This document shows positions 1 through 64,000 of a DNA stretch of 64,000 nt, piece by piece; the stretch's first letter is position 1, and each line of letters opens with the position of its first letter. A program made the translations under genes and the position numbers. Under the pieces are notes generated by a model. It saw only the letters and a program-made list of their open reading frames with translations, was not told the DNA's origin and did not search any database. The stretch comes from Macrostomum lignano. Lineage: Eukaryota. The stretch covers positions 15,777 to 79,776 of the forward strand of contig NIVC01002877.1 in the NCBI GenBank assembly GCA_002269645.1, given 5' to 3'.

Positions 1-69
1 ATTTTCTAGTTAAAAAAATATTGTACATGTGCAGTACATGTATATATAAATGCGATGTTGCCGTGGACT

Positions 70-540
70 TGTCGGGACTGCCTTCGGTTCCGTGAGGGCT
101 GTCATACAGTCTGAGGCCCTGCCTGACCGCCAGAGGGCGGTGTTGTTCCAGGCGGCGATCGAGACCGTCCTGTTGTACAACGCCAAGATCGGGACGCTGA
201 CGGATTCGCTCGAACAGCAGGTCGCTCGAACAGCAGGCACGCTGGCCTGCTGCGCGCCGCCTTCAAGATCGCTTACTAGCGAGTCACCAACGCAATAATC
301 TCGGCCTGTTCCATCCCAGCGAACTGTTGTGCCTAGGATTATCCGAGCTGATCGAGTCGTACTGCCCAACTGCCTGCCACAACGGGCGCGGGTGCAGGAG
401 GTGCGCTGCTGCTGATCGCTGCAGGCGCCCTACCGCGGCGAGGCAGGCACGCACTCGGCATTTCATCGACTGCCTGTTGGCTGATGCCATGGCCAGCGCC
501 CCGGACACTGCTGGCGGTGCGGCCTACGTTCGCGCCCAGG
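70..540 (+). mobile_element. Degenerate RTE-like non-LTR retrotransposon remnant (C-terminal pol region)
   Basis: The translation LFQAAIETVLLYNAKIGTLTDSLEQQV...(L)RAAFKI and later RTRHFIDCLLAD resembles the post-RT region of RTE-clade LINEs. A homologous segment occurs at ~29230-29700. It is frameshifted and the boundaries are approximate. Confidence 0.55.
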
Positions 541-1920
541 CCCTGTATACGCGCCCTGTGACATTGTCCATCGCTTGACTGCTGGCTGACAATGTACATG
601 TATTTTGTTGTGTTGTTGTGTTGCATGTACGAGTATTGTACATGTGCATGTACATACACGTGTAACATCAATTTACAGCAAGGTAGGTACTCCAAGTACT
701 TGTAATCAATTGTTCAATTTACGTAATATAGTTTTGTTGATTCAGTTGTGATAAACTACATGTAGCTCGTTAAAGAAATATCCTGCAGCAGAATATTTGT
801 AAAGAATATAAAGAATTAGGGCCTAAAATAATATCTTGGTTCGAATGAGCCGTATAAGCACAGCTGGAGTATTTAGTACATGTACAATATATATTGGTTG
901 AAGCTGTCGTTGCAAGGGGGATATAACCAGCTTCAGTTTTGATAAAAAATGCCACTGCTAAAACAATAAATATCCTTATCAAATGTCCTGATTATCAAGT
1001 TTACGTGTAACAGCTAGTAAAAGAGCGAAATACATATATATGCATGCAGTTGGTTGGTTTGTCACAACGCGAGCTCTTTGCAAGACGCAAATAAAAAAGC
1101 AGCGCTGGTTGCCCCATGGTTTGACATTAGCTAGACTTACATGTAGGATGTCTGATTGCCCGAGATATCTGTCCGGTCAAGCGCCAATAAGTAAATGCCT
1201 GGACTGAGGCACTTTCAGTGTACATTTTAGCTCATGCATGGTGTACACTTTCACGAGGAGCATAGATGTATATGCAGAAATATTTTTTAGTATTTACGAC
1301 TATGTAGCTGTTGTATAAAATTTACTTCCTAGCAAAGCAATTGCCGGTTACTCATGCATGCAGCTGAAGCTAGTGTAAATCAGCTTCAGTCGATCATTGA
1401 AAGTTCGGAACGACGTAAAAAGTAAAATTTTAGAAGGCTCAAAAGGCACGCGTTTTTCTATACAATATCTGGGAGTGTCAAAGCAGGAGTTTACAGAAAC
1501 AGTTAGTGAGAATTGGGGGCGTCCAGGGGGCTGGGGTACATGTACTGTACATGTAAGAACGTGCGAGCTGGCCAGAAATATTGTACAAAGGACATATTGA
1601 GGCGTTCAATGAAGCATGGTGCTTTCAGAGCACATATGCTGCATATGAAGATGGAGCTCGAGTTTTTAGGAGCGCAGAGCATTAAGTCAATCAATAATTA
1701 ATAATAAAAACTGATTACACCTGCCCTAATTAGACAGATGATGTGCAACCAACCAGCTCAGCCGCAGCTATTGCGCGGCGCACCTGAAGGCTGCGTACGG
1801 CTGTTCAGTCCAAGGACTGGGGGGTCGCCACACACCCTCAATTACCCCAGCTAATCCTGGCACCCATTTTACCACTGGGCCCTGCGCACTCGGGGCTGCT
1901 CCGTGCATGAAAATATTAAT

Positions 1921-2271
1921 TGTTAACAAGAGATTCTTAAGAACTGAGAACTCAGCACTTGACGGCTAGCCTCGCAATTGACAATCGTAGCAGAACAAAA
2001 TCAAAAGGGTACGCGCAGTCTACTCTTGAGCAAGAATAAATATAAATAAATTATATTTATTCTCAATATAATATATGGCGGGGTTGACACAGGCTTTAGC
2101 GGGGGGGTTGTAAGTGTGCATGACTTGCAATGTACGTTATAACAAATCAATATGGAGGCGGTGAGAAAAGGTGGCGTGAGGCGCGGAGGGTGGCAGGTCC
2201 ACTAGGCGAAGCATGAGTATAAGTAAAAGTACTGACGTACAATCAATAAGAAACCTTCACTCTTCAATCCA
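1921..2271 (-). repeat. 3' LTR of BEL/Pao element
   Basis: Matches 6416-6766. I see only two substitutions (gagcaag/gagctag; ggtccac/ggtcccc). Confidence 0.95.
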
Positions 2272-2284
2272 TACCTCCCTTCTT
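2272..2284 (-). other. Polypurine tract
   Basis: The minus strand reads AAGAAGGGAGGTA immediately before the TG of the 3' LTR. Confidence 0.8.
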
Positions 2285-2919
2285 GGCATGAGCACATGCC
2301 AACAACAAAGAGCACCTCGAACAAAGATCTTAAAAATGGAAACATTCAATTATTATAGTACCGCGTACTTTTCAGGAAAAAAGTTAAATCGCTAGGATGG
2401 AATACGCTTGACAAAATGACAAAGTAAAAATAGGATCAAATAATTAGGTTAGTAAACGAATCACGGGGATGCGATAAATATTCGAATTAAATTAGCAAAC
2501 GTGAATGAACCTGAAACGTAGCGTACAGTGCGATGAAATGAGCAATGAATGAGAAATGAGGATAAACGCCAAAAAAGCAAAAAAACACAAAAAACATGAA
2601 AAACAGAAAACAAACACAAAAAACAGACAACAAAAACTCCCAAGTCAGCAGACATGAAAAAAACACAATGCGATAGAACCAAACTGGATTTAATGCGCAG
2701 GGAAGCAAAACTCTCAAAAGCCACAAAAGAAAAATTTAGCGCCAAAATGTAGCGCCAACCCATCACCAAAATAGCTTGAAACTGAAAACATCGAAAATTG
2801 AAACGCATGCAACGGCTAATCAAAAGTTACAGAAATAATCGCTAAGTCGCACAAATTTTTCAATAAATTAAAGTTTTGCCAAAATCTTAACTAGTCAGTT
2901 CTAAAGCCTCACTTCGTGA

Positions 2920-5116
2920 TTAGCGGACGCAGCCTCGCAGTCGGCCTCGCGGAGGCCTTGCCAACCAGCTGCACTTTTGCAACTCGCACCCGTCTCTCCG
3001 CGGCAGCCAGCAGATGGTTGCGAATCGAGCTGTCTCGCCTTGCATGCAGATGCGCCGCTTTGAGCTCGAGAACCTGGTCGCCATGGTCGGGTCTAATCGT
3101 CTGACCGCTGATCGTTCCTCATTCATGCTAACGACTGTGCTCCGACCAGTCACCCTTTGTCCATGCCACCAGCTGTCAACCTCCGTCAGCTGCTTCGCTG
3201 AAGTTCCTTGAGACAACGCATCAGCTGGATGGAATTCGGTCGTGACACACCTCCACTGGTCCGGATCTGTGACAAACTTGGTCTCTCCAATGCGGTTCGC
3301 ACCAAACGGCTGGTCAAATTTAAAGGTGCACTCTTTCCGATCGCTTCTTAATTCTACACCAAGCGTCTTGATGGATGGCATCGGTGTCCATTCCAATGTT
3401 ACTTCGGCTACTCGATCTTCTGGTGGCACTCTGCTCAACAATTCTCGCGAATTGGACATCCATTTCCTGGAGTGCATGCCTGCACGCTCCCAGCGAGTCT
3501 TCAACTCTTGAAACAGCTGGATCGCCTCAGCCTCTGACCCGACCGAATCTAAACAATCGTCCATATAGGTGGAGTTGAGAACAGCGTCTGCAGCTAATGG
3601 CAGCTCTTCTTTCAGGCGTTCCGCATGCTCACGAACTACGAACTGAGCAAGAAACGGCGAGCTCGAGTTGCCGAAAACGATGCGTTTGGTCTCAAAAATT
3701 TCAACAGGCTTGCTAGAGTCCATCTCACGGCATAGAAAGCTATGCGTCGGCCTGTCCTCTGGCGCCATTTCGATCTGGAGGTACATCTCGGAGATGTCAC
3801 AAGCCACAGCCACTGCATCTCTCCTGAAGCGAAGCAGAACGTCAAACAATTCTCGCTGAAGCTTCGGCCCTGGGAAGACCAGAAAGTTTAACGACTTTTC
3901 GTTCCCGCCCGCCGAGGCATCGAAGACGATTCGAACCTTTTTCGTCAGCTTGTCGAATCGAATGATCGGAAAATGCAGCAGAAAACACCTTCTGGCTGTG
4001 AACCCCTCTACTGCAACGTGCCGAATGTAGCCTTGTTGCCCATATCGCTCTAGGCATGCTTGGTATTGCTTTGCCACCTCCAGATCCTTCTTCAACCGGG
4101 TCTCCGTGTTACAAAGCTGTATGATCGCCATCTCATAGTTATTCGAGCGAACTTTCGCCTCTGGCTTCCACGGAATTCCCACCTGGTATCGGCCGTTTGT
4201 TAGCTTTAATGAAGACTTGGCTTGCTCGACTACAGCTTGCTCATCCGCTGTCCAATTTTGATCTTGAGCTGGCCGGATTTCTTCGACCTCCCAGAACTTG
4301 CGCAGCACTGGTGACAGCATCTCCTCGCTGGTGACACAGAAAAATGTGCTGGCCAAGTTTGTCTGATGCTGAATCTGTTCTACTGGACCCACACCTGTCC
4401 ATCCAAGGGGAGTCAAACGTGCCTGTGGCTCCCCAGGGCCACCGCGAACTTCTCGGTAAGACACGTGTAACTCCGCATGATCTACTCCTATCAGCAGGTC
4501 TATGAGATGCGGCGCATGGAGCTGAGGAAATGGAAATACGCTCCAGATGTTTCCAATCCACTGCTGTCGTCTGCCAATCCGTGGCCTTCAGCTTCCCGGT
4601 GACACTGTCTGTCGTGAATGCCGTGATAGGACGACTCAGACTTCCATCTACACTTTCGAGCGTCATCGTAACCGGAGCTGTCAAGAATGCCTCTGTCTGT
4701 CCGTTCAAAACGTTCACTTTCAGTCGCTCCACATTGCCCTCCAGTCCCAGAGCTTCAGCAATCTCTGCATTCACATACGTCCTTGTACTCGCGTCGTCCA
4801 ACAGTGCGTTCACCTTCACTACACGGCCGCCTGCCTTGAGAACTACTGGAACTGTTCGCAGCGACGTTGCACTTCCACTTCCTGCCATCATAGTTACGGC
4901 GGCTCCTTTGCGACCCGACTCAGCGCTCTTTTTGCCTCCTTCGGTCGGAGAATTCTTCTTCGACTCAGTTTTTGCAGCCTCGTCAGAATGCAGCAAGCGG
5001 TGGTGAAACTTGTTGCATTCACCTATTCCACATCGGCGTCCATGACGGCATATCCGAGCAGCATGACCGCGAGCTAAGCAGAAAAGCATGATTTCGAATC
5101 TTGCGCAGCCTTCCAC
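2920..5116 (-). pseudogene. BEL/Pao pol remnant: aspartic protease + reverse transcriptase; RNase H mostly deleted, integrase absent
   Basis: Protease motif VNALLDDASTRTYV. A frameshift near 4535 restores LIDLLIGVD...ARLTPLGWT. RT motifs VRIVFDAS, DISEMYLQI and YMDD are present. The sequence jumps from KTLG..CTFKF directly to ANRIGE..QWR..PAD..WWHG. No DDE integrase is visible. Confidence 0.9.
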
Positions 5117-6206
5117 CGATTTTCAATTGACAGCTGTCTAAATGTTGGACACTTCCACAGCTCATGTTGATCTTGACACAGCAAACAAGATTTTGACGGA
5201 GACGCTTGTTGATTATCTGCAAGAAACGTTTTGGACCGCGTCTCCTTCTTAACCTTCTTTTCACTCGTCACACCGTGCACAATCTCCATGGCTTCTGTCT
5301 GGAAAGCGGCCTCCATCAGCACCCACTCACGTAACATCTTTACGCTCTCTTGCCTATGTCCTTCGAATAGCCAACGCCGGTAACGCGCCACCATCTGCTC
5401 AGGGAGCTTCTTCTGCAACTTTGCGTACAACAACCCGTCAGTCAATTCTGAGACCTTACCAGACTCTCGAGATTGACAACTGCGACATCTAACAGATTAG
5501 AGAATTGCTTAAGCTCTTTTGCATTGGTGGAGCGGATGGGTGGAAAGTTATCGAGCTCTTCAAGATACAGAGCGATACGTCGGCGGCTGCCCCCAAATTC
5601 GCGTTCCAACCTGTCTTTGGCAGCCTCGTAAGCAGCGGCAGAGTGACCCAGATGTTCGACTAATTTCAAAGCCGGCCCTTGAAGATATTGACGGAGTTGA
5701 AGCAATATGAACTCCGGCTTGGCAGGAGCTCTATCAATACAAGCAGTAAAGGCGGCTTTCCAAGATTCGTACTGCTGCTTTTCGCCGCCGAACTTTGGGA
5801 TCTCTACACGCCGAAGCATCTTCCAAAGATCCTTTGCTAACTCGGCTTCACCGCTGCTAGTCTGAGAATGGCCCGCCTCACTTACAGAGTCATCAATACT
5901 ACTGGCACTCACAACCGGCATTGCCGTAGCCGCAGTCGCCGCCGTCGTCGCCGTCGTTGCAGTCGCCGCAGTCGCGGCAGTCGCCACAGGCGCAGCAGTC
6001 ACGGCAGTCTGATGAGCAGTGATGAATTGAGTGACACATTTCATAGTGTCTTGAAACTGCTGCTCCACTTGATCCAGCTCGTCCAGAAGTTTGTCTCGAG
6101 CTTCTTCTGTGGCTTCTTGCTGAAGGAGCTCATCATAGAATTTATCAAGTAGCTTCACGCACTCATGCTGCAGTGGCTGCATCGCACGCTTGCTGGATCG
6201 CTTCAT
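5074..6206 (-). pseudogene. BEL/Pao gag remnant (frameshifted)
   Basis: VEIPKFGGEKQQYESWKAAF...LQLRQYLQGPA (Pao gag, DUF1759-like) and zinc knuckles CLLCQDQHELWKC and CFSA/CLARGH..C. Frameshifts at ~5442 and ~5100. Confidence 0.85.
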
Positions 6207-6393
6207 GATCGGTGTCGCTTTGTAGCAACAGTACCAGCCGGTTTCGAGTCCTAGTTGCTGCAGACTTCGTTCTTGCCTTCACTCGTCGAAACTGTTCGAT
6301 GCGAAGCCGCTCCTCAGTGCTGATCTCTTTTTATTCTTCATCTTCTGAGCAGCCAGTCTGCTGCTGATTCGATTCGTGGCTGGCCATTTACCT

Positions 6394-6412
6394 AAACCAC
6401 GCTCTGCTACCA
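6394..6412 (-). promoter_or_regulatory. Primer-binding site complementary to initiator tRNA-Met
   Basis: Plus-strand AAACCACGCTCTGCTACCA matches the typical 3' end of invertebrate tRNA-iMet (...CUCUGCUACCA). It lies 3 nt inside the 5' LTR. Confidence 0.85.
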
Positions 6413-6415
6413 AAA

Positions 6416-6766
6416 TGTTAACAAGAGATTCTTAAGAACTGAGAACTCAGCACTTGACGGCTAGCCTCGCAATTGACAATCGTAGCAGAACAAAATCAAA
6501 AGGGTACGCGCAGTCTACTCTTGAGCTAGAATAAATATAAATAAATTATATTTATTCTCAATATAATATATGGCGGGGTTGACACAGGCTTTAGCGGGGG
6601 GGTTGTAAGTGTGCATGACTTGCAATGTACGTTATAACAAATCAATATGGAGGCGGTGAGAAAAGGTGGCGTGAGGCGCGGAGGGTGGCAGGTCCCCTAG
6701 GCGAAGCATGAGTATAAGTAAAAGTACTGACGTACAATCAATAAGAAACCTTCACTCTTCAATCCA
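6416..6766 (-). repeat. 5' LTR of BEL/Pao element
   Basis: Direct repeat of 1921-2271 with TG...CA ends. Confidence 0.95.
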
Positions 6767-6929
6767 TTAATTGTTAATGAAAGTATGACAAAGGAATAAG
6801 GTATGCCTTCTGAATGTTATCCAGTGGCCATGTGTTATATTTGATGAATAAAATCCGCTTTGAAATCATCAAGTTGTCGTCAATGCGAGCGGACATGATA
6901 ATTACCATTGTTTATTTCAGTACGCCAAA

Positions 6930-9900
6930 CTACCCAGCATATAGTGCAAATTCAGCTAAGCTGACTTCTCTTCTGTCCCTTTCGTTATAACTATGGTTGA
7001 TCTTCATATATTTCACATTCGAAGCAGCGCACTCGTGCATTGAGTACGGATGCACAAAGTCTGTGTGGATGTAACATCGAGTAAGCTCTTGTTTATTGGA
7101 ATTATATAGAGTGATTTGCAGATTTCTGGAAGACGAAACATCGTAATATTTTCTGGGCCAAACGATGAAGCTTTTTACTTTATTCGCCACTTGGTCGAGT
7201 GTGTACTGCCAGTGACCGCGGTACTCTTGAGTGCCAGCCGGTGCGTGGAGTATGTGAATTGTTACTCCGTATGTGTTCACATCGTTATCGATAGTTTTTT
7301 CACACTCGTCAAAGCTCGGATCGCATCTCATGCGTATCTTGCCTGAAAGAATGTTAGTATGAGTATTCGTATGGGTCAAACTGTACTTCAGTAAAAGCAG
7401 TAAACACTAGTTTTTAGCTATATACAGCTCCAGTTTACTTACGGTAACATTTATCGGTGCCAAAGGTAGACCCAGAGTTGGGGCACAGGTCACAATGCGC
7501 CATTCCAATACGGCGTTTCAGAGCGAAGTTCAAATCACAATTGTGGCATCCTTTGGCACCGGATTCGCTGACGTACGTGCCAGCGGGACATTTCGAGCAC
7601 TCGCTGCTGCCTGAGCTGTTTGAGAAAGTGCCTGCAGGGCACAGAGTGCAGTTAGCAGCGTTTCCAACTGAGAATGAGCCTCCTTTGCACAGCTGGCAAG
7701 ATGCAGAGCCAGCGTTACTCCAGCTTCCAGCAGGGCACTGGCTGCAGTTGGTTGAGCCCACTCGGTCAGCAAAGGTCCCAGAAGGACAAACGGTGCATTC
7801 CGATGCAGCAGCATCGGAAAACTTCCCCAGCGGACACATTCTCTGCTCCGAACGGCCTTCCGTGTCGACGTACCACCCTGGCATGGCGCTCTTACAGTGC
7901 GTCTGGTTTGCCAGTGGCTGGTAGAATCCCCGGGGACACGGGGTGCAAGAAGCTGATCCGGCGCGACTGGAATAGCTGCCTTTGGCACAAAAAGTGCAAT
8001 TTACCGATCCCGCGCTGGGATTGAACGAGCCTGCAGGGCACTGGCTGCAGTTTGTTGAGGATATTTGGTCAGCAAAGCTCCCAGCAGGGCACGGGGTGCA
8101 AGAAGCTGACCCAGCCCTACTGGAATAGCTGCCTTCGGCACACGAAGTGCAGTTTACCGATCCCGCGCTGGGAGTAAACGAGCCTGCAGGGCACTTGGCG
8201 CAAGGGATGCCCTCGGCTGGACTGAACTCGCCCCTCTTGCAGTTGTTGGCGCAGCTCACTGAGCCCTCAGCACTCGACGTTCCAGCAGGGCAAGCACTGC
8301 AAGATTTCTGCCCTGGATTGTCGGCGAAGAACCCCGATGAGCACAACTGGCACTGCGCCTGTCTCTCTGCTTTATTGAACTGTCCGACTGGACATGGAGT
8401 GCACTCCGTTTGACCTCGCTGAGCTGCGAACAAGCCGGCACTGCAGGCCCCGCACGAAGTTGATCCGTTAAACCTGCTCGCTGTTCCAACATGGCACTTC
8501 TGGCACTGTACCGATCCTGGCTTGGAAGCGAAATTTCCTGGACTGCAGAGCATGCAATTCACAGTCGCTTGTGATGCAGAAAAACTTCCAGGAGCGCATG
8601 CCAAGCAGTTATGATTTCCCGTTGTGTTCTTGAAATTTCCTGGTTGGCAGGGCACACACAGGTTTTCCTTGCTGTCACTCAGTTGGTAGCCAACTGGACA
8701 CTCTGGCAAGCACTGCACTGTCCTGACTCTTCTGCCCCCAATAGAATTCCACAATTCAACGCGCGAATTGCGACACTGGAAGCAGCTCGTGTCATCTTTT
8801 GCTAGATTGCAGTCGATGCACTCTTTGTGACAATCCAGGATGCAGTGACCATCAACCAGCTTGTAGTTATTGTTCAAACACTCCACCTGCGGCATGTCCT
8901 TGGTGAGGTGAATGTCCATCAGCGACACAGACTTCGAGCCCGCTCCGAACGTGTAGAAAGACAGGCGGCTGTACTGACTGTCCGATCGGAACTTGTACCC
9001 AGAGTAGACGGTGCCGATCTCGCTGTTCGAGCCCGCCTTACCGAACTGCATTAGAACTGATCCATTGGCCTGATTCACACACAAGAAGTAAGACTGGTAC
9101 AGGTTCTTGTCTCCAAGTGTCCCCATTCCCTTCTGATAGTCTCTCTTTTGCGGTTTCATTGCTTTGTAGAATATCACTCCATCCATATTGATCTGCAGGT
9201 AGTACCATGTTGTGTGGTCTCTTGGTATGGACGCGAATATAACAAAGATGTCTCCAGCAGTCGCAGCCGTAAAGTAAAGACAGTTTTCTTCCCGATCAGG
9301 GTCCAGTCTGTGAGAGTTCAACCACCGAACGTTGCACGGAATTGACGCCGCATCAGTCGAGTCTGTGCCTTTTTGTCCTTCTACCCGAGAAGCCCTAGCA
9401 ACAGTGGTACCTTCTATCCAATCTGGAAAGGTTGGGTTGCGGCGCTTTGATGCAATAAAGTCCAGCGGATCGATATGGAAGAAGCCTGTCTCCTCCTCAT
9501 AGGTGAGGATGATGCTCCAGATACAGATCTTAGTCTCAGCTGGCTTGAAGCCTTCGAGCTGACAGCCTTCGTACAGGTGTGCATGATGATGCCCTGGCTC
9601 AGTCGCAAACCACCTGTTTTTTAGATAAGTCATCACATACTTGGCTTGCGATTTCAACAAGTTCGGAATATCCTGAGGCAGATCAAATGAGATTAAAAAC
9701 GGGGATTTCTTGAGCTGCAGAAACGTCAGTGTGTTGTTATTTGAGTTGAACACGTCGATCTTGGCCAGTGTAGAGCTCTCACAACCGGGTTGCCCTGCTT
9801 TCAACTCGTGCGAGGAAGTTGGGAAAGGACCTTCCGTCATGTACGCAGCTACGGCCTTCTCCAGTGAGAGTCTTCGTCTCTTTAGAGCGTTCTTAAAGTT

Positions 9901-11664
9901 TTCCTGGTTCTTGTATTTGCAGTAGATTTTAACCAATTTAGTTTTAGTCTTATTGTTAGCAAAGTAAGTCTCCTCATCGAGGTAGTAGCGACGACGAGTT
10001 TTGGGCTCCGTCAAAATATTCACTTTGCTTCCCGCACTTCCAATACAGCCAAAGTCGCGGTTTCCAGCCGGAAACAGGTCGTCCATGTTCATGTCGAACA
10101 GCTGATCGATGGGCTTCAGCTTGAACTCGAACGGCTTCACATAGTCATTGATGGAGGCGATCCACCTGTGGTACAGCTGCTTGAATGCCGGAGTGTAAAA
10201 GTCAATGAGGGCTTCTGCGATCTCCGGAGTTCCTCCCTGAGCCTCGACGGTTGTCTGAGTAAACTCGGACTCGCTGGAACTGTGAGACTCTTGATTATGT
10301 TCTTTTCTTGTGCTTCTGTGCTGGCTCTCCAACCTTTCACTGCTCGATTTTGTTGTAGTCGTTTTCTTGGGGCCAAGACCCAAAAAGCCCGTCCGGGTGG
10401 TTTTCTGAGAATTTTTTGACTGCAGCGATGAAAACATTGACTGGAACTCGGTCTCAGCCAGACTGGCAAACTCTTCCGACGACGCAAACTTGTTTGTCTT
10501 TGCTCTCTTTGTGATTTTTAGCTGACCGCCGAACTTTCCAGACCGGATAAAATGCGTGCCCCAGCGTAGCAGAAAGTCTTGAAATTTGCTGGCAGCGCCC
10601 ACTGAAAAGTAGGACTCTGGAAGACTCATGTAGTCTCTGAGCGCAGCGAAGTTTATGTCATTAGGCTTCACATCATCCAGTGAAATTTTGTACATGATTA
10701 CACTCACATACATGATGGCAAAGAAATCCTCAGTAGAACCTTGTTTTCTTGTAGCCTGGGAATACTGTAAATTTACTGAGGCTGATTGACTGCTAGTGGT
10801 TGTTGACGAGCTGCCAGAGCTCTGCCGCCCCGCCTTAGAAGTGCTGTGCTGGCGAGATTCGCTTAAGAACAAATTTCGCTGCTCTGACAGACCGGCTTTG
10901 TCCCTGATGTAGCTCATGTACTCGTCCGCAGACCGGAACGACTTGGTCTCAGCTGTGGTCTCGAAGATGCCATACACGTTCATGGTGTCGGGCACGTCCT
11001 TGTCCAGAAAGCTGCCCATGTTGGAACAGTAGCGCTGCACCAGACTGGCTTTGCGGCTCTCGATCTTGTAGAATCCTCGTCCGTCGAAGCCGACGCCGAT
11101 GTACGCGGCAGCGTCCAGGAGGTTCATGCAGATTGTATTGCCATTGCCAGGAACCTTGCTGGAGTAGCACTTGCTAGTCTTGGGATAGGATGCACCTGTG
11201 CACCCATTCATCAACACCGGACCAACCCCCATTGGATAGACATAGACGGGCATCTTGTCTTCTGCCTCTTCCTTCATTTTTTCAGGCTCGCCCACAGTCT
11301 CCGTCATCACCCAATTCGAAGGCTGATAGTTGGAGAATCCGTTGAAGCCCTGCTCGGCCTGCAGACTGATGGATCTCGTGCCTGCTTTCTGCGTTTTTGC
11401 CGAGCGGTCTGTCAGCATGTTTTTTAGAATTTCCTTGGTGATGAGTGGGGTGGCTTGACCGTCAGTTGATTGCGTGAGATCATCCAGCAAGTCCTTGGTC
11501 TTCTTGTCTGAGTTGCTGATTGCGTTTGCAATCGCGTCTACAGCCGGACCGTACTGCTCCAGGGCGTTGGCATCGACAGTCTTGCTGGTGTCTTTTTCTG
11601 CAGCTTCAACTTGAAGAAATCCAAGCAATGCAATTGCGATCACTGCAGCCAGACAGGCGTGCAT
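6930..11664 (-). CDS. Secreted MACPF (perforin-like) protein with furin-like/ephrin-receptor-like Cys-rich repeats and a C-terminal discoidin/F-type-lectin-like domain; join(11664..7443, 7342..6930)
   Basis: ATG at 11664 is followed by a signal peptide (MHACLAAVIAIALLGFLQVEA). Motifs YIGVGFDGRG, the MACPF signature WGTHFIRSGKFGG, and PFEFKLKPIDQL are present, then ~24 C-x2-C-x2-G units. A 100-bp phase-1 intron (C|GTAAGT...TTTCAG|GC) joins in frame to a last exon ending NVKYMKI...VSLAEFALY. Confidence 0.9.
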
Positions 11665-12416
11665 TTTCGAAGCCAGCAAGTTGCTTCAGATTGAAGTAAA
11701 ATTCGATTGGTTTTTGACGCTTCTTGAATCAGTTCGAGTCGGTTCTGAAGGAGTTATGATAGCAAATATGAAAGTGAGCAATGTCCAATGTACTGAAATT
11801 TTGAAGTACGCTCGTATCTACGAGTAGATACTAAAAGCATGAAAACAGATGGGGCCCGCTCCAGATTGTTCTTTTGTCCCCACCCCCACGCTCGCGCTAC
11901 CCGTGTTCAATTGGCGATCCTCAGCTAATGTTTGACTGCATTTCTTATTTTTCCATTTGCTGAACAAGATAGATTTTGAAATTTTGAGCAAGTCAGATTG
12001 TGTTGCAGCTGAGAGTTAAGTTGAGCAGGAGACCGGAAATTCGAACCCTCTCTCTAGAAGGGGGGGCTGCTACATAAACTGAAATTTCACAACGCCGAAA
12101 ATTTGCATGGTACCTAGTACATTTTCACTATGTGAAATTTCGGTCCGATGAAATTTCGGTATTGAAAAGGCATGATTCTTTTGGCGTTGCCTTTTCGCTA
12201 GAAAGCGACCCCTCTCTCTCACTCTTCGTCTGACCATAAAGATCTAGAACTAGAAGCTACAAGCTATTAAAAGCTACTAGATCTAGATTTCCTTGGTCTT
12301 ACTCACCCACGAGTGGATGTACAAAGACCCACCCTTCCCCTCCCCTCTCGGCAAGTTTGCTTGGCCAGTCTGGCTCCAACATGCCCCCCACGGCCCACAT
12401 CCACACCAACTCCGGA

Positions 12417-12946
12417 CTGCTGTCCCCTGGCTAACTTTAAAACTGAAGTCCGTGCACTCGCTGCTGTCCCCTGGCTAACTTCAAAACTGAAGTCCGTGCA
12501 CTCGCTGCTGTCCCCTGGCTAACTTCAAAACTGAAGTCCGTGCACTCGCTGCTGTCCCCTGGCTAACTTCAAAACTGAAGTCCGTGCACTCGCTGCTGTC
12601 CCCTGGCTAACTTCAAAACTGAAGTCAGTGCACTCGCTGCTGTTCCCTGGCTAACTTCAAAACTGAAGTCCGTGCACTCGCTGCTGTCCCCTGGCTAACT
12701 TCAAAACTGAAGTCCGTGCACTCGCTGCTGTCCCCTGGCTAACTTCAAAACTGAAGTCAGTGCACTCGCTGCTGTCCCCTGGCTAACTTCAAAACTGAAG
12801 TCAGTGCACTCGCTGCTGTCCCCTGGCTAACTTCAAAACTGAAGTCAGTGCACTCGCTGCTGTCCCCTGGCTAACTTCAAAACTGAAGTCCGTGCACTCG
12901 CTGCTGTCCCCTGGCTAACTTCAAAACTGAAGTTAGTGCACTCGCT
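12417..12946. repeat. 44-bp minisatellite, ~12 copies
   Basis: Unit GTCCGTGCACTCGCTGCTGTCCCCTGGCTAACTTCAAAACTGAA. Period of 44 seen directly. Confidence 0.95.
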
Positions 12947-13173
12947 TGAACTCGAAAAAATTATACCCTATTCTGGGGTATCAATGGGAAAAATAGTGCC
13001 CCAAATCAGTTGACTATTAACCCTTGGGGTACTAATTGGGGAAAAAAGAACCCTGCCACAGAGTCGTACGGAACTACTCGAGCAGTCTGGTCCCAGTGAC
13101 TGTAAGTGACCGTGGCAACCTGGTCTGCACACGAGCTTGGGTTGGCCTCTGGCTCTCAAACACGACAAGAGAA

Positions 13174-14177
13174 ATGGGGAAGGAGAGGGATGGGGAAGGA
13201 GAGGGATGGGGAAGGAGAGGGATGGGGAAGGAGAGGGATGGGGAAGGAGAGGGATGGTGAAGGAGAGGGATGGGGAAGGAGAGGGATGGGGAAGGAGAGG
13301 GATGGGGAAGGAGAGGGATGGGGAAGGACAGAGATAGGGAAGGAGAGGGATGGGGAAGGAGAGGGATGGGGAAGGAGAGGGATGGTGAAGGAGAGGGATG
13401 GGGAAGGAGACGGATGGGGAAGGAGAGGGATGGGGAAGGAGAGGGATGGGGAAGGAGAGGGATGGGGAAGGGATCGGTAAGAAGAGGGATGGGGAAGAGA
13501 TGGGTAAGAAGAGGGATGGGGAAGGAGAGGGATGGGGAAGGACAGAGATAGGGAAGGAGAGGGATGGGGAAGGAGAGGGATGGGGAAGGAGAGGGATGGG
13601 GAAGGAGAGGGATGGGGAAGGAGAGGGATGGGGAAGGAGAGGGATGGGGAAGGAGAGGGATGGGGAAGGAGAGGGATGGGGAAGGAGAGGGATGGGGAAG
13701 GAGAGGGATGGGGAAGGAGAGGGATGGGGAAGGGATCGGTAAGAAGAGGGATGGGGAAGGGATGGGTAAGAAGAGGGATGGGGAAGGAGAGGGATGGGGA
13801 AGGAGAGGGATGGGGAAGGACAGAGATAGGGAAGGAGAGGGATGGGGAAGGAGAGGGATGGGGAAGGACAGAGATAGGGAAGGAGAGGGATGGGGAAGGA
13901 GAGGGATGGGGAAGGAGAGGGATGGGGAAGGGATCGGTAAGAAGAGGGATGGGGAAGGGATCGGTAAGAAGAGGGATGGGGAAGGAGAGGGATGGGGAAG
14001 GAGAGGGATGGGGAAGGACAGAGATAGGGAAGGAGAGGGATGGGGAAGGAGAGGGATGGGGAAGGAGAGGGATGGGGAAGGAGAGGGATGGGGAAGGGAT
14101 CGGTAAGAAGAGGGATGGGGAAGGGATGGGTAAGAAGAGGGATGGGGAAGGAGAGGGATGGGGAAGGAGAGGGATGG
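13174..14177. repeat. G/purine-rich 16-bp minisatellite (GGGGAAGGAGAGGGAT)n, ~1 kb
   Basis: Seen directly, with interspersed variants (GACAGAGATAG, GGGATCGGTAAGAA). The long ORFs here are repeat artefacts. Confidence 0.95.
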
Positions 14178-14347
14178 CAAAACTGCCTACTACATTGACT
14201 CGTGCCTGCGAAACAACCAAAACCGACCTCAATGTGAATTGAAGAATATGAAAAATTCCAATGTGCCCAATTTTATGCAACAAAAACCCCTTGCAGGGAT
14301 AGCAAAATATTTCTTAAATAATCTACACTTACTGATTCGAATATCAA

Positions 14348-14475
14348 CAGCCTGAGAAGGGAAAGGCAGACACGAGAGCAGATGAAGAGCGGCTCAGTGA
14401 CGGCAGACAGCCTGAGAAGGGAAAGGCAGACACGAGAGCAGATGAAGAGCGGCTCAGTGACGGCAGACAGCCTGA
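14348..14475. repeat. 60-bp tandem duplication
   Basis: CAGCCTGAGAAGGGAAAGGC...GACGGCAGA occurs twice with period 60. Confidence 0.9.
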
Positions 14476-15120
14476 AAAAATGACTCACCAGACGTGAATG
14501 CCGAGCTGGTCTCCTGACGAGATTTCTCCGCCTCGCTTTGCTGTCGAAGAGTTCCAAGCCGCATTTATGGAGGCCGCTTCCGAGCCAGAAGGTTTCGAGC
14601 CGCACGGAATCCCAGCAACGGAATTTTGTGAAGAGATCGAACGAAGACAGACCGAACATCATGTTATTTCAGTTTTAAGTTTGAATTTCTTTCTAACTTT
14701 TTCAAAACTCTATCAACTAGAATAAGTTTCAGGAACTTTAACTAAAAGAATGTAAATGCTAATCGAAATAAAGTTTTTAATCAATTTTAATAGTTGCACT
14801 AAATTTCTGAAATGAATTTTCTCCATGGGTGCAAAGCTCTGGTTGGTTAAACTGATTGATTTCTTCGCTGTATGAAATTATAAAAAAAATGCGGGATTTT
14901 TGTGCCCGAATTTTTTTTTGAGGAATGCAAAGTTCAGTCGTCATGGCTGCAAGCTGCTAGTGAGACCAGATAATATTGGGAACATGCTATCGATAAAAAA
15001 CAGTTTTTAATATCTGCGGTATCTACTAGCACAGCTCAGCTATCCCCGGTAAGCCTTGAGATCTCAGCAATTCTCGCCAAGAGTCACCGCATTATAGCAT
15101 TTCCACTATGATCCCTCGCA

Positions 15121-15389
15121 GGGGAGCACGAGATTTGCCCGCCGAGATTTGCCCGCCGAGGTTTGCCTGCAGTGCATTTAGCCACGCCGCAGATTTTGTC
15201 TGCATTGCCTCCCCAATGCTTAGTAAGTCTTAATACAAAGATTTACACGATCAAAACGTTTCGATAGTAACTGCATCAAATGGCATATTTTTGGGGTGCG
15301 GGGGGAATGCAGGCAGAATCTAGCTGACAAATGCGTTGCAGGAAAAGAGCATTGCGGGCAAATCTCGGCGGGCAACTCTCATGGACCCC
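15121..15389. mobile_element. MITE-like element with imperfect terminal inverted repeats
   Basis: Left GAGATTTGCCCGCCGAGATTTGCCCGC pairs with right GCGGGCAAATCTCGGCGGGCAACTCTC. No clear TSD. Confidence 0.55.
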
Positions 15390-15459
15390 CTTCGCAGCTC
15401 AAAAATTTTCCAAGTTTTTTTACTTTCTTTGAGTTTTTCTAACTTAGAAACGCTTCTAA

Positions 15460-15637
15460 TAAAATGCAAAAAACAAGAATATAATTGCAAACATTTGCAA
15501 TTACAATATCCTTACAATATCCGCTCGAAACTTCCCACTTCCCAAGCTCGAAACTTCCCACTTCCCAAGCTCGAAACTTCCCACTTATTGTAAGGAATGC
15601 AAATGTTTGCAATTATGTTCTTGTTTTTTGCATTTCT
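15460..15637. repeat. Long inverted repeat (hairpin) with an internal 23-bp tandem repeat in the loop
   Basis: AAATGCAAAAAACAAGAATATAATTGCAAACATTTGCA..CCTTACAATA pairs with TATTGTAAGG..TGCAAATGTTTGCAATTATGTTCTTGTTTTTTGCATTT. The loop holds repeats of CTCGAAACTTCCCACTTCCCAAG. Confidence 0.85.
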
Positions 15638-16005
15638 TAAGCGAACTAGCGTTCCTAAAATTTACTTCTAATAAAAAACCTTTACACCTACTAAAAAATT
15701 CAATTCGACTTAGGTTATGACCTAATTTATTTCTCAGTCGGTCAGTATGAGTCTCCATTAAGGCTAGCAATATGGTTTCTCAATCTAAATCAAGCCAAAG
15801 TTGAGATGCAGATTCCACACCGTGACGAAATTCAAGTGGAACTCAGCCAGCATGACGATAAGTATGATAAAAGCCTGTTGTGATGCAGAGTCAGAGTTCA
15901 GTCAGTCATTTTTTCTACAATTTTTTCACTGCATTTCGAGTCGAAAAGCCAGCTTAACCTTTGCAAATAGCATGTTTTTCGAAATTCACTCACTCGAAGC
16001 ATCAA

Positions 16006-16582
16006 GTCAAACATAATAGAGGCACCATGTAAAACATAAGCGAAGCGTCATGTCAAACATAATAGAGGCACCATGTAAAACATAAGCGAAACGTCATGTC
16101 AAACATAATAGAGGCACCATGTAAAACATAAGCGAAGCCTCATGTCAAACATAATAGAGGCACCATGTAAAACATAAGCGAAGCGTCATGTCAAACATAA
16201 TAGAGGCACCATGTAAAACATAAGCGAAACGTCATGTCAAACATAATAGAGGCACCATGTAAAACATAAGCGAAGCGTCATGTCAAACATAATAGAGGCA
16301 CCATGTAAAACATAAGCGAAGCGTCATGTTAAACATAATAGAGGCACCATGTAAAACATAAGCGAAGCGTCATGTTAAACATAATAGAGGCACCATGTAA
16401 AACATAAGCGAAGCGTCATGTTAAACATAATAGAGGCACCATGTAAAACATAAGTGAAGCGTCAAGTCAAACATAATAAAAGCGTCATGTAAAACATAAG
16501 CGAAGCGTCAAGTCAAACATAATAAAAGCGTCATGTAAAACATAAGCGAAGCGTCATGTCAAACATAATAAAAGCGTCATGT
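16006..16582. repeat. 46-bp minisatellite built from two related 23-mers
   Basis: TGTCAAACATAATAGAGGCACCA alternates with TGTAAAACATAAGCGAAGCGTCA. Confidence 0.95.
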
Positions 16583-16766
16583 TACACTTAAAAGAAGCAT
16601 TATGTCAGAAATTATAAAAGAAAATTAAAGAAGCGTCATCTCGAACATAAAATATTCTTTGAGGAATGCTAGGATGTCAGGGCTCGTGGAAAATATATCT
16701 GAGATCAAAGCTGGTATAATATTCTTGGTATAATTCTTGTGACTGTTAGGGAGAATTGATCAGATA

Positions 16767-16886
16767 TCAAGGCTTACTAGGGGATTTGCTGCGATGTCAA
16801 GGCTTACTGGGGGAGTTGCTGCGATGTCAAGGCTTACTGGGGGAGTTGCTGCGATGTCAAGGCTTACTGGGGGAGTTGCTGCGATG
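16767..16886. repeat. 30-bp tandem repeat, 4 copies
   Basis: GTCAAGGCTTACTGGGGGAGTTGCTGCGAT repeated. Confidence 0.9.
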
Positions 16887-17249
16887 CACTTGCACTGCAA
16901 AAGTGCGCGACACAACACGTGCGTTAAATAGATCACAGACCCTGAAGATTACCTTTGATCTACCGAAACGCGTTCGTTTACCAATTTAAAGCAACCTATA
17001 CATTGATTTCCAAGGGCGCATGCGGGAGGGGGCTGGATCCAGCCGGATAAGTGTTTTGGTGTGGGCCAGGATGACCTGCTCTCCGGGATGCCACGAAGAG
17101 GCTGCACCTACGTCCGAGATCGTGCGATCTCCTCGATCTGTTGACCATGCGGGCTGCTACTGCCGTGTGTTTCTGTTAGTTCAAACTATTGGTCCCATTA
17201 TCTCCTGCGCCATGAGATTCTACGCTCGTAAGGAGTGCCGTATCTAGTT

Positions 17250-17440
17250 AGTGTAGATTGGCTGGCCAATCGCTGTTAGCGGGGCCGGGGGGCTTGTCGT
17301 CGCCCGTGTTTGGGGGTGCTTGGTCCGGGGGTGGGTGCGCCGCCCCCGGGGCGGGGGTGGGTGTCTGTGGGGCCTTTTAGCCCCGTGGGTTGTGCCCGCC
17401 TCAGGCTATCTCTCCTCGCCAGCTTGCATGCGTTTTTTTT
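17250..17440 (+). repeat. Ngaro repeat A1
   Basis: Nearly identical to 21264-21455, with a few differences (e.g. ggccttttag/ggcatttttag, ccagctt/ccagttt). Confidence 0.95.
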
Positions 17441-17488
17441 GCGATTTTTGGCTAGCCCAACTTAATTACTCAACTTACTCTGGGTACT

Positions 17489-18481
17489 ATGAGTTTGCGT
17501 AGGATGACTGTAAATCAGCTACGTGAAGAATTGACAGATAGGGGCCTGAGCACACACGGCTACAAGAAAGACCTGGCCAGCAGACTCTCCACTGCGATGA
17601 ACCAGAGCGAAGCAGCTAGTCGGCGGGAACAAGCGGCGTCAAACTCCGCGGAGACCGACAGCGAAGGTCGGCGGCAGCAGCAGCAACAACGGCTGGAGGC
17701 AGGGGAGGCGCTGGACCTAGCAGAGCTCCGGTGGAAGATAGCTAGCCTGGAATCGGAGACGGCAGCAATGCGCCAGCAGCTGGAAGGCCGATTTAGACCA
17801 GGTGAGGTGGACCAACAGCTTCTTAATGAGCCCTCTGATTGTAGTAGCGACATGAATATCCCGAGTATGCTCAGAGGTCCCGGGTTCGAGACCAGGCTCG
17901 AGCCCTCAGTAGCTCAACTAGGGCTACGGGCGGCACCACTCGTCGTTGCGGATTTCTGCGGTTGCGACCCTCGGACGGCGTCGGCGAGTCGTAGGGAAAA
18001 GGTGCTGCATCCAACCGCCAATCAGCCTAAACCCGAATCGCTGGGAATCGGTCAGTGGATAGTCGGCAACGCGCGCATCCTCGACGCCCTGATCTCTAGG
18101 GGACAGCTCGACCTGGAAGGCGTTCGGCAGTACTTGCAGTACAGTGTGCAGATCGGTGAGCTGGTCGAGGCAGGTTACGACACCACCAGGATCATGCGGT
18201 TTGACGACGCATTTAGAAGAGAGCAGCAGGCGGGCATGCAAGACTGGGCGCGACCGAGTTTCTCGCTGGTGGCACGGCACCTCATCGCCCCGCAGCAGAC
18301 TCCACAACATGCCCGTTCTCGCATGGACAGGAAGATTCCTATGGTTCAAGGAGCGCCCGTCTGCCTCAAGTTCAACACCCGTGGTGGCTGCAAGTTCCAG
18401 AATTGCAAGTACACTCATGCGTGCCGAGTCTGCTTGCGCTCGGACCACAGCGAGACGCAACACGCGGCAAAAAACGAATAG
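17489..18481 (+). CDS. Ngaro ORF1 (Gag-like), N-terminal SAP domain and C-terminal Cys/His zinc finger
   Basis: True ATG. TVNQLREELTDRGLSTHGYKKDLASRL fits the SAP consensus. The C-terminus is CLKFNTRGGCKFQNCKYTHACRVCLRSDH. Confidence 0.85.
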   Translation: MSLRRMTVNQLREELTDRGLSTHGYKKDLASRLSTAMNQSEAASRREQAASNSAETDSEGRRQQQQQRLEAGEALDLAELRWKIASLESETAAMRQQLEGRFRPGEVDQQLLNEPSDCSSDMNIPSMLRGPGFETRLEPSVAQLGLRAAPLVVADFCGCDPRTASASRREKVLHPTANQPKPESLGIGQWIVGNARILDALISRGQLDLEGVRQYLQYSVQIGELVEAGYDTTRIMRFDDAFRREQQAGMQDWARPSFSLVARHLIAPQQTPQHARSRMDRKIPMVQGAPVCLKFNTRGGCKFQNCKYTHACRVCLRSDHSETQHAAKNE

Positions 18482-20313
18482 CCGCGGCTCCAGTGGCCTC
18501 GGCAAGCTGGCAGCCGCAAATTTTAATCCCAAGTTTTTACTCCATTCGCGACATCAATTTCAATCCGAGTGGCTCCCTTGACGCAAATGCCTGGGCGAAG
18601 GAGCTGAACGGCGACCCCAACGGGCCTTTTTTAATTGACGGAGTCCAAAACGGCTTCGCGCTCACTACTGAAACAGATTTTAAGCCTTCCGAAGTTGAGA
18701 ACTACTCGTCCGCCATTGAGTACAAGACGCTGGTTGAAGAGCAATTGCAGCGTGAGATCGCCAGCGGGCGGTATGTGTCAGTCAGCCGACGCCCGTGCAA
18801 GATCTCAGCGCTTGGTGCCATCCCGAAAGAGGACGGTGGAGTCCGTATCATCCACGACTGCAGTCGTCCGGAAGGCTGTGCGGTCAACGACCACTTTATC
18901 GCAGACCACAAGATTAAGTTTGAAACGGTTAGCGGCCTCTGCTCACAACTCAAGCCCGGTGACTTCACGGCCAAGATCGATCTCAAGGAGGCGTATCGCT
19001 CAGTGGGTGTTCATCCTTCTTCTCTCGACGCTCTGGGCATCAAATGGCAATTTAGCGGCGACAGTGAGCCTACCTACCTGGTCGACACCCGGCTGAGCTT
19101 CGGCGCTGCGGCCTCGGTGTACCATTTCAACAGGCTGTCTAAGGCGGTGGTGCGCATGATGCAACGGCGCGGGTTCACCTGCATTGGCTACCTCGACGAC
19201 TTCGCTGTGGCCGGGAGCACCTACGAGTCCTGTGTCGAGGCTTACGAGAGCTTGAGGAGCCTGGCGACGAGCCTCGGTTTCACCATCAACGAAAAGAAGT
19301 CTAGCGGGCCGTCGCGGCGCACGGTTCTCCTGGGCGTCCTGATTGACACAGAGTCGGGGATGCTGAGCATCCCACCGGCCAAGCTCAGTGCACTCAAAGA
19401 CGCACTTGGGAGCTGCTTGCATCGACGCGGTGCCATCAGCAAGCGCGACCTTCAGCGGATCTGCGGCAAGCTGTCCTGGGTGAGCAGCGTGACCAGGAAA
19501 GGCCGAGCTTCCATCCGCCCTCTACTGATGCTGGCGAGCCGGGCGACTAGACCTGGGGACAAATTGCGGCTGACCCCGCACCTCACTGAGCTGCTGCACT
19601 GGTGGAGGAGAAGCCTTCAGTCCGTTGGCTGCGCGCCCATCTGGCCTCGCTACGCTCGAAGGATCGTCATCGAGACTGACGCCTGCAACTCGGGTGGTGC
19701 CTGCATTGTTCGGGAGGCCAATAAATCCGACTGGCTCTACATCAACTGGAAGAACGACGCTGGTGGCCGTTTTGCTTCGGCCCACATCAACGTTAAGGAG
19801 ACCATCACGCCTGTCCTCAGCATCCTCGCGGCCCCGGGCCGCTTCGCCGGTGCGGACATCGTCGTGTACAGCGATAGCTCGGCAGCTGTCGGTGCGCTGA
19901 ACAAGCTCAGCTCGCCATGTAACGACGTCAACCGGCTCCTGCACACGCTGTCGCTTGCCTGCGACGCGTGGGGTCTGCGGCTGCGGGCCTTTCACGTTCC
20001 AGGCGCCTTCCAGGTCCTGGCGGACCCGGCCTCTCGCCTTGCTTCTAGAAGCGGGGCGCAGAATTTCTTTCTCCGCTTCTACCGTAGCCTGCATGATTTA
20101 GCTGCTGAATCCTGCTGCATCTCGCGCCACGCACTCTGCCCTGCCTCCGCCTCCCTTTTGCTTTTGCAGGTCCGGCGCCTCCTGCCTCCCGCCTACCCGG
20201 GCCGCTCCTTCGCTTTCTCGCCGACGCCTGGGCTCCTAGTACGAGGGCATCGTACGCTTCAAACCTCGAACAGTGGCAGCGCTTCTGCAACCTCGAAGGT
20301 GTTCAGCCACTAG
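18403..20313 (+). CDS. Ngaro ORF2: reverse transcriptase + RNase H
   Basis: RT motifs LGAIPKEDGGVRIIHDCS, KIDLKEAYRSV, LSFG and YLDD. RNase H motifs ETDAC, INVKE, YSDSS, FHVPG and ADPASR. The listed start is not an ATG. Confidence 0.95.
   Translation: MQVHSCVPSLLALGPQRDATRGKKRIAAAPVASASWQPQILIPSFYSIRDINFNPSGSLDANAWAKELNGDPNGPFLIDGVQNGFALTTETDFKPSEVENYSSAIEYKTLVEEQLQREIASGRYVSVSRRPCKISALGAIPKEDGGVRIIHDCSRPEGCAVNDHFIADHKIKFETVSGLCSQLKPGDFTAKIDLKEAYRSVGVHPSSLDALGIKWQFSGDSEPTYLVDTRLSFGAAASVYHFNRLSKAVVRMMQRRGFTCIGYLDDFAVAGSTYESCVEAYESLRSLATSLGFTINEKKSSGPSRRTVLLGVLIDTESGMLSIPPAKLSALKDALGSCLHRRGAISKRDLQRICGKLSWVSSVTRKGRASIRPLLMLASRATRPGDKLRLTPHLTELLHWWRRSLQSVGCAPIWPRYARRIVIETDACNSGGACIVREANKSDWLYINWKNDAGGRFASAHINVKETITPVLSILAAPGRFAGADIVVYSDSSAAVGALNKLSSPCNDVNRLLHTLSLACDAWGLRLRAFHVPGAFQVLADPASRLASRSGAQNFFLRFYRSLHDLAAESCCISRHALCPASASLLLLQVRRLLPPAYPGRSFAFSPTPGLLVRGHRTLQTSNSGSASATSKVFSH
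18469..18517 (+). promoter_or_regulatory. Predicted -1 programmed ribosomal frameshift signal (A AAA AAC + stem-loop)
   Basis: The heptamer at 18469-18475 is in the ORF1 frame (gcA AAA AAC). After an 8-nt spacer, a hairpin forms: GCGGCT/AGCCGC + CCAG/CTGG (18484-18517). ORF2 is in the -1 frame. Confidence 0.7.
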
Positions 20314-21182
20314 CGGCGTCCCCGGTGCACTTGGTCGAGTATGTGCGACGCCTGGCTAAGCGCGGCGTGGCACCCGGTAGCCTCGGTGGACACCTGGCAG
20401 CCATCAGCTGGAGCTTCAAGCTGGCGCAACTCCCCGACATCACCAAGTCCGGCCTGATCGATCTGGCAGTTAAGAGCGCCAAACTGACAAGCGGCCATTC
20501 AGTCAAGCAGAAAGACCCCATCACCCCGGCTGTTCTGCTTTCACTGGCAAACCAGGTGAACCCAAGAGACCCTGCAGACGCCGCCTTTTGGGCCGCCGTG
20601 CTCTGCTGCTTCTGGGCGCTTCTCAGGAAAGCAAATGTCTGCGGGCGCCACTCCATTCTCGTCGGCGACACTCAGGCCGATAGTCAGTGCTGGAGACTCC
20701 GAGTTCGACAGTCGAAGACCAACCAATGCGGACAAGACTACCAGGAGGCGGTGCTGCCAGCGCTCGGAAGCCACCCACTATGCCCTGTCCAAGCCCTGCG
20801 GCGGCATTTTCAGACTAACAAGCTGCGGTCTGCGCCGGCGCTCACTCGGCTGTTTTGCGTCCACATCGCCGGAAGCTGGTGCCCGATGTCATCGCGTCAA
20901 TTCGACCGCCGCCTCGCTCGGGCTCTGACAGATGCGGGTTGGGCGGCGACAGCTTTCTCAGGCCACTCTCTACGACGGGGTGGCGCCTGTCTGGCGTTCG
21001 ACAGCGGCCTCGACGTGGAGCAGATCAAGCGGCTGGGCGGCTGGCGCAGCGGCGCCGTTTCACGCTACCTGCCGCAGTCGGGAGGTTGCCTCCGTCTCCT
21101 GCGCCCAATGGTCAACCGTGTGCTGTCGGCACCTCCTAGCGCTCGCCTGACTCGCCCCGTCGCCGTGTACCCTACTTTTTAA
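20170..21182 (+). CDS. Ngaro ORF3: tyrosine recombinase (no upstream ATG; predicted spliced to ORF1)
   Basis: The frame is open from 20109. It reads WAPSTRASYAS, then catalytic R (LLRKANV), K (SKTNQ), HxxR (GHSLRRGG), W (GGWRS) and Y (SRYL). The first in-frame ATG is at 20886, inside the catalytic domain. Confidence 0.93.
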
Positions 21183-21202
21183 TCCGTTTGTTCGGGTTTT
21201 TG

Positions 21203-21455
21203 GGATGTTTTGCTCGTGCTCTGCAATCCTTGCCTTTGCTCTCTCCCTCCGGCCGTTCCGCTAAGTGTAGATTGGCTGGCCAATCGCTGTTAGCGGGGCC
21301 GGGGGGCTTGTCGTCGCCCGTGTTTGGGGGTGCTTGGTCCGGGGGTGGGTGCGCCGCCCCCGGGGCGGGGGTGGGTGTCTGTGGGGCATTTTTAGCCCCG
21401 TGGGTTGTGCCCGCCTCAGGCTATCTCTCCTCGCCAGTTTGCATGCGTTTTTTTT
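21203..21455 (+). repeat. Ngaro repeats B1 + A2 (abutting)
   Basis: B1 GGATGTTTTGCTC...CCGTTCCGCTA directly followed by A2 AGTGTAGATTGG... Confidence 0.95.
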
Positions 21456-21595
21456 TCTGCTTTTAGCCCTCTTTCTCGCAATTCCTGCAACTTCTTTTTT
21501 CCTTTCGCTTCGATTACCTTTTACTCTTCCAAATAGTTTTTTCGAATGCTTTCCAAATATACTCGTGTCTCGTAAGTTGCCCATACAGGGCGGTA

Positions 21596-21656
21596 GGATG
21601 TTTTGCTCGTGCTCTGCAATCCTTGCCTTTGCTCTCTCCCTCCGGCCGTTCCGCTA
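21596..21656 (+). repeat. Ngaro repeat B2
   Basis: Identical by eye to B1 (21203-21263). Confidence 0.95.
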
Positions 21657-22796
21657 AAGGCAACTTAGCACCAGGACTATTTTCATCTATCGGAATAGCG
21701 CGTAAAATCTATCGTAAAACGTACAGGAAAGTCGAATTCAGCACGCCAGTGAAGTAATAGACAGGCTAGGCTTATGGGCTAAGGTCTGCGATGCTTCACG
21801 CCTGCCCCTATCTTCAGCAGGTTAAGGCCGGTGGGAGGTCTGCACTCCCTGTTTGCCTCTGGCAGCCGCAGACTCTCCCACGCTGTCTCGCAAATCGACC
21901 CAGGGGTACCCGTCCCCGCGAGTGTTTAAGGCAGACCCTAGGGCTGCTGGACAGACTGTGCTCAGGTTCCGACGCTGGCCACCCATCCAATGGCTTTTGC
22001 CGAACTTGGGTATGCGGGTCTAGCTCGCCAGTCCGCAGGTTGTGTTACTGCTTATCCGCGTACTCTCTAATCCCTAAGGTGTTTGACCGTGCCCATGGAC
22101 TGGAAGGCCGGGGAGTAGTCCGGTAGCTAGCTGTATCAGCAAGCCAAATCAGGACCTGCAAGATCCAAGCGACCGAGGAATGCATCATCGCCATCTCACC
22201 GCTGACGAACAAACTCGCGATTCTGCTTTTCTCTCGCATTGCCAGCTCCATCAGTCGAGTCAATTTAGCCTTCTTCGGAAAGTGATATGAGCTGTTAAAG
22301 CAGCAACTGCCACTTGCGTGTTACTCAAGCCCTCAGTCTGAGGAAATTTTTTCCATCTGGCAGCCGGCTTTCACTCATTGGCATTCCTCCCCAATTATGG
22401 ACAACAGTCGCGAAATATGGAAGCAAGCAGAATTCTCTTCCTTGCCTGATCTTCGTTTTCGATCCGTGCAAAAATGACTGAAAGCCGCAACTGGCATTAT
22501 CGCATGCGGGGGTGGGCGGAGCTTGGCTCTATTTTAGTCGCAATTTAGGCATAACACTGCGACGTTGCTATGGGACTGCAGATGCTAATGTGCTCAGCAG
22601 TTTGACTTCTTGGATAGAGAGGGAGATAGTTGGGGTTGCTGGGCCAAAAACGGGAGCATCAATTTGGCCATGCGTCAATCAGTAGCCACGAGAGCAGTCA
22701 TCTAATTTAGCAGCACCCAGCTGAGCTACAAATACAAGCGCGGGGGCCTGAGGCTTCGCTACCCATGCAGATTAAACAGCTCTCACTGTTCCGGCC

Positions 22797-23410
22797 ATGA
22801 TCGAGTCTTCGAGAGCCATTCTGCTGCTGTTGTGGCTGCTGACCGTCGCGATTCCGCAGTGTCGCAGCGCGGCCGTCCAGCCTTCGACCGACCCGGACAA
22901 GCCGCTCGACTGGTTCCGGAGACCCGGCCTGCAAGCTGCGGTCGCCGTGGCTGCGGCTGATAAGCGGCAGTTCGACAACACGGAAGCTCTGCGCCAGGAG
23001 TTGCGCCGCATTCTGTACAGAATCGAGCACGGCAGTGGGGATTTGAGGTGAGCAGTCCCAACATTTTCTTTCAGTTAATTCCGTAGATGATCAGTTTGTA
23101 TCCAATACAATCAGCAAACTTCAGTGCTCAGTGCACCGCAGACAGTTGCAGCTATGGTGAAGCGGTGGCATTCAAAGAGGGACTCGATTTAGTTCGAGTG
23201 CAGAGCGAAACTTCTCATCAGAAAAGTTCAGAAGGGAGAATAAGTCCGACCTGAGCCTTGTAGCTTCGCTAGACGCAACTAGAAAACCGCGAGACATCCC
23301 ATCCCGACTCCGCTCTTTAAAACGCCTAGAAATACACGTACAGGCGAGATCGCATTGCATCATTTCTGAATAAAAAGCAATTGCAACACCTTTGTTGCAG
23401 GTACGGATAG
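22797..23410 (+). CDS. NPY/NPF-like neuropeptide precursor (86 aa); join(22797..23047, 23401..23410)
   Basis: Signal peptide, then a KR site and QFDNTEALRQELRRILYRIEHGSGDLR. The donor AG|GTGAGC splits the Arg codon (phase 2). The acceptor CTTTGTTGCAG|G TAC GGA TAG gives R-Y-G-stop, i.e. RYamide. Confidence 0.8.
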
Positions 23411-23931
23411 CCACGAAAGTGTGACCGTCATTTGGATCAAGCAGTGCTGCGGCGAGTTGAACTGCAAAACATTCTGGCAACCGATTGTGACAACGAGAGA
23501 TAATACATAAATGGGAAGTTAAAGTTTTTTATATAAATATATCGCTGCTGCAGACTTAACTGAATTTTATGCTGCCACTGTTTTAACATTCAAATTTAGT
23601 ATTTATAATTAATAATCCTGATAACTATGCATATAATACTTTTAGTTTATTTTTTCCACATACATGTAATAGCTCGAATTGAATTGATTGATTTAGAATG
23701 TTTCATTGTATAAAGCTTTTAAGATTTTAAGAAACAATTAACTACTCGTACCCAAGAAAGTAGTATATTAGGAATTTTTCAGACCCAAAGTACGAGCGTA
23801 TATCTGAATTCAATTTACGAGGTGGATATTGTATTTGTGCATAAGTTCTACGGGTATGGCCTTTTCTTCTAGGAGCCTACCGCATCGATTTGGCAGCGGC
23901 TAACGAGAGCTGCGGCAAAAAAACGGAAAAA

Positions 23932-25246
23932 AGCCGAGCGTTCAATCTCTTTACTGGACCTTGTGACGGCTCTTAGAGAGCCGAGTCTTCAATCTCTTTA
24001 CTGGACCTTGTGACGGCTCTTAGAGAGCCGAGTCTTCAATCTCTTTACTGGACCTTGTGACGGCTCTTAGAGAGCCGGGCCTTCAATCTCTTTACTGGAC
24101 CTTGTGACGGCTCTTAGAGAGCCGAGTCTTCAATCTCTTTACTGGACCTTGTGACGGCTCTTAGAGAGCCGAGTCTTCAATCTCTTTACTGGACCTTGTG
24201 ACGGCTCTTAGAGAGCCGAGTCTTCAATCTCTTTACTGGACCTTGTGCCGGCTCTTAGAGAGCCGAGTCTTCAATCTCTTTACTGGACCTTGTGACGGCT
24301 CTTAGAGAGCCGAGTCTTCAATCTCTTTACTGGACCTTGTGACGGCTCTTAGAGAGCCGAGTCTTCAATCTCTTTACTGGACCTTGTGACGGCTCTTAGA
24401 GAGCCGAGCCTTCAATCTCTTTACTGGATCTTGTGACGGCTCTTAGAGAGCCGAGTCTTCAATCTCTTTACTGGACCTTGTGCTGGCTCTTAGAGAGCCG
24501 AGTCTTCAATCTCTTTACTGGACCTTGTGCTGGCTCTTAGAGCCGAGCCTTCAATCTCTTTACTGGAACTTGTGACGGCTCTTAGAGAGCCGAGCCTTCA
24601 ATCTCTTTACTGGACCTTGTGCCGGCTCTTAGAGAGCCGGGCCTTCAATCTCTTTACTGGACCTTGTGACGGCTCTAAGAGAGCCGAGCCTTCAATCTCT
24701 TTACTGGACCTTGTGACGGCTCTAAGAGAGCCGGGCCTTCAATCTCTTTACTGGACCTTGTGACGGCTCTTAGAGAGCCGAGCCTTCAATCTCTTTACTG
24801 GACCTTGTGACGGCTCTAAGAGAGCCGAGCCTTCAATCTCTTTACTGGACCTTGTGACGGCTCTTAGAGAGCCGAGCCTTCAATCTCTTTACTGGACCTT
24901 GTGACGGCTCTAAGAGAGCCGAGCCTTCAATCTCTTTACTGGAACTTGTGACGGCTCTTAGAGAGCCGGGCCTTCAATCTCTTTACTGGACCTTGTGACG
25001 GCTCTAAGAGAGCCGAGCCTTCAATCTCTTTACTGGACCTTGTGACGGCTCTAAGAGAGCCGGGCCTTCAATCTCTTTACTGGACCTTGTGACGGCTCTT
25101 AGAGAGCCGAGCCTTCAATCTCTTTACTGGACCTTGTGACGGCTCTAAGAGAGCCGAGCCTTCAATCTCTTTACTGGACCTTGTGACGGCTCTTAGAGAG
25201 CCGAGCCTTCAATCTCTTTACTGGACCTTGTGACGGCTCTTAGAGA
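23932..25246. repeat. 47-bp minisatellite, ~28 copies, each with an internal palindrome
   Basis: Unit GAGCCGAG(T/C)CTTCAATCTCTTTACTGGACCTTGTGACGGCTCT(T/A)AGA. CGGCTCT-nnn-AGAGCCG spans the unit junction. Confidence 0.95.
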
Positions 25247-25933
25247 ACGAAATGAATCAGGTAAGCTTCGCCTCGGCCTGAAACTTTTGTATTGGTTGCT
25301 CCAACGAGTTGAAAGAATCCTCAGGAAAGAAGTCTGCTATCAACTGCTCTGGGACAACAAAATCGGCCTCGTGTCGACGCGATGCCGTGGCTTTGTCAGA
25401 TCTCTCAGTTAGTGGAGGATTTGTAAAGTAGTGCGGCATAGTTGTGCTGCTGAATTGAGTGGCAACCGCCTCTGGCTTCAATCTTCTCTGGGAGAGGAGA
25501 GAGCATCGGGATCATCACTAGGTTTTCCGTTTCTTCCTGTACAGGTTTCTGACTCAGCTGTCTGACTCGACGAACTGCAAAGACAGATGCGAGTGTAATT
25601 GGTTGGTTGGAACGTTGCCTTTCTAGATAGATTTCGAAGACATTTTGCAAGATCTTTTTTCTCAGGAAACCGGTGAAATGACACTTCATTCGCTATTGCC
25701 CAGAGTGTCGTTTTCGGATTTTCAGCCATATACTGGACACTTGTTGGGCATTCGGACAAATGCAAGTATTTCCCAAGGACTACTCAAAAACTCAGGACTT
25801 AAACTTGGTAGGAATCAAAGATCATATATGCATCGATAAGAATATAAGATCTATGGTAGGAATTTTTTTTCAAGGCTCGCTTGAAAGCTTTCTCTATGGT
25901 AAAAAGTCTCTACTAGATAGCGATTATGTATCA

Positions 25934-26142
25934 GATTAAACATGCCTTTTGAGGGAGTTATTTGTATAAATCACGAGGGGCCCGAGGGATTTATGAAAAT
26001 AACTCCCGAAAAAGGCATGTTTAATCTCGTATAAACCATAGACATAAAGACTTTACGGGATATTTTTGAATATTACCAAATAAAATCCCGGAGAACGCAA
26101 ATATTGTCACGGAAAGTCTTTATTTCTATGGATTATATACGA
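25934..26142. repeat. Two abutting hairpins (palindromic MITE-like sequence)
   Basis: GATTAAACATGCCTTTT..GGGAGTTATTT pairs with AAATAACTCCC..AAAAGGCATGTTTAATC (25934-26026). TCGTATAAACCATAGACATAAAGACTTT pairs with AAAGTCTTTATTTCTATGGATTATATACGA (26027-26142). Confidence 0.75.
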
Positions 26143-26166
26143 ATTGCAAAGTTTGAAGTCGTGTTG

Positions 26167-27245
26167 CTACACCTTTTACCATTCTATTTTGGCAAACGTG
26201 CAATCAAAGTCAAAATCTTTTCGTTCAATTCAGACAGTTTATGATAGTTCTTGGCCGGACGTGCATTCAATTCAGACAGTTTATGGTAGTTCTTGGCCGG
26301 ACGTGCATTCAATTCAGACAGTTTATGGTAGTTCTTGGCCGGACGTGCATTCAATTCAGACAGTTTATGGTAGTTCTTGGCCGGACGTGCATTCAATTCC
26401 GACAAATGTGCTTTCAAAAGCGACAATTTTCAAACAAAGCAAACAAGCTACCACACGAGAAACCGACACTTTGCAATCAATTCCTATGAATTGGCTTTTT
26501 CTGTCCTCTTATCCATGGCTCATACTGCAAAATTTCCAATCAATTCCGACAAATTTCAATCTATTTAGACAAGCCATTGGAGTACATACTACATGTACTG
26601 TACATTTACAGTATACTTTAAAATGCAACAGGACAACTAAAACTGAAACAGTCAGCAGAATTCATGAGGTTCGTAAAGATTCAGCAGTCAGATTTTAGCC
26701 ATCAATCGGCACTTCCGCAATGCAGCGCGGTACATAAGTCAGACAATGGTTGTACCAAGCCGTGCAGTTGGCTCTGGTGACGACGTTTACAGTACTATTC
26801 GTTACTCCCTCAAGCATATCACGCCGACATGCTGCTTTGGTGCAAGGCTAAATCTATGGGTGTTCCGAATCTCCAAGTTTCTCTCCATGATGTGTCTATG
26901 GCATTTAGTCCTGGCCCCACCCAAAGTAAAAAGTAGCTTGTCTAAATAGATTGAAATTTGTCGGAATTGATTGGAGATTTCGCAGTATGAGCCATAGATA
27001 GGAGGACAGAAAAAGCCAATTCATAGCCAACTGTCAGAATTGATTGCAAATTGTTTGAATTGATTGCAAAGTGTCGGTTTCTCGTGGTAGCTTGTTTGCT
27101 TTGTTTGAAAATTGTCGCTTTTGAAAGCACATTTGTCGGAATTGAATGCACGTCCGGCCAAGAACTACCATAAACTGTCTGAATTGAATGAAAAGATTTT
27201 GACTTTGATTGCACGTTTGCCAAAATAGAATGGAAAAAGGTGTAG
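26167..27245. mobile_element. Foldback/MITE-type element with long inverted arms
   Basis: 26167-26577 is the reverse complement of 26936-27245. The left arm has 4 copies of a 42-bp unit versus 1 in the right arm. The ends read TA|CACCTTTT...AAAAGGTG|TA, a possible TA TSD. The ~360-bp core is non-coding. Confidence 0.8.
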
Positions 27246-27257
27246 TAGAATACTGTA

Positions 27258-28212
27258 TAGCATTTTGCGTTGCACTTAAGCTTACGGGCAAATAAATCAC
27301 TTGATCCTACGTGGCAGAATTACACTGGCGAGGGCAGCTGCCGAACAAGTCCATGGCCCAAACCGTTGGCTGGCGGGCAAATTACTGCCACTGAGCTCAG
27401 ATGAGTGCCTTGGGGCACTGACTTAATCCATTCATGCTCTATCAAATCGAAGTAGAAGCTAAGGCTCGCAGCAACATGAGCTCGGAAGATGAGGCCAGCA
27501 ACGCTAGCTATGAAACTGCACCAGATGGAATTGGGGGATGACAACAACGTAGACCGTGGTCAAGGATGAGCGATGAAAAGCACAGCCTCGTCATCGACGC
27601 CCTAGACAGGGGTGAGCGGCCGGTCGGCGTTGCGCGACGGTTCCAGGTCAACATTAAGACTGTTTTGTCAATCCGAAGGCGATACGAAGTTACTGGACGC
27701 CGTCATCGATTTCCCCAAGGCCAAGGCGTGGGCCGAGTACCAAAACTTTCAGTTGCCCATGTACAGCACCTCGTTGACAAAATCAACGCTAACCCGCTTC
27801 TAACCCTAGCTCAGATGAAAAACCTGCTGCAAAACGTTTTGCTCATGTCCATGTTTTGCTCATTTTGGCTCATTGCCAGTACTGGGTTGCAGCTGCTGTT
27901 GTTTATTTTCCAACTTTGTTATGGCCAACCAACCACCTGCCTATGTTCCCTCATTTGCTCATATGTTGCTCATGTTGACCGATTAAAATTATACCCTTGC
28001 CACAACACCACCCACTGGGCGGCCGATTGAAAGCTTTTCAAACTGCGATAGAGCATGAATGGATTAAGTCTGTGCCCCAAGGCTAAAGTAAATTGCCCAC
28101 TAACCACCAGTTGAGACCATAGAATCGATCGGCAGCCGCCCTCGCCAGTGTTATTCTGGCCACTTGGGATTAAGTGATTTGCCCGTAAGCTTAAGTGCAA
28201 CGCAAAATCCTA
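27258..28212 (+). mobile_element. Non-autonomous Tc1/IS630-like DNA transposon with long imperfect TIRs
   Basis: ATTTTGCGTTGCACTTAAGCTTACGGGCAAAT... is inverted at both ends, extending ~185 bp through GCCTTGGGGCAC.GACTTAATCCATTCATGCTCTATC, and flanked by TA. The internal ORF encodes only an N-terminal HTH. Confidence 0.85.
27566..27835 (+). pseudogene. Truncated Tc1/IS630-type transposase (HTH region only)
   Basis: VIDALDRGERPVGVARRFQVNIKTVLSIRRRYEVTG...GRVPKLS...INANPLLTLAQM. No DDE domain follows. Confidence 0.75.
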
Positions 28213-29229
28213 TAGAATATATATATACATATATTTATATGGATATGCATGTTTGTGAATATACCAGGTATCGAATGTATAGCGCCTATTAGTGTCCCTG
28301 CATTTGCTCCTGGAAATATGTAAATATGGAAATATGTAAACGGCATAAGTTAAATTGAACTGAAACAGAAACAAGAACTGACACCATATAAGCCAACACA
28401 CAACAAGCAATAGTAGATGGATAAGTGACGTTTATTTGGAAGAGGAAGAGGAGATTTTTACCAGTAGAAAGTTGATAACAATGTACACGCCCCAGCAATA
28501 TGCTCGTAAAATGTATCAAACAGTAGCTGTTTAAAGCTGAACTTTCTCGATTTGCAAAAATTTCTTGTGAGATTTTTAAAAGCAAAACGCTGAATGATTC
28601 CTGCACGGTCACGAGTGATGACATCGTGACATCTAGATGACACCTAGAATCCAATAATTTGAAAAGCGAGCAACTCTACCGGAATGACATCTCGCACGAG
28701 TCAGCGTGTTGGAATTCTAATGTCGATTGACCCTTCTATGTAGATAAGAAATAGTACACCAGACCGTAAGTTTGGGTAAGCTTATGGTTCCTATCTTTTC
28801 AATTTTAAATTTCGGGGTCAAGAGGGCGGCAAGCCTATTGATTGATTTCTTATCTTCTCTCATCTCTCAAATCTCGCAATTAGTCATCTAAATCAACCAT
28901 GTTTTTATCGAAAACAAGCCTTGCACATCTAGAATAAAATATTTTTGATATTTTTAAAAGTTTTAATTTAAACATAATATTTAAATTATATATTTACAAA
29001 GGAAATTCACCTCTAATTGCCTCAACCTACCTTGATATGTCAATAAATGATGTACAGCAACGCTACCTGGCACTCGCAAACAAGAAAATTTCCAGAGAAA
29101 GTTCAGCTGCTGTTTTAGGTTTATTGTAATGTGGCGGATTTTTCTACACTGAATTTTTTATAGTGTATGGTATCGTTCCGTGACACCAGTAGTTCGTTCG
29201 ACCGCAAGTATCTGCAGGGTCTGATTGGA

Positions 29230-29700
29230 CTTGCCTGGGCTGCCTTTCGTTCCATGAGGGCAGCAGACCTGGCGTTTGAGCCCCCTACCTGACCGCCAGA
29301 AGGCGGCGTTGTTCTGCGCTAGGACCGTCCTGGTTTACGACACCGAGACTTGGACAGACTGACAGACTTGCTCGATCATCAAGTTGACGCGGCGCACGCT
29401 GGCCTCAAGGACAACTGAAGTTACGTTATATATAAAAATTACACGATACGCGAGTGTTGCGTCCTACTACTTCAGTTGTCCTTGGCTGGCCTTCAAGATC
29501 GACGGCGACAGAGCTACCAACGCGGCACTGTATCGCCGCGCCAGCCTTGATCCGTCCGTCCAAGCGACTTGTTGCGCCATCGGTGACTCCAGCTGGCAGC
29601 CATATCATAGGTGCCGAGTCGCAATACCCACTGCCGGGTGTAGCCTGCTGACCGTTTAAAGTCACATTTGCATAACACCTTTGCATGGGTTCGTCGACTG
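29230..29700 (+). mobile_element. Second RTE-like LINE remnant, interrupted by a micro-MITE
   Basis: CTGACCGCCAGAAGGCGGCGTTGTTC...GACCGTCCTG resembles 121-170, followed by AFKIDGDRATNAALYRRASL. Boundaries are approximate. Confidence 0.6.
29406..29484. mobile_element. 79-bp hAT-like micro-MITE
   Basis: Perfect 16-bp TIR CAAGGACAACTGAAGT / ACTTCAGTTGTCCTTG. The 8-bp direct repeat GCTGGCCT lies at 29398-29405 and 29485-29492. Confidence 0.7.
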
Positions 29701-30854
29701 CCTGCTGACTGGCGCCAGCGTCCGGATTCGGCCGGCGGGGTGGCCTTCGCTCGCGGCCTTGGGTGCTCAGAGGCGCACCATGTTTTTTTATAAAACTTGA
29801 CAGCGTTTTCTGTACAAAAAATCAATTTTTTCGAAATCCGTTTTGAGAACAGAACTCTGCATGCATTTGTGTTTTGCAAGTCTTCAATGATATTTTTCAA
29901 ATAAAGACTTTAATTAACTCGCGAATCAACCTCAGGTAGAACTACCTGCTCTGCTTGAAGTTGATTCGGAAGTTCAGAGGGTGAGATTTGGCGATTTTAG
30001 TCCTATAAAACTGAAAAATTCCAACCGGCCTCGGGTAAATTTTGTGAGCTCGGCGTCTTCTTCTTTAGATGTCGAGGAACAGGTCTACATGTGAAAAGGG
30101 GTGCACAGCATTGCCAGCATACAGGGCCATGGTCGCCCAGTAAGCGTCTTCAACTGGGCGCTTCATTAATCGCCTACGATGATCACTTTCGATCCAGCAC
30201 TCATGACCATCCCTAATGGATTGGCTGCCCCGAGTCAGCTCTAACTTAATTAGCGAAATCTAGAAGAGGAACCTCTTCAGAAGGCGCCCGCCCTCCGATG
30301 CGAACTCACGCCCTTCTGCCGCCCCTTCTGCGACAGAACTGGACAAGACAAGAAGCGGGCGCTGTGTCAGAAATCCGTTCAATTTTCAGCAACCGGCATG
30401 CAGCAAGGCACCGGGCGGATGCCTGAATAATGCGCTAATTATATGCCACAAAAGGTGGGCCGAGATCGCGCCTCCGTCCGGCTGGGATAATTAAAGGAAA
30501 AATCCTTCGTCATCAATCAGCGGCCCGTTGCCAAAAGATCTGGATTTCTCCGAATCCCAAAGCACAGTATTCTCAGAAATGGATCACATGCTCCGCGTCT
30601 CAACAACACCCTATTATCCTTGACTTGTTTTGGTTAACAAGCGAGGAAAAGTTTCCGGCCCGTTTGTTTTTCTGTCAATCCCGTCCTTTACCTCATGTTT
30701 TCCGCATCACTTTTCCTTTTGTAGCACCCGCGCTGTCTTGGGAAACTGACTCTGTGTGTGACAGCATGCGTTGAGGAGTTAGAGACAGCTAAAGCTTTAG
30801 GATTTTAAGATTAGGGCGAGGTTGGCAGTCAACTTGTGTCAGTAAATCGCTGTT

Positions 30855-33236
30855 AGTCAATTGTCATTGGCAGGCAGATTGCAGTCAGTCAATTGTCATC
30901 GGCAGTCAGATTGCAGTCAGTCAATTTTCATCGGCAGGCAGATTGCAGTCAGTCAATTCTCATCGGCAGGCAAATTGCAGTCAGTCAATTGTCATCGGCA
31001 GGCAGATTGCAGTCAGTCAATTGTCATCGGCAGGCAGATTGCAGTCAGTCAATTTTCATTGGCAGGCAGATTGCAGTCAGTCAATTGTCATCGGCAGGCA
31101 GATTGCAGTCAGTCAATTTTCATCGGCAGGCAGATTGCAGTCAGTCAATTCTCATCGGCAGGCAAATTGCAGTCAGTCAATTGTCATCGGCAGGCAGATT
31201 GCAGTCAGTCAATTTTCATTGGCAGGCAGATTGCAGTCAGTCAATTGTCATCGGCAGGCAGATTGCAGTCAGTCAATTGTCATCGGCAGGCAGATTGCAG
31301 TCAGTCAATTCTCATCGGCAGGCAAATTGCAGTCAGTCAATTGTCATCGGCAGGCAGATTGCAGTCAGTCAATTGTCATCGGCAGGCAGATTGCAGTCAG
31401 TCAATTTTCATTGGCAGGCAGATTGCAGTCAGTCAATTGTCATCGGCAGTCAGATTGCAGTCAGTCAATTTTCATCGGCAGGCAGATTGCAGTCAGTCAA
31501 TTCTCATCGGCAGGCAAATTGCAGTCAGTCAATTGTCATCGGCAGGCAGATTGCAGTCAGTCAATTGTCATCGGCAGGCAGATTGCAGTCAGTCAATTGT
31601 CATCGGCAGGCATATTGCAGTCAGTCAATTGTCATCGGCAGGCAGATTGCAGTCAGTCAATTTTCATTGGCAGGCAGATTGCAGTCAGTCAATTGTCATC
31701 GGCAGGCAGATTGCAGTCAGTCAATTGTCATCGGTAGGCAGATTGCAGTGAGTCAATTGTCATCAGCAGGCAGATTGCAGTGAGTCAATTGTCATCAGCA
31801 GGCAGATTGCAGTCAGTCAATTGTCATCGGCAGGCAGATTGCAGTCAGTCAATTGTCATCGGCAGGCAGATTGCAGTCAGTCAATTCTCATCGGCAGGCA
31901 GATTGCAGTCAGTCAATTCTCATCGGCAGGCAGATTGCAGTCAGTCAATTGTCATTGGCAGGCAGATTGCAGTCAGTCAATTCTCATCGGCAGGCAGATT
32001 GCAGTCAGTCAATTCTCATCGGCAGGCAGATTGCAGTCAGTCAATTGTCATTGGCAGTCAGATTGCAGTCAGTCAATTGTCATTGGCAGTCAGATTGCAG
32101 TCAGTCAATTGTCATTGGCAGTCAGATTGCAGTCAGTCAATTCTCATCGGCAGGCAAATTGCAGTCAGTCAATTCTCATCGGCAGGCAAATTGCAGTCAG
32201 TCAATTGTCATCGGCAGGCAGATTGCAGTCAGTCAATTTTCATTGGCAGGCAGATTGCAGTCAGTCAATTGTCATCGGCAGGCAGATTGCAGTCAGTCAA
32301 TTGTCATCGGCAGGCAGATTGCAGTCAGTCAATTCTCATCGGCAGGCAAATTGCAGTCAGTCAATTGTCATCGGCAGGCAGATTGCAGTCAGTCAATTGT
32401 CATCGGCAGGCAGATTGCAGTCAGTCAATTTTCATTGGCAGGCAGATTGCAGTCAGTCAATTGTCATCGGCAGTCAGATTGCAGTCAGTCAATTTTCATC
32501 GGCAGGCAGATTGCAGTCAGTCAATTCTCATCGGCAGGCAAATTGCAGTCAGTCAATTGTCATCGGCAGGCAGATTGCAGTCAGTCAATTGTCATCGGCA
32601 GGCAGATTGCAGTCAGTCAATTGTCATCGGCAGGCATATTGCAGTCAGTCAATTGTCATCGGCAGGCAGATTGCAGTCAGTCAATTTTCATTGGCAGGCA
32701 GATTGCAGTCAGTCAATTGTCATCGGCAGGCAGATTACAGTCAGTCAATTGTCATCGGTAGGCAGATTGCAGTGAGTCAATTGTCATCAGCAGGCAGATT
32801 GCAGTGAGTCAATTGTCATCAGCAGGCAGATTGCAGTCAGTCAATTGTCATCGGCAGGCAGATTGCAGTCAGTCAATTGTCATCGGCAGGCAGATTGCAG
32901 TCAGTCAATTCTCATCGGCAGGCAGATTGCAGTCAGTCAATTCTCATCGGCAGGCAGATTGCAGTCAGTCAATTGTCATTGGCAGGCAGATTGCAGTCAG
33001 TCAATTCTCATCGGCAGGCAGATTGCAGTCAGTCAATTCTCATCGGCAGGCAGATTGCAGTCAGTCAATTGTCATTGGCAGTCAGATTGCAGTCAGTCAA
33101 TTGTCATTGGCAGTCAGATTGCAGTCAGTCAATTGTCATTGGCAGTCAGATTGCAGTCAGTCAATTCTCATCGGCAGGCAAATTGCAGTCAGTCAATTCT
33201 CATCGGCAGGCAAATTGCAGTCAGTCAATTGTCATT
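30855..33236. repeat. 32-bp satellite, ~74 copies, with 1024-bp higher-order repeat
   Basis: Unit GTCAGTCAATTGTCATCGGCAGGCAGATTGCA. The rare variant block GTAGGCAGATTGCAGTGAG recurs at ~31734 and ~32758, 1024 bp apart. Confidence 0.95.
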
Positions 33237-35163
33237 CAGATGAGATCGCTTCACTACTAACAAAATCCATTCAAAAGAGAATTTTTTTAGCCATTCTAGC
33301 TAATTAACGTGGAAAGCAATTCCTTTCACCGGCTGGGGACTGTTGAAATTACGGTAGTGGAGAATTGCTCATTTGCATCTCTTATTCCGGGGCTTTACAT
33401 CCATAGCTTTAGGCACTTGTCTTTGCACCAGATTAGTGGCTTTAAGCTCGTTTGACTACAAAGAGTGAAAGGGCAGACAGAGAACAATGAAGTTCCACTT
33501 CGAAGCACACTAGTCGTAATGAGAGCCTGTTTGACGCTGCGGTGCAAATGCAGTGTATTTCTGTCCGGCCAAATCTACCTGTAATTTACACTATCCACCG
33601 CTTCTGAGCAACCAATGTTAGCCAGCTGTTTCTTACGACGGGATCATTTTCAAAAACTGGAAATGAAAAATATCAAAGACAAACTTTGCATGGCAAGTAC
33701 AGTCTTTTACTTTCCGGAAAAGCAGAGATGGGTAACGATGGCTGCTGGCTAATTCTCTAATCGCATTCAAAGGAGAAATGAGATTAGGTTTTGAAAGTGC
33801 TTTGACAAACTGGCCGGACCCAGTGAGAAGCCCCGCACCCAGTGAGGAGGGTTTCCTGCTCAAAAGATTGACACTGACTAATTATTCTTTAAATTCGACT
33901 CTCTGCTCGGTTTTCTTTTTAATAAGATGTCTCAGAACACCTCAAGGACGTGAGATTGGTGCGAAATCGAACTGCAATGCATCGAATCGACTTTCTTGCG
34001 GCCAGGGACAACTGGAAAGCGATACTCAGCAAGGGGCTCGTGCGCGAGACTTGACCTGTGGCTTGCGCAATTACTACATTGCTCATTCAATTTTTAGCCA
34101 CGCCAGCTTTTAACCTCGTGCAGCTGAAAAAGTTCTAAAGTTAAAATTAAAACCACGGTTGCAAAATTCATTATGAAACTTTACTAATGTTAGTAATTAT
34201 AGCTATTTTGCAGTTCCTCCACCGTAGAACAGATGGCGACGCCCTGAATGCTGAGGCTGCTCTGCACGGACTCAACGAACTACAGCAGGCTGGCTACATA
34301 GTTTGGCTTAATTAGGCCATTAATAAGAGCTCCAAGACTCACCTTTGTTGAATAAAATGCAGGTGCGCCTTCGAGATTGAAGGCTCGAGAGAAAAAGTTA
34401 CGAAGATTGTGAGATTCTACATTTTATGAGCTAAAATTGAGGCAGCACTGATGAGAGGGGGCCGCAGCGACTGATCTGCGATGCGCGATAAGAAAGCAAG
34501 CAGATCTGAAAGAATGATTCTTAGGCTCGGCACAGAGGATGAAGGGTATTAGGCCGAAGAAACGTGCTTAGTCTTTTTGCAGTTTGGGAAATGATTGCGT
34601 TTTGTCATCACTTAATCACAGTAGCCAGAACAATCATTCCAAGATTAATAGGAATCAGCTGCCACCAGCATCCCATTAGCAGGCATAAAGCCTAATCTTT
34701 CACATAGGTGGCGAATCTCGCTACACCGGAACAAGAACGGTCGGAGTCAATGCACAGCGGGAGGCGGGGCTGCGTCAATTCCGGCCGCTGTGTAGCAGTT
34801 CCGCGGTCCCAAACTATCGTCTCTGCCAGAGAAAGTTGCAGAGTGCCGGGGAGGCAGGCCAGGGAAGAGAGATCGGCTGATCTGATTTGCTCTGGCAAAT
34901 GTTCCCGGCCATGAAGCCTCACTCACTTCAGCCTCTCGCCTCCAATCTGAGAACAAGAGGGTAGGAGAGAAATGGGGAAATGGGAATTTGAAGGAGAGGA
35001 TGAGGATCCCCAACTGTTAGTATTTATACCATCCTCTGACTCGTCTCTGCTCTTTACTTACAACACTCTCAGATATTAGAACGTCAGAGCCTGTCTTTGG
35101 CAGTCACTTCGACCTCCCAATTCAAATATCTTCTCAAAACATCAACTAGTTCAGCTGAGCAGG

Positions 35164-36480
35164 ATGTACATCTTTCCCTATGAGCAGTTTATGTACGACA
35201 ACTACCAAGCCTACCGGCTGAGCAAGCTGGTGAAGTGTGTGCTGCCGCCGATACTGCTGACTGTGGGCACCGCGGGCAACATCCTGGGCATGGTGGTCTT
35301 ACATCGGCATTCGAAGTCGGTGCCACTGTACCTCTATCTAATACTCATCGCTGTGGCCGACCAGATGGTTCTCTCGACCGGCCTGTTTTCGAAATGGCTC
35401 AAAGAAGCATTCGGCTTCCGAATCGAGACGCTGAGCAGCCTCAGCTGTAAGATGACGTTCTTCGTGCAGTTCTCGTTCAGCTATGCCTCCGTGTGGCTTA
35501 TCGTTGCCATGACAATCGAGCGCTTCTACGCCGTTATTTCACCGCTGCGGGCGAGCACCAACACGCACAGCCGACGCCGCATCCGCTGGACCGCGGCCCT
35601 AATCTACGCAGCCGACCTGCTGCTGTTCAATTCGCACTGGATGTACACCATGGACCTGCTGCCCATGGTTCGCAACCTCACCGAGTTTAACGCCGACATC
35701 AACGCCACTCTGACCAACGAGTTTACCTACCACGACTGCGACCTGCGGCCGGCCTTGGGCATCGCGTACTTCATCTATTGGTTTGACACTGTCTGCTACC
35801 TGCTGATACCGTTCACGGTAATCTTCCTGCTCAACCTGGCCATCATCGTTCATCTAGTGCGACCGAAATACACGAGGCGATCCACGCCAGGTAACCAGGG
35901 GCGGCGCCGGCATCAGCGGCAGCACCGCCAGCATCCGTCTCTGGAGGGCAGCTTTGCTTCAGCTTCATCCTGCGGCAGTCGTCGAGGCCGTCAGAATCAG
36001 CACCAGCATCAGGATCAGCAGGCTGAGCGGCTGCGCACTCTTACGGCTTCACCCAGGAGGAGTCGATCGGCCAGACAGGTCACAGTGATGCTGGTCACGA
36101 TCTGCGCCTGCTACCTGCTCTGCACACTGCCCATCGCGCTATTGAAACTCTCCATCTTCTTGTTCGATCTGACGCGCTCAAGCGACTTGGGCAGCATTGC
36201 CAACTTCTACCTGATCGAGGCCCTGGCCGAGATGGTCATGTACCTGAGCAATGTTGGCAATTTCTACTTGTATGTGGCCTCGGCCGGCCGCTTCAGACGC
36301 GAGTTGAAGCAGACGTTCAGCTGCTTTCAGCGCCGCCAAATCAACGCCAGCCAGCGCAGCCGCAACAGTTTGCGCGGCGCTGACCGGCGGCCGAGCCAGT
36401 TTCAGCAGGTGGAGATTCCACTTCTAATGCCATCCGGAGTTACTGGCTGCCGCAGCGGTGCAACTGCCCTGTCAAGCTGA
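35164..36480 (+). CDS. Rhodopsin-class peptide GPCR (FMRFamide/MIP-receptor-like clade), single exon, 438 aa
   Basis: Seven hydrophobic helices. TM1 GTAGN, TM2 IAVAD, TM3 CK..SVWLIVAMTIERF, TM5 IPFTVIFLLN, TM6 CTLP, TM7 NFYLY..AGRFR. Long basic third intracellular loop. Confidence 0.93.
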   Translation: MYIFPYEQFMYDNYQAYRLSKLVKCVLPPILLTVGTAGNILGMVVLHRHSKSVPLYLYLILIAVADQMVLSTGLFSKWLKEAFGFRIETLSSLSCKMTFFVQFSFSYASVWLIVAMTIERFYAVISPLRASTNTHSRRRIRWTAALIYAADLLLFNSHWMYTMDLLPMVRNLTEFNADINATLTNEFTYHDCDLRPALGIAYFIYWFDTVCYLLIPFTVIFLLNLAIIVHLVRPKYTRRSTPGNQGRRRHQRQHRQHPSLEGSFASASSCGSRRGRQNQHQHQDQQAERLRTLTASPRRSRSARQVTVMLVTICACYLLCTLPIALLKLSIFLFDLTRSSDLGSIANFYLIEALAEMVMYLSNVGNFYLYVASAGRFRRELKQTFSCFQRRQINASQRSRNSLRGADRRPSQFQQVEIPLLMPSGVTGCRSGATALSS

Positions 36481-37623
36481 GCCCAGCTTCGCATTAAAAA
36501 AGGCCAGACATATGATGAAGAAAGGCTGCGGAAGCCACTCTGGACGATGGAGGAAGCCGCACAATGCGAGCCTGCCAAGCCACGCTTGACTGACCAACTG
36601 AGAGGAATCTGCTTTAGTCCGCTTCGGTGTAACTCACTTGTCCCCCCGTCCGTAGAATTCTGACGCTGATGTCGCTTGCAATCATTTTTGCTGCTCGTGT
36701 TGATTTATTTCCATTTCCCTTTGCTTGTTAGAGTCTAGGCCGCCTGCTCCCTGCTTACAGACCAGTGTCGCTGTTTCTTCAAGACCGATCTCGCTTGCAA
36801 TTCTAAAATAGAATTTTGCTTTGCTCGCCCTTTTCACGCTTTCAGAAAGAAACATTTTATGCAGTTTTTTAATTCGTTTTGATCCCCAACAACGCCATTA
36901 AAATTGTCATTCAATTCATTCCTGAAATCTGCATCTATGCACAATGTTCTGTAGTCAAGGGCCCTAATGTAGGTAGTTCAACTAGAATTGAAAGAAAACA
37001 GTAAAAATACAAAAAACTCGCAATCGCAACATTCTTGGCTTCTGCCAGAAACACCGGCTTGAGTAGATTGCAGTTGAGTGCAACTCAAAGAAAAAGAAAA
37101 AATCACTGACTTGCTGCTGTTTGCTTTCGTTTAATCTACGCAGAAAGCTTTTCTAAATTCTCGCAAGCAATATTCAAATTGGTACATTCAATCAGGGATG
37201 GCTGCATCCCTGCCGAGGCCAAGTATAACTACTGATCATGGTTAGCTTTAGCAATTAGTGAATTTTATGGCACAAAAACTCTCCGCATGACAACTGCCTT
37301 GATGCTGCATAGAAATCGGGATTTTTTGACGGATGCGAAAGAATGCTTGAACAGAATTCCCATTGATGGCATTGACTATCAGCTTTTATTGTTGCAAACC
37401 AGCCGCTTGACTGATTCATTTCCATGCAGAGATGGAAGAATTAGTTCTAGTCTCAGTCAGGCTAGCAGCTGAAAAAAAGAAAATATATATATTTAGAGCG
37501 TCATATTACTTTTTAGATGAAAGATGTCGTACACAGTACTGATCAAGTAGACTGTTTGAGTTGGTAAAGCAGAAACAAGTAACAAACTATTTCTTCGCTT
37601 CTACAATGCAATGCCTCTTGTTA

Positions 37624-39334
37624 TTACGCATTTTTCGTAGTGTTTGATGCACACTTGTGTAAATTTCTACATGAAATCTGCAGGTTAGGCCCCGTGTCCA
37701 ACCGCGCGTCTCTCTTCTTTACTATCGTGTGCACTTCGTCATCCAGTCTCCTGCGGCCCCGGGTCAGCAGATCAGTGAGAGCACTGCAGAAAGGGTTATT
37801 ACCTACAGAAATCGTCACCTGAGTCAAGTAACATGCTGATGACCAGTTTCTGACGACTTTCTCAACTACCAGCATCTGAACGTGTCAGTACGAGCTAGTA
37901 CGTTAATTTTAAACTTACGAGTTGAATTTATTGTGTAATTCAATTGGCCCCTTCAAAGTATTCTCATGCACGAGCTCGCCATGAGCAAATATATGCTAAA
38001 CGGCACGCATTCAGTGATAGTTACCATACGTCTCAAGCGAATTTTCTTTACTCTTACACGAGATGCTCCGGTACATGTAGTTCCAGTTTCCTAGAATTAA
38101 TTGCAAGTGCTACATCGGGATTTCTTAGTGACTGATTATCCTGAACTATGAAAGATATGAGCGCACTAAATATGACAAGATGCATAGATCTCTGCCAAAA
38201 GGCAAGCTGGCTTATGCATGGATAGCCTTTATTTTTTTGCGTTTCTGGCTGCACAGGCTTTTTTGGCCTCGTCCCGGATTTTATTAAGGCTTTTGTGAAG
38301 TGAATCTTTGAATTCTATCGTGATTTTAATCAATTGCTCTAACTATTCCTACACTGTTCGATGCATTGAGCACTTGCTGTGCCGATGACATTCTTCATTT
38401 TTGTCGAAAGTAAAACATTCGAAAGGGTGCCATGAACGAACGCAAAAGCAAAACACTCTTGCTTGGAGAGTGGGCGTTAAGGTTTTATTTTTAGTTCTTG
38501 GGAAACCGCAGAAATTACATTGACGCATTCTTTTCACTTGCTTGCCAGCATTCTGTCGCGGAGTCACTTACTGACACAAAGTTTAAAACAATCAGAGCTT
38601 TGATTATCCGTTAGAATAACCAACTTAGAAGCTTTGATTTTTATGCCTACTCGTCTCCAGCCCTTTTGACGAATCCGCTCGACCAGCGCTGACCAGCTCG
38701 CTTACCGAAGCCGCTCGACCAGCGCTGACCAGCTCGCTTGCCGAAGCCGCTCGACCAGCGCTGACCAGCTCGCTTACCGAAGCCGCTGGACCAACGTTGA
38801 TCCGGTCGCTTACCGAATCCGCTCGACCAGCGCTGACCAGCTCGCTTACCGAAGCCGCTCGCCCAGCGCTGACCAGCTCGCTTACCGAAGCCGCTCGACC
38901 AGCGCTGACCAGCTCGCTTACCGAAGCCGCTGGACCAACGTTGATCCGGTCGCTTACCGAATCCGCTCGACCAGCGCTGACCAGCTCGCTTACCGAAGCC
39001 GCTCGCCCAGCGCTGACCAGCTCGCTTACCGAAGCCGCTCGACCAGCGCTGACCAGCTCGCTTACCGAATCCGCTCGACCAGCGCTGACCAGCTCGCTTT
39101 TTTAAACCCTCACGCTGAGGCTGTTCGCTCGAGAGTTCGCGAGCAAGAGGCGCGACTTCATCGTCCTGTTCAGCTTCGTTTAGTTCTGCAACAAGCAATG
39201 CTGAGTCGGCTTATTTTGAGCGCCCAAGAAGATTATTCTTGATGTGCAAGTCTCAGCAACTTACCGTTTGTCTGGGCAGAAACGACCACAGCGAATATTA
39301 CAGCCAGACACACCAGCCGCCAAATGTATTGCAT
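37624..39334 (-). CDS. Multi-copy neuropeptide precursor (12 x xxQRW(S/A)SGF); join(39334..39265, 39185..38651, 37783..37624), or ending at the TAG at 38647 if the last intron is not used
   Basis: Exon 1 encodes the signal peptide MQYIWRLVCLAVIFAVVVSA. A 79-bp phase-1 intron (G|GTAAGT...TTGCAG|AA) follows. There are twelve 36-bp units: 7 AGQRWSSGF-GKR, 2 AGQRWASGF-GKR, 2 PDQRWSSGF-GKR and 1 AGQRWSSGFV-KR. The third exon is less certain. Confidence 0.9.
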
Positions 39335-40971
39335 ATTGAGTTCAATGCCTGTAGGGCTTTTCTGGAAACCAGACTACGTCTTGTTGCTGTTAGGCCTGCT
39401 GTAACTTTGTTCCCCGTCCTAACTAAAACAAGATTAGGCGGCTGAGGAAGAGAAAGATTCGCCTCTTCTTATACACGCGCGCCAAATCGAAGTGGTTCTC
39501 GGATTGGCTGAAAACAGGGCGCTTGTAGCAAGCAGGAAGTGTTTTGGCAGATTGAAGGGCCATTGTTTTGGAAAATCTACAGTGGCTATAGCTTGTGAAA
39601 CGCCGGCGAAACAGACAGCTCAAAGAGTTTGTGAATAATGTCAACAAAACAGTCAGATTTTTTGCCTAGAGACGAGTTTTAGGTTCATAGCTAATGAAGT
39701 ATGCAGTCCGTCAATGCCGAGTAAGGGCTGGTAAAAAGGTAGATCATATCCATATCGGTGTAACCAGTGTGTAATATTTTTACAACCATTTTTATCGCAA
39801 GCTCCTAAATAGGACTTTGTGACCAGCAGCCGCTGCATTTATGGCATCCAGGTATAAAGCCCGAGCATCCTAGCATAACTTCGCTAGCTTGGAAAATTTT
39901 CTATGAACTATATGGGCTAGACTAATAGAGTAGACTATGAGGCAATTTCGACTGAATCGCATTATTAGCGTAATTAATCCCCAGTTTTAAGACTATCAGT
40001 CTACTAGCTAGACTGGCAGGCATGGTCTGGCAAAATTTCCAAATGCGACCGAATTGTATCAATTTGGAAAATAGTCGCTCATCAGACCCGAGTTCTCAGC
40101 ATGAATAGCAGTGCAGCTGGATAAGGCAAGTGAGTTCCTGCTGTCATTCTTGATGCTTATTGAACTGGCAAGCAGAAGTGGGGAACTGCGCTGGTTGAAT
40201 AGAAAATAGCTGACTGCAAGGGAGCTCAAGCTCAAGCCCGAAGCCTGCGCTGGTTAGTGCGGATGCGGACTTCCCGACGGCGTCAACTTTCATTACTAAA
40301 AAAATTGCTGCCTGAGCTCGGGCTCCGGCCGGTCTGCCTGCCTACGCTACTTGTATGCAGATGACAAAGGCTGTTGAATAAAAGAAGAATGTCAAAAGGA
40401 GTTCGTCAGACATCTTTCGCAAGGCCAGCAGCTTGATCTGTTGGGTTGGGGGCGCCGACTGAAATAGACGCGTCAGTCCCAATTCCGCTTGCCCGGATGG
40501 CATGAATTCAGTGTAGTGCTCAGTGGGAATCACGCAGGGCCTGTCACTACGCTGAACATCACCCGCCTCTCTCACTGATTCTGCTCCCTGTCTAAGCGCC
40601 AAAGTTTATTTGCAATCACTTGCATCAATAGCTTTCATAGGCGATTGTCTTTCCATTTATGGCTGCCTTTTTTGTCAGCTCTCGCTGTTTTGGAGATTCT
40701 CGACGGTTGCATAAATTTCACATGGATGGAAAAGAAGCAACACGAATGCTTAAAATGAAAACGCATAATGTACGAGCGTAGGTATCAAGTTTTTGGTCGA
40801 CTTCAACCACAAATTGACTGCAGCTCACAAAGATGCAACCATTCTATGGTCAAGCGTTTTGAGTCTGTTCTTTTTCTAGAGCTATTAGATTTGAACCTAG
40901 AGTTTACAACATGCATCGAAAAACTCACTGTTACTGATTTAGGCTTGAAAGTTTTAAAAACTCCGTCACGC

Positions 40972-42998
40972 ATGAACGGTGAAAAAAGCTTACAAATGTC
41001 TCGCCGCTTCAGGGCCGAGCAAATCACCCTAATAAATGATCTGTGCAAGCGCCTGGGCTTCGACATCAACAGCGATGTTTTTGAAACTGACAGCGGCTTG
41101 CTGCAGCTTCTGCCTCTCATTCAAGCCCGACTCAATGAGCTTCAGGAGGAGGACACTTACCGCGATGTCGAAGAAATCACTACAGACAGTTGCCCAGTGC
41201 TGCATCCCAACCAGCTGCTTCATACAAATGCTTACAAACCATCAGCATCGAAGCCGTCTTCGGATGTTAGTGCCGCCGTACACTCAATAATGAGAGCTAT
41301 GGTTTTATCACAACTCCGACGCGCAATATCCGCCGCGGTGCTTGAATCATCCTCCGCATCTTCATCTTGCTTAATGCGCCGGGACATGAGCAGCACTGCC
41401 AGCGGCCAACAGTCCTCAACCATTATCGAGAAGTCGCTGAGTCCCCTGATCACTGAGATCAGAAGTGACACGCTACTTAACGAGGTTGTTACGTCGGTTG
41501 TTCGAGCCGCCTCAGAGACGGTGCAAGATGCGGAATCAAATTTAAGCAGCAACGCGCACAGCAAACTGGACTATTCTGCATCCTGTTCCAGCGTTAAGAC
41601 ATCCAAAGTAAGAACCGAATGCTTCAATTTTTGTTCTGCTTCGAGTATAATGAGTTGAACTGTTATTTTTCATCCCTACCCTAGCAAAAGAAGCATGAGA
41701 AAGCGCAAACCTCAAGAACATCAACGGCATCCTCCAGGTCGAGTACGAGTACCAGCAGTTTCAGCGGCTTCCCCTGTTTCCCCAGTCCACATTCGCGCGA
41801 TGACAATCGAGGAACAGGAAGCTCAAAAGAGCAGAGCATAGTCGGAAGCACCACCAACTGCAGTCAGCGCTCGCGATCGAAGCGGCTGGATGCAGCTGAC
41901 AAACGACGGGATGCGATGAGACACGGCGTCAGAGTAGACGAGGTCGCCGCCCGACTGTGGGAAGCGACTAGCGGACTTTCCTGCAGTCGCATTCAGTCAA
42001 GCAACTCCGTATCAGATGCGCCTCGCTCCGATGACATTATGTCCAACTCAAACATGGAGGTAGATTCGTTCATGAGGTGGCCGAATTATTAATTTTGCTA
42101 CAGTCCTACACTACTACAGTCGATTACTGTAATGAAAGATTCGCTCAGATAATGTCTTTTTGTAGGACTTCAGACATAACTGCTAGAAGTACATGTCTCG
42201 AGTAAATGTTACATCTGAATGAGCTAGCCAATTGATGTGCCTTTACTCAGCCAGCCTCGCATAAAACTTAATCACTTTGCATCTGGGTCGTATTTGATTA
42301 AACTTGAGATCATCTTGAGACTTGAACTAGAGAATCAGGTTGCATTGAAAATGGCTGCTCTCTCAGCGGACACATAGGAGAAATTTTTTGCCAGGAGGGC
42401 AAATAGTCCCGCTGACCGTAATACTTTAGCATTGATTTAGCGCAGTAGGTGAGGTTTTTTAAGAACGCAAGCCTTTTTCGCTAGGAGCAGCTGACTCCCT
42501 TGACCTCTCCTGGATGGCTCCCCATTATTGCAGTTTAGCGATAATCTCAAATGTCCAGGGCAGTGGCCCCCATCTCCATCGCACCCTCAAACCCCATCGC
42601 ATGATCAAAATTGCATTCGTTTATGCATGCTGGTGAGTTAAAGAAATTCCCGAATCGCGCAGGCACGGTGGGGAGGTCGCACGCTGCTCGAGCGCAGGCG
42701 ACAGTTCTGCTGGCCGATCGTGGACCATTATCGACACCCGTACCACAGCACAAACGCTGTTGCCCGGGACAACTGGCAGTTCGTCAACCTGCGCAACCCG
42801 CTGTGCCAAGCCGACGCCCAGCTCAACCGGACCCGGCGGGCTGAAATTCTTGAGCATTGCCTGCAGCAGCGCCAGCTGGACGCAAAGAACCCGGAGCTGG
42901 ACCGGGGCGCATCCAGTCCGTTCGAGCTCTACAACGGTGTAACTCATCCGCTGGGCCCGTCGGCAGCGCCCTGCAGAGCCACATTTGTTGGCCAGTGA
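40972..42998 (+). CDS. Hypothetical Ser-rich multi-exon gene (model uncertain)
   Basis: Long ORF to the donor AAA|GTAAGA (41607). After a 77-bp intron, the acceptor CCCTAG| (41684) opens an in-phase 125-codon exon to G|GTAGAT (42059). Further candidate exons at ~42540-42631 and ~42690-42998. No recognisable domain. Confidence 0.4.
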
Positions 42999-44894
42999 GC
43001 AATTCGCTGCTCCAACTGATCGGAAACGGCTTTGAAAGAGCCGATAAAAAGAAAAGTACATGTAGCTACAGGTACTCCATGTACATTTCGATTGTACATG
43101 TAGCTATTGAGTACCGAGTATCAAGTTGTTGTTTGCAGGATTAAAGGCAAGATTGAGCTAGACTTTTCTCAAAGCTAAAGAACTGCATGTACATCAGTGT
43201 ACATGCACGCAATATGAATGTGCGCTGCCTGATCACTGTCCCAACTGGGTCTTGTTGGGATAATTAGTTCCAGTATTTCTACTCTGAACTACCTCTGTAT
43301 TTTAGTAAATGAATGTATACATTTTACGCTTAATAAGTTAATAATAGAACGATATTTCAGTTGCTTCTCGCGATATTTAACGAGTAAGTTTTATCACGCC
43401 GCCTCGTTTGCTCGTTTAGCAGATGGAAAGTCTTGCGCTCGCATTGGCTTCTAACCTCAGTATTATATTGCTTTTGGGCGCATTAAGTCGGTTGATGTGT
43501 CAAAGGGGCAACGTGTATCCATAAATTCAAGCACAAATAATTTAGTTTGTGCTATCTTTCAGCTGCTGTATTATTGAAATAAATCTGTGAGCCAAGTGCG
43601 TAAGCCTCTGTCACATTAGTTTCGGATTTGTGCACTGAAATCGTCCATATAAAATAAAGTCCCAGCATCTCTACCCTACCCTAATTGCAAAGCCTCTCTA
43701 ATCTGCAGACTTCACGTTTACCACGTTTACTCAAATTTGACAATCAAAAGGAATCTAGAAATTAAGCCCAATAATCCCAATCAAAAATCATTAATGAGAT
43801 GAGATGGGATACGATTGCTGAGATGATAAGGCGTATGTTGGAAATTGCTGAGAGACGTTAAGGCTGAGGTAAGAAGCTAAATGTAGTTTATTTAAAAATT
43901 TGTATTCCATTTTTTGTTTGGCTCCCGGAGGGCGCTGTTTGCTAGAGTCTGAATTTAGAGTCTTAAATCTTAAGTTCGTGGCACTTCTACGAGTATGTAG
44001 CTATAGCCGCGTCCCAGCCGCGTCGAATTTTGGAACCCACGCCCGTGTTCTCCATTTCTCATTCCGTCATGTTGAAAAATCTCGCTCAGGTGGCTATAGT
44101 CACCTGGTGCCATCTGTTAAATTAAGGTGCTGACGGCGTCGGAGCGATGACAGAATGCTTGAGAGACTTCAGCTGAGGATGTCCAGCGGTTGTGATTTGC
44201 CGCGCCCACTGACGAGGCTTCATCAGCGAAACCAGGGGAATTCGCAACAGGGTGTGGTGTCCACAGGCACCTTGTGCCATCTGTTGAAGGTCCAGACGTT
44301 CCGCCTGGGTGAAGGCCACTGACTAAGAGAAGTCAAGAGAAGTCGAAGAGCTGATGAAATTTGGAGGCTTTGGCAAAAACTGAGAAGAATCCGACTTCTG
44401 ACAGAATCGTTGAACATCTCGACGGTCTGGAAGGCCGGTGACTTGATTCTTGTTTAATTGTTTAAAAATTTTTCCATGTTCTGGAACTTCGTGGGCCTGT
44501 GTTGCTTTGTTCCGGCGCAGCAAAAATAGTTGTCAGGGGATCCCCCATTGGTAGTTCTACTCTTAGGCAACTTAAACTCGCGCGCACCTACATGTAATTA
44601 CTGTATATTACCGAATTCTAAAATGCTGTACAAAATTGTCCATAAATCAAAAACACCCCCGGCCCTTTATATGCTCAAGCCTAAACTTATCCACACGAAA
44701 ACTATTGGACAAAGACGAAATGAAAAAGAACAACCACCTTTAATTTATTTCTCTTCAATTAACTGAATTCCCGTTAACCCGCAACTCCACAAGCAGCAAA
44801 AGGAAGGAAAGGCGGCAGGTTGGCAGCGAGCACAAAGCAGCGACGAGGTGGGGAAGGCGACCCCAACCCCGAAAAAAAGAAGAAGCGGGGGAAG

Positions 44895-45968
44895 TTAGTG
44901 ATAATTAAAAGAAGCAGCAATCCGCTGGACGGCGGAGCGCCTGCGGGCAAAAACTGCATCGTCCGAGAAATAGCGGAAGACGGAGTCGGAGCGCCAGTCA
45001 CCAAGGCAGCGGATGTCGGCCACGGAGAGGCCACCCCGGAAGGCGGCGCTGGCTCCGCCGCTACGCAGACTGTGGCCAGAGAAGTTTTCCTCAGGGATGC
45101 CGCAAATCGACAGGCCCCGCTTGAGCAGGCGGATGAAGGTCGAGGCAGCCAACGGGATTCTGCGGGCGCCCAGGACAGCTAAGAGAGGCTGGTGCGGCTC
45201 GACAACTTGGTTCTCACGCAGATGAGTGGCGAGGGCAGAGACCGGGCATTGCGGGCAGTCGGTGCATTGCGGAAGGAACACTAGCAGCTGACGCTCCTTG
45301 AACTGGTTGGTCTTAGACTTGCCGATGGTCAGGCGGAGGCCGCCAGGGCAAGTCGACAGCGCGCCGCGGCGCAAAGCAGCGCCAGTGGTAGACGGAAGAA
45401 GCTCGCCCAGACGAAGGACGCCCCACCAGGCATCCAGCAGCGCAGCCTTGAAGGCCACGAAGAGGCGCCGGGGCAGCAATTGCTGAAGCAGAGGGCTGTT
45501 GCAGAGCAGACGGAGATGATGCGGCTGCAGTGGCTCTGCCCTGCGTGGCTGCCTGCTTAGTAGGCGTCGGGCTCCGCGACAGACGAGAGCCAGTCGGGCG
45601 TTGTCCTTGGTGGGGTCCGGTGCTGCTGTCGCCCTGTGGATGAAAGACACTGCGCTGAGGCTGATTTGCACGCTTGAGTAGGAGGCGCAGCCTCGCTCCA
45701 AAAGGAAGGCGGTGAAGTTGCAGACGTCTGACTTCGATGCGGCCGTGGGGAAGACCCGCTGCTGTCGACAGAACTCCCTCCAGAGCTGCAGGTGGCTGGC
45801 ATACGACTTCCGGGTGCTGGGTGCGAGCGACAGGCGGCACAGGATGGGCACGGACACGGCGGGGCGGTGGGGAGCGCGGCTGCGACCTGTGAAAGAAACA
45901 GTGGTGCGGGACACGTGCAGAGATGGTGTGCGAGACAAATTCAGTAGGACAGACACACAAAGAGCCAT
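44895..45968 (-). CDS. Tyrosine recombinase (intact 357-aa ORF)
   Basis: LAPSTRKSYASHL, VLRLGEL, SKTNQ, GHSLRSGGA, GDWRS and FRYF. ATG at 45968. Confidence 0.9.
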   Translation of the reverse strand: MALCVSVLLNLSRTPSLHVSRTTVSFTGRSRAPHRPAVSVPILCRLSLAPSTRKSYASHLQLWREFCRQQRVFPTAASKSDVCNFTAFLLERGCASYSSVQISLSAVSFIHRATAAPDPTKDNARLALVCRGARRLLSRQPRRAEPLQPHHLRLLCNSPLLQQLLPRRLFVAFKAALLDAWWGVLRLGELLPSTTGAALRRGALSTCPGGLRLTIGKSKTNQFKERQLLVFLPQCTDCPQCPVSALATHLRENQVVEPHQPLLAVLGARRIPLAASTFIRLLKRGLSICGIPEENFSGHSLRSGGASAAFRGGLSVADIRCLGDWRSDSVFRYFSDDAVFARRRSAVQRIAASFNYH

Positions 45969-45969
45969 A

Positions 45970-47472
45970 GTGGCGACAGCAAAAGTTCACGAGCTCATGC
46001 TTTGAGCTCAGCATCCGAGAGGCCGAGTCACCAGTGAGCTGCATGTGAGCGGGAAGATGAAACGCCTGCAGCTGGATCCCAGACTCGAGGCACAGGAGGA
46101 CCACCGTCTGGTAGATTCGAATAAGCGATGGATGCCTGCAGGACAGCTTTTCGGATTAGACCACCACCCGGCTGTTGAGATGCTCGTGGAAGCGCAGGAT
46201 GTTGAGGAGCGGAGCCAGGGCCTCCTTGTAGTTGATGTGGAGGTCTTTGAATTCTGACTCGAAGTCGTGCTCCCAGCTGAAGTACGCCCAGTCGTTGAAG
46301 CGGGTGCCGCTTACGATGCCAGCGGCGCCCTCGGAGCTGCTGTCGGACTCGATGGTTACCAATTGGTGAAAGCACGGGTGCAGCGGCGTAGGTGGCAGCG
46401 AATCCACTGCCTGCAGCCACCATTGCAGCAGATCGCGAGCTTCTTGAGGCAGCCGGAGATCTCGACCGTCGCTGATGAGGTCAAAAAGCGGGCGAAGAGA
46501 CGGATGCAGCAGCTTGTTGATCTAGCCCAACCAGCACAGCTTCCCGGCCAGCCTCTCCAGCTGCTTGAGCTTGACAATCTCACGGGAGAGGCAGTCCTTC
46601 AGCAAATCCCTGGTGCTGGCGGCCTTGTCCATGGGTAGCGACAGCGTGCAGTCAATTGTGTCGATTTGAACGCTGAGGAAGACCATCTGCTGTGTTGGGG
46701 CCGTGGACTTGCTCCAGTTGATGGTGAAGCCCAGGTCTTGCAGGAGGTGCACCAGGTAGTCGTAAGCGCATTCAGCTGCTTCCTGTGAGTCGCCGGCAAC
46801 CGCCCAGTCGTCCAGGTAGTTGACCGTAGCTTGGAAGCCTTGCCTAAGCATGTGGCGATAAATGGCGGCTGAGAGACGGTGAAAGATCTCGCAAGAGGCC
46901 GAGCACCGAATGGCAGCCGGGAGTCGACGAGCACCGATGATTCGGTGTCAGCTGCGAAACGCCAGCTGAGGCCCGTCAACGCCTGATCGTCCGGGTGGAT
47001 GCCGACAGAGCGGTAGGCCTGCTTCAGATCGACCTTGCCGATAAACGAGCCGGGCCGGATGTGACGCAGCAGATCCTGCACGGAGGAGAATCTCAGACTC
47101 CGCCCCTGCTCATAGCTGTCGTTGACCGAAGAGCCGGAAGGACTGGACAGATCGTGAATGATCCGAACACTGCCGTCAGACTTAGGGATCGCGCCGATAG
47201 CGTTCACTATGACGCGTCCGCTAGCGTTCACTATGACGCGTCCGCTAGCGGGTTTTAAGCGGCCAAGGCGGCCGGAGCTCTTCAGAGAGTTGCTTGTCCA
47301 CCTGCTCGGCATGGTCAGTAGCAGAACGGTAGTTGGCAGAATTCGTGAAGGCAGGCGGAGGTTTGTTCATGAGGCGGAAGCCGTTATGAAGGCCTTTTCG
47401 GAGGAATCTCTCGTCTGGGTCGTTGCGTAGCAAAAGATTCCAAGAAGCCAGGTTCATGTCAGAAGACAGCAC
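45970..47472 (-). pseudogene. Frameshifted RT-RNase H of second Ngaro
   Basis: AIGAIPKSDGSVRIIHDLS, KVDLKQAYRSV, LPFG, YLDD, IESDSS and HINYKE are spread over several frames. A 24-bp tandem duplication lies at ~47197-47245. Confidence 0.88.
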
Positions 47473-47979
47473 CCTATGCGGCGGGGGAGGCGGGTCGGGT
47501 TGGCGGGCAGGGGTGATAGGTAATCATTGCTTAGTTAAATATTATTTTATAGATAGGCCTAAACAAATAATTAATAAACCATAGGGGCATAGGCCTTAGT
47601 CAAATAATTATATTTATATAAATTTGTCTAATATTACTTTTATTAGAAAGTTAACTAGGCTAACAAATAAAAAAATCTATACTTAAAAATAAATAGACCT
47701 ATAGAATATAATATTGATGCATTATTTTTAAAATGGTATGATATAAAAATAATACAGCTTCTTATAGCCCATTTGGGCTTATAAACATTGAATTTAATAA
47801 AATGTTGCTGTTTCAGCCTTGTTACCATAGACAAAAGCCCTATTATATTGGCAAATATATCTTCAATTAAATTCAATATGTATAAAATCAAATGGGCTAC
47901 AAAAAGCAATGAATAAATTATTTTCTTTACTCATATTTTTCAGAAACTACTAGGCCCTATTTAATAACAGCCTAACCAA

Positions 47980-49123
47980 ATGGCCATACTTGGATTAGTT
48001 CTATCTGCTATAGCCAGTAATGTGCTTGGCAGTCTATGGTATTCTCCTATGCTGTTTGGCACAACTTGGTGCTTGCTAGTGCACAAATGCCAGCCATGCC
48101 AACTGAAGCTCAGCACCAGCTCTGCTGTCACTATCTATGGCCTGACCACAGCTGGCAATCTAACTACTCTAGTACTGTTGCGCCTGGCCATTAGCCAGTT
48201 TGTGGCCAATTGGCAGCAACTGTTCTGTCTGGCCAGTGCTGCTTTTGCTCTGATTGTTGGTAATCAGGTATGCTCTATCTGCTTAAAAGTAATCTCCATA
48301 GAGCGCAAAATAGAATCAGTGTCAGAGGGTGCCATAGTGGAGCAATTGGTGCCAAGCAGAATCAGTGTCAGAGGGTGCCATAGTGGAGCACTTGGCGCCA
48401 AACAGAATCGGTGTCAGAGGGTGCCATACTGGAGCACTTGGCGCCAAGCAGAATCAGTGTCAGAGGGTGTCATACTGGAGCACTTGGCGCCAAACAGAAT
48501 CGGTGTCAGAGGGTGCCATACTGGAGCACTTGGCGCCAAGCAGAATCAGTGTCAGAGGGTGCCATACTGGAGCACTTGGCGCCAAGCAGAATCAGTGTCA
48601 GAGGGTGCCATACTGGAGCACTTGGCGCCAAACAGAATCAGTGTCAGAGGGTGTCATACTGGAGCAATTGGCGCCAAGCAGAATCAGTGTCAGAGGGTGC
48701 CATACTGGAGCAATTGGCGCCAAGCAGAATCAGTGTCAGAGGGTGCCATACTGGAGCAATTGGCGCCAAGCAGAATCAGTGTCAGAGGGTGCCATACTGG
48801 AGCACTTGGCGCCAAGCAGAATCAGTGTCAGAGGGTGCCATACTGGAGCAATTGGCGCCAAGCAGAATCAGTGTCAGAGGGTGCCATACTGGAGCAATTG
48901 GCGCCAAGCAGAATCAGTGTCGAGAGCGCCATACTTGGGCAAACATAACTAGTTGCTTATCAACCAGGCGTTACCTGAGAAAGCGCCTTTCCCGCTCCAA
49001 TCCTTGCAGCTGCCGCACTATCTGTTCCAGAGCAGTCCGCTGCCGCTCTACTGGATCAACTTCGGGTACGATGCGGCTGTCATTTTTATTGGCTGCGTCC
49101 TTATGTTTGCTGTGCCTATCTGA
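47980..49123 (+). CDS. DUF1761-like small multi-pass membrane protein (133 aa); join(47980..48267, 49010..49123)
   Basis: Exon 1 has IASNVLGSLWYSPMLFGTTW and ends CAG|GTATGC (phase 0). Exon 2 after TCCTTGCAG| reads LPHYLFQSSPLPLYWINFGYDAAVIFIGCVLMFAVPI*. Both ends match my recollection of the DUF1761 pattern (LWYSxxLFGxxW ... F....L..IN.GY). Confidence 0.7.
48312..48921. repeat. 46-bp minisatellite, ~13 copies, intronic
   Basis: Unit GCAGAATCAGTGTCAGAGGGTGCCATACTGGAGCA(C/A)TTGGCGCCAA. Confidence 0.95.
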
Positions 49124-49628
49124 ACTAAGCCAACATTTTCGATTTTCCCTAAAACTCTTGCAATAAGATTAATCAATTTTTTTTTTAATTCAGTTTGTTC
49201 TCTTAATATTTGTTACTCGCTACTCAATTAACAGCCGTTGTATCAGTAGTAGTTTAGGGATATATATCCCAGTTTTATCTATCGGTGCTAGTATTTTTAT
49301 TTGTAAGTTTTATTATTATTTATCTGTCTTCTGGCAAAAACTCATCCAAATTCAAAGCATTTCTCTCTGTTGCAAATAGAAATTTTACTCTCAGTCCGAG
49401 AGCAAAGCCAAAAAGCCTTTTGTTGCAGTTCTATTTTGTGCATCAACATTTTAAGCAACTTGATTGAAAAAAGTAAAAAAATTGTGTTGGTGCCAGTTTT
49501 TTTACATTTTTCGACAGCTCCATGTAGAACTAATTGTAGAGCACGTCTACGGCTAGTCTACTTCCAAAATAGGCCTGTTGTCTGTCGTAGTTGGCTACTC
49601 TGGTAGCTGACAATGCAATTTTAGGAGA

Positions 49629-50133
<505 letters not shown>

Positions 50134-50266
50134 CTATCGAGGCCTACCGCGGCGCCTCCGGTCTGGTCAAAGCAATTCAGCAGGTGCAAATCTTGAATGC
50201 TGAAACGGACCCCCGCTGCGCGTGACAGGCCCTGACGCACTGCCCGATTGAAAATCGGGGGCCCCA

Positions 50267-50800
50267 TCGGCACTGACTGCCGACGGATCGGCACTGGTCT
50301 GTCGGCACTCAGAGTGTCCGGTAAAGTGGCTCATATCGGCACCGACGGTCGGTACTGTCGGTACTGAACATCGGCACTCGCCGTCGGCACTGACCTAGAG
50401 CCTTCGCCGCACCCTCGCCCATTCGCCGTCGGCACTCATGTCGACACTCCCGTCGGCACTCATGTCGGCACTCCCATCGGCACTCCCATCGGCACTCATG
50501 TCGGCACTCCCGTCGGCACTCCCGTCGGCACTCCCGTCGGCACTCATGTCGGCACTCCCGTCGGCACTCACATCGGCACTCATCGACACTCCCGTCGGCA
50601 CTCCCGTCGGCACTCAAATCGGCACTCATCGACACTCCCGTCGGCACTAAATCGGCACTCATATCGGCACTCAAATCGGCACTCATCGATACTCCCATCG
50701 GCACTAAATCGGCACCCCTGTCGGCACGTAGGCCCGTAGGCCCGTATATCGGTACTCCATCGGCACTCATGTCAACCCTCATATCGGTACTCACATTGGC
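50267..50800. repeat. Left subterminal repeat array (GTCGGCACTCCC-like 12-mers)
   Basis: Dozens of (G/A)TCG(G/A)CACT(C/A) motifs, mostly at 12-bp spacing. Confidence 0.9.
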
Positions 50801-51823
50801 ACTCATTGGCCCTCGTGTCGGCTCCCATATATCGGAGGCATTTTGTGTCGTGAATCAATGGAATAGTTAATTACGTTATTAGTGTAATGGCAAAATTATA
50901 TTAAAATAAAATTAGACCTGTGGACGTGAGACAGCAATTTAACTCCAGCATCACTGAATCACCGTACACGTACCACGTACATGTATCCCCTATCGAGCAT
51001 GCGTTCCATAAAGAAGTGGCAGGTAATGCAGGAAATATGGACAGAACAGTGTAATTGTCACATAGATGGTGGCCAAAAGTAGATACATGTATAAATATTA
51101 CCCATTTATTTGGATGACTAGCCTTGTAAAGGCTCGACAGTTGACCGAGGCGAAAGCAGAAGGGAATTGGTGCCAATCGACAACTGTTGCGTGGGGATGG
51201 TAGGCAACGAATTATTCACGTATAAAAATAAACAAATAATAAAACAGAAACTGAACCCTGCAGAGAGACTCGGATTTTGGGCACACGTACGCGTGCTATG
51301 TGTTCTGTTAAAAGGAAATGACACACAATTTAATAAAATGCTGCCCCTTCGTTTGCTACTACAACTACTACTTCTACTACTACAGCTAGCGTCTACCTAC
51401 TTCTGGAAGTAACTGGACCTACGTTATACTTTGCTACTTATATTACTAATCACTTATAGCGGGACCTCCAAATACCATCCGACTCCCATAAATGTCTGAG
51501 GTGGGGTGGGGTTTGAGGTGAATGCTCGCATCGGAAATGTAAGCGGGTCTTTGGTGGTCATTACGGTATAAGCAGGTGCAAACTAATGCTCAAAACTTAA
51601 AACTTAAAACTTAAACGTAAAAGCTTAAAACTAACTTCTTAGCTATAATGCTATACGCATTTAGAGTAATGCTAGAAGAGTAAGGAAACTAAGGCTATAT
51701 AATACTTTTTTCTTCAAGGGTCTATCAATGGCATCGTGGACGTTACGTGGTCCCCCAACTGTGCTAGGAATTATGCTTCAATACTTTAATTAAACATACA
51801 ATCCCCGCGTCCTAGACCCCGAC

Positions 51824-54030
51824 TTAGGCCCCTAGATCGCTGTCGCCCTTGTCGCCGTCGACATGGGCCGTGTCGCTGCTGGGGCCAGTGCCGCTGCCGT
51901 TGCCAGTGCCGCTGCTGGGGCCACTGCCGCTGCTGGGGCCAGTGCCGCTGCCGTTGCCAGTGCCGCTGCCCTTGCCAGTGCCGCTGCTGGGGCCAGTGCC
52001 GCTGCCGTTGCCAGTGCCGTTGCTGGGGCCAGTGCCGCTGCCGTTGCCAGTGCCGCTGCTGGGGCCAGTGCCGCTGCCGTTGCCAGTGCCGCTGCTGGGG
52101 CCAGTGCCGCTGCCATTGCCAGTGCCGCTGCTGGGGCCAGTGCCGCTGCCGTTGCCAGTGCCGCTGCCGTTGCCAGTGCCGCGGCCGTGGCCGGTGCCGC
52201 TGCGATGGCTAGAGGCCGGCCGGCTGCTATCGCTCTTATGTTTTTTGCTGTTGTGGGTGCCGTGGCCAAAAGCCGACTTTGAATGACGGCTGTCGTCCTC
52301 ATCAACACCATCGGGCCTGCTGCGCTTGCTGCTCTTCCGGATGGAAGCGCCGTCCCCGCTGGTGGGCGCCTCCTTGTCGGTCCGCCTTCGCTTCTGATGC
52401 TGGCTGGCACTGCCGGCGTCAGCATCAGCCTGATCATCAGCAGTTCCGGTGGCAGCGGTGGGGTTCTGATCGTCAGGCCTGCTGTTGGCCTTGTTAGCGG
52501 ATTCGCGTTTGGTCTTGTTCCTGCATGCGGTGGGCGTGGAAGATTAGGAAATGGAAAGTGCATCTAATTAACTACATATCGACAAGCATTCCAGGAATCC
52601 TTTATTCCCAATCATATGGCATACTGTTGTTTAAGCAGTATATAAGGCACGTAGTGCACTATTACAGTATTATATTACCGTAGTTATGCAGCCCATATAA
52701 CCATTGCCACTGCTACCCTTTGTACTAGTGCTACCACTTTTATGATAGAACACCGTATTCCTTACCGCAAGGTGACCTCCTTCACTGCGCCGAAAGCACG
52801 CCCCAGCAGGCAGGTTCCACTGCTGGGGTCCGTAGTCGGAACTTTGACGTCGCTTAGGAAGGCAATAATGGCCTCCCTTTTGGCCTCAGGGATGGGCGGC
52901 AGGTTTCTTCCGCCGTCCCACTGGCGACCGGTGAAGGAGCAATTCAGCTGCTCCTCCTCCGTGAAAACTTCACGACAGAGAAGGCGCAGAAGCGCCTTCT
53001 GGCTCGTCTGCGTTTTTTGCCTATGGAACGCTGCTACGGTGCTGCGCATCGGGCCGAAGAAACTGTGCCTAACAAAGACAGCCGGGTGAGACCCTACTAG
53101 CGGTACCAACTCATCATCCGAGTTCCTCGCCGTCTGGGATGCTTCGTCCAGCCTTGGGAGCGCACACCGCATGCTAGCCGCGACCGTCGATCGCAGTGCG
53201 CCACTCAAGCTTCCAAGCCGCGAATCCGCGGGCGCCGTGGCACTGGCCGTGACGTCTACCATGTCCCCGCCTCCCACAGAGGCCATGGATGGCATCTGAA
53301 GTGTGTGATCTGCGATCTTCATACCACACGACTCATCACTGGACGCGATTGCTGCAGCTGTCTGCTCCATGAGCTCCTGTTGAGCACTTCCCAGGCAAAC
53401 AGCCGTCTTGTGCATGGCCTGCAGCAGCGTCTGCTGTATCGCCGTCACCGCTTTGAGCTGATCTGCCGATCGACGCCAGCGCTCGTAGAAGACGTCATGA
53501 GCACCTTGCTGTTCAGCGTCCCCCAGCTGTTCCAGCTCCTTCTTCGCCACGTCCAGCTCCGAACGCAGTTTTTCCACCTTTCGCTCCAGGTCCTCCACCA
53601 CAGCACTGTGGACCTCCCGCTGGGACTCTTGCAGGTCCTGCATCTGGCGGAGACGCGTCTTCAGGGTGCCAACCTCCTGCCGGTAGCTGGCGCACATGCT
53701 GCAACCGTCGTCCGGGAGGTCAACAGCGCCACTGGCCACCAGGAACTTCTTCCGGAATTTCCCAAGCTCCTTTAGGGCTGTATTCCGTGGACCAGCAATT
53801 GGTCCGTGTACCAGTTCGACAGCTTGCGCCTTGCTTCGCTGGCTAGTACGGGCCTCTACGTGCTGCCCTTCCGCATAGGGGCCGCTGCCTGACGTACCTT
53901 CGGCCTTGATGTACTCCTCAGAGAACAGGTCGTTTTCGCCGGCGCTGCGTCCGGCGAGAATCTTGCCAACCCAGTAGCGTGGAAATTGTTGGTCATTAGT
54001 CGTCGTACGCTTGCGTCTGGCGTTCAGCAT
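51824..54030 (-). CDS. Coiled-coil + BEN-domain protein with Gly/Ser-rich tail (~653 aa); join(54030..52766, 52520..51824)
   Basis: Coiled coil (LKTRLRQMQDLQ...LEQL) and BEN-like LLRLLCREVFTEEEQLNCSFTGR...LPPIPEAKREAIIAF. The donor CG|GTAAGG and acceptor CATGCAG|G are both phase 2. Exon 2 reads NKTKRES...(GTGNGS/GTGPSS)n...DSDLGA*. Confidence 0.75.
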
Positions 54031-54150
54031 TTTCTATGGGCGTAACTTGCAGACGCTTGTTCTAATCAACGCTGCTTCGAAAAGTGGTGGTCCGGGTGCT
54101 GGAAAATCGGATATTGAGGCGTCACTTGTAGATTCATGCCTGTCAGTAAG

Positions 54151-54292
54151 CAGTGTTGGGCACTAACTAGTTAAATAGTTTACTAGTTATTAACGAAGTT
54201 AGTGTTTCACTAACTTTTAGCAGTTTTCCGTTACTTAATTTCTTTTCAACGAACCTAATGCCCCCCTTAAAAAATTGCTGGCTGCGCCACTG

Positions 54293-54342
<50 letters not shown>

Positions 54343-54635
54343 CCTCTCTATCTCTCTCTCTCTCTCGCTCTCTCCCACTGTCTCTCTCTGTCTTGGTCTC
54401 TCCCGAAATTGGGCCATTGGCACAAAAAGTAACAGAGGAGAGGATGCGGAGAGGAAAAATGAACTAAGTACTTTGTATTACTACAGTAATATGCGGAAAG
54501 TTAACTTTTTAACTTAAGTCACTTTTTTCTGAAAAGTTAAAAAGTTATCCAAGTTAAGTTACTTTTTTTGCCAGTTAAAGTTAACTGTTTAACTTTTAAC
54601 GAAGTTACTTTTCCAATTAACTTTGCCCAACACTG
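54151..54635. mobile_element. hAT-family MITE nested in the CACTA element
   Basis: 12-bp TIR CAGTGTTGGGCA/TGCCCAACACTG. Perfect 8-bp TSD TCAGTAAG at 54143-54150 and 54636-54643. Contains a (TC)n tract. Confidence 0.9.
54293..54390. repeat. (TC)n microsatellite
   Basis: Seen directly. Confidence 0.95.
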
Positions 54636-55372
54636 TCAGTAAGTAGGTATGCACATTATATTAAGTTGTGTATAGCTGCTGCTAATATTAATAATATTTT
54701 AAGACTTTTGAGCATATCATTTAGGAGAACATATAATAAGACTTGCCTATACTATGGCTTATATTAAGAGTACATAATAAGACACCTGCCTATACGCAAT
54801 AAACGTTCTCGACCGCATGTATTACCTACATACCTGGAAAGGTTGTAAGTACCCTAAAACAAAAGTGTAATAAGTACACCCCGATTGAAATTTCTTAGTG
54901 GGTACCTGTAGTAGTACGTCTGTGGGCGGCTTTCGCCACTCCCCTCGATCAGCGCTATTTTAGAGTCTGTCAGCGTATTGAACCCGTGATGTAAGTTGCG
55001 AAAAACGTAATTACAGTTTTTTTTATTTACATCGGTTGTCATTCGCAGATTACATGTCGCCACTTGTTACCTAATATACAGTAACGTACATTCAGATCTA
55101 CGCTATTACACGTCATCATGCCCTCCACTACTACACGCCTTATGCTGCACCAAATGACCCCATGTAGCTGTGGAAGACATATGGAAGACATGGAAAAGAT
55201 AATGGACAACACGAAACGGAAGCAGAAATATGTGAGCTGTCCCTCAGCCGTGCGACCGCTCTCGCCCTTTCATGTCATACGAACGTTTATGTGGAAATGC
55301 ATTTGTGGAAGTACACCGCATGTGCTGTAGTACGCACTAGGCGAGACGCCAAAACTTCGGTTTTTAGTAAAG

Positions 55373-55746
55373 TGCAGTAAATGCATCGTAGCACGATATT
55401 TATATGCAGTTCATCGAGGGCACTGTAAATAGGGGGAAGGAGATCGGTACATCCATTACACTACTGTCTTAAATGCTGCGTCGAAATGCGACAGATGTAT
55501 AGCTGTGCAAGATAAGACGTGCGTGGGAGACATGGAAACAAGAAAGGATGACCGGTATGTCAAAAGTAATATATATGGAGAAAAACTGGCACTGTTGCTG
55601 TGCGCACGTGGCAGGACGCCAAAACCGCACTGTCATACTGTACAGTAAATGCATAAATGCAAGGTAGCACGATATTTATATGCAGTTCATCGAGGGCACT
55701 GTAAATAGGGGGAAGGAGATCGGTACATCCATTACACTACTGTCTT
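55373..55746. repeat. ~95-bp direct repeat pair downstream of the F-box gene
   Basis: GCACGATATTTATATGCAGTTCATCGAGGGCACTGTAAATAGGGGGAAGGAGATCGGTACATCCATTACACTACTGTCT at ~55391 and ~55669. Confidence 0.9.
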
Positions 55747-55764
55747 ATGCTCACGTCATCACTG

Positions 55765-57944
55765 TCACCGCCCCATATTGGCTAGCTCCGGCAAATCAAT
55801 GCGCAGATGAATGTCACGATTTTTGTTCACGACGGCAGCGGCGTGGTGCCACATTTCAATGTTACTCGTGGGCAGTTCCGTCCAACGGATGTAAACTTCC
55901 AACAGGCTCGGGCATTCCCTGGCCAGCAGCGTCAGACAGTCCGGCGTAACGGCGGTGCCATCGAGCCACAGCCAGTTAAGGCTGGTCGCGACGGAACAGG
56001 TGCACAGACGCGATAGACTGCCATCGTCGAGGCTGGGGCAGTTTGCGAGCGTCAGTTCGAGCATTGCAGCAGAGGCGTGGTCGGCTGGACGAATACCTGC
56101 AGGAGGGAGAGTCTCCCAGGCTTTGCCCGTCACCAGCCGACAGTCCAACAAGTGCAGGCACTGCAGCTGTGGCAGCGTGAGTAACAGACAGGCCACGAGA
56201 CTGTCGTCGCAGGCGGGCCACGAGATAGTCACGTGAGTCAGGCCTGCGTACGGATGGAGAAGTGTACATAGTAGCGTCCAGTGTGCAGTGTGTAGGTCTA
56301 GAGCGGAGGCGTGCGCACCATACAGGATGAACATGCATGCCTCATAAAGACTAAGACTAACGTCACGTGCATGCACATTTGTGCGTCAAATGTAATATGC
56401 ACCACACTCACCACGACATCCGCCGAGAGCGGTCGCGAATGCAGGCTCACCGACCCTGATCCCGCAAGCTTCGTCGGTGGGCGTGACGTAAAGCTGCAGC
56501 ACTCGTAGCGACGGAGGTAGCCGAGTGCCACGGAAAACGTCGGCAGACCCGGCTGGCGCGTCCGGACTGGCAGCTATCTGGTATCTCAGCCGCGTCAAGT
56601 CGGGCAGCTCCTGGCAGGCCAACCGGAAGCCCTCCGCGCCCAGACTGAGGCAGTGGACGAGGCTTAGGCTTTGGAGCCCAGGCCAGCACTTCAGCAGTTG
56701 CCGCAGGCCCCACACGGTCAGCTTGTCGCCTGCGTCCAGATGCAGGTGACGCAGGTTGGCGCCCTTGAGGCCGACTCGTGCAGCAATTTGACCGGCGATG
56801 GCATCCGTGACGACCTGGCTGTGCACGGTCAAGCGCTGTAGCTGGTCTCCCTGCCCGCTGATGATGTCGAGCAGCACTGAGAGATAAGGAAGGGTGCATT
56901 TCGTCGTTAAAACGCATTCATTATTTAGAAAGAAATTAATGGTTGCACACAATTCCCGGAGAAGGCCTATACGTAATTACTAAGCCCACTACGAAGTGAC
57001 TATTTTTAAATGGATTGTAACAACATGCCTCGTGTAGCCCTGGCCGGAGACGGGGATGCCGGCGGGTCTAGGGTGACCTCACGCAGCCGGGTGAAGCGGC
57101 ACCAGCCTGTAGCGATGGCCGCTGCTACGGGACCAGCTGAAGTGGCAAGCATGTCTGCGCGGACATGCAACACCTGTAGGAATGCCGGAGAAGGGGGGGG
57201 TGAAGTTAATAATATTAATACATAGACAGCCATCTCGACTAAAAGGACTGTGCCATGTGACATGAGAACGTATGTGACATGGGTCATATGACCTTACTGT
57301 TTGAGCAATTATACATGCCGTATTACCTGTATGCGGCCCAGCAGTCGGCAAAAGGGTGCAGCGCACTGTGCGACGTCGCCACCAAAGATTTCCTCGCCGT
57401 CTGTCAACAGCTCCAGCTTCTCCAGTCTGGGACAACCGTCGCTCAGACTGGCCAGCGCCTCCGGGTTGAAGATGCCTGGGCATTCTGCCAATGATAGCTC
57501 CCGCAGTTGTAGGCAACTGCGACCAGCCACCGTGAGGAGGTTTGGGCCGCCGGTGTACTGGCCCATGTCCAGCAGGCGGAGCGTACGCAGCTCGCCGCAG
57601 CGCAGAAGGAGCGTGGCAGCGCGGTCGATGGCGATCGCGCTAGGCGGCTCGAACACGGTGCCCAAATCTAACTCTTTCGCCGCCGTCGCCAAGGTCATGA
57701 GCCGTGCCGCTGTGCTGTAGTCGTCCAGTGCAGTGGCGGTGACAGGCAGTCTCTCCCACAACACTGGTGCGCGGACGACGTCTGCCCAACGGCGGCATAC
57801 TTGTGCGCACACCAGCCGAGTGGGTACCGTGAGGTGCTGCAACACCTGCATGAGCAACTCCGACGGCAGCACGTCAATGGTAGGTGGGGCACGGCCGGTC
57901 GATGACTGCATCGCTCGGCAGTTCGGCGGAGCTGTAATCCACAT
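55765..57944 (-). CDS. F-box/leucine-rich-repeat protein (~555 aa); join(57944..57327, 57173..57029, 56876..56451, 56243..55765)
   Basis: F-box IDVLPSELLMQVLQHLTVPTRLVCAQVCRRWADV and FBXL-type LRRs (LRELSLAECPG, LQSLSLVHC, LQCLHLLDCRLVT, LLARECPSL). Intron phases 0/1/1 all match. Total 1668 nt is divisible by 3. Intron 2 needs a GC donor. The alternative start is 57911. Confidence 0.82.
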
Positions 57945-58842
57945 GCGAGGGACGGGGTTCAAATAAACTTGATTACTGTATTAATGCAGTACTGCAGTAA
58001 TGGATTAATGCAGTACCGTAAGTTGTACGGTAGGTTCATGTGCAGTTCAGCTTTTGTTGTTGCTTTTAGGGAGAAGTCGTACGAGAAAATGGAGCAATTC
58101 CTGTACTAATTTGTAGTAGTAGTAGTTGTTGTTGTTTCTGCACAATATGTTTTACACTATATTCGAAGACATGCAAAACATGGACAGCTGCCGTATACCG
58201 TGCAAGAGAAACAAGGAATAGGAAGTTCCGTGAAGTCGTTTCAATTCTTAAAATAACGAGACGTGCAGCAGGTGAAGTAGAGTGAACAGCGGTTGGGAGC
58301 GGTGTATTTAACAGACAGTACAAGAATAGTATAAGTAACCCAAACAAAAGTTTACAGACAGTAATATTACGTAATAGTATAGGCACTTATGCACTACATA
58401 CAGCACATCGCTATATACACAATAATAACATTCTTATACTAGCTGCAGTATTCATGCCACACTATATACAACGTTGTTATATGCTAACAATATTCTTTCC
58501 TTCGAAATGCAATCTAGCCAGCAGGCCTAAAGCAGACAAAAACCAAAGCTAAGCCCCTGCACACAGGCCTACAGTGGACAGATTATGAACAGTTAATGAC
58601 TTTTCCTTTTCCCTTGTCTCTTTCATGGCCTTCCCCGTACTTCCAGATGTCACAATGCAACAAGTCAAACAAAAGCATTAAGAAGAGACAGCAGAGAGGC
58701 CGACAGCAGAAGCAGGTGATGACAGTAGTCGTCCGGAAGGCAGTTGTGGTGGCCTGGGGTCTGGCGGGACGGCTCCCCGGGCTACCCCTGCTTTGGAGGA
58801 GCTCCAACTCCTACCCGCAACCCCTGACTGCTCTTTATCTCT

Positions 58843-58843
58843 T

Positions 58844-58905
<62 letters not shown>
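58843..58905. repeat. (CT)n microsatellite
   Basis: Seen directly. Confidence 0.95.
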
Positions 58906-58907
<2 letters not shown>

Positions 58908-59551
58908 TCTTCATCCCAAGACCCAGCCGCTCTTCCCCAGACCCAGACCCGGCCACTACGGCCCCAAGACCCAAGACCCAGCCCCCATGCCTGCTGAGGC
59001 CTGTTCTAGTGCGTTACTCACTGTTGGACTTGAGGGGGCCGAGACCCCATAAATATACTAGCCTTGGGAGCCTTCGCTCCCCAAGGTTCGTCTCTCTCTG
59101 TTTGTGCCCATGCATCGGGAAGCCATTTCCCCTCTGGCGATACTGCCTTAGAATCCTACCGTGTTCCGACTTCATACACAAGTCATGAAAGCAGTCCTGC
59201 AGAACGATGGGCGCATAGGCAATCAGCCATATTTCGGATTCGTGCCCACGGAACTTCTTCAGCTCGCGCAGTGTGCGCGTTCCACGCAGTTCAACGCTAC
59301 GGAATCCGCCCTGCAGGGCAGATTCAGACCCAAGAATCTGCCCTGCACAGCAGATTCCTTTTAGGCAGAAAAAATTCAATGGAATCCGCGACGAGGTGTA
59401 CACACTGATCTACACACTTGTCCTCGTCGGAGTAAATGTGAGAATACGGGATGGACAGAAGTCGGGCTGCGGACAGTCGGAGACACTAGACATGGATTGC
59501 AGTTGTCTGACACACTTGTTCGGCAAATCTTCGGCACTTGCCGCCCGCCCA

Positions 59552-62500
59552 CTAGGCGGCGAAGGAGGTTTGCACGTGCGGGAGGAAAGCTATGTGGGTG
59601 TCAGTTACACAGCATGTGCCAAGCACGTCCACCACGGGGAGACAGAAGTGCATGCCGCCGATGTCGCCGAATGGGTTGTCGACGACGCGCTGAATGTGCC
59701 TCAGTCGGCAGCCGTCGTTCTGTGCGACGCCCGAGATGTAGTATTCCGGGTCCAGAAGGCAGACGGTACGAAGGCGACGCACCATCAGGATTGCAGTCCC
59801 GCGGGTGGGGGACCTGCGGATGGCGTCGACGCGACCGAAAGCCAGTTGGACACCGTCGTCACTGGCGGCGAAGGCGACGAAGCAGCACAGGGACCGCTGG
59901 TGCTGTAGCGCGGGCAAGTAGCGCTCAATGCGCCATCCGTTGGTCAACAGAGCCCAGCGGAACTCGTCGTCATGTAGCTTGGTGTACACCCTGGTCCCGT
60001 CGGCCATGGTCTCTTGGACACCCTGAAGGAATCCACGGGCCGCAAAGGGCGAGGCCAGGCCCAACTGGTGCATGACGGCACGCCTGCTGAATTGCCGTCT
60101 GATGGCAGAGTGCACCTGAGTGAAATGAAGGGTGGGAGGCGCCCGTTGCAAGTTAGGTAACGGTCTGATGCAGCAACGCAAGCCCTCGGAGGGGAACATG
60201 GTATCAAGGGGGAACCTTTGTAATTATATATACCACGATAACCCAGGGGGTGGGTTTCTAGTGCGATACAAGAGTGGGCATCCTGCATACGTACTGACTA
60301 CTAGTGAGTAGAATATAGAGGCGTAGATGCCATTATACTATATTTTTCTAATTAGAGAAAAGGGTCTCTCTGCGTACCTGATCACCGACGAACCTGGCGC
60401 CCTTGACGCGCGTTTTGAGGCCGTAGTGCAGAGACTCGAACAGGCCGGCGGAGGTGCGCCACACGGGTCCGAAGAGAAAGGCTGCGGGAACGAGGTGCTC
60501 ACAGACCTGGTGGGCATTGTAGGTCATGGCGGCCGGCGAAAACCCATCCTTCAGGCTGGCGTAGAATACTCGCAGGGTCTTCGCTGCACGAGTAACTTCC
60601 GTCAGCGGGCAGTTCTCCAGAGACAGCCAGAAGATGGAAGAGGACAGGAGCAGCAGTTGATTGTAATAGAACGGTCCCAGCGTGTCGCCGAGAACCATGG
60701 GCCGTACACCAACAGCCAGCACTCAAATTCGTGCCCGCGGAAGTGGCCGAGGTCCGCCAGGGTGCGAGGGCCCGCTGGTGCGACGCAGGCACTCGAATAC
60801 TGGCCGCCTTGGCGTCCACTTCAGCCACATGGCGGGACAAGTCCGGGTTCTCGGCCATCTTGTCAGGTCGCTTGCCGACGGGCAGAAAGTGCTGCCGCAG
60901 CAGCCAACCGACAACGCCGACGAGGCACTGATGGAGGTAGCAGGGCGGGCAGGAGGTGATGAAGTCGAAGCCCTGCAGCCGATGAAGAGGAGACAGCCTG
61001 ACGACGCCGAGGTTGTGGCCTGCGCCCGCCGGAATCGTGGTCGCCAGGAGGATGGTGTCCTGCAATGCCCGTACCGCGGCCGTGTGCAACCGGCGTCGGA
61101 TGCTGCTTGCAGCGCGTCGGCCGAAAGCTCGCATGGGAAAATGCGCGCATTTCCTCCGCGGTCGGCATCATGGAGAGTCACGGTGTAACAGTGATCGCAG
61201 CCGTACACTGCTGAGCAGTGCTGTAACCCAGTCACCTCAACCCTCTGAGGCGCGTCAAGCACGAAGAGGAGCGGATGGAAGCGGATGCAGCCGCCACGCG
61301 TGCCGTCTCGTCCACCACCTGTGCGGAACATAACACCCTCGATGCGAAGGCTGTTCAGCTGGGCCACCAGCCACGGCAGGAAGGCGTCCACGCTCACCTT
61401 GTTCCTGCAGGCCCACAGAGCGCAGACCACCGTGAAGCGCGCTCGCATGTGGTCGGGGACCTCATTCACGGTAAGGTACACGGGGCAGATGTTGTACACC
61501 GCCCGGCTGAACACGGAAAATGCATCGATGTTGACCGTGACCGTCAGATCTGAGCGAGCGGCCTTGTCAATGAGGTGCGTAAAGGCCGAGTATGCCGTGC
61601 TTTGCCACAAGCTCAGACCACCCGGCCGCCGCGTGACGTCCGCGGGGAAGGAGACGACCGACAACAGGCCGCAGCGCTCAATGAGCTGCCGTAGCTGGGC
61701 TCGCACATCCATCCGCCAGACCTTGGCGACGCGGTCCACTGACGAAAACTGCTTTCCGCAGGGTTCGCAGGTCAGTGGAAGGGCCTCCTCCACCAGGGGC
61801 CGGCTGCACCTAGGACAAAAAAGAAGTCGTTCGGAGCGCAGGGAGTTGCAGGACTCCAGAAACCGTCGCAGGCGGTACGGGTTGTCGGCAAACACGGCGT
61901 CTGGGGGAAGCGCGAGCTTCGTGTAAAGCAGCAGGTCCGCCGTGGCGTTTCGCGACAACTTGTGCTTCTCGGCTAGGAGCTCTCCGTACACTGCCAAAGT
62001 GGCGTATGACAGGTGCGGCATTGTGCGATGCACCGGTTGCAGAAACCCTGGCGCGATGTGAACGACGCGCGTCGTCGCCGCCATGGGCTGCCCCTTCGTC
62101 GACAGCACCGCTAGCACCGCCAGCCCCGTCGCCAGCACCGCCAGCCCCGTCGCCAGCACCGCCATCACCGTTGACACTGTCAGCGGATTCCTCGATGACG
62201 TCGTCCCATAGCGCACCCTGGCGGATGGAAGAGAAAGGGTAGGAAGGGGAGGAAGGAGGGAATCATAACTAGATTGGTTCTAGGCAGCCGATGAACATTG
62301 CGTGCTTAAGTTTGCTGAGTGCTAACTGATATTTGCAGGCAGGATCACATCAGCCACGTATACGCACGAGTGCCAGCCTTCAACAGTACAATGCAAGCCT
62401 TACGTCATCACCGTCATCATCAGACGTCGCATCGCTGGGGTCAGGACTGCGGTCGGATCCGCGGCCAGAGGCTCCATCGGAGCTGCGGTCAGACCCACGT

Positions 62501-63111
62501 TCGGAGTCGCAGTCGGATCCGCGGCCAGAGGCTCCATCGGAGCTGCGGTCAGACCCACGTTCGGAGCGCAGTCGGATCCGCGGCCAGAGGCTCCATCGGA
62601 GCTGCGGTCAGACCCACGTTCGGAGCCGCAGTCGGATCCGCGGCCAGGGCTCTATCGGAGCTGCGGTCAGACCCACGTTCGGAGCCGCAGTCGGATCCGC
62701 GGCCAGGGGCTCTATCGGAGCTGCGGTCAGACCCACGTTCGGAGCCGCAGTCGGATCCGCGGCCAGAGGCTCCATCGGAGCTGCGGTCAGACCCACGTTC
62801 GGAGCCGCAGTCGGATCCGCAGCCAGGGCTCTATCGGAGCTGCGGTCAGACCCACGTTCGGAGCCGCGGTCGGAACTGCAGTCAGAGCTAGAGCTGAAAA
62901 GCTCAGCAGGACCGTCAGATGAGGCAACACCACCGGCATCGTCCTCGTCATGGTTAGCTGCACCTTGCATCGAACTAGATGCTGCGGCTTGGCCAAACTG
63001 CAGCACACGCATGCACTTACTTGCAGCTGCAGCTGCACGCCGATCGGACCGACAGACTGCCTCCAGCTTTCTCTTACGGTCGCGCGCTTTGATATTTTTG
63101 GCAAAGTCCAT
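59552..63111 (-). pseudogene. CACTA/EnSpm-type transposase, frameshifted as assembled; exons 63111..62404, 62217..60378, 60115..59552
   Basis: Acidic N-terminus and a zinc finger (CPRC...CEPC). Motifs TVNIDAF (D), PVYLTVNEVP, LDAPQR (D), GCDHC (C2C), GVVRLSPL..LQGFDF, YLH, MTYNAHQVCEH (H-rich) and GPVWRTSAGLFES (E). Both introns are phase 0. Frameshifts lie in the 60-bp repeat and at ~62050, ~61140 and ~60760. Confidence 0.88.
62441..62873 (-). repeat. 60-bp coding tandem repeat (SDGASGRGSDCGSERGSDRS) in transposase exon 1
   Basis: About 7 units, three of them with single-base deletions. Confidence 0.85.
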
Positions 63112-63397
63112 TGCCACGAAGACTTTTGGCAGCTGGCTGAAATGCGCTAGAGGATATGCGCATGGGAGACATGTCAGATGGTATTGCGAAACTACAGCTT
63201 TAAAAAATATCCATGTTGTTGGATTGTCTTTCAAGTTGTCTAAAGCCATACGTATCATCAATACATGCTCTATGCCCCATGCTCCTATGCTCTAGATCTA
63301 TACATGCCATTAGAACACCCTTTCTACTGAGACAGTCCCAGTCCCGTTCAGGACCCAAGTGTATGATGTAAAAGCTGTATTGCATAAGTCTTACTGT

Positions 63398-63535
63398 CAA
63401 AGTCTCACAAAGTCCTACGAAGAGTCACACAAAGTCCTACAAAGTCTCACAAAGTCCTACAAAGAGTCTCACAAAGTCCTACAAAGAGTCTCACAAAGTC
63501 CTACAAAGAGTCACACAAAGTCCTACAAGGGGCTA
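63398..63535. repeat. Degenerate (CACAAAGTCCTACAAAGAGTCT)-type repeat
   Basis: Seen directly. Confidence 0.8.
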
Positions 63536-63857
63536 CAAAATCCTACAAACAGAACTACCACAAAGTCGTACAAACTGTTACAAAGTCATGTCGGTAGTAG
63601 CCTTTGCTCACAACCTGAATTCATGGCAATATCTGCTACATCTCTGTACGACTTCTATCCGCCAATGCCGTATAACGTTTGCAACAAAATCAATGAAGGG
63701 TCGCTATGAATCGAAACGTCGCATATTGAAGCGTGGGCTTTGTTGGATACTTTAGCCAATGCAGTTCCTGATTTATTTTGTGTGGGACACTTTGCCAAAA
63801 TAGCATGAAATTAGACGCATAGAAAATTAAGAGAACATGGGGACAGATAAAGACATA

Positions 63858-64000
63858 TCGACAGTGCCGACGGGTAGTGCCGACGAGCAGTGCCGACGGG
63901 TAGTGCCGACATGTCGGCACTACTGGGCAGTGCCGACGGGCAGTGCCGACGGGTAGTGCCGACATGTCGGCCTACTGGCAGTGCCGACGAGTGCCGACGG
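63858..64000. repeat. Right subterminal repeat array (inverted relative to 50267-50800)
   Basis: Repeated AGTGCCGACGGG is the reverse complement of CCCGTCGGCACT. Confidence 0.88.

What the first reader, a model, noticed from the sequence alone, without database searches (positions are those of the whole stretch)
50238..64000. Giant CACTA/EnSpm transposon carrying a three-gene cassette (transposase, F-box/LRR, BEN protein)
Seen: a CACTG-starting candidate terminus, mirrored subterminal arrays >13 kb apart, and three co-oriented intron-containing genes between them. Established: CACTA elements encode a DDE transposase plus a second DNA-binding protein and can capture genes. Inference: a multi-component selfish system with a cutter, a subterminal-repeat binder or regulator (BEN) and a ubiquitin-ligase adaptor. 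To my knowledge this combination is not a standard description for animal CACTA elements.
Basis: partly seen in the sequence, partly recalled or inferred. Interest (0 to 1): 0.85.

Follow-up and report, generated by a model that had tools for sequence, protein, structure and literature searches.

The report
Young three-gene DNA transposon in flatworm
This is one copy of a very young, probably still mobile, 13.9-kb cut-and-paste transposon of the flatworm Macrostomum lignano that carries, besides its transposase, a conserved second gene and an unusual F-box/LRR ubiquitin-ligase adaptor gene.

Summary
The window is Macrostomum lignano contig NIVC01002877.1. Window 50243 to about 64086 is one copy of a 13.9-kb DNA transposon, and the last ~86 bp fall in an assembly gap.

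Six copies at five unrelated loci are 99.2-99.8% identical. All carry the same three co-oriented, intron-containing genes.

- **Ends:** complete copies end in a 14-bp inverted repeat, CCCGATTGAAAATC, flanked by 3-bp target-site duplications (ATC, CAG, TTA). It is not the terminus.
- **Transposase:** it belongs to the CACTA/Mirage/Chapaev (CMC) group. 33 of 50 homologues hit Pfam tnp2, and the D, D, CxxC, Hx4H, E signature is conserved. It is intact in sister copies. The window copy has seven private 1-bp indels next to the gap, probably assembly errors.
- **Third gene:** it has counterparts beside related transposases in four other families, so it is an ancestral accessory gene, not a captured host gene. 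UniProt calls it BEN, but Pfam, PDB and AlphaFold2 did not confirm this here.
- **F-box/LRR gene:** it is FBXL-like and found only in this family.

Verdict: a new variant of a known kind, of moderate interest.

The parts
50240..50242 (.). Left target-site duplication (CTG).
   Evidence: Homology with the five other copies ends at 50243. Complete copies have 3-bp duplications: ATC/ATC, CAG/CAG, TTA/TTA.
50243..64000 (-). One copy of the transposon, with its genes on the - strand. By comparison with sister copies it continues about 86 bp past the window end, into an assembly gap.
   Evidence: 99.64% identity over 13757 bp to L001. L003 is the window's own record, 100% identical, with N from 64001. 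Flanks of the different loci are unrelated.
50243..50256 (+). Left terminal inverted repeat, CCCGATTGAAAATC (14 bp).
   Evidence: The same 14 bases, inverted, end L001, L002, L004, L005 and L006. Related families end CCCGCTGAAAAAATC (L008) and CCCGCTGGGAAAAA (L011).
50257..50820 (+). Left subterminal array, about 45 degenerate copies of (G)TCGGCACT, mostly in 12-bp register.
   Evidence: TRF finds period 12, 22 copies, at 50427-50685.
51824..54030 (-). ORF2, the 'BEN' gene. Exon 1 is 54030-52766 and exon 2 is 52520-51824. The protein has an N-terminal YWV domain, a CxxC plus coiled coil, a C-terminal 'LLRLLCREVFTEEEQLNCSFTGR' domain, basic NLS-like stretches and a GTGNGSGTGPSS repeat tail.
   Evidence: 100% identical to UniProt A0A1I8JMC4, 'BEN domain-containing protein'. 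Splice sites. A profile of the ORF2s of L007, L008 and L009 ranks this ORF first of 334 ORFs, E=4.9e-7. No Pfam BEN hit.
54151..54632 (.). Nested hAT-like miniature element inside the transposon: 12-bp TIR CAGTGTTGGGCA and 8-bp duplication TCAGTAAG. It carries a (TC)n run.
   Evidence: Read from the sequence. Direct repeat D8 at 54140 and 54633. (TC)n at 54294-54393.
55765..57944 (-). F-box/LRR gene with four exons: 57944-57327, 57173-57029, 56876-56412 and 56243-55765. It encodes an F-box followed by about 15 LxxLxL repeats.
   Evidence: Pfam F-box-like E=4e-13. PDB sequence hits FBXL2 and SKP2, E about 3e-5. AlphaFold2 model (pLDDT 65.8) best matches FBXL2 and FBXL17 by Foldseek, E=1e-9. Exons 1-3 equal the annotated protein P0005. 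Repeat spacing. Exon 4 is my own model.
59014..59403 (-). Short relic resembling part of a related transposase (..RTLRELKKFRGHESEIWLIAYAPIVL..), in the spacer downstream of the transposase gene.
   Evidence: Read from the three-frame translation. Not tested further.
59552..63111 (-). Transposase gene with three exons: 63111-62404, 62217-60378 and 60115-59552. Catalytic D codon 61526-61524, D codon 61256-61254, CxxC within 61205-61185, Hx4H within 60521-60492, E codon 60437-60435. Zinc-ribbon CxxC..CxxC within 61817-61749. The window copy has seven private 1-bp indels: 62828, 62649, 62567, 62069, 61071, 60773, 60701.
   Evidence: 95% identical to P0001. 3105 homologues. 33 of 50 hit Pfam tnp2. 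Invariant residues. Indels. Exons 1-2 read through in L004, and exon 3 is identical in all copies. Coordinates.
63863..64000 (-). Right subterminal array (AGTGCCGAC, 13-bp register), cut off by the end of the window.
   Evidence: The full array and right TIR are seen in L001, L002, L004, L005 and L006.

Best explanation
Window 50243-64000 is one copy of an autonomous cut-and-paste DNA transposon of Macrostomum lignano, about 13.85 kb long. It belongs to the CMC (CACTA/EnSpm-Mirage-Chapaev) group, in a lineage whose ends start CCCG rather than CAC.

Shown:
- Six nearly identical copies sit at five unrelated loci.
- The ends are 14-bp inverted repeats, with 3-bp target-site duplications.
- Oppositely oriented arrays of the 9-mer GTCGGCACT lie just inside both ends.
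- The transposase has the CMC catalytic signature and is intact in sister copies.
- All copies hold the same three genes.

Inferred mechanism:
- The transposase cuts at the CCCG ends and reinserts with a 3-bp staggered cut.
- The subterminal 9-mers are multiple binding sites that bring the ends together, as in maize En/Spm.
- The binder is either ORF2 (the 'BEN' protein) or the transposase's own N-terminal zinc ribbon. ORF2 accompanies the transposase in at least five families, so it is probably required.
- The F-box/LRR gene is a later acquisition of this one family. It sits between the transposase and ORF2.
- I think the F-box protein most likely works as an SCF ubiquitin-ligase substrate receptor expressed from the element. 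Whether it helps the element, for example by removing a host repressor or tuning transposase or ORF2 levels, or merely rides along, is open.
- The near absence of substitutions between copies means the burst is very recent and the family may still be active.
For: Identity and copies:
- P0001 is 95% identical.
- L003 is the window itself at 100%.
- Copies L001-L006 are 99.2-99.8% identical over the whole element.
- Flanks are unrelated, except L004 and L006, which share one locus.

Ends:
- TIRs and TSDs ATC, CAG and TTA.
- Related families end in similar CCCG termini.
- Repeat arrays.

Transposase:
- 3105 homologues.
- 33 of 50 hit PF02992 tnp2 and 19 hit DUF1258.
- Conserved D376, D466, C485-x2-C488, H715-x4-H720, E740. 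This is the CMC signature described in PMC12730594.
- Intact in L004.

ORF2:
- Conserved next to the transposase in L007, L008, L009 and L011.
- L007 vs L008 E=2e-16. Window ORF2 vs L007 E=0.003. Profile E=4.9e-7, ranked first of 334 ORFs.

F-box:
-.
- No F-box similarity in L007, L008 or L011. The spacer between transposase and ORF2 is at most about 1.1 kb in L007, L008, L009 and L011.
- No other homologue at E<=1e-3 in the 5.8-billion-protein search, so no recent host parent is visible.

Youth:
- In about 8 kb of exons the window copy has no private substitutions. Copies differ almost only by 1-bp indels.
- Two loci, the window and L001, share a 362-bp deletion, so the deleted form itself spread.
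Against: - No excision, empty site or transcript was examined, so activity is inferred from sequence identity alone.
- The transposase itself does not hit Pfam tnp2. Membership rests on its homologues and on motifs.
- The termini are CCC...GGG, not the CAC...GTG usual for EnSpm and Chapaev.
- One copy, L001, has non-matching flanks (CAG/TCA).
- The window copy's right end is unreadable, and its transposase frame is broken by seven 1-bp indels as assembled.
- Copies are too alike to show selection on the F-box or ORF2 genes.
- DNA binding by ORF2 is not shown, and its BEN identity was not reproduced here.
- ORF2 homology between the window family and the others is weak (18-24% identity).
Confidence: 0.8

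Rival explanations
1. The F-box/LRR gene is a passive passenger. It is a gene picked up once by this family that has no effect on transposition or on the host's control of the element.
For: It is absent from the four related families, where the transposase is followed directly by ORF2. It has three introns like an ordinary cellular gene. The copies are so young that its intactness says nothing about selection.
Against: No close host parent or paralogue was found in a database that holds the M. lignano proteomes. This argues against a recent capture of a conserved host gene. The gene is complete, from the F-box to the last repeat, and co-oriented with the other two genes. The deletions seen in L002 spare it.
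Confidence: 0.45
2. The window copy itself is a dead, non-autonomous copy. Its transposase is truly frameshifted, and it can move only with transposase from sister copies.
For: There are seven 1-bp indels private to this copy, all in the transposase gene. As assembled, the reading frame is broken several times.
Against: All seven lie within 3.3 kb of a 3.5-kb assembly gap. There are no private substitutions. Indel-only differences are what long-read consensus errors look like, which rests on my own knowledge. The F-box and ORF2 exons of this copy carry none.
Confidence: 0.3
3. It is a canonical CACTA element whose true ends are CACTG...CAGTG.
For: The window reads CACTG immediately before the shared sequence. 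Three of the observed duplications are CAG/CTG, which gives ...CTG|CCCG at several ends.
Against: The five bases before CCCG differ at every locus, and the last three of them are repeated on the other side of the element. Related families also begin CCCG.
Confidence: 0.02
4. It is a segmentally duplicated host gene cluster rather than a mobile element.
For: M. lignano has a recently duplicated genome, which rests on my own knowledge. L004 and L006 are such a duplicated locus, with flanks 97% identical.
Against: Homology stops at the same two bases at five loci with unrelated flanks. These boundaries are inverted repeats bracketed by 3-bp duplications. One gene is a DDE transposase.
Confidence: 0.01

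Closest known systems
Maize En/Spm and plant CACTA elements
   Same: Transposase of the tnp2 / CMC type. 3-bp target-site duplication. Short TIRs followed by arrays of a short subterminal motif in opposite orientation at the two ends. Size of 8-20 kb. A second element-encoded protein besides the transposase (TnpA in En/Spm, per PMC1636069 and my own knowledge).
   Different: The ends are CCCG...CGGG, not CACTA...TAGTG. The genes are separate transcription units rather than alternative splice forms of one. ORF2 has no detectable similarity to TnpA. There is an extra F-box/LRR gene. The host is an animal.
SmTRC1 and other animal 'TRC' elements (Schistosoma, Aedes, Tribolium; DeMarco et al. 2006, PMC1636069)
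   Same: Animal, including flatworm, CACTA relatives whose TIRs start with CCC. Transposase_21-type transposase. Tandem repeats inside the element.
   Different: TRCs were reported with 2-bp duplications and sizes of 4.5-9 kb. SmTRC1 has a 54-bp TIR and one gene with alternative splicing. Here the duplication is 3 bp, the TIR is 14 bp, the element is 13.9 kb and there are three genes.
Chapaev and Mirage (the other CMC lineages)
   Same: The D, D, CxxC, HxxxxH, E transposase signature. Chapaev makes 3-4-bp duplications (PMC4079192). Many homologues of this transposase also hit DUF1258, a C. elegans family.
   Different: Chapaev has invariable CAC...GTG termini (PMC4079192). Mirage makes 2-bp duplications (my own knowledge). 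No phylogeny with reference sequences could be built here.
Fungal EnSpm/Plavaka/KDZ transposons that carry a TET/JBP dioxygenase gene (PMC12730594)
   Same: Autonomous DNA transposons of the same broad clade that carry a complete extra gene. That gene could act on the host's control of the element.
   Different: The cargo here is a ubiquitin-ligase adaptor, not a DNA-demethylating enzyme. The host kingdom is different.
F-box proteins of viruses and other parasites that hijack host SCF ligases (for example polerovirus P0; my own knowledge, not tested)
   Same: A selfish genetic element encodes an F-box substrate receptor.
   Different: No target, no Skp1 binding and no effect on silencing has been shown for this protein. 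The analogy is only a lead.

Membership tests
CMC (CACTA/EnSpm-Mirage-Chapaev) DNA transposons | DDE transposase homologous to the tnp2 / Transposase_21 family | tested here: met
   The protein itself has no Pfam hit. Of 50 homologues found at E about 1e-138 to 1e-25, 33 hit PF02992, 19 hit DUF1258 and 2 hit Plavaka. The test is met by transitive homology only.
CMC (CACTA/EnSpm-Mirage-Chapaev) DNA transposons | [quoted passage not shown] | tested here: met
   D466, C485-x2-C488, H715-x4-H720 and E740 are invariant in a 50-sequence alignment. D376 is nearly invariant.
CMC (CACTA/EnSpm-Mirage-Chapaev) DNA transposons | Target-site duplication of 2-5 bp (3 bp for EnSpm) | tested here: met
   ATC/ATC, CAG/CAG and TTA/TTA at three complete copies. 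The fourth base does not match. One copy is discordant.
CACTA/EnSpm in the strict sense, and Chapaev | Termini 5'-CAC(TA/TG)...GTG-3' (PMC12730594, PMC4079192) | tested here: not met
   Termini are 5'-CCCGATTG...CAATCGGG-3' in all copies and CCCG in two related families.
CACTA/EnSpm in the strict sense | Subterminal arrays of a short repeated motif, inverted between the two ends | tested here: met
CACTA/EnSpm in the strict sense | A second element-encoded protein that binds the subterminal repeats (TnpA) | not testable with these tools
   A conserved ORF2 exists. Its DNA binding cannot be tested in silico here.
Animal TRC elements (PMC1636069) | TIR starting with CCC | tested here: met
Animal TRC elements (PMC1636069) | 2-bp target-site duplication | tested here: not met
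   The duplication is 3 bp in this family. The single copy of the second M. lignano family, L011, could fit 2 bp (CA/CA), but n=1.
BEN domain proteins (Pfam PF10523) | Significant match to a BEN profile or a BEN fold | tested here: inconclusive
   UniProt names the identical protein and a deletion variant 'BEN domain-containing'. There was no Pfam BEN hit for it or for four homologous ORF2s, even at E<=10. HMMER's speed filters drop most matches above E about 0.1, so a weak hit could be missed. There was no PDB sequence or profile hit. The single-sequence AlphaFold2 model was too poor to search with (pLDDT 39.6). The motif LLRxLFxxEELxxxxxTGR looks BEN-like to me from memory only.
F-box/LRR (FBXL) substrate receptors of SCF ligases | N-terminal F-box | tested here: met
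   PF12937 E=4e-13 and PF00646 E=4e-10, both above the curated cut-offs.
F-box/LRR (FBXL) substrate receptors of SCF ligases | C-terminal leucine-rich-repeat solenoid | tested here: met
   About 15 LxxLxL units at 25-34-residue spacing. The AlphaFold2 model shows alternating strand and helix, pLDDT 65.8. Best Foldseek matches are FBXL2 (E=1e-9), FBXL17, MAX2/D3, TIR1 and SKP2. The model is of moderate quality.
F-box/LRR (FBXL) substrate receptors of SCF ligases | Binds Skp1 and recruits a substrate | not testable with these tools
   Needs an interaction assay.

The most novel reading that the evidence does not exclude
The F-box/LRR protein is a counter-defence gene of the transposon. It would be an SCF substrate receptor that sends a host factor restraining the element to the proteasome, for example a piRNA-pathway or chromatin-silencing protein. 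ORF2 would be the sequence-specific binder of the TCGGCACT arrays. That would make this the first animal DNA transposon known to hijack the host ubiquitin system, in a flatworm where transgenesis and RNAi allow a direct test.
Probability: 0.15. Interest if true: 0.85.

Novelty: new variant of a known kind. Interest (0 to 1): 0.55.

Why it matters
- **Possible tool:** copies this alike (no private substitutions in the window copy's ~8 kb of exons) with an intact transposase point to a DNA transposon that may still be jumping. The host is a regeneration and stem-cell model animal that already has transgenesis. A native, large-cargo element could become a genetic tool and a source of insertional mutations there.
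- **Accessory gene:** the conserved ORF2 shows that a lineage of animal CACTA relatives has a two-protein system like plant En/Spm, but with an unrelated second protein.
- **F-box cargo:** a complete F-box/LRR adaptor inside an autonomous animal transposon is unusual. My literature searches here found no described case. If it acts on host factors, it would extend ubiquitin-ligase hijacking, known from viruses, to transposons.
- **Annotation:** several M. lignano 'hypothetical protein' and 'BEN domain-containing protein' entries are transposon genes.

Tried and rejected
- **Pfam on the transposase and ORF2:** no family hit directly. The transposase was classified through its homologues instead.
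- **BEN tests that gave nothing:**
  - Pfam at E<=10 on the window ORF2 and on the ORF2s of L007, L008, L009 and L011.
  - phmmer and two profiles against PDB.
  - Single-sequence AlphaFold2, pLDDT 39.6, unusable.
- **Self-comparison:** comparing the element with the other 50 kb of the window found no other copy or fragment, and no second TIR.
- **UniProt copies of ORF2 (P0002, P0003):** they are not in the contig index. P0006 and P0010 are not on record either.
- **Window copy's right end:** extending beyond 64000 met 3515 N.
- **L001 and the window as two halves of one locus:** rejected, because the sequence beyond the gap does not match L001's flank.
- **TSDs of related elements:** L008 has AAT/CCT and L011 has CA/CA. 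These are single copies and not informative.
- **En/Spm motif:** I recalled the En/Spm TnpA-binding motif CCGACACTCTTA as resembling TCGACACTCCCG here. The only paper in the library containing that string was an unrelated Klebsiella paper, so I give the resemblance no weight.
- **Whole-element MAFFT alignment:** timed out and was replaced by pairwise BLAST comparisons.
- **Literature searches:** searches for BEN or F-box genes in DNA transposons found no described case. This is absence in that library only. Repbase could not be consulted.

Full report
**What the window is.** A conceptual translation of the - strand ORFs at 59552-62216 is 95% identical to one protein. That protein is a hypothetical protein of Macrostomum lignano, PAA59085.1. 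A locus fetched through the F-box protein, L003, is 100% identical to window 46470-64000. It comes from NIVC01002877.1, assembly GCA_002269645.1. In that record a run of 3515 N starts at the base after window 64000.

**Checking the observation.**
- The mirrored arrays are real. GTCGGCACT occurs 14 times on the + strand at 50301-50648 and 9 times on the - strand at 63863-63998. It occurs nowhere else in 64 kb, against 0.4 expected.
- In a complete sister copy, the core TCGGCAC occurs 29 times forward in the first 540 bp and 15 times reversed in the last ~320 bp. It occurs twice in the 13 kb between.
- The left array is in 12-bp register and the right array in 13-bp register.
- The three - strand genes are also real.
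- The proposed CACTG terminus is not real, as the next section shows.

**The true ends.** Through the annotated transposase and F-box proteins I obtained six loci from the same assembly.
- All hold the same element at 99.2-99.8% identity.
- Homology with the window starts exactly at 50243.
- Every complete copy begins CCCGATTGAAAATC and ends GATTTTCAATCGGG.
- The three bases outside the ends are direct repeats: ATC/ATC in L002, CAG/CAG in L004 and TTA/TTA in L005.
- In the window, the bases before 50243 are ..GCA CTG. CTG is the duplication and CA is flank.
- The flanks of the loci are unrelated. The exception is L004 and L006, which are one insertion in a duplicated or allelic region, with flanks 97% identical. 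That gives five independent loci.
- L001 has discordant flanks (CAG/TCA). There the element interrupts a gag-like ORF. I cannot explain this copy. Recombination between two copies or an assembly join are both possible.
- The element is 13,854 bp in L001. The window copy should end about 86 bp past the window, inside the gap.

**The transposase.**
- Pfam gives nothing for the protein itself.
- A full phmmer scan of 1.8 billion representative proteins finds 3105 homologues.
- Of 50 aligned homologues, 33 match Pfam Transposase_21 (tnp2, the CACTA transposase family), 19 match DUF1258 and 2 match Plavaka.
- The alignment has invariant D466, C485-x2-C488, H715-x4-H720 and E740. D376 is nearly invariant. 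There is also an invariant N-terminal CxxC...CxxC at 280-298.
[quoted passage not shown] That clade makes 2-5-bp duplications and usually has CA..TG termini (PMC12730594).
- Chapaev has invariable CAC...GTG ends (PMC4079192).
- CCC termini have been described for animal CACTA relatives ('TRC' elements of Schistosoma, Aedes and Tribolium), with 2-bp duplications (PMC1636069).
- So this element fits the clade by protein and duplication length. It fits the animal TRC group by its CCC ends, and it differs from TRCs in making 3-bp duplications.

**Is the window copy's transposase broken?**
- As assembled, yes. Compared with all five other copies it has seven private 1-bp indels, at 62828, 62649, 62567, 62069, 61071, 60773 and 60701.
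- In L004 exons 1 and 2 read through without a stop. Exon 3 is identical in all copies.
- The private differences are all indels and all lie within 3.3 kb of the assembly gap. None touches the F-box or ORF2 exons. I therefore think they are consensus errors, but only reads can tell.
- L002 and L005 share another 1-bp deletion, at 61907.
- L001 has two 1-bp deletions in F-box exons.
- Substitutions between copies are nearly absent, so the family expanded very recently.
- The window and L001 share a 362-bp deletion in a spacer relative to L004, L005 and L006. So a structural variant has itself reached two loci.

**The third gene (ORF2, 'BEN').**
- The spliced product is 100% identical to UniProt A0A1I8JMC4, named 'BEN domain-containing protein'.
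- I could not reproduce the BEN assignment. There was no Pfam BEN hit even at E<=10, although HMMER's filters drop most matches above about 0.1. There was no PDB hit, and the AlphaFold2 model was unusable.
- The more informative result came from relatives of the transposase.
- Three metagenome contigs carry transposases 34-37% identical to this one: L007, L008 (Tara Oceans) and L009. Each has a co-oriented downstream gene with the same layout.
- That layout is an N-terminal Y/F-W-V/I-V domain, a CxxC followed by a coiled coil, a C-terminal domain with the motif L(L/R)xLxRx(L/I)FxxEExxxxxxTGR, and often a repeat tail.
- L007 vs L008 gives E=2e-16, and the window protein vs L007 gives E=0.003.
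- A profile of the three metagenomic proteins ranks the window ORF first among 334 ORFs (E=4.9e-7). It ranks an ORF beside a second M. lignano transposase family, L011, second (E=0.0014).
- ORF2 is therefore an ancestral partner of this transposase lineage, not captured cargo.
- L008 and L011 are complete elements of about 9.9 and 8.0 kb. Their termini are CCCGCTGAAAAAATC and CCCGCTGGGAAAAA, similar to this element's CCCGATTGAAAATC. L008 has its own subterminal repeats.

**The F-box/LRR gene.**
- The F-box is clear (PF12937, E=4e-13).
- The protein aligns to FBXL2 and SKP2 in PDB.
- It has about 15 LxxLxL units.
- A single-sequence AlphaFold2 model of moderate quality (pLDDT 65.8) is a strand-helix solenoid. 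Its best structural matches are FBXL2, FBXL17 and plant F-box LRR receptors.
- Exons 1-3 equal the annotated partial protein P0005. Exon 4 is my own model. One intron would be GC-AG.
- None of the four related families has an F-box gene, and their spacers are too short for one. So it was acquired by this family.
- The word-indexed search of 5.8 billion proteins, which includes the M. lignano proteomes, found only the element's own copies at E<=1e-3. No recent host parent is visible.

**How it most likely works.**
- Shown: the anatomy, the multiplicity of copies, the duplications, and the family of the transposase.
- Inferred: the transposase cuts at the CCCG ends and integrates with a 3-bp stagger.
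- Inferred: the dense, oppositely oriented 9-mer arrays are protein-binding sites that assemble the two ends, as in En/Spm.
- Inferred: ORF2, being conserved with the transposase and carrying basic NLS-like stretches, is the best candidate binder. The transposase zinc ribbon is the alternative.
- Inferred: the F-box/LRR protein is an SCF substrate receptor made by the element. Whether it serves the element or is a passenger is about an even bet on present evidence.

**Comparison and novelty.**
- This is a CACTA-type system in the broad sense, with non-canonical CCC ends already noted in animals.
- Three things appear new: the family itself, the recognition of a conserved ORF2 in this animal lineage, and a complete FBXL-type gene as cargo.
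- I could not consult Repbase, and my literature searches cover open-access papers only.
- I rate it a new variant of a known kind, with interest 0.55. It is solid and useful for a model organism, and it offers a testable and possibly striking role for the F-box gene. The basic nature of the element is not surprising.

Noticed in passing
window 54151-54632: A miniature hAT-like element is nested in the spacer between the F-box and ORF2 genes. It has a 12-bp perfect TIR (CAGTGTTGGGCA / TGCCCAACACTG), an 8-bp duplication (TCAGTAAG) and a (TC)n run inside.
   Followed up: partly
window 59014-59403 (- strand): A short relic (..RTLRELKKFRGHESEIWLIAYAPIVL..) resembles residues about 628-655 of the transposase but is clearly diverged. 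It is probably a fragment of a related element lying just downstream of the transposase gene.
   Followed up: no
window ~59391; L004 8204-8565; L002: There are structural variants between copies. A 362-bp segment is present in L004, L005 and L006 and absent in the window and L001. L002 lacks window-equivalent 58384-59391 and 54509-55291. All of these lie in spacers, and no gene is touched.
   Followed up: partly
L001 9050-9052 and 22907-22909: This copy has non-matching flanking triplets (CAG vs TCA). Its downstream flank is a gag-like ORF cut at ..DRFMQGV (Retrotrans_gag E=0.004, below the Pfam cut-off). This is unexplained: it could be recombination between copies, a flank deletion or an assembly join.
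   Followed up: partly
L005 (NIVC01001499.1:105387-126861): This copy lies inside a gene for a Cys-loop ligand-gated channel (Neur_chan_LBD / Neur_chan_memb), on the opposite strand and presumably in an intron.
   Followed up: no
L011 6478-14475 (NIVC01001997.1): A second M. lignano family of the same lineage. It is about 8.0 kb, with TIR CCCGCTGGGAAAAA, a transposase 33% identical to this one and an ORF2-like gene, but no F-box gene. Its flanks are ..ACCA / CAGT...
   Followed up: partly
L008 97-10043 (Tara Oceans metagenome contig): A complete related element of about 9.9 kb from an unknown marine eukaryote. It has a 33-bp TIR starting CCCGCTGAAAAAATC, CCGG-rich subterminal repeats on both sides, a transposase and a two-exon ORF2.
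   Followed up: partly
window 62452-62874, 51866-52203, 63398-63587: There are tandem repeats inside the element. 60-bp units encode an acidic and serine-rich stretch of the transposase N-terminus, and their number varies between copies. 18- and 36-bp units encode the GTGNGSGTGPSS tail of ORF2. 22-bp units lie upstream of the transposase gene.
   Followed up: no
window 17489-21182 (+): A DIRS-like retroelement with three consecutive ORFs: one with a SAP domain, a reverse transcriptase and a phage-integrase-type tyrosine recombinase. Another ORF, at 44895-45968 (-), has a tyrosine-recombinase N-terminal (Phage_int_SAM_4) domain.
   Followed up: no
window 7435-11679 (-), 35164-36480 (+): Two apparent host genes. 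One is a 1414-aa ORF with a MACPF domain and ten ephrin-receptor-like cysteine-rich repeats. The other is a rhodopsin-family GPCR.
   Followed up: no
window 48303-48942 and 49843-50079 (-): Just left of the insertion there is a 46-bp-period tandem array (seen as staggered self-matches). There is also a short ORF (..[23 protein letters not shown]..) that looks like the C-terminal end of a non-LTR retrotransposon ORF2. This was read from the sequence only.
   Followed up: no
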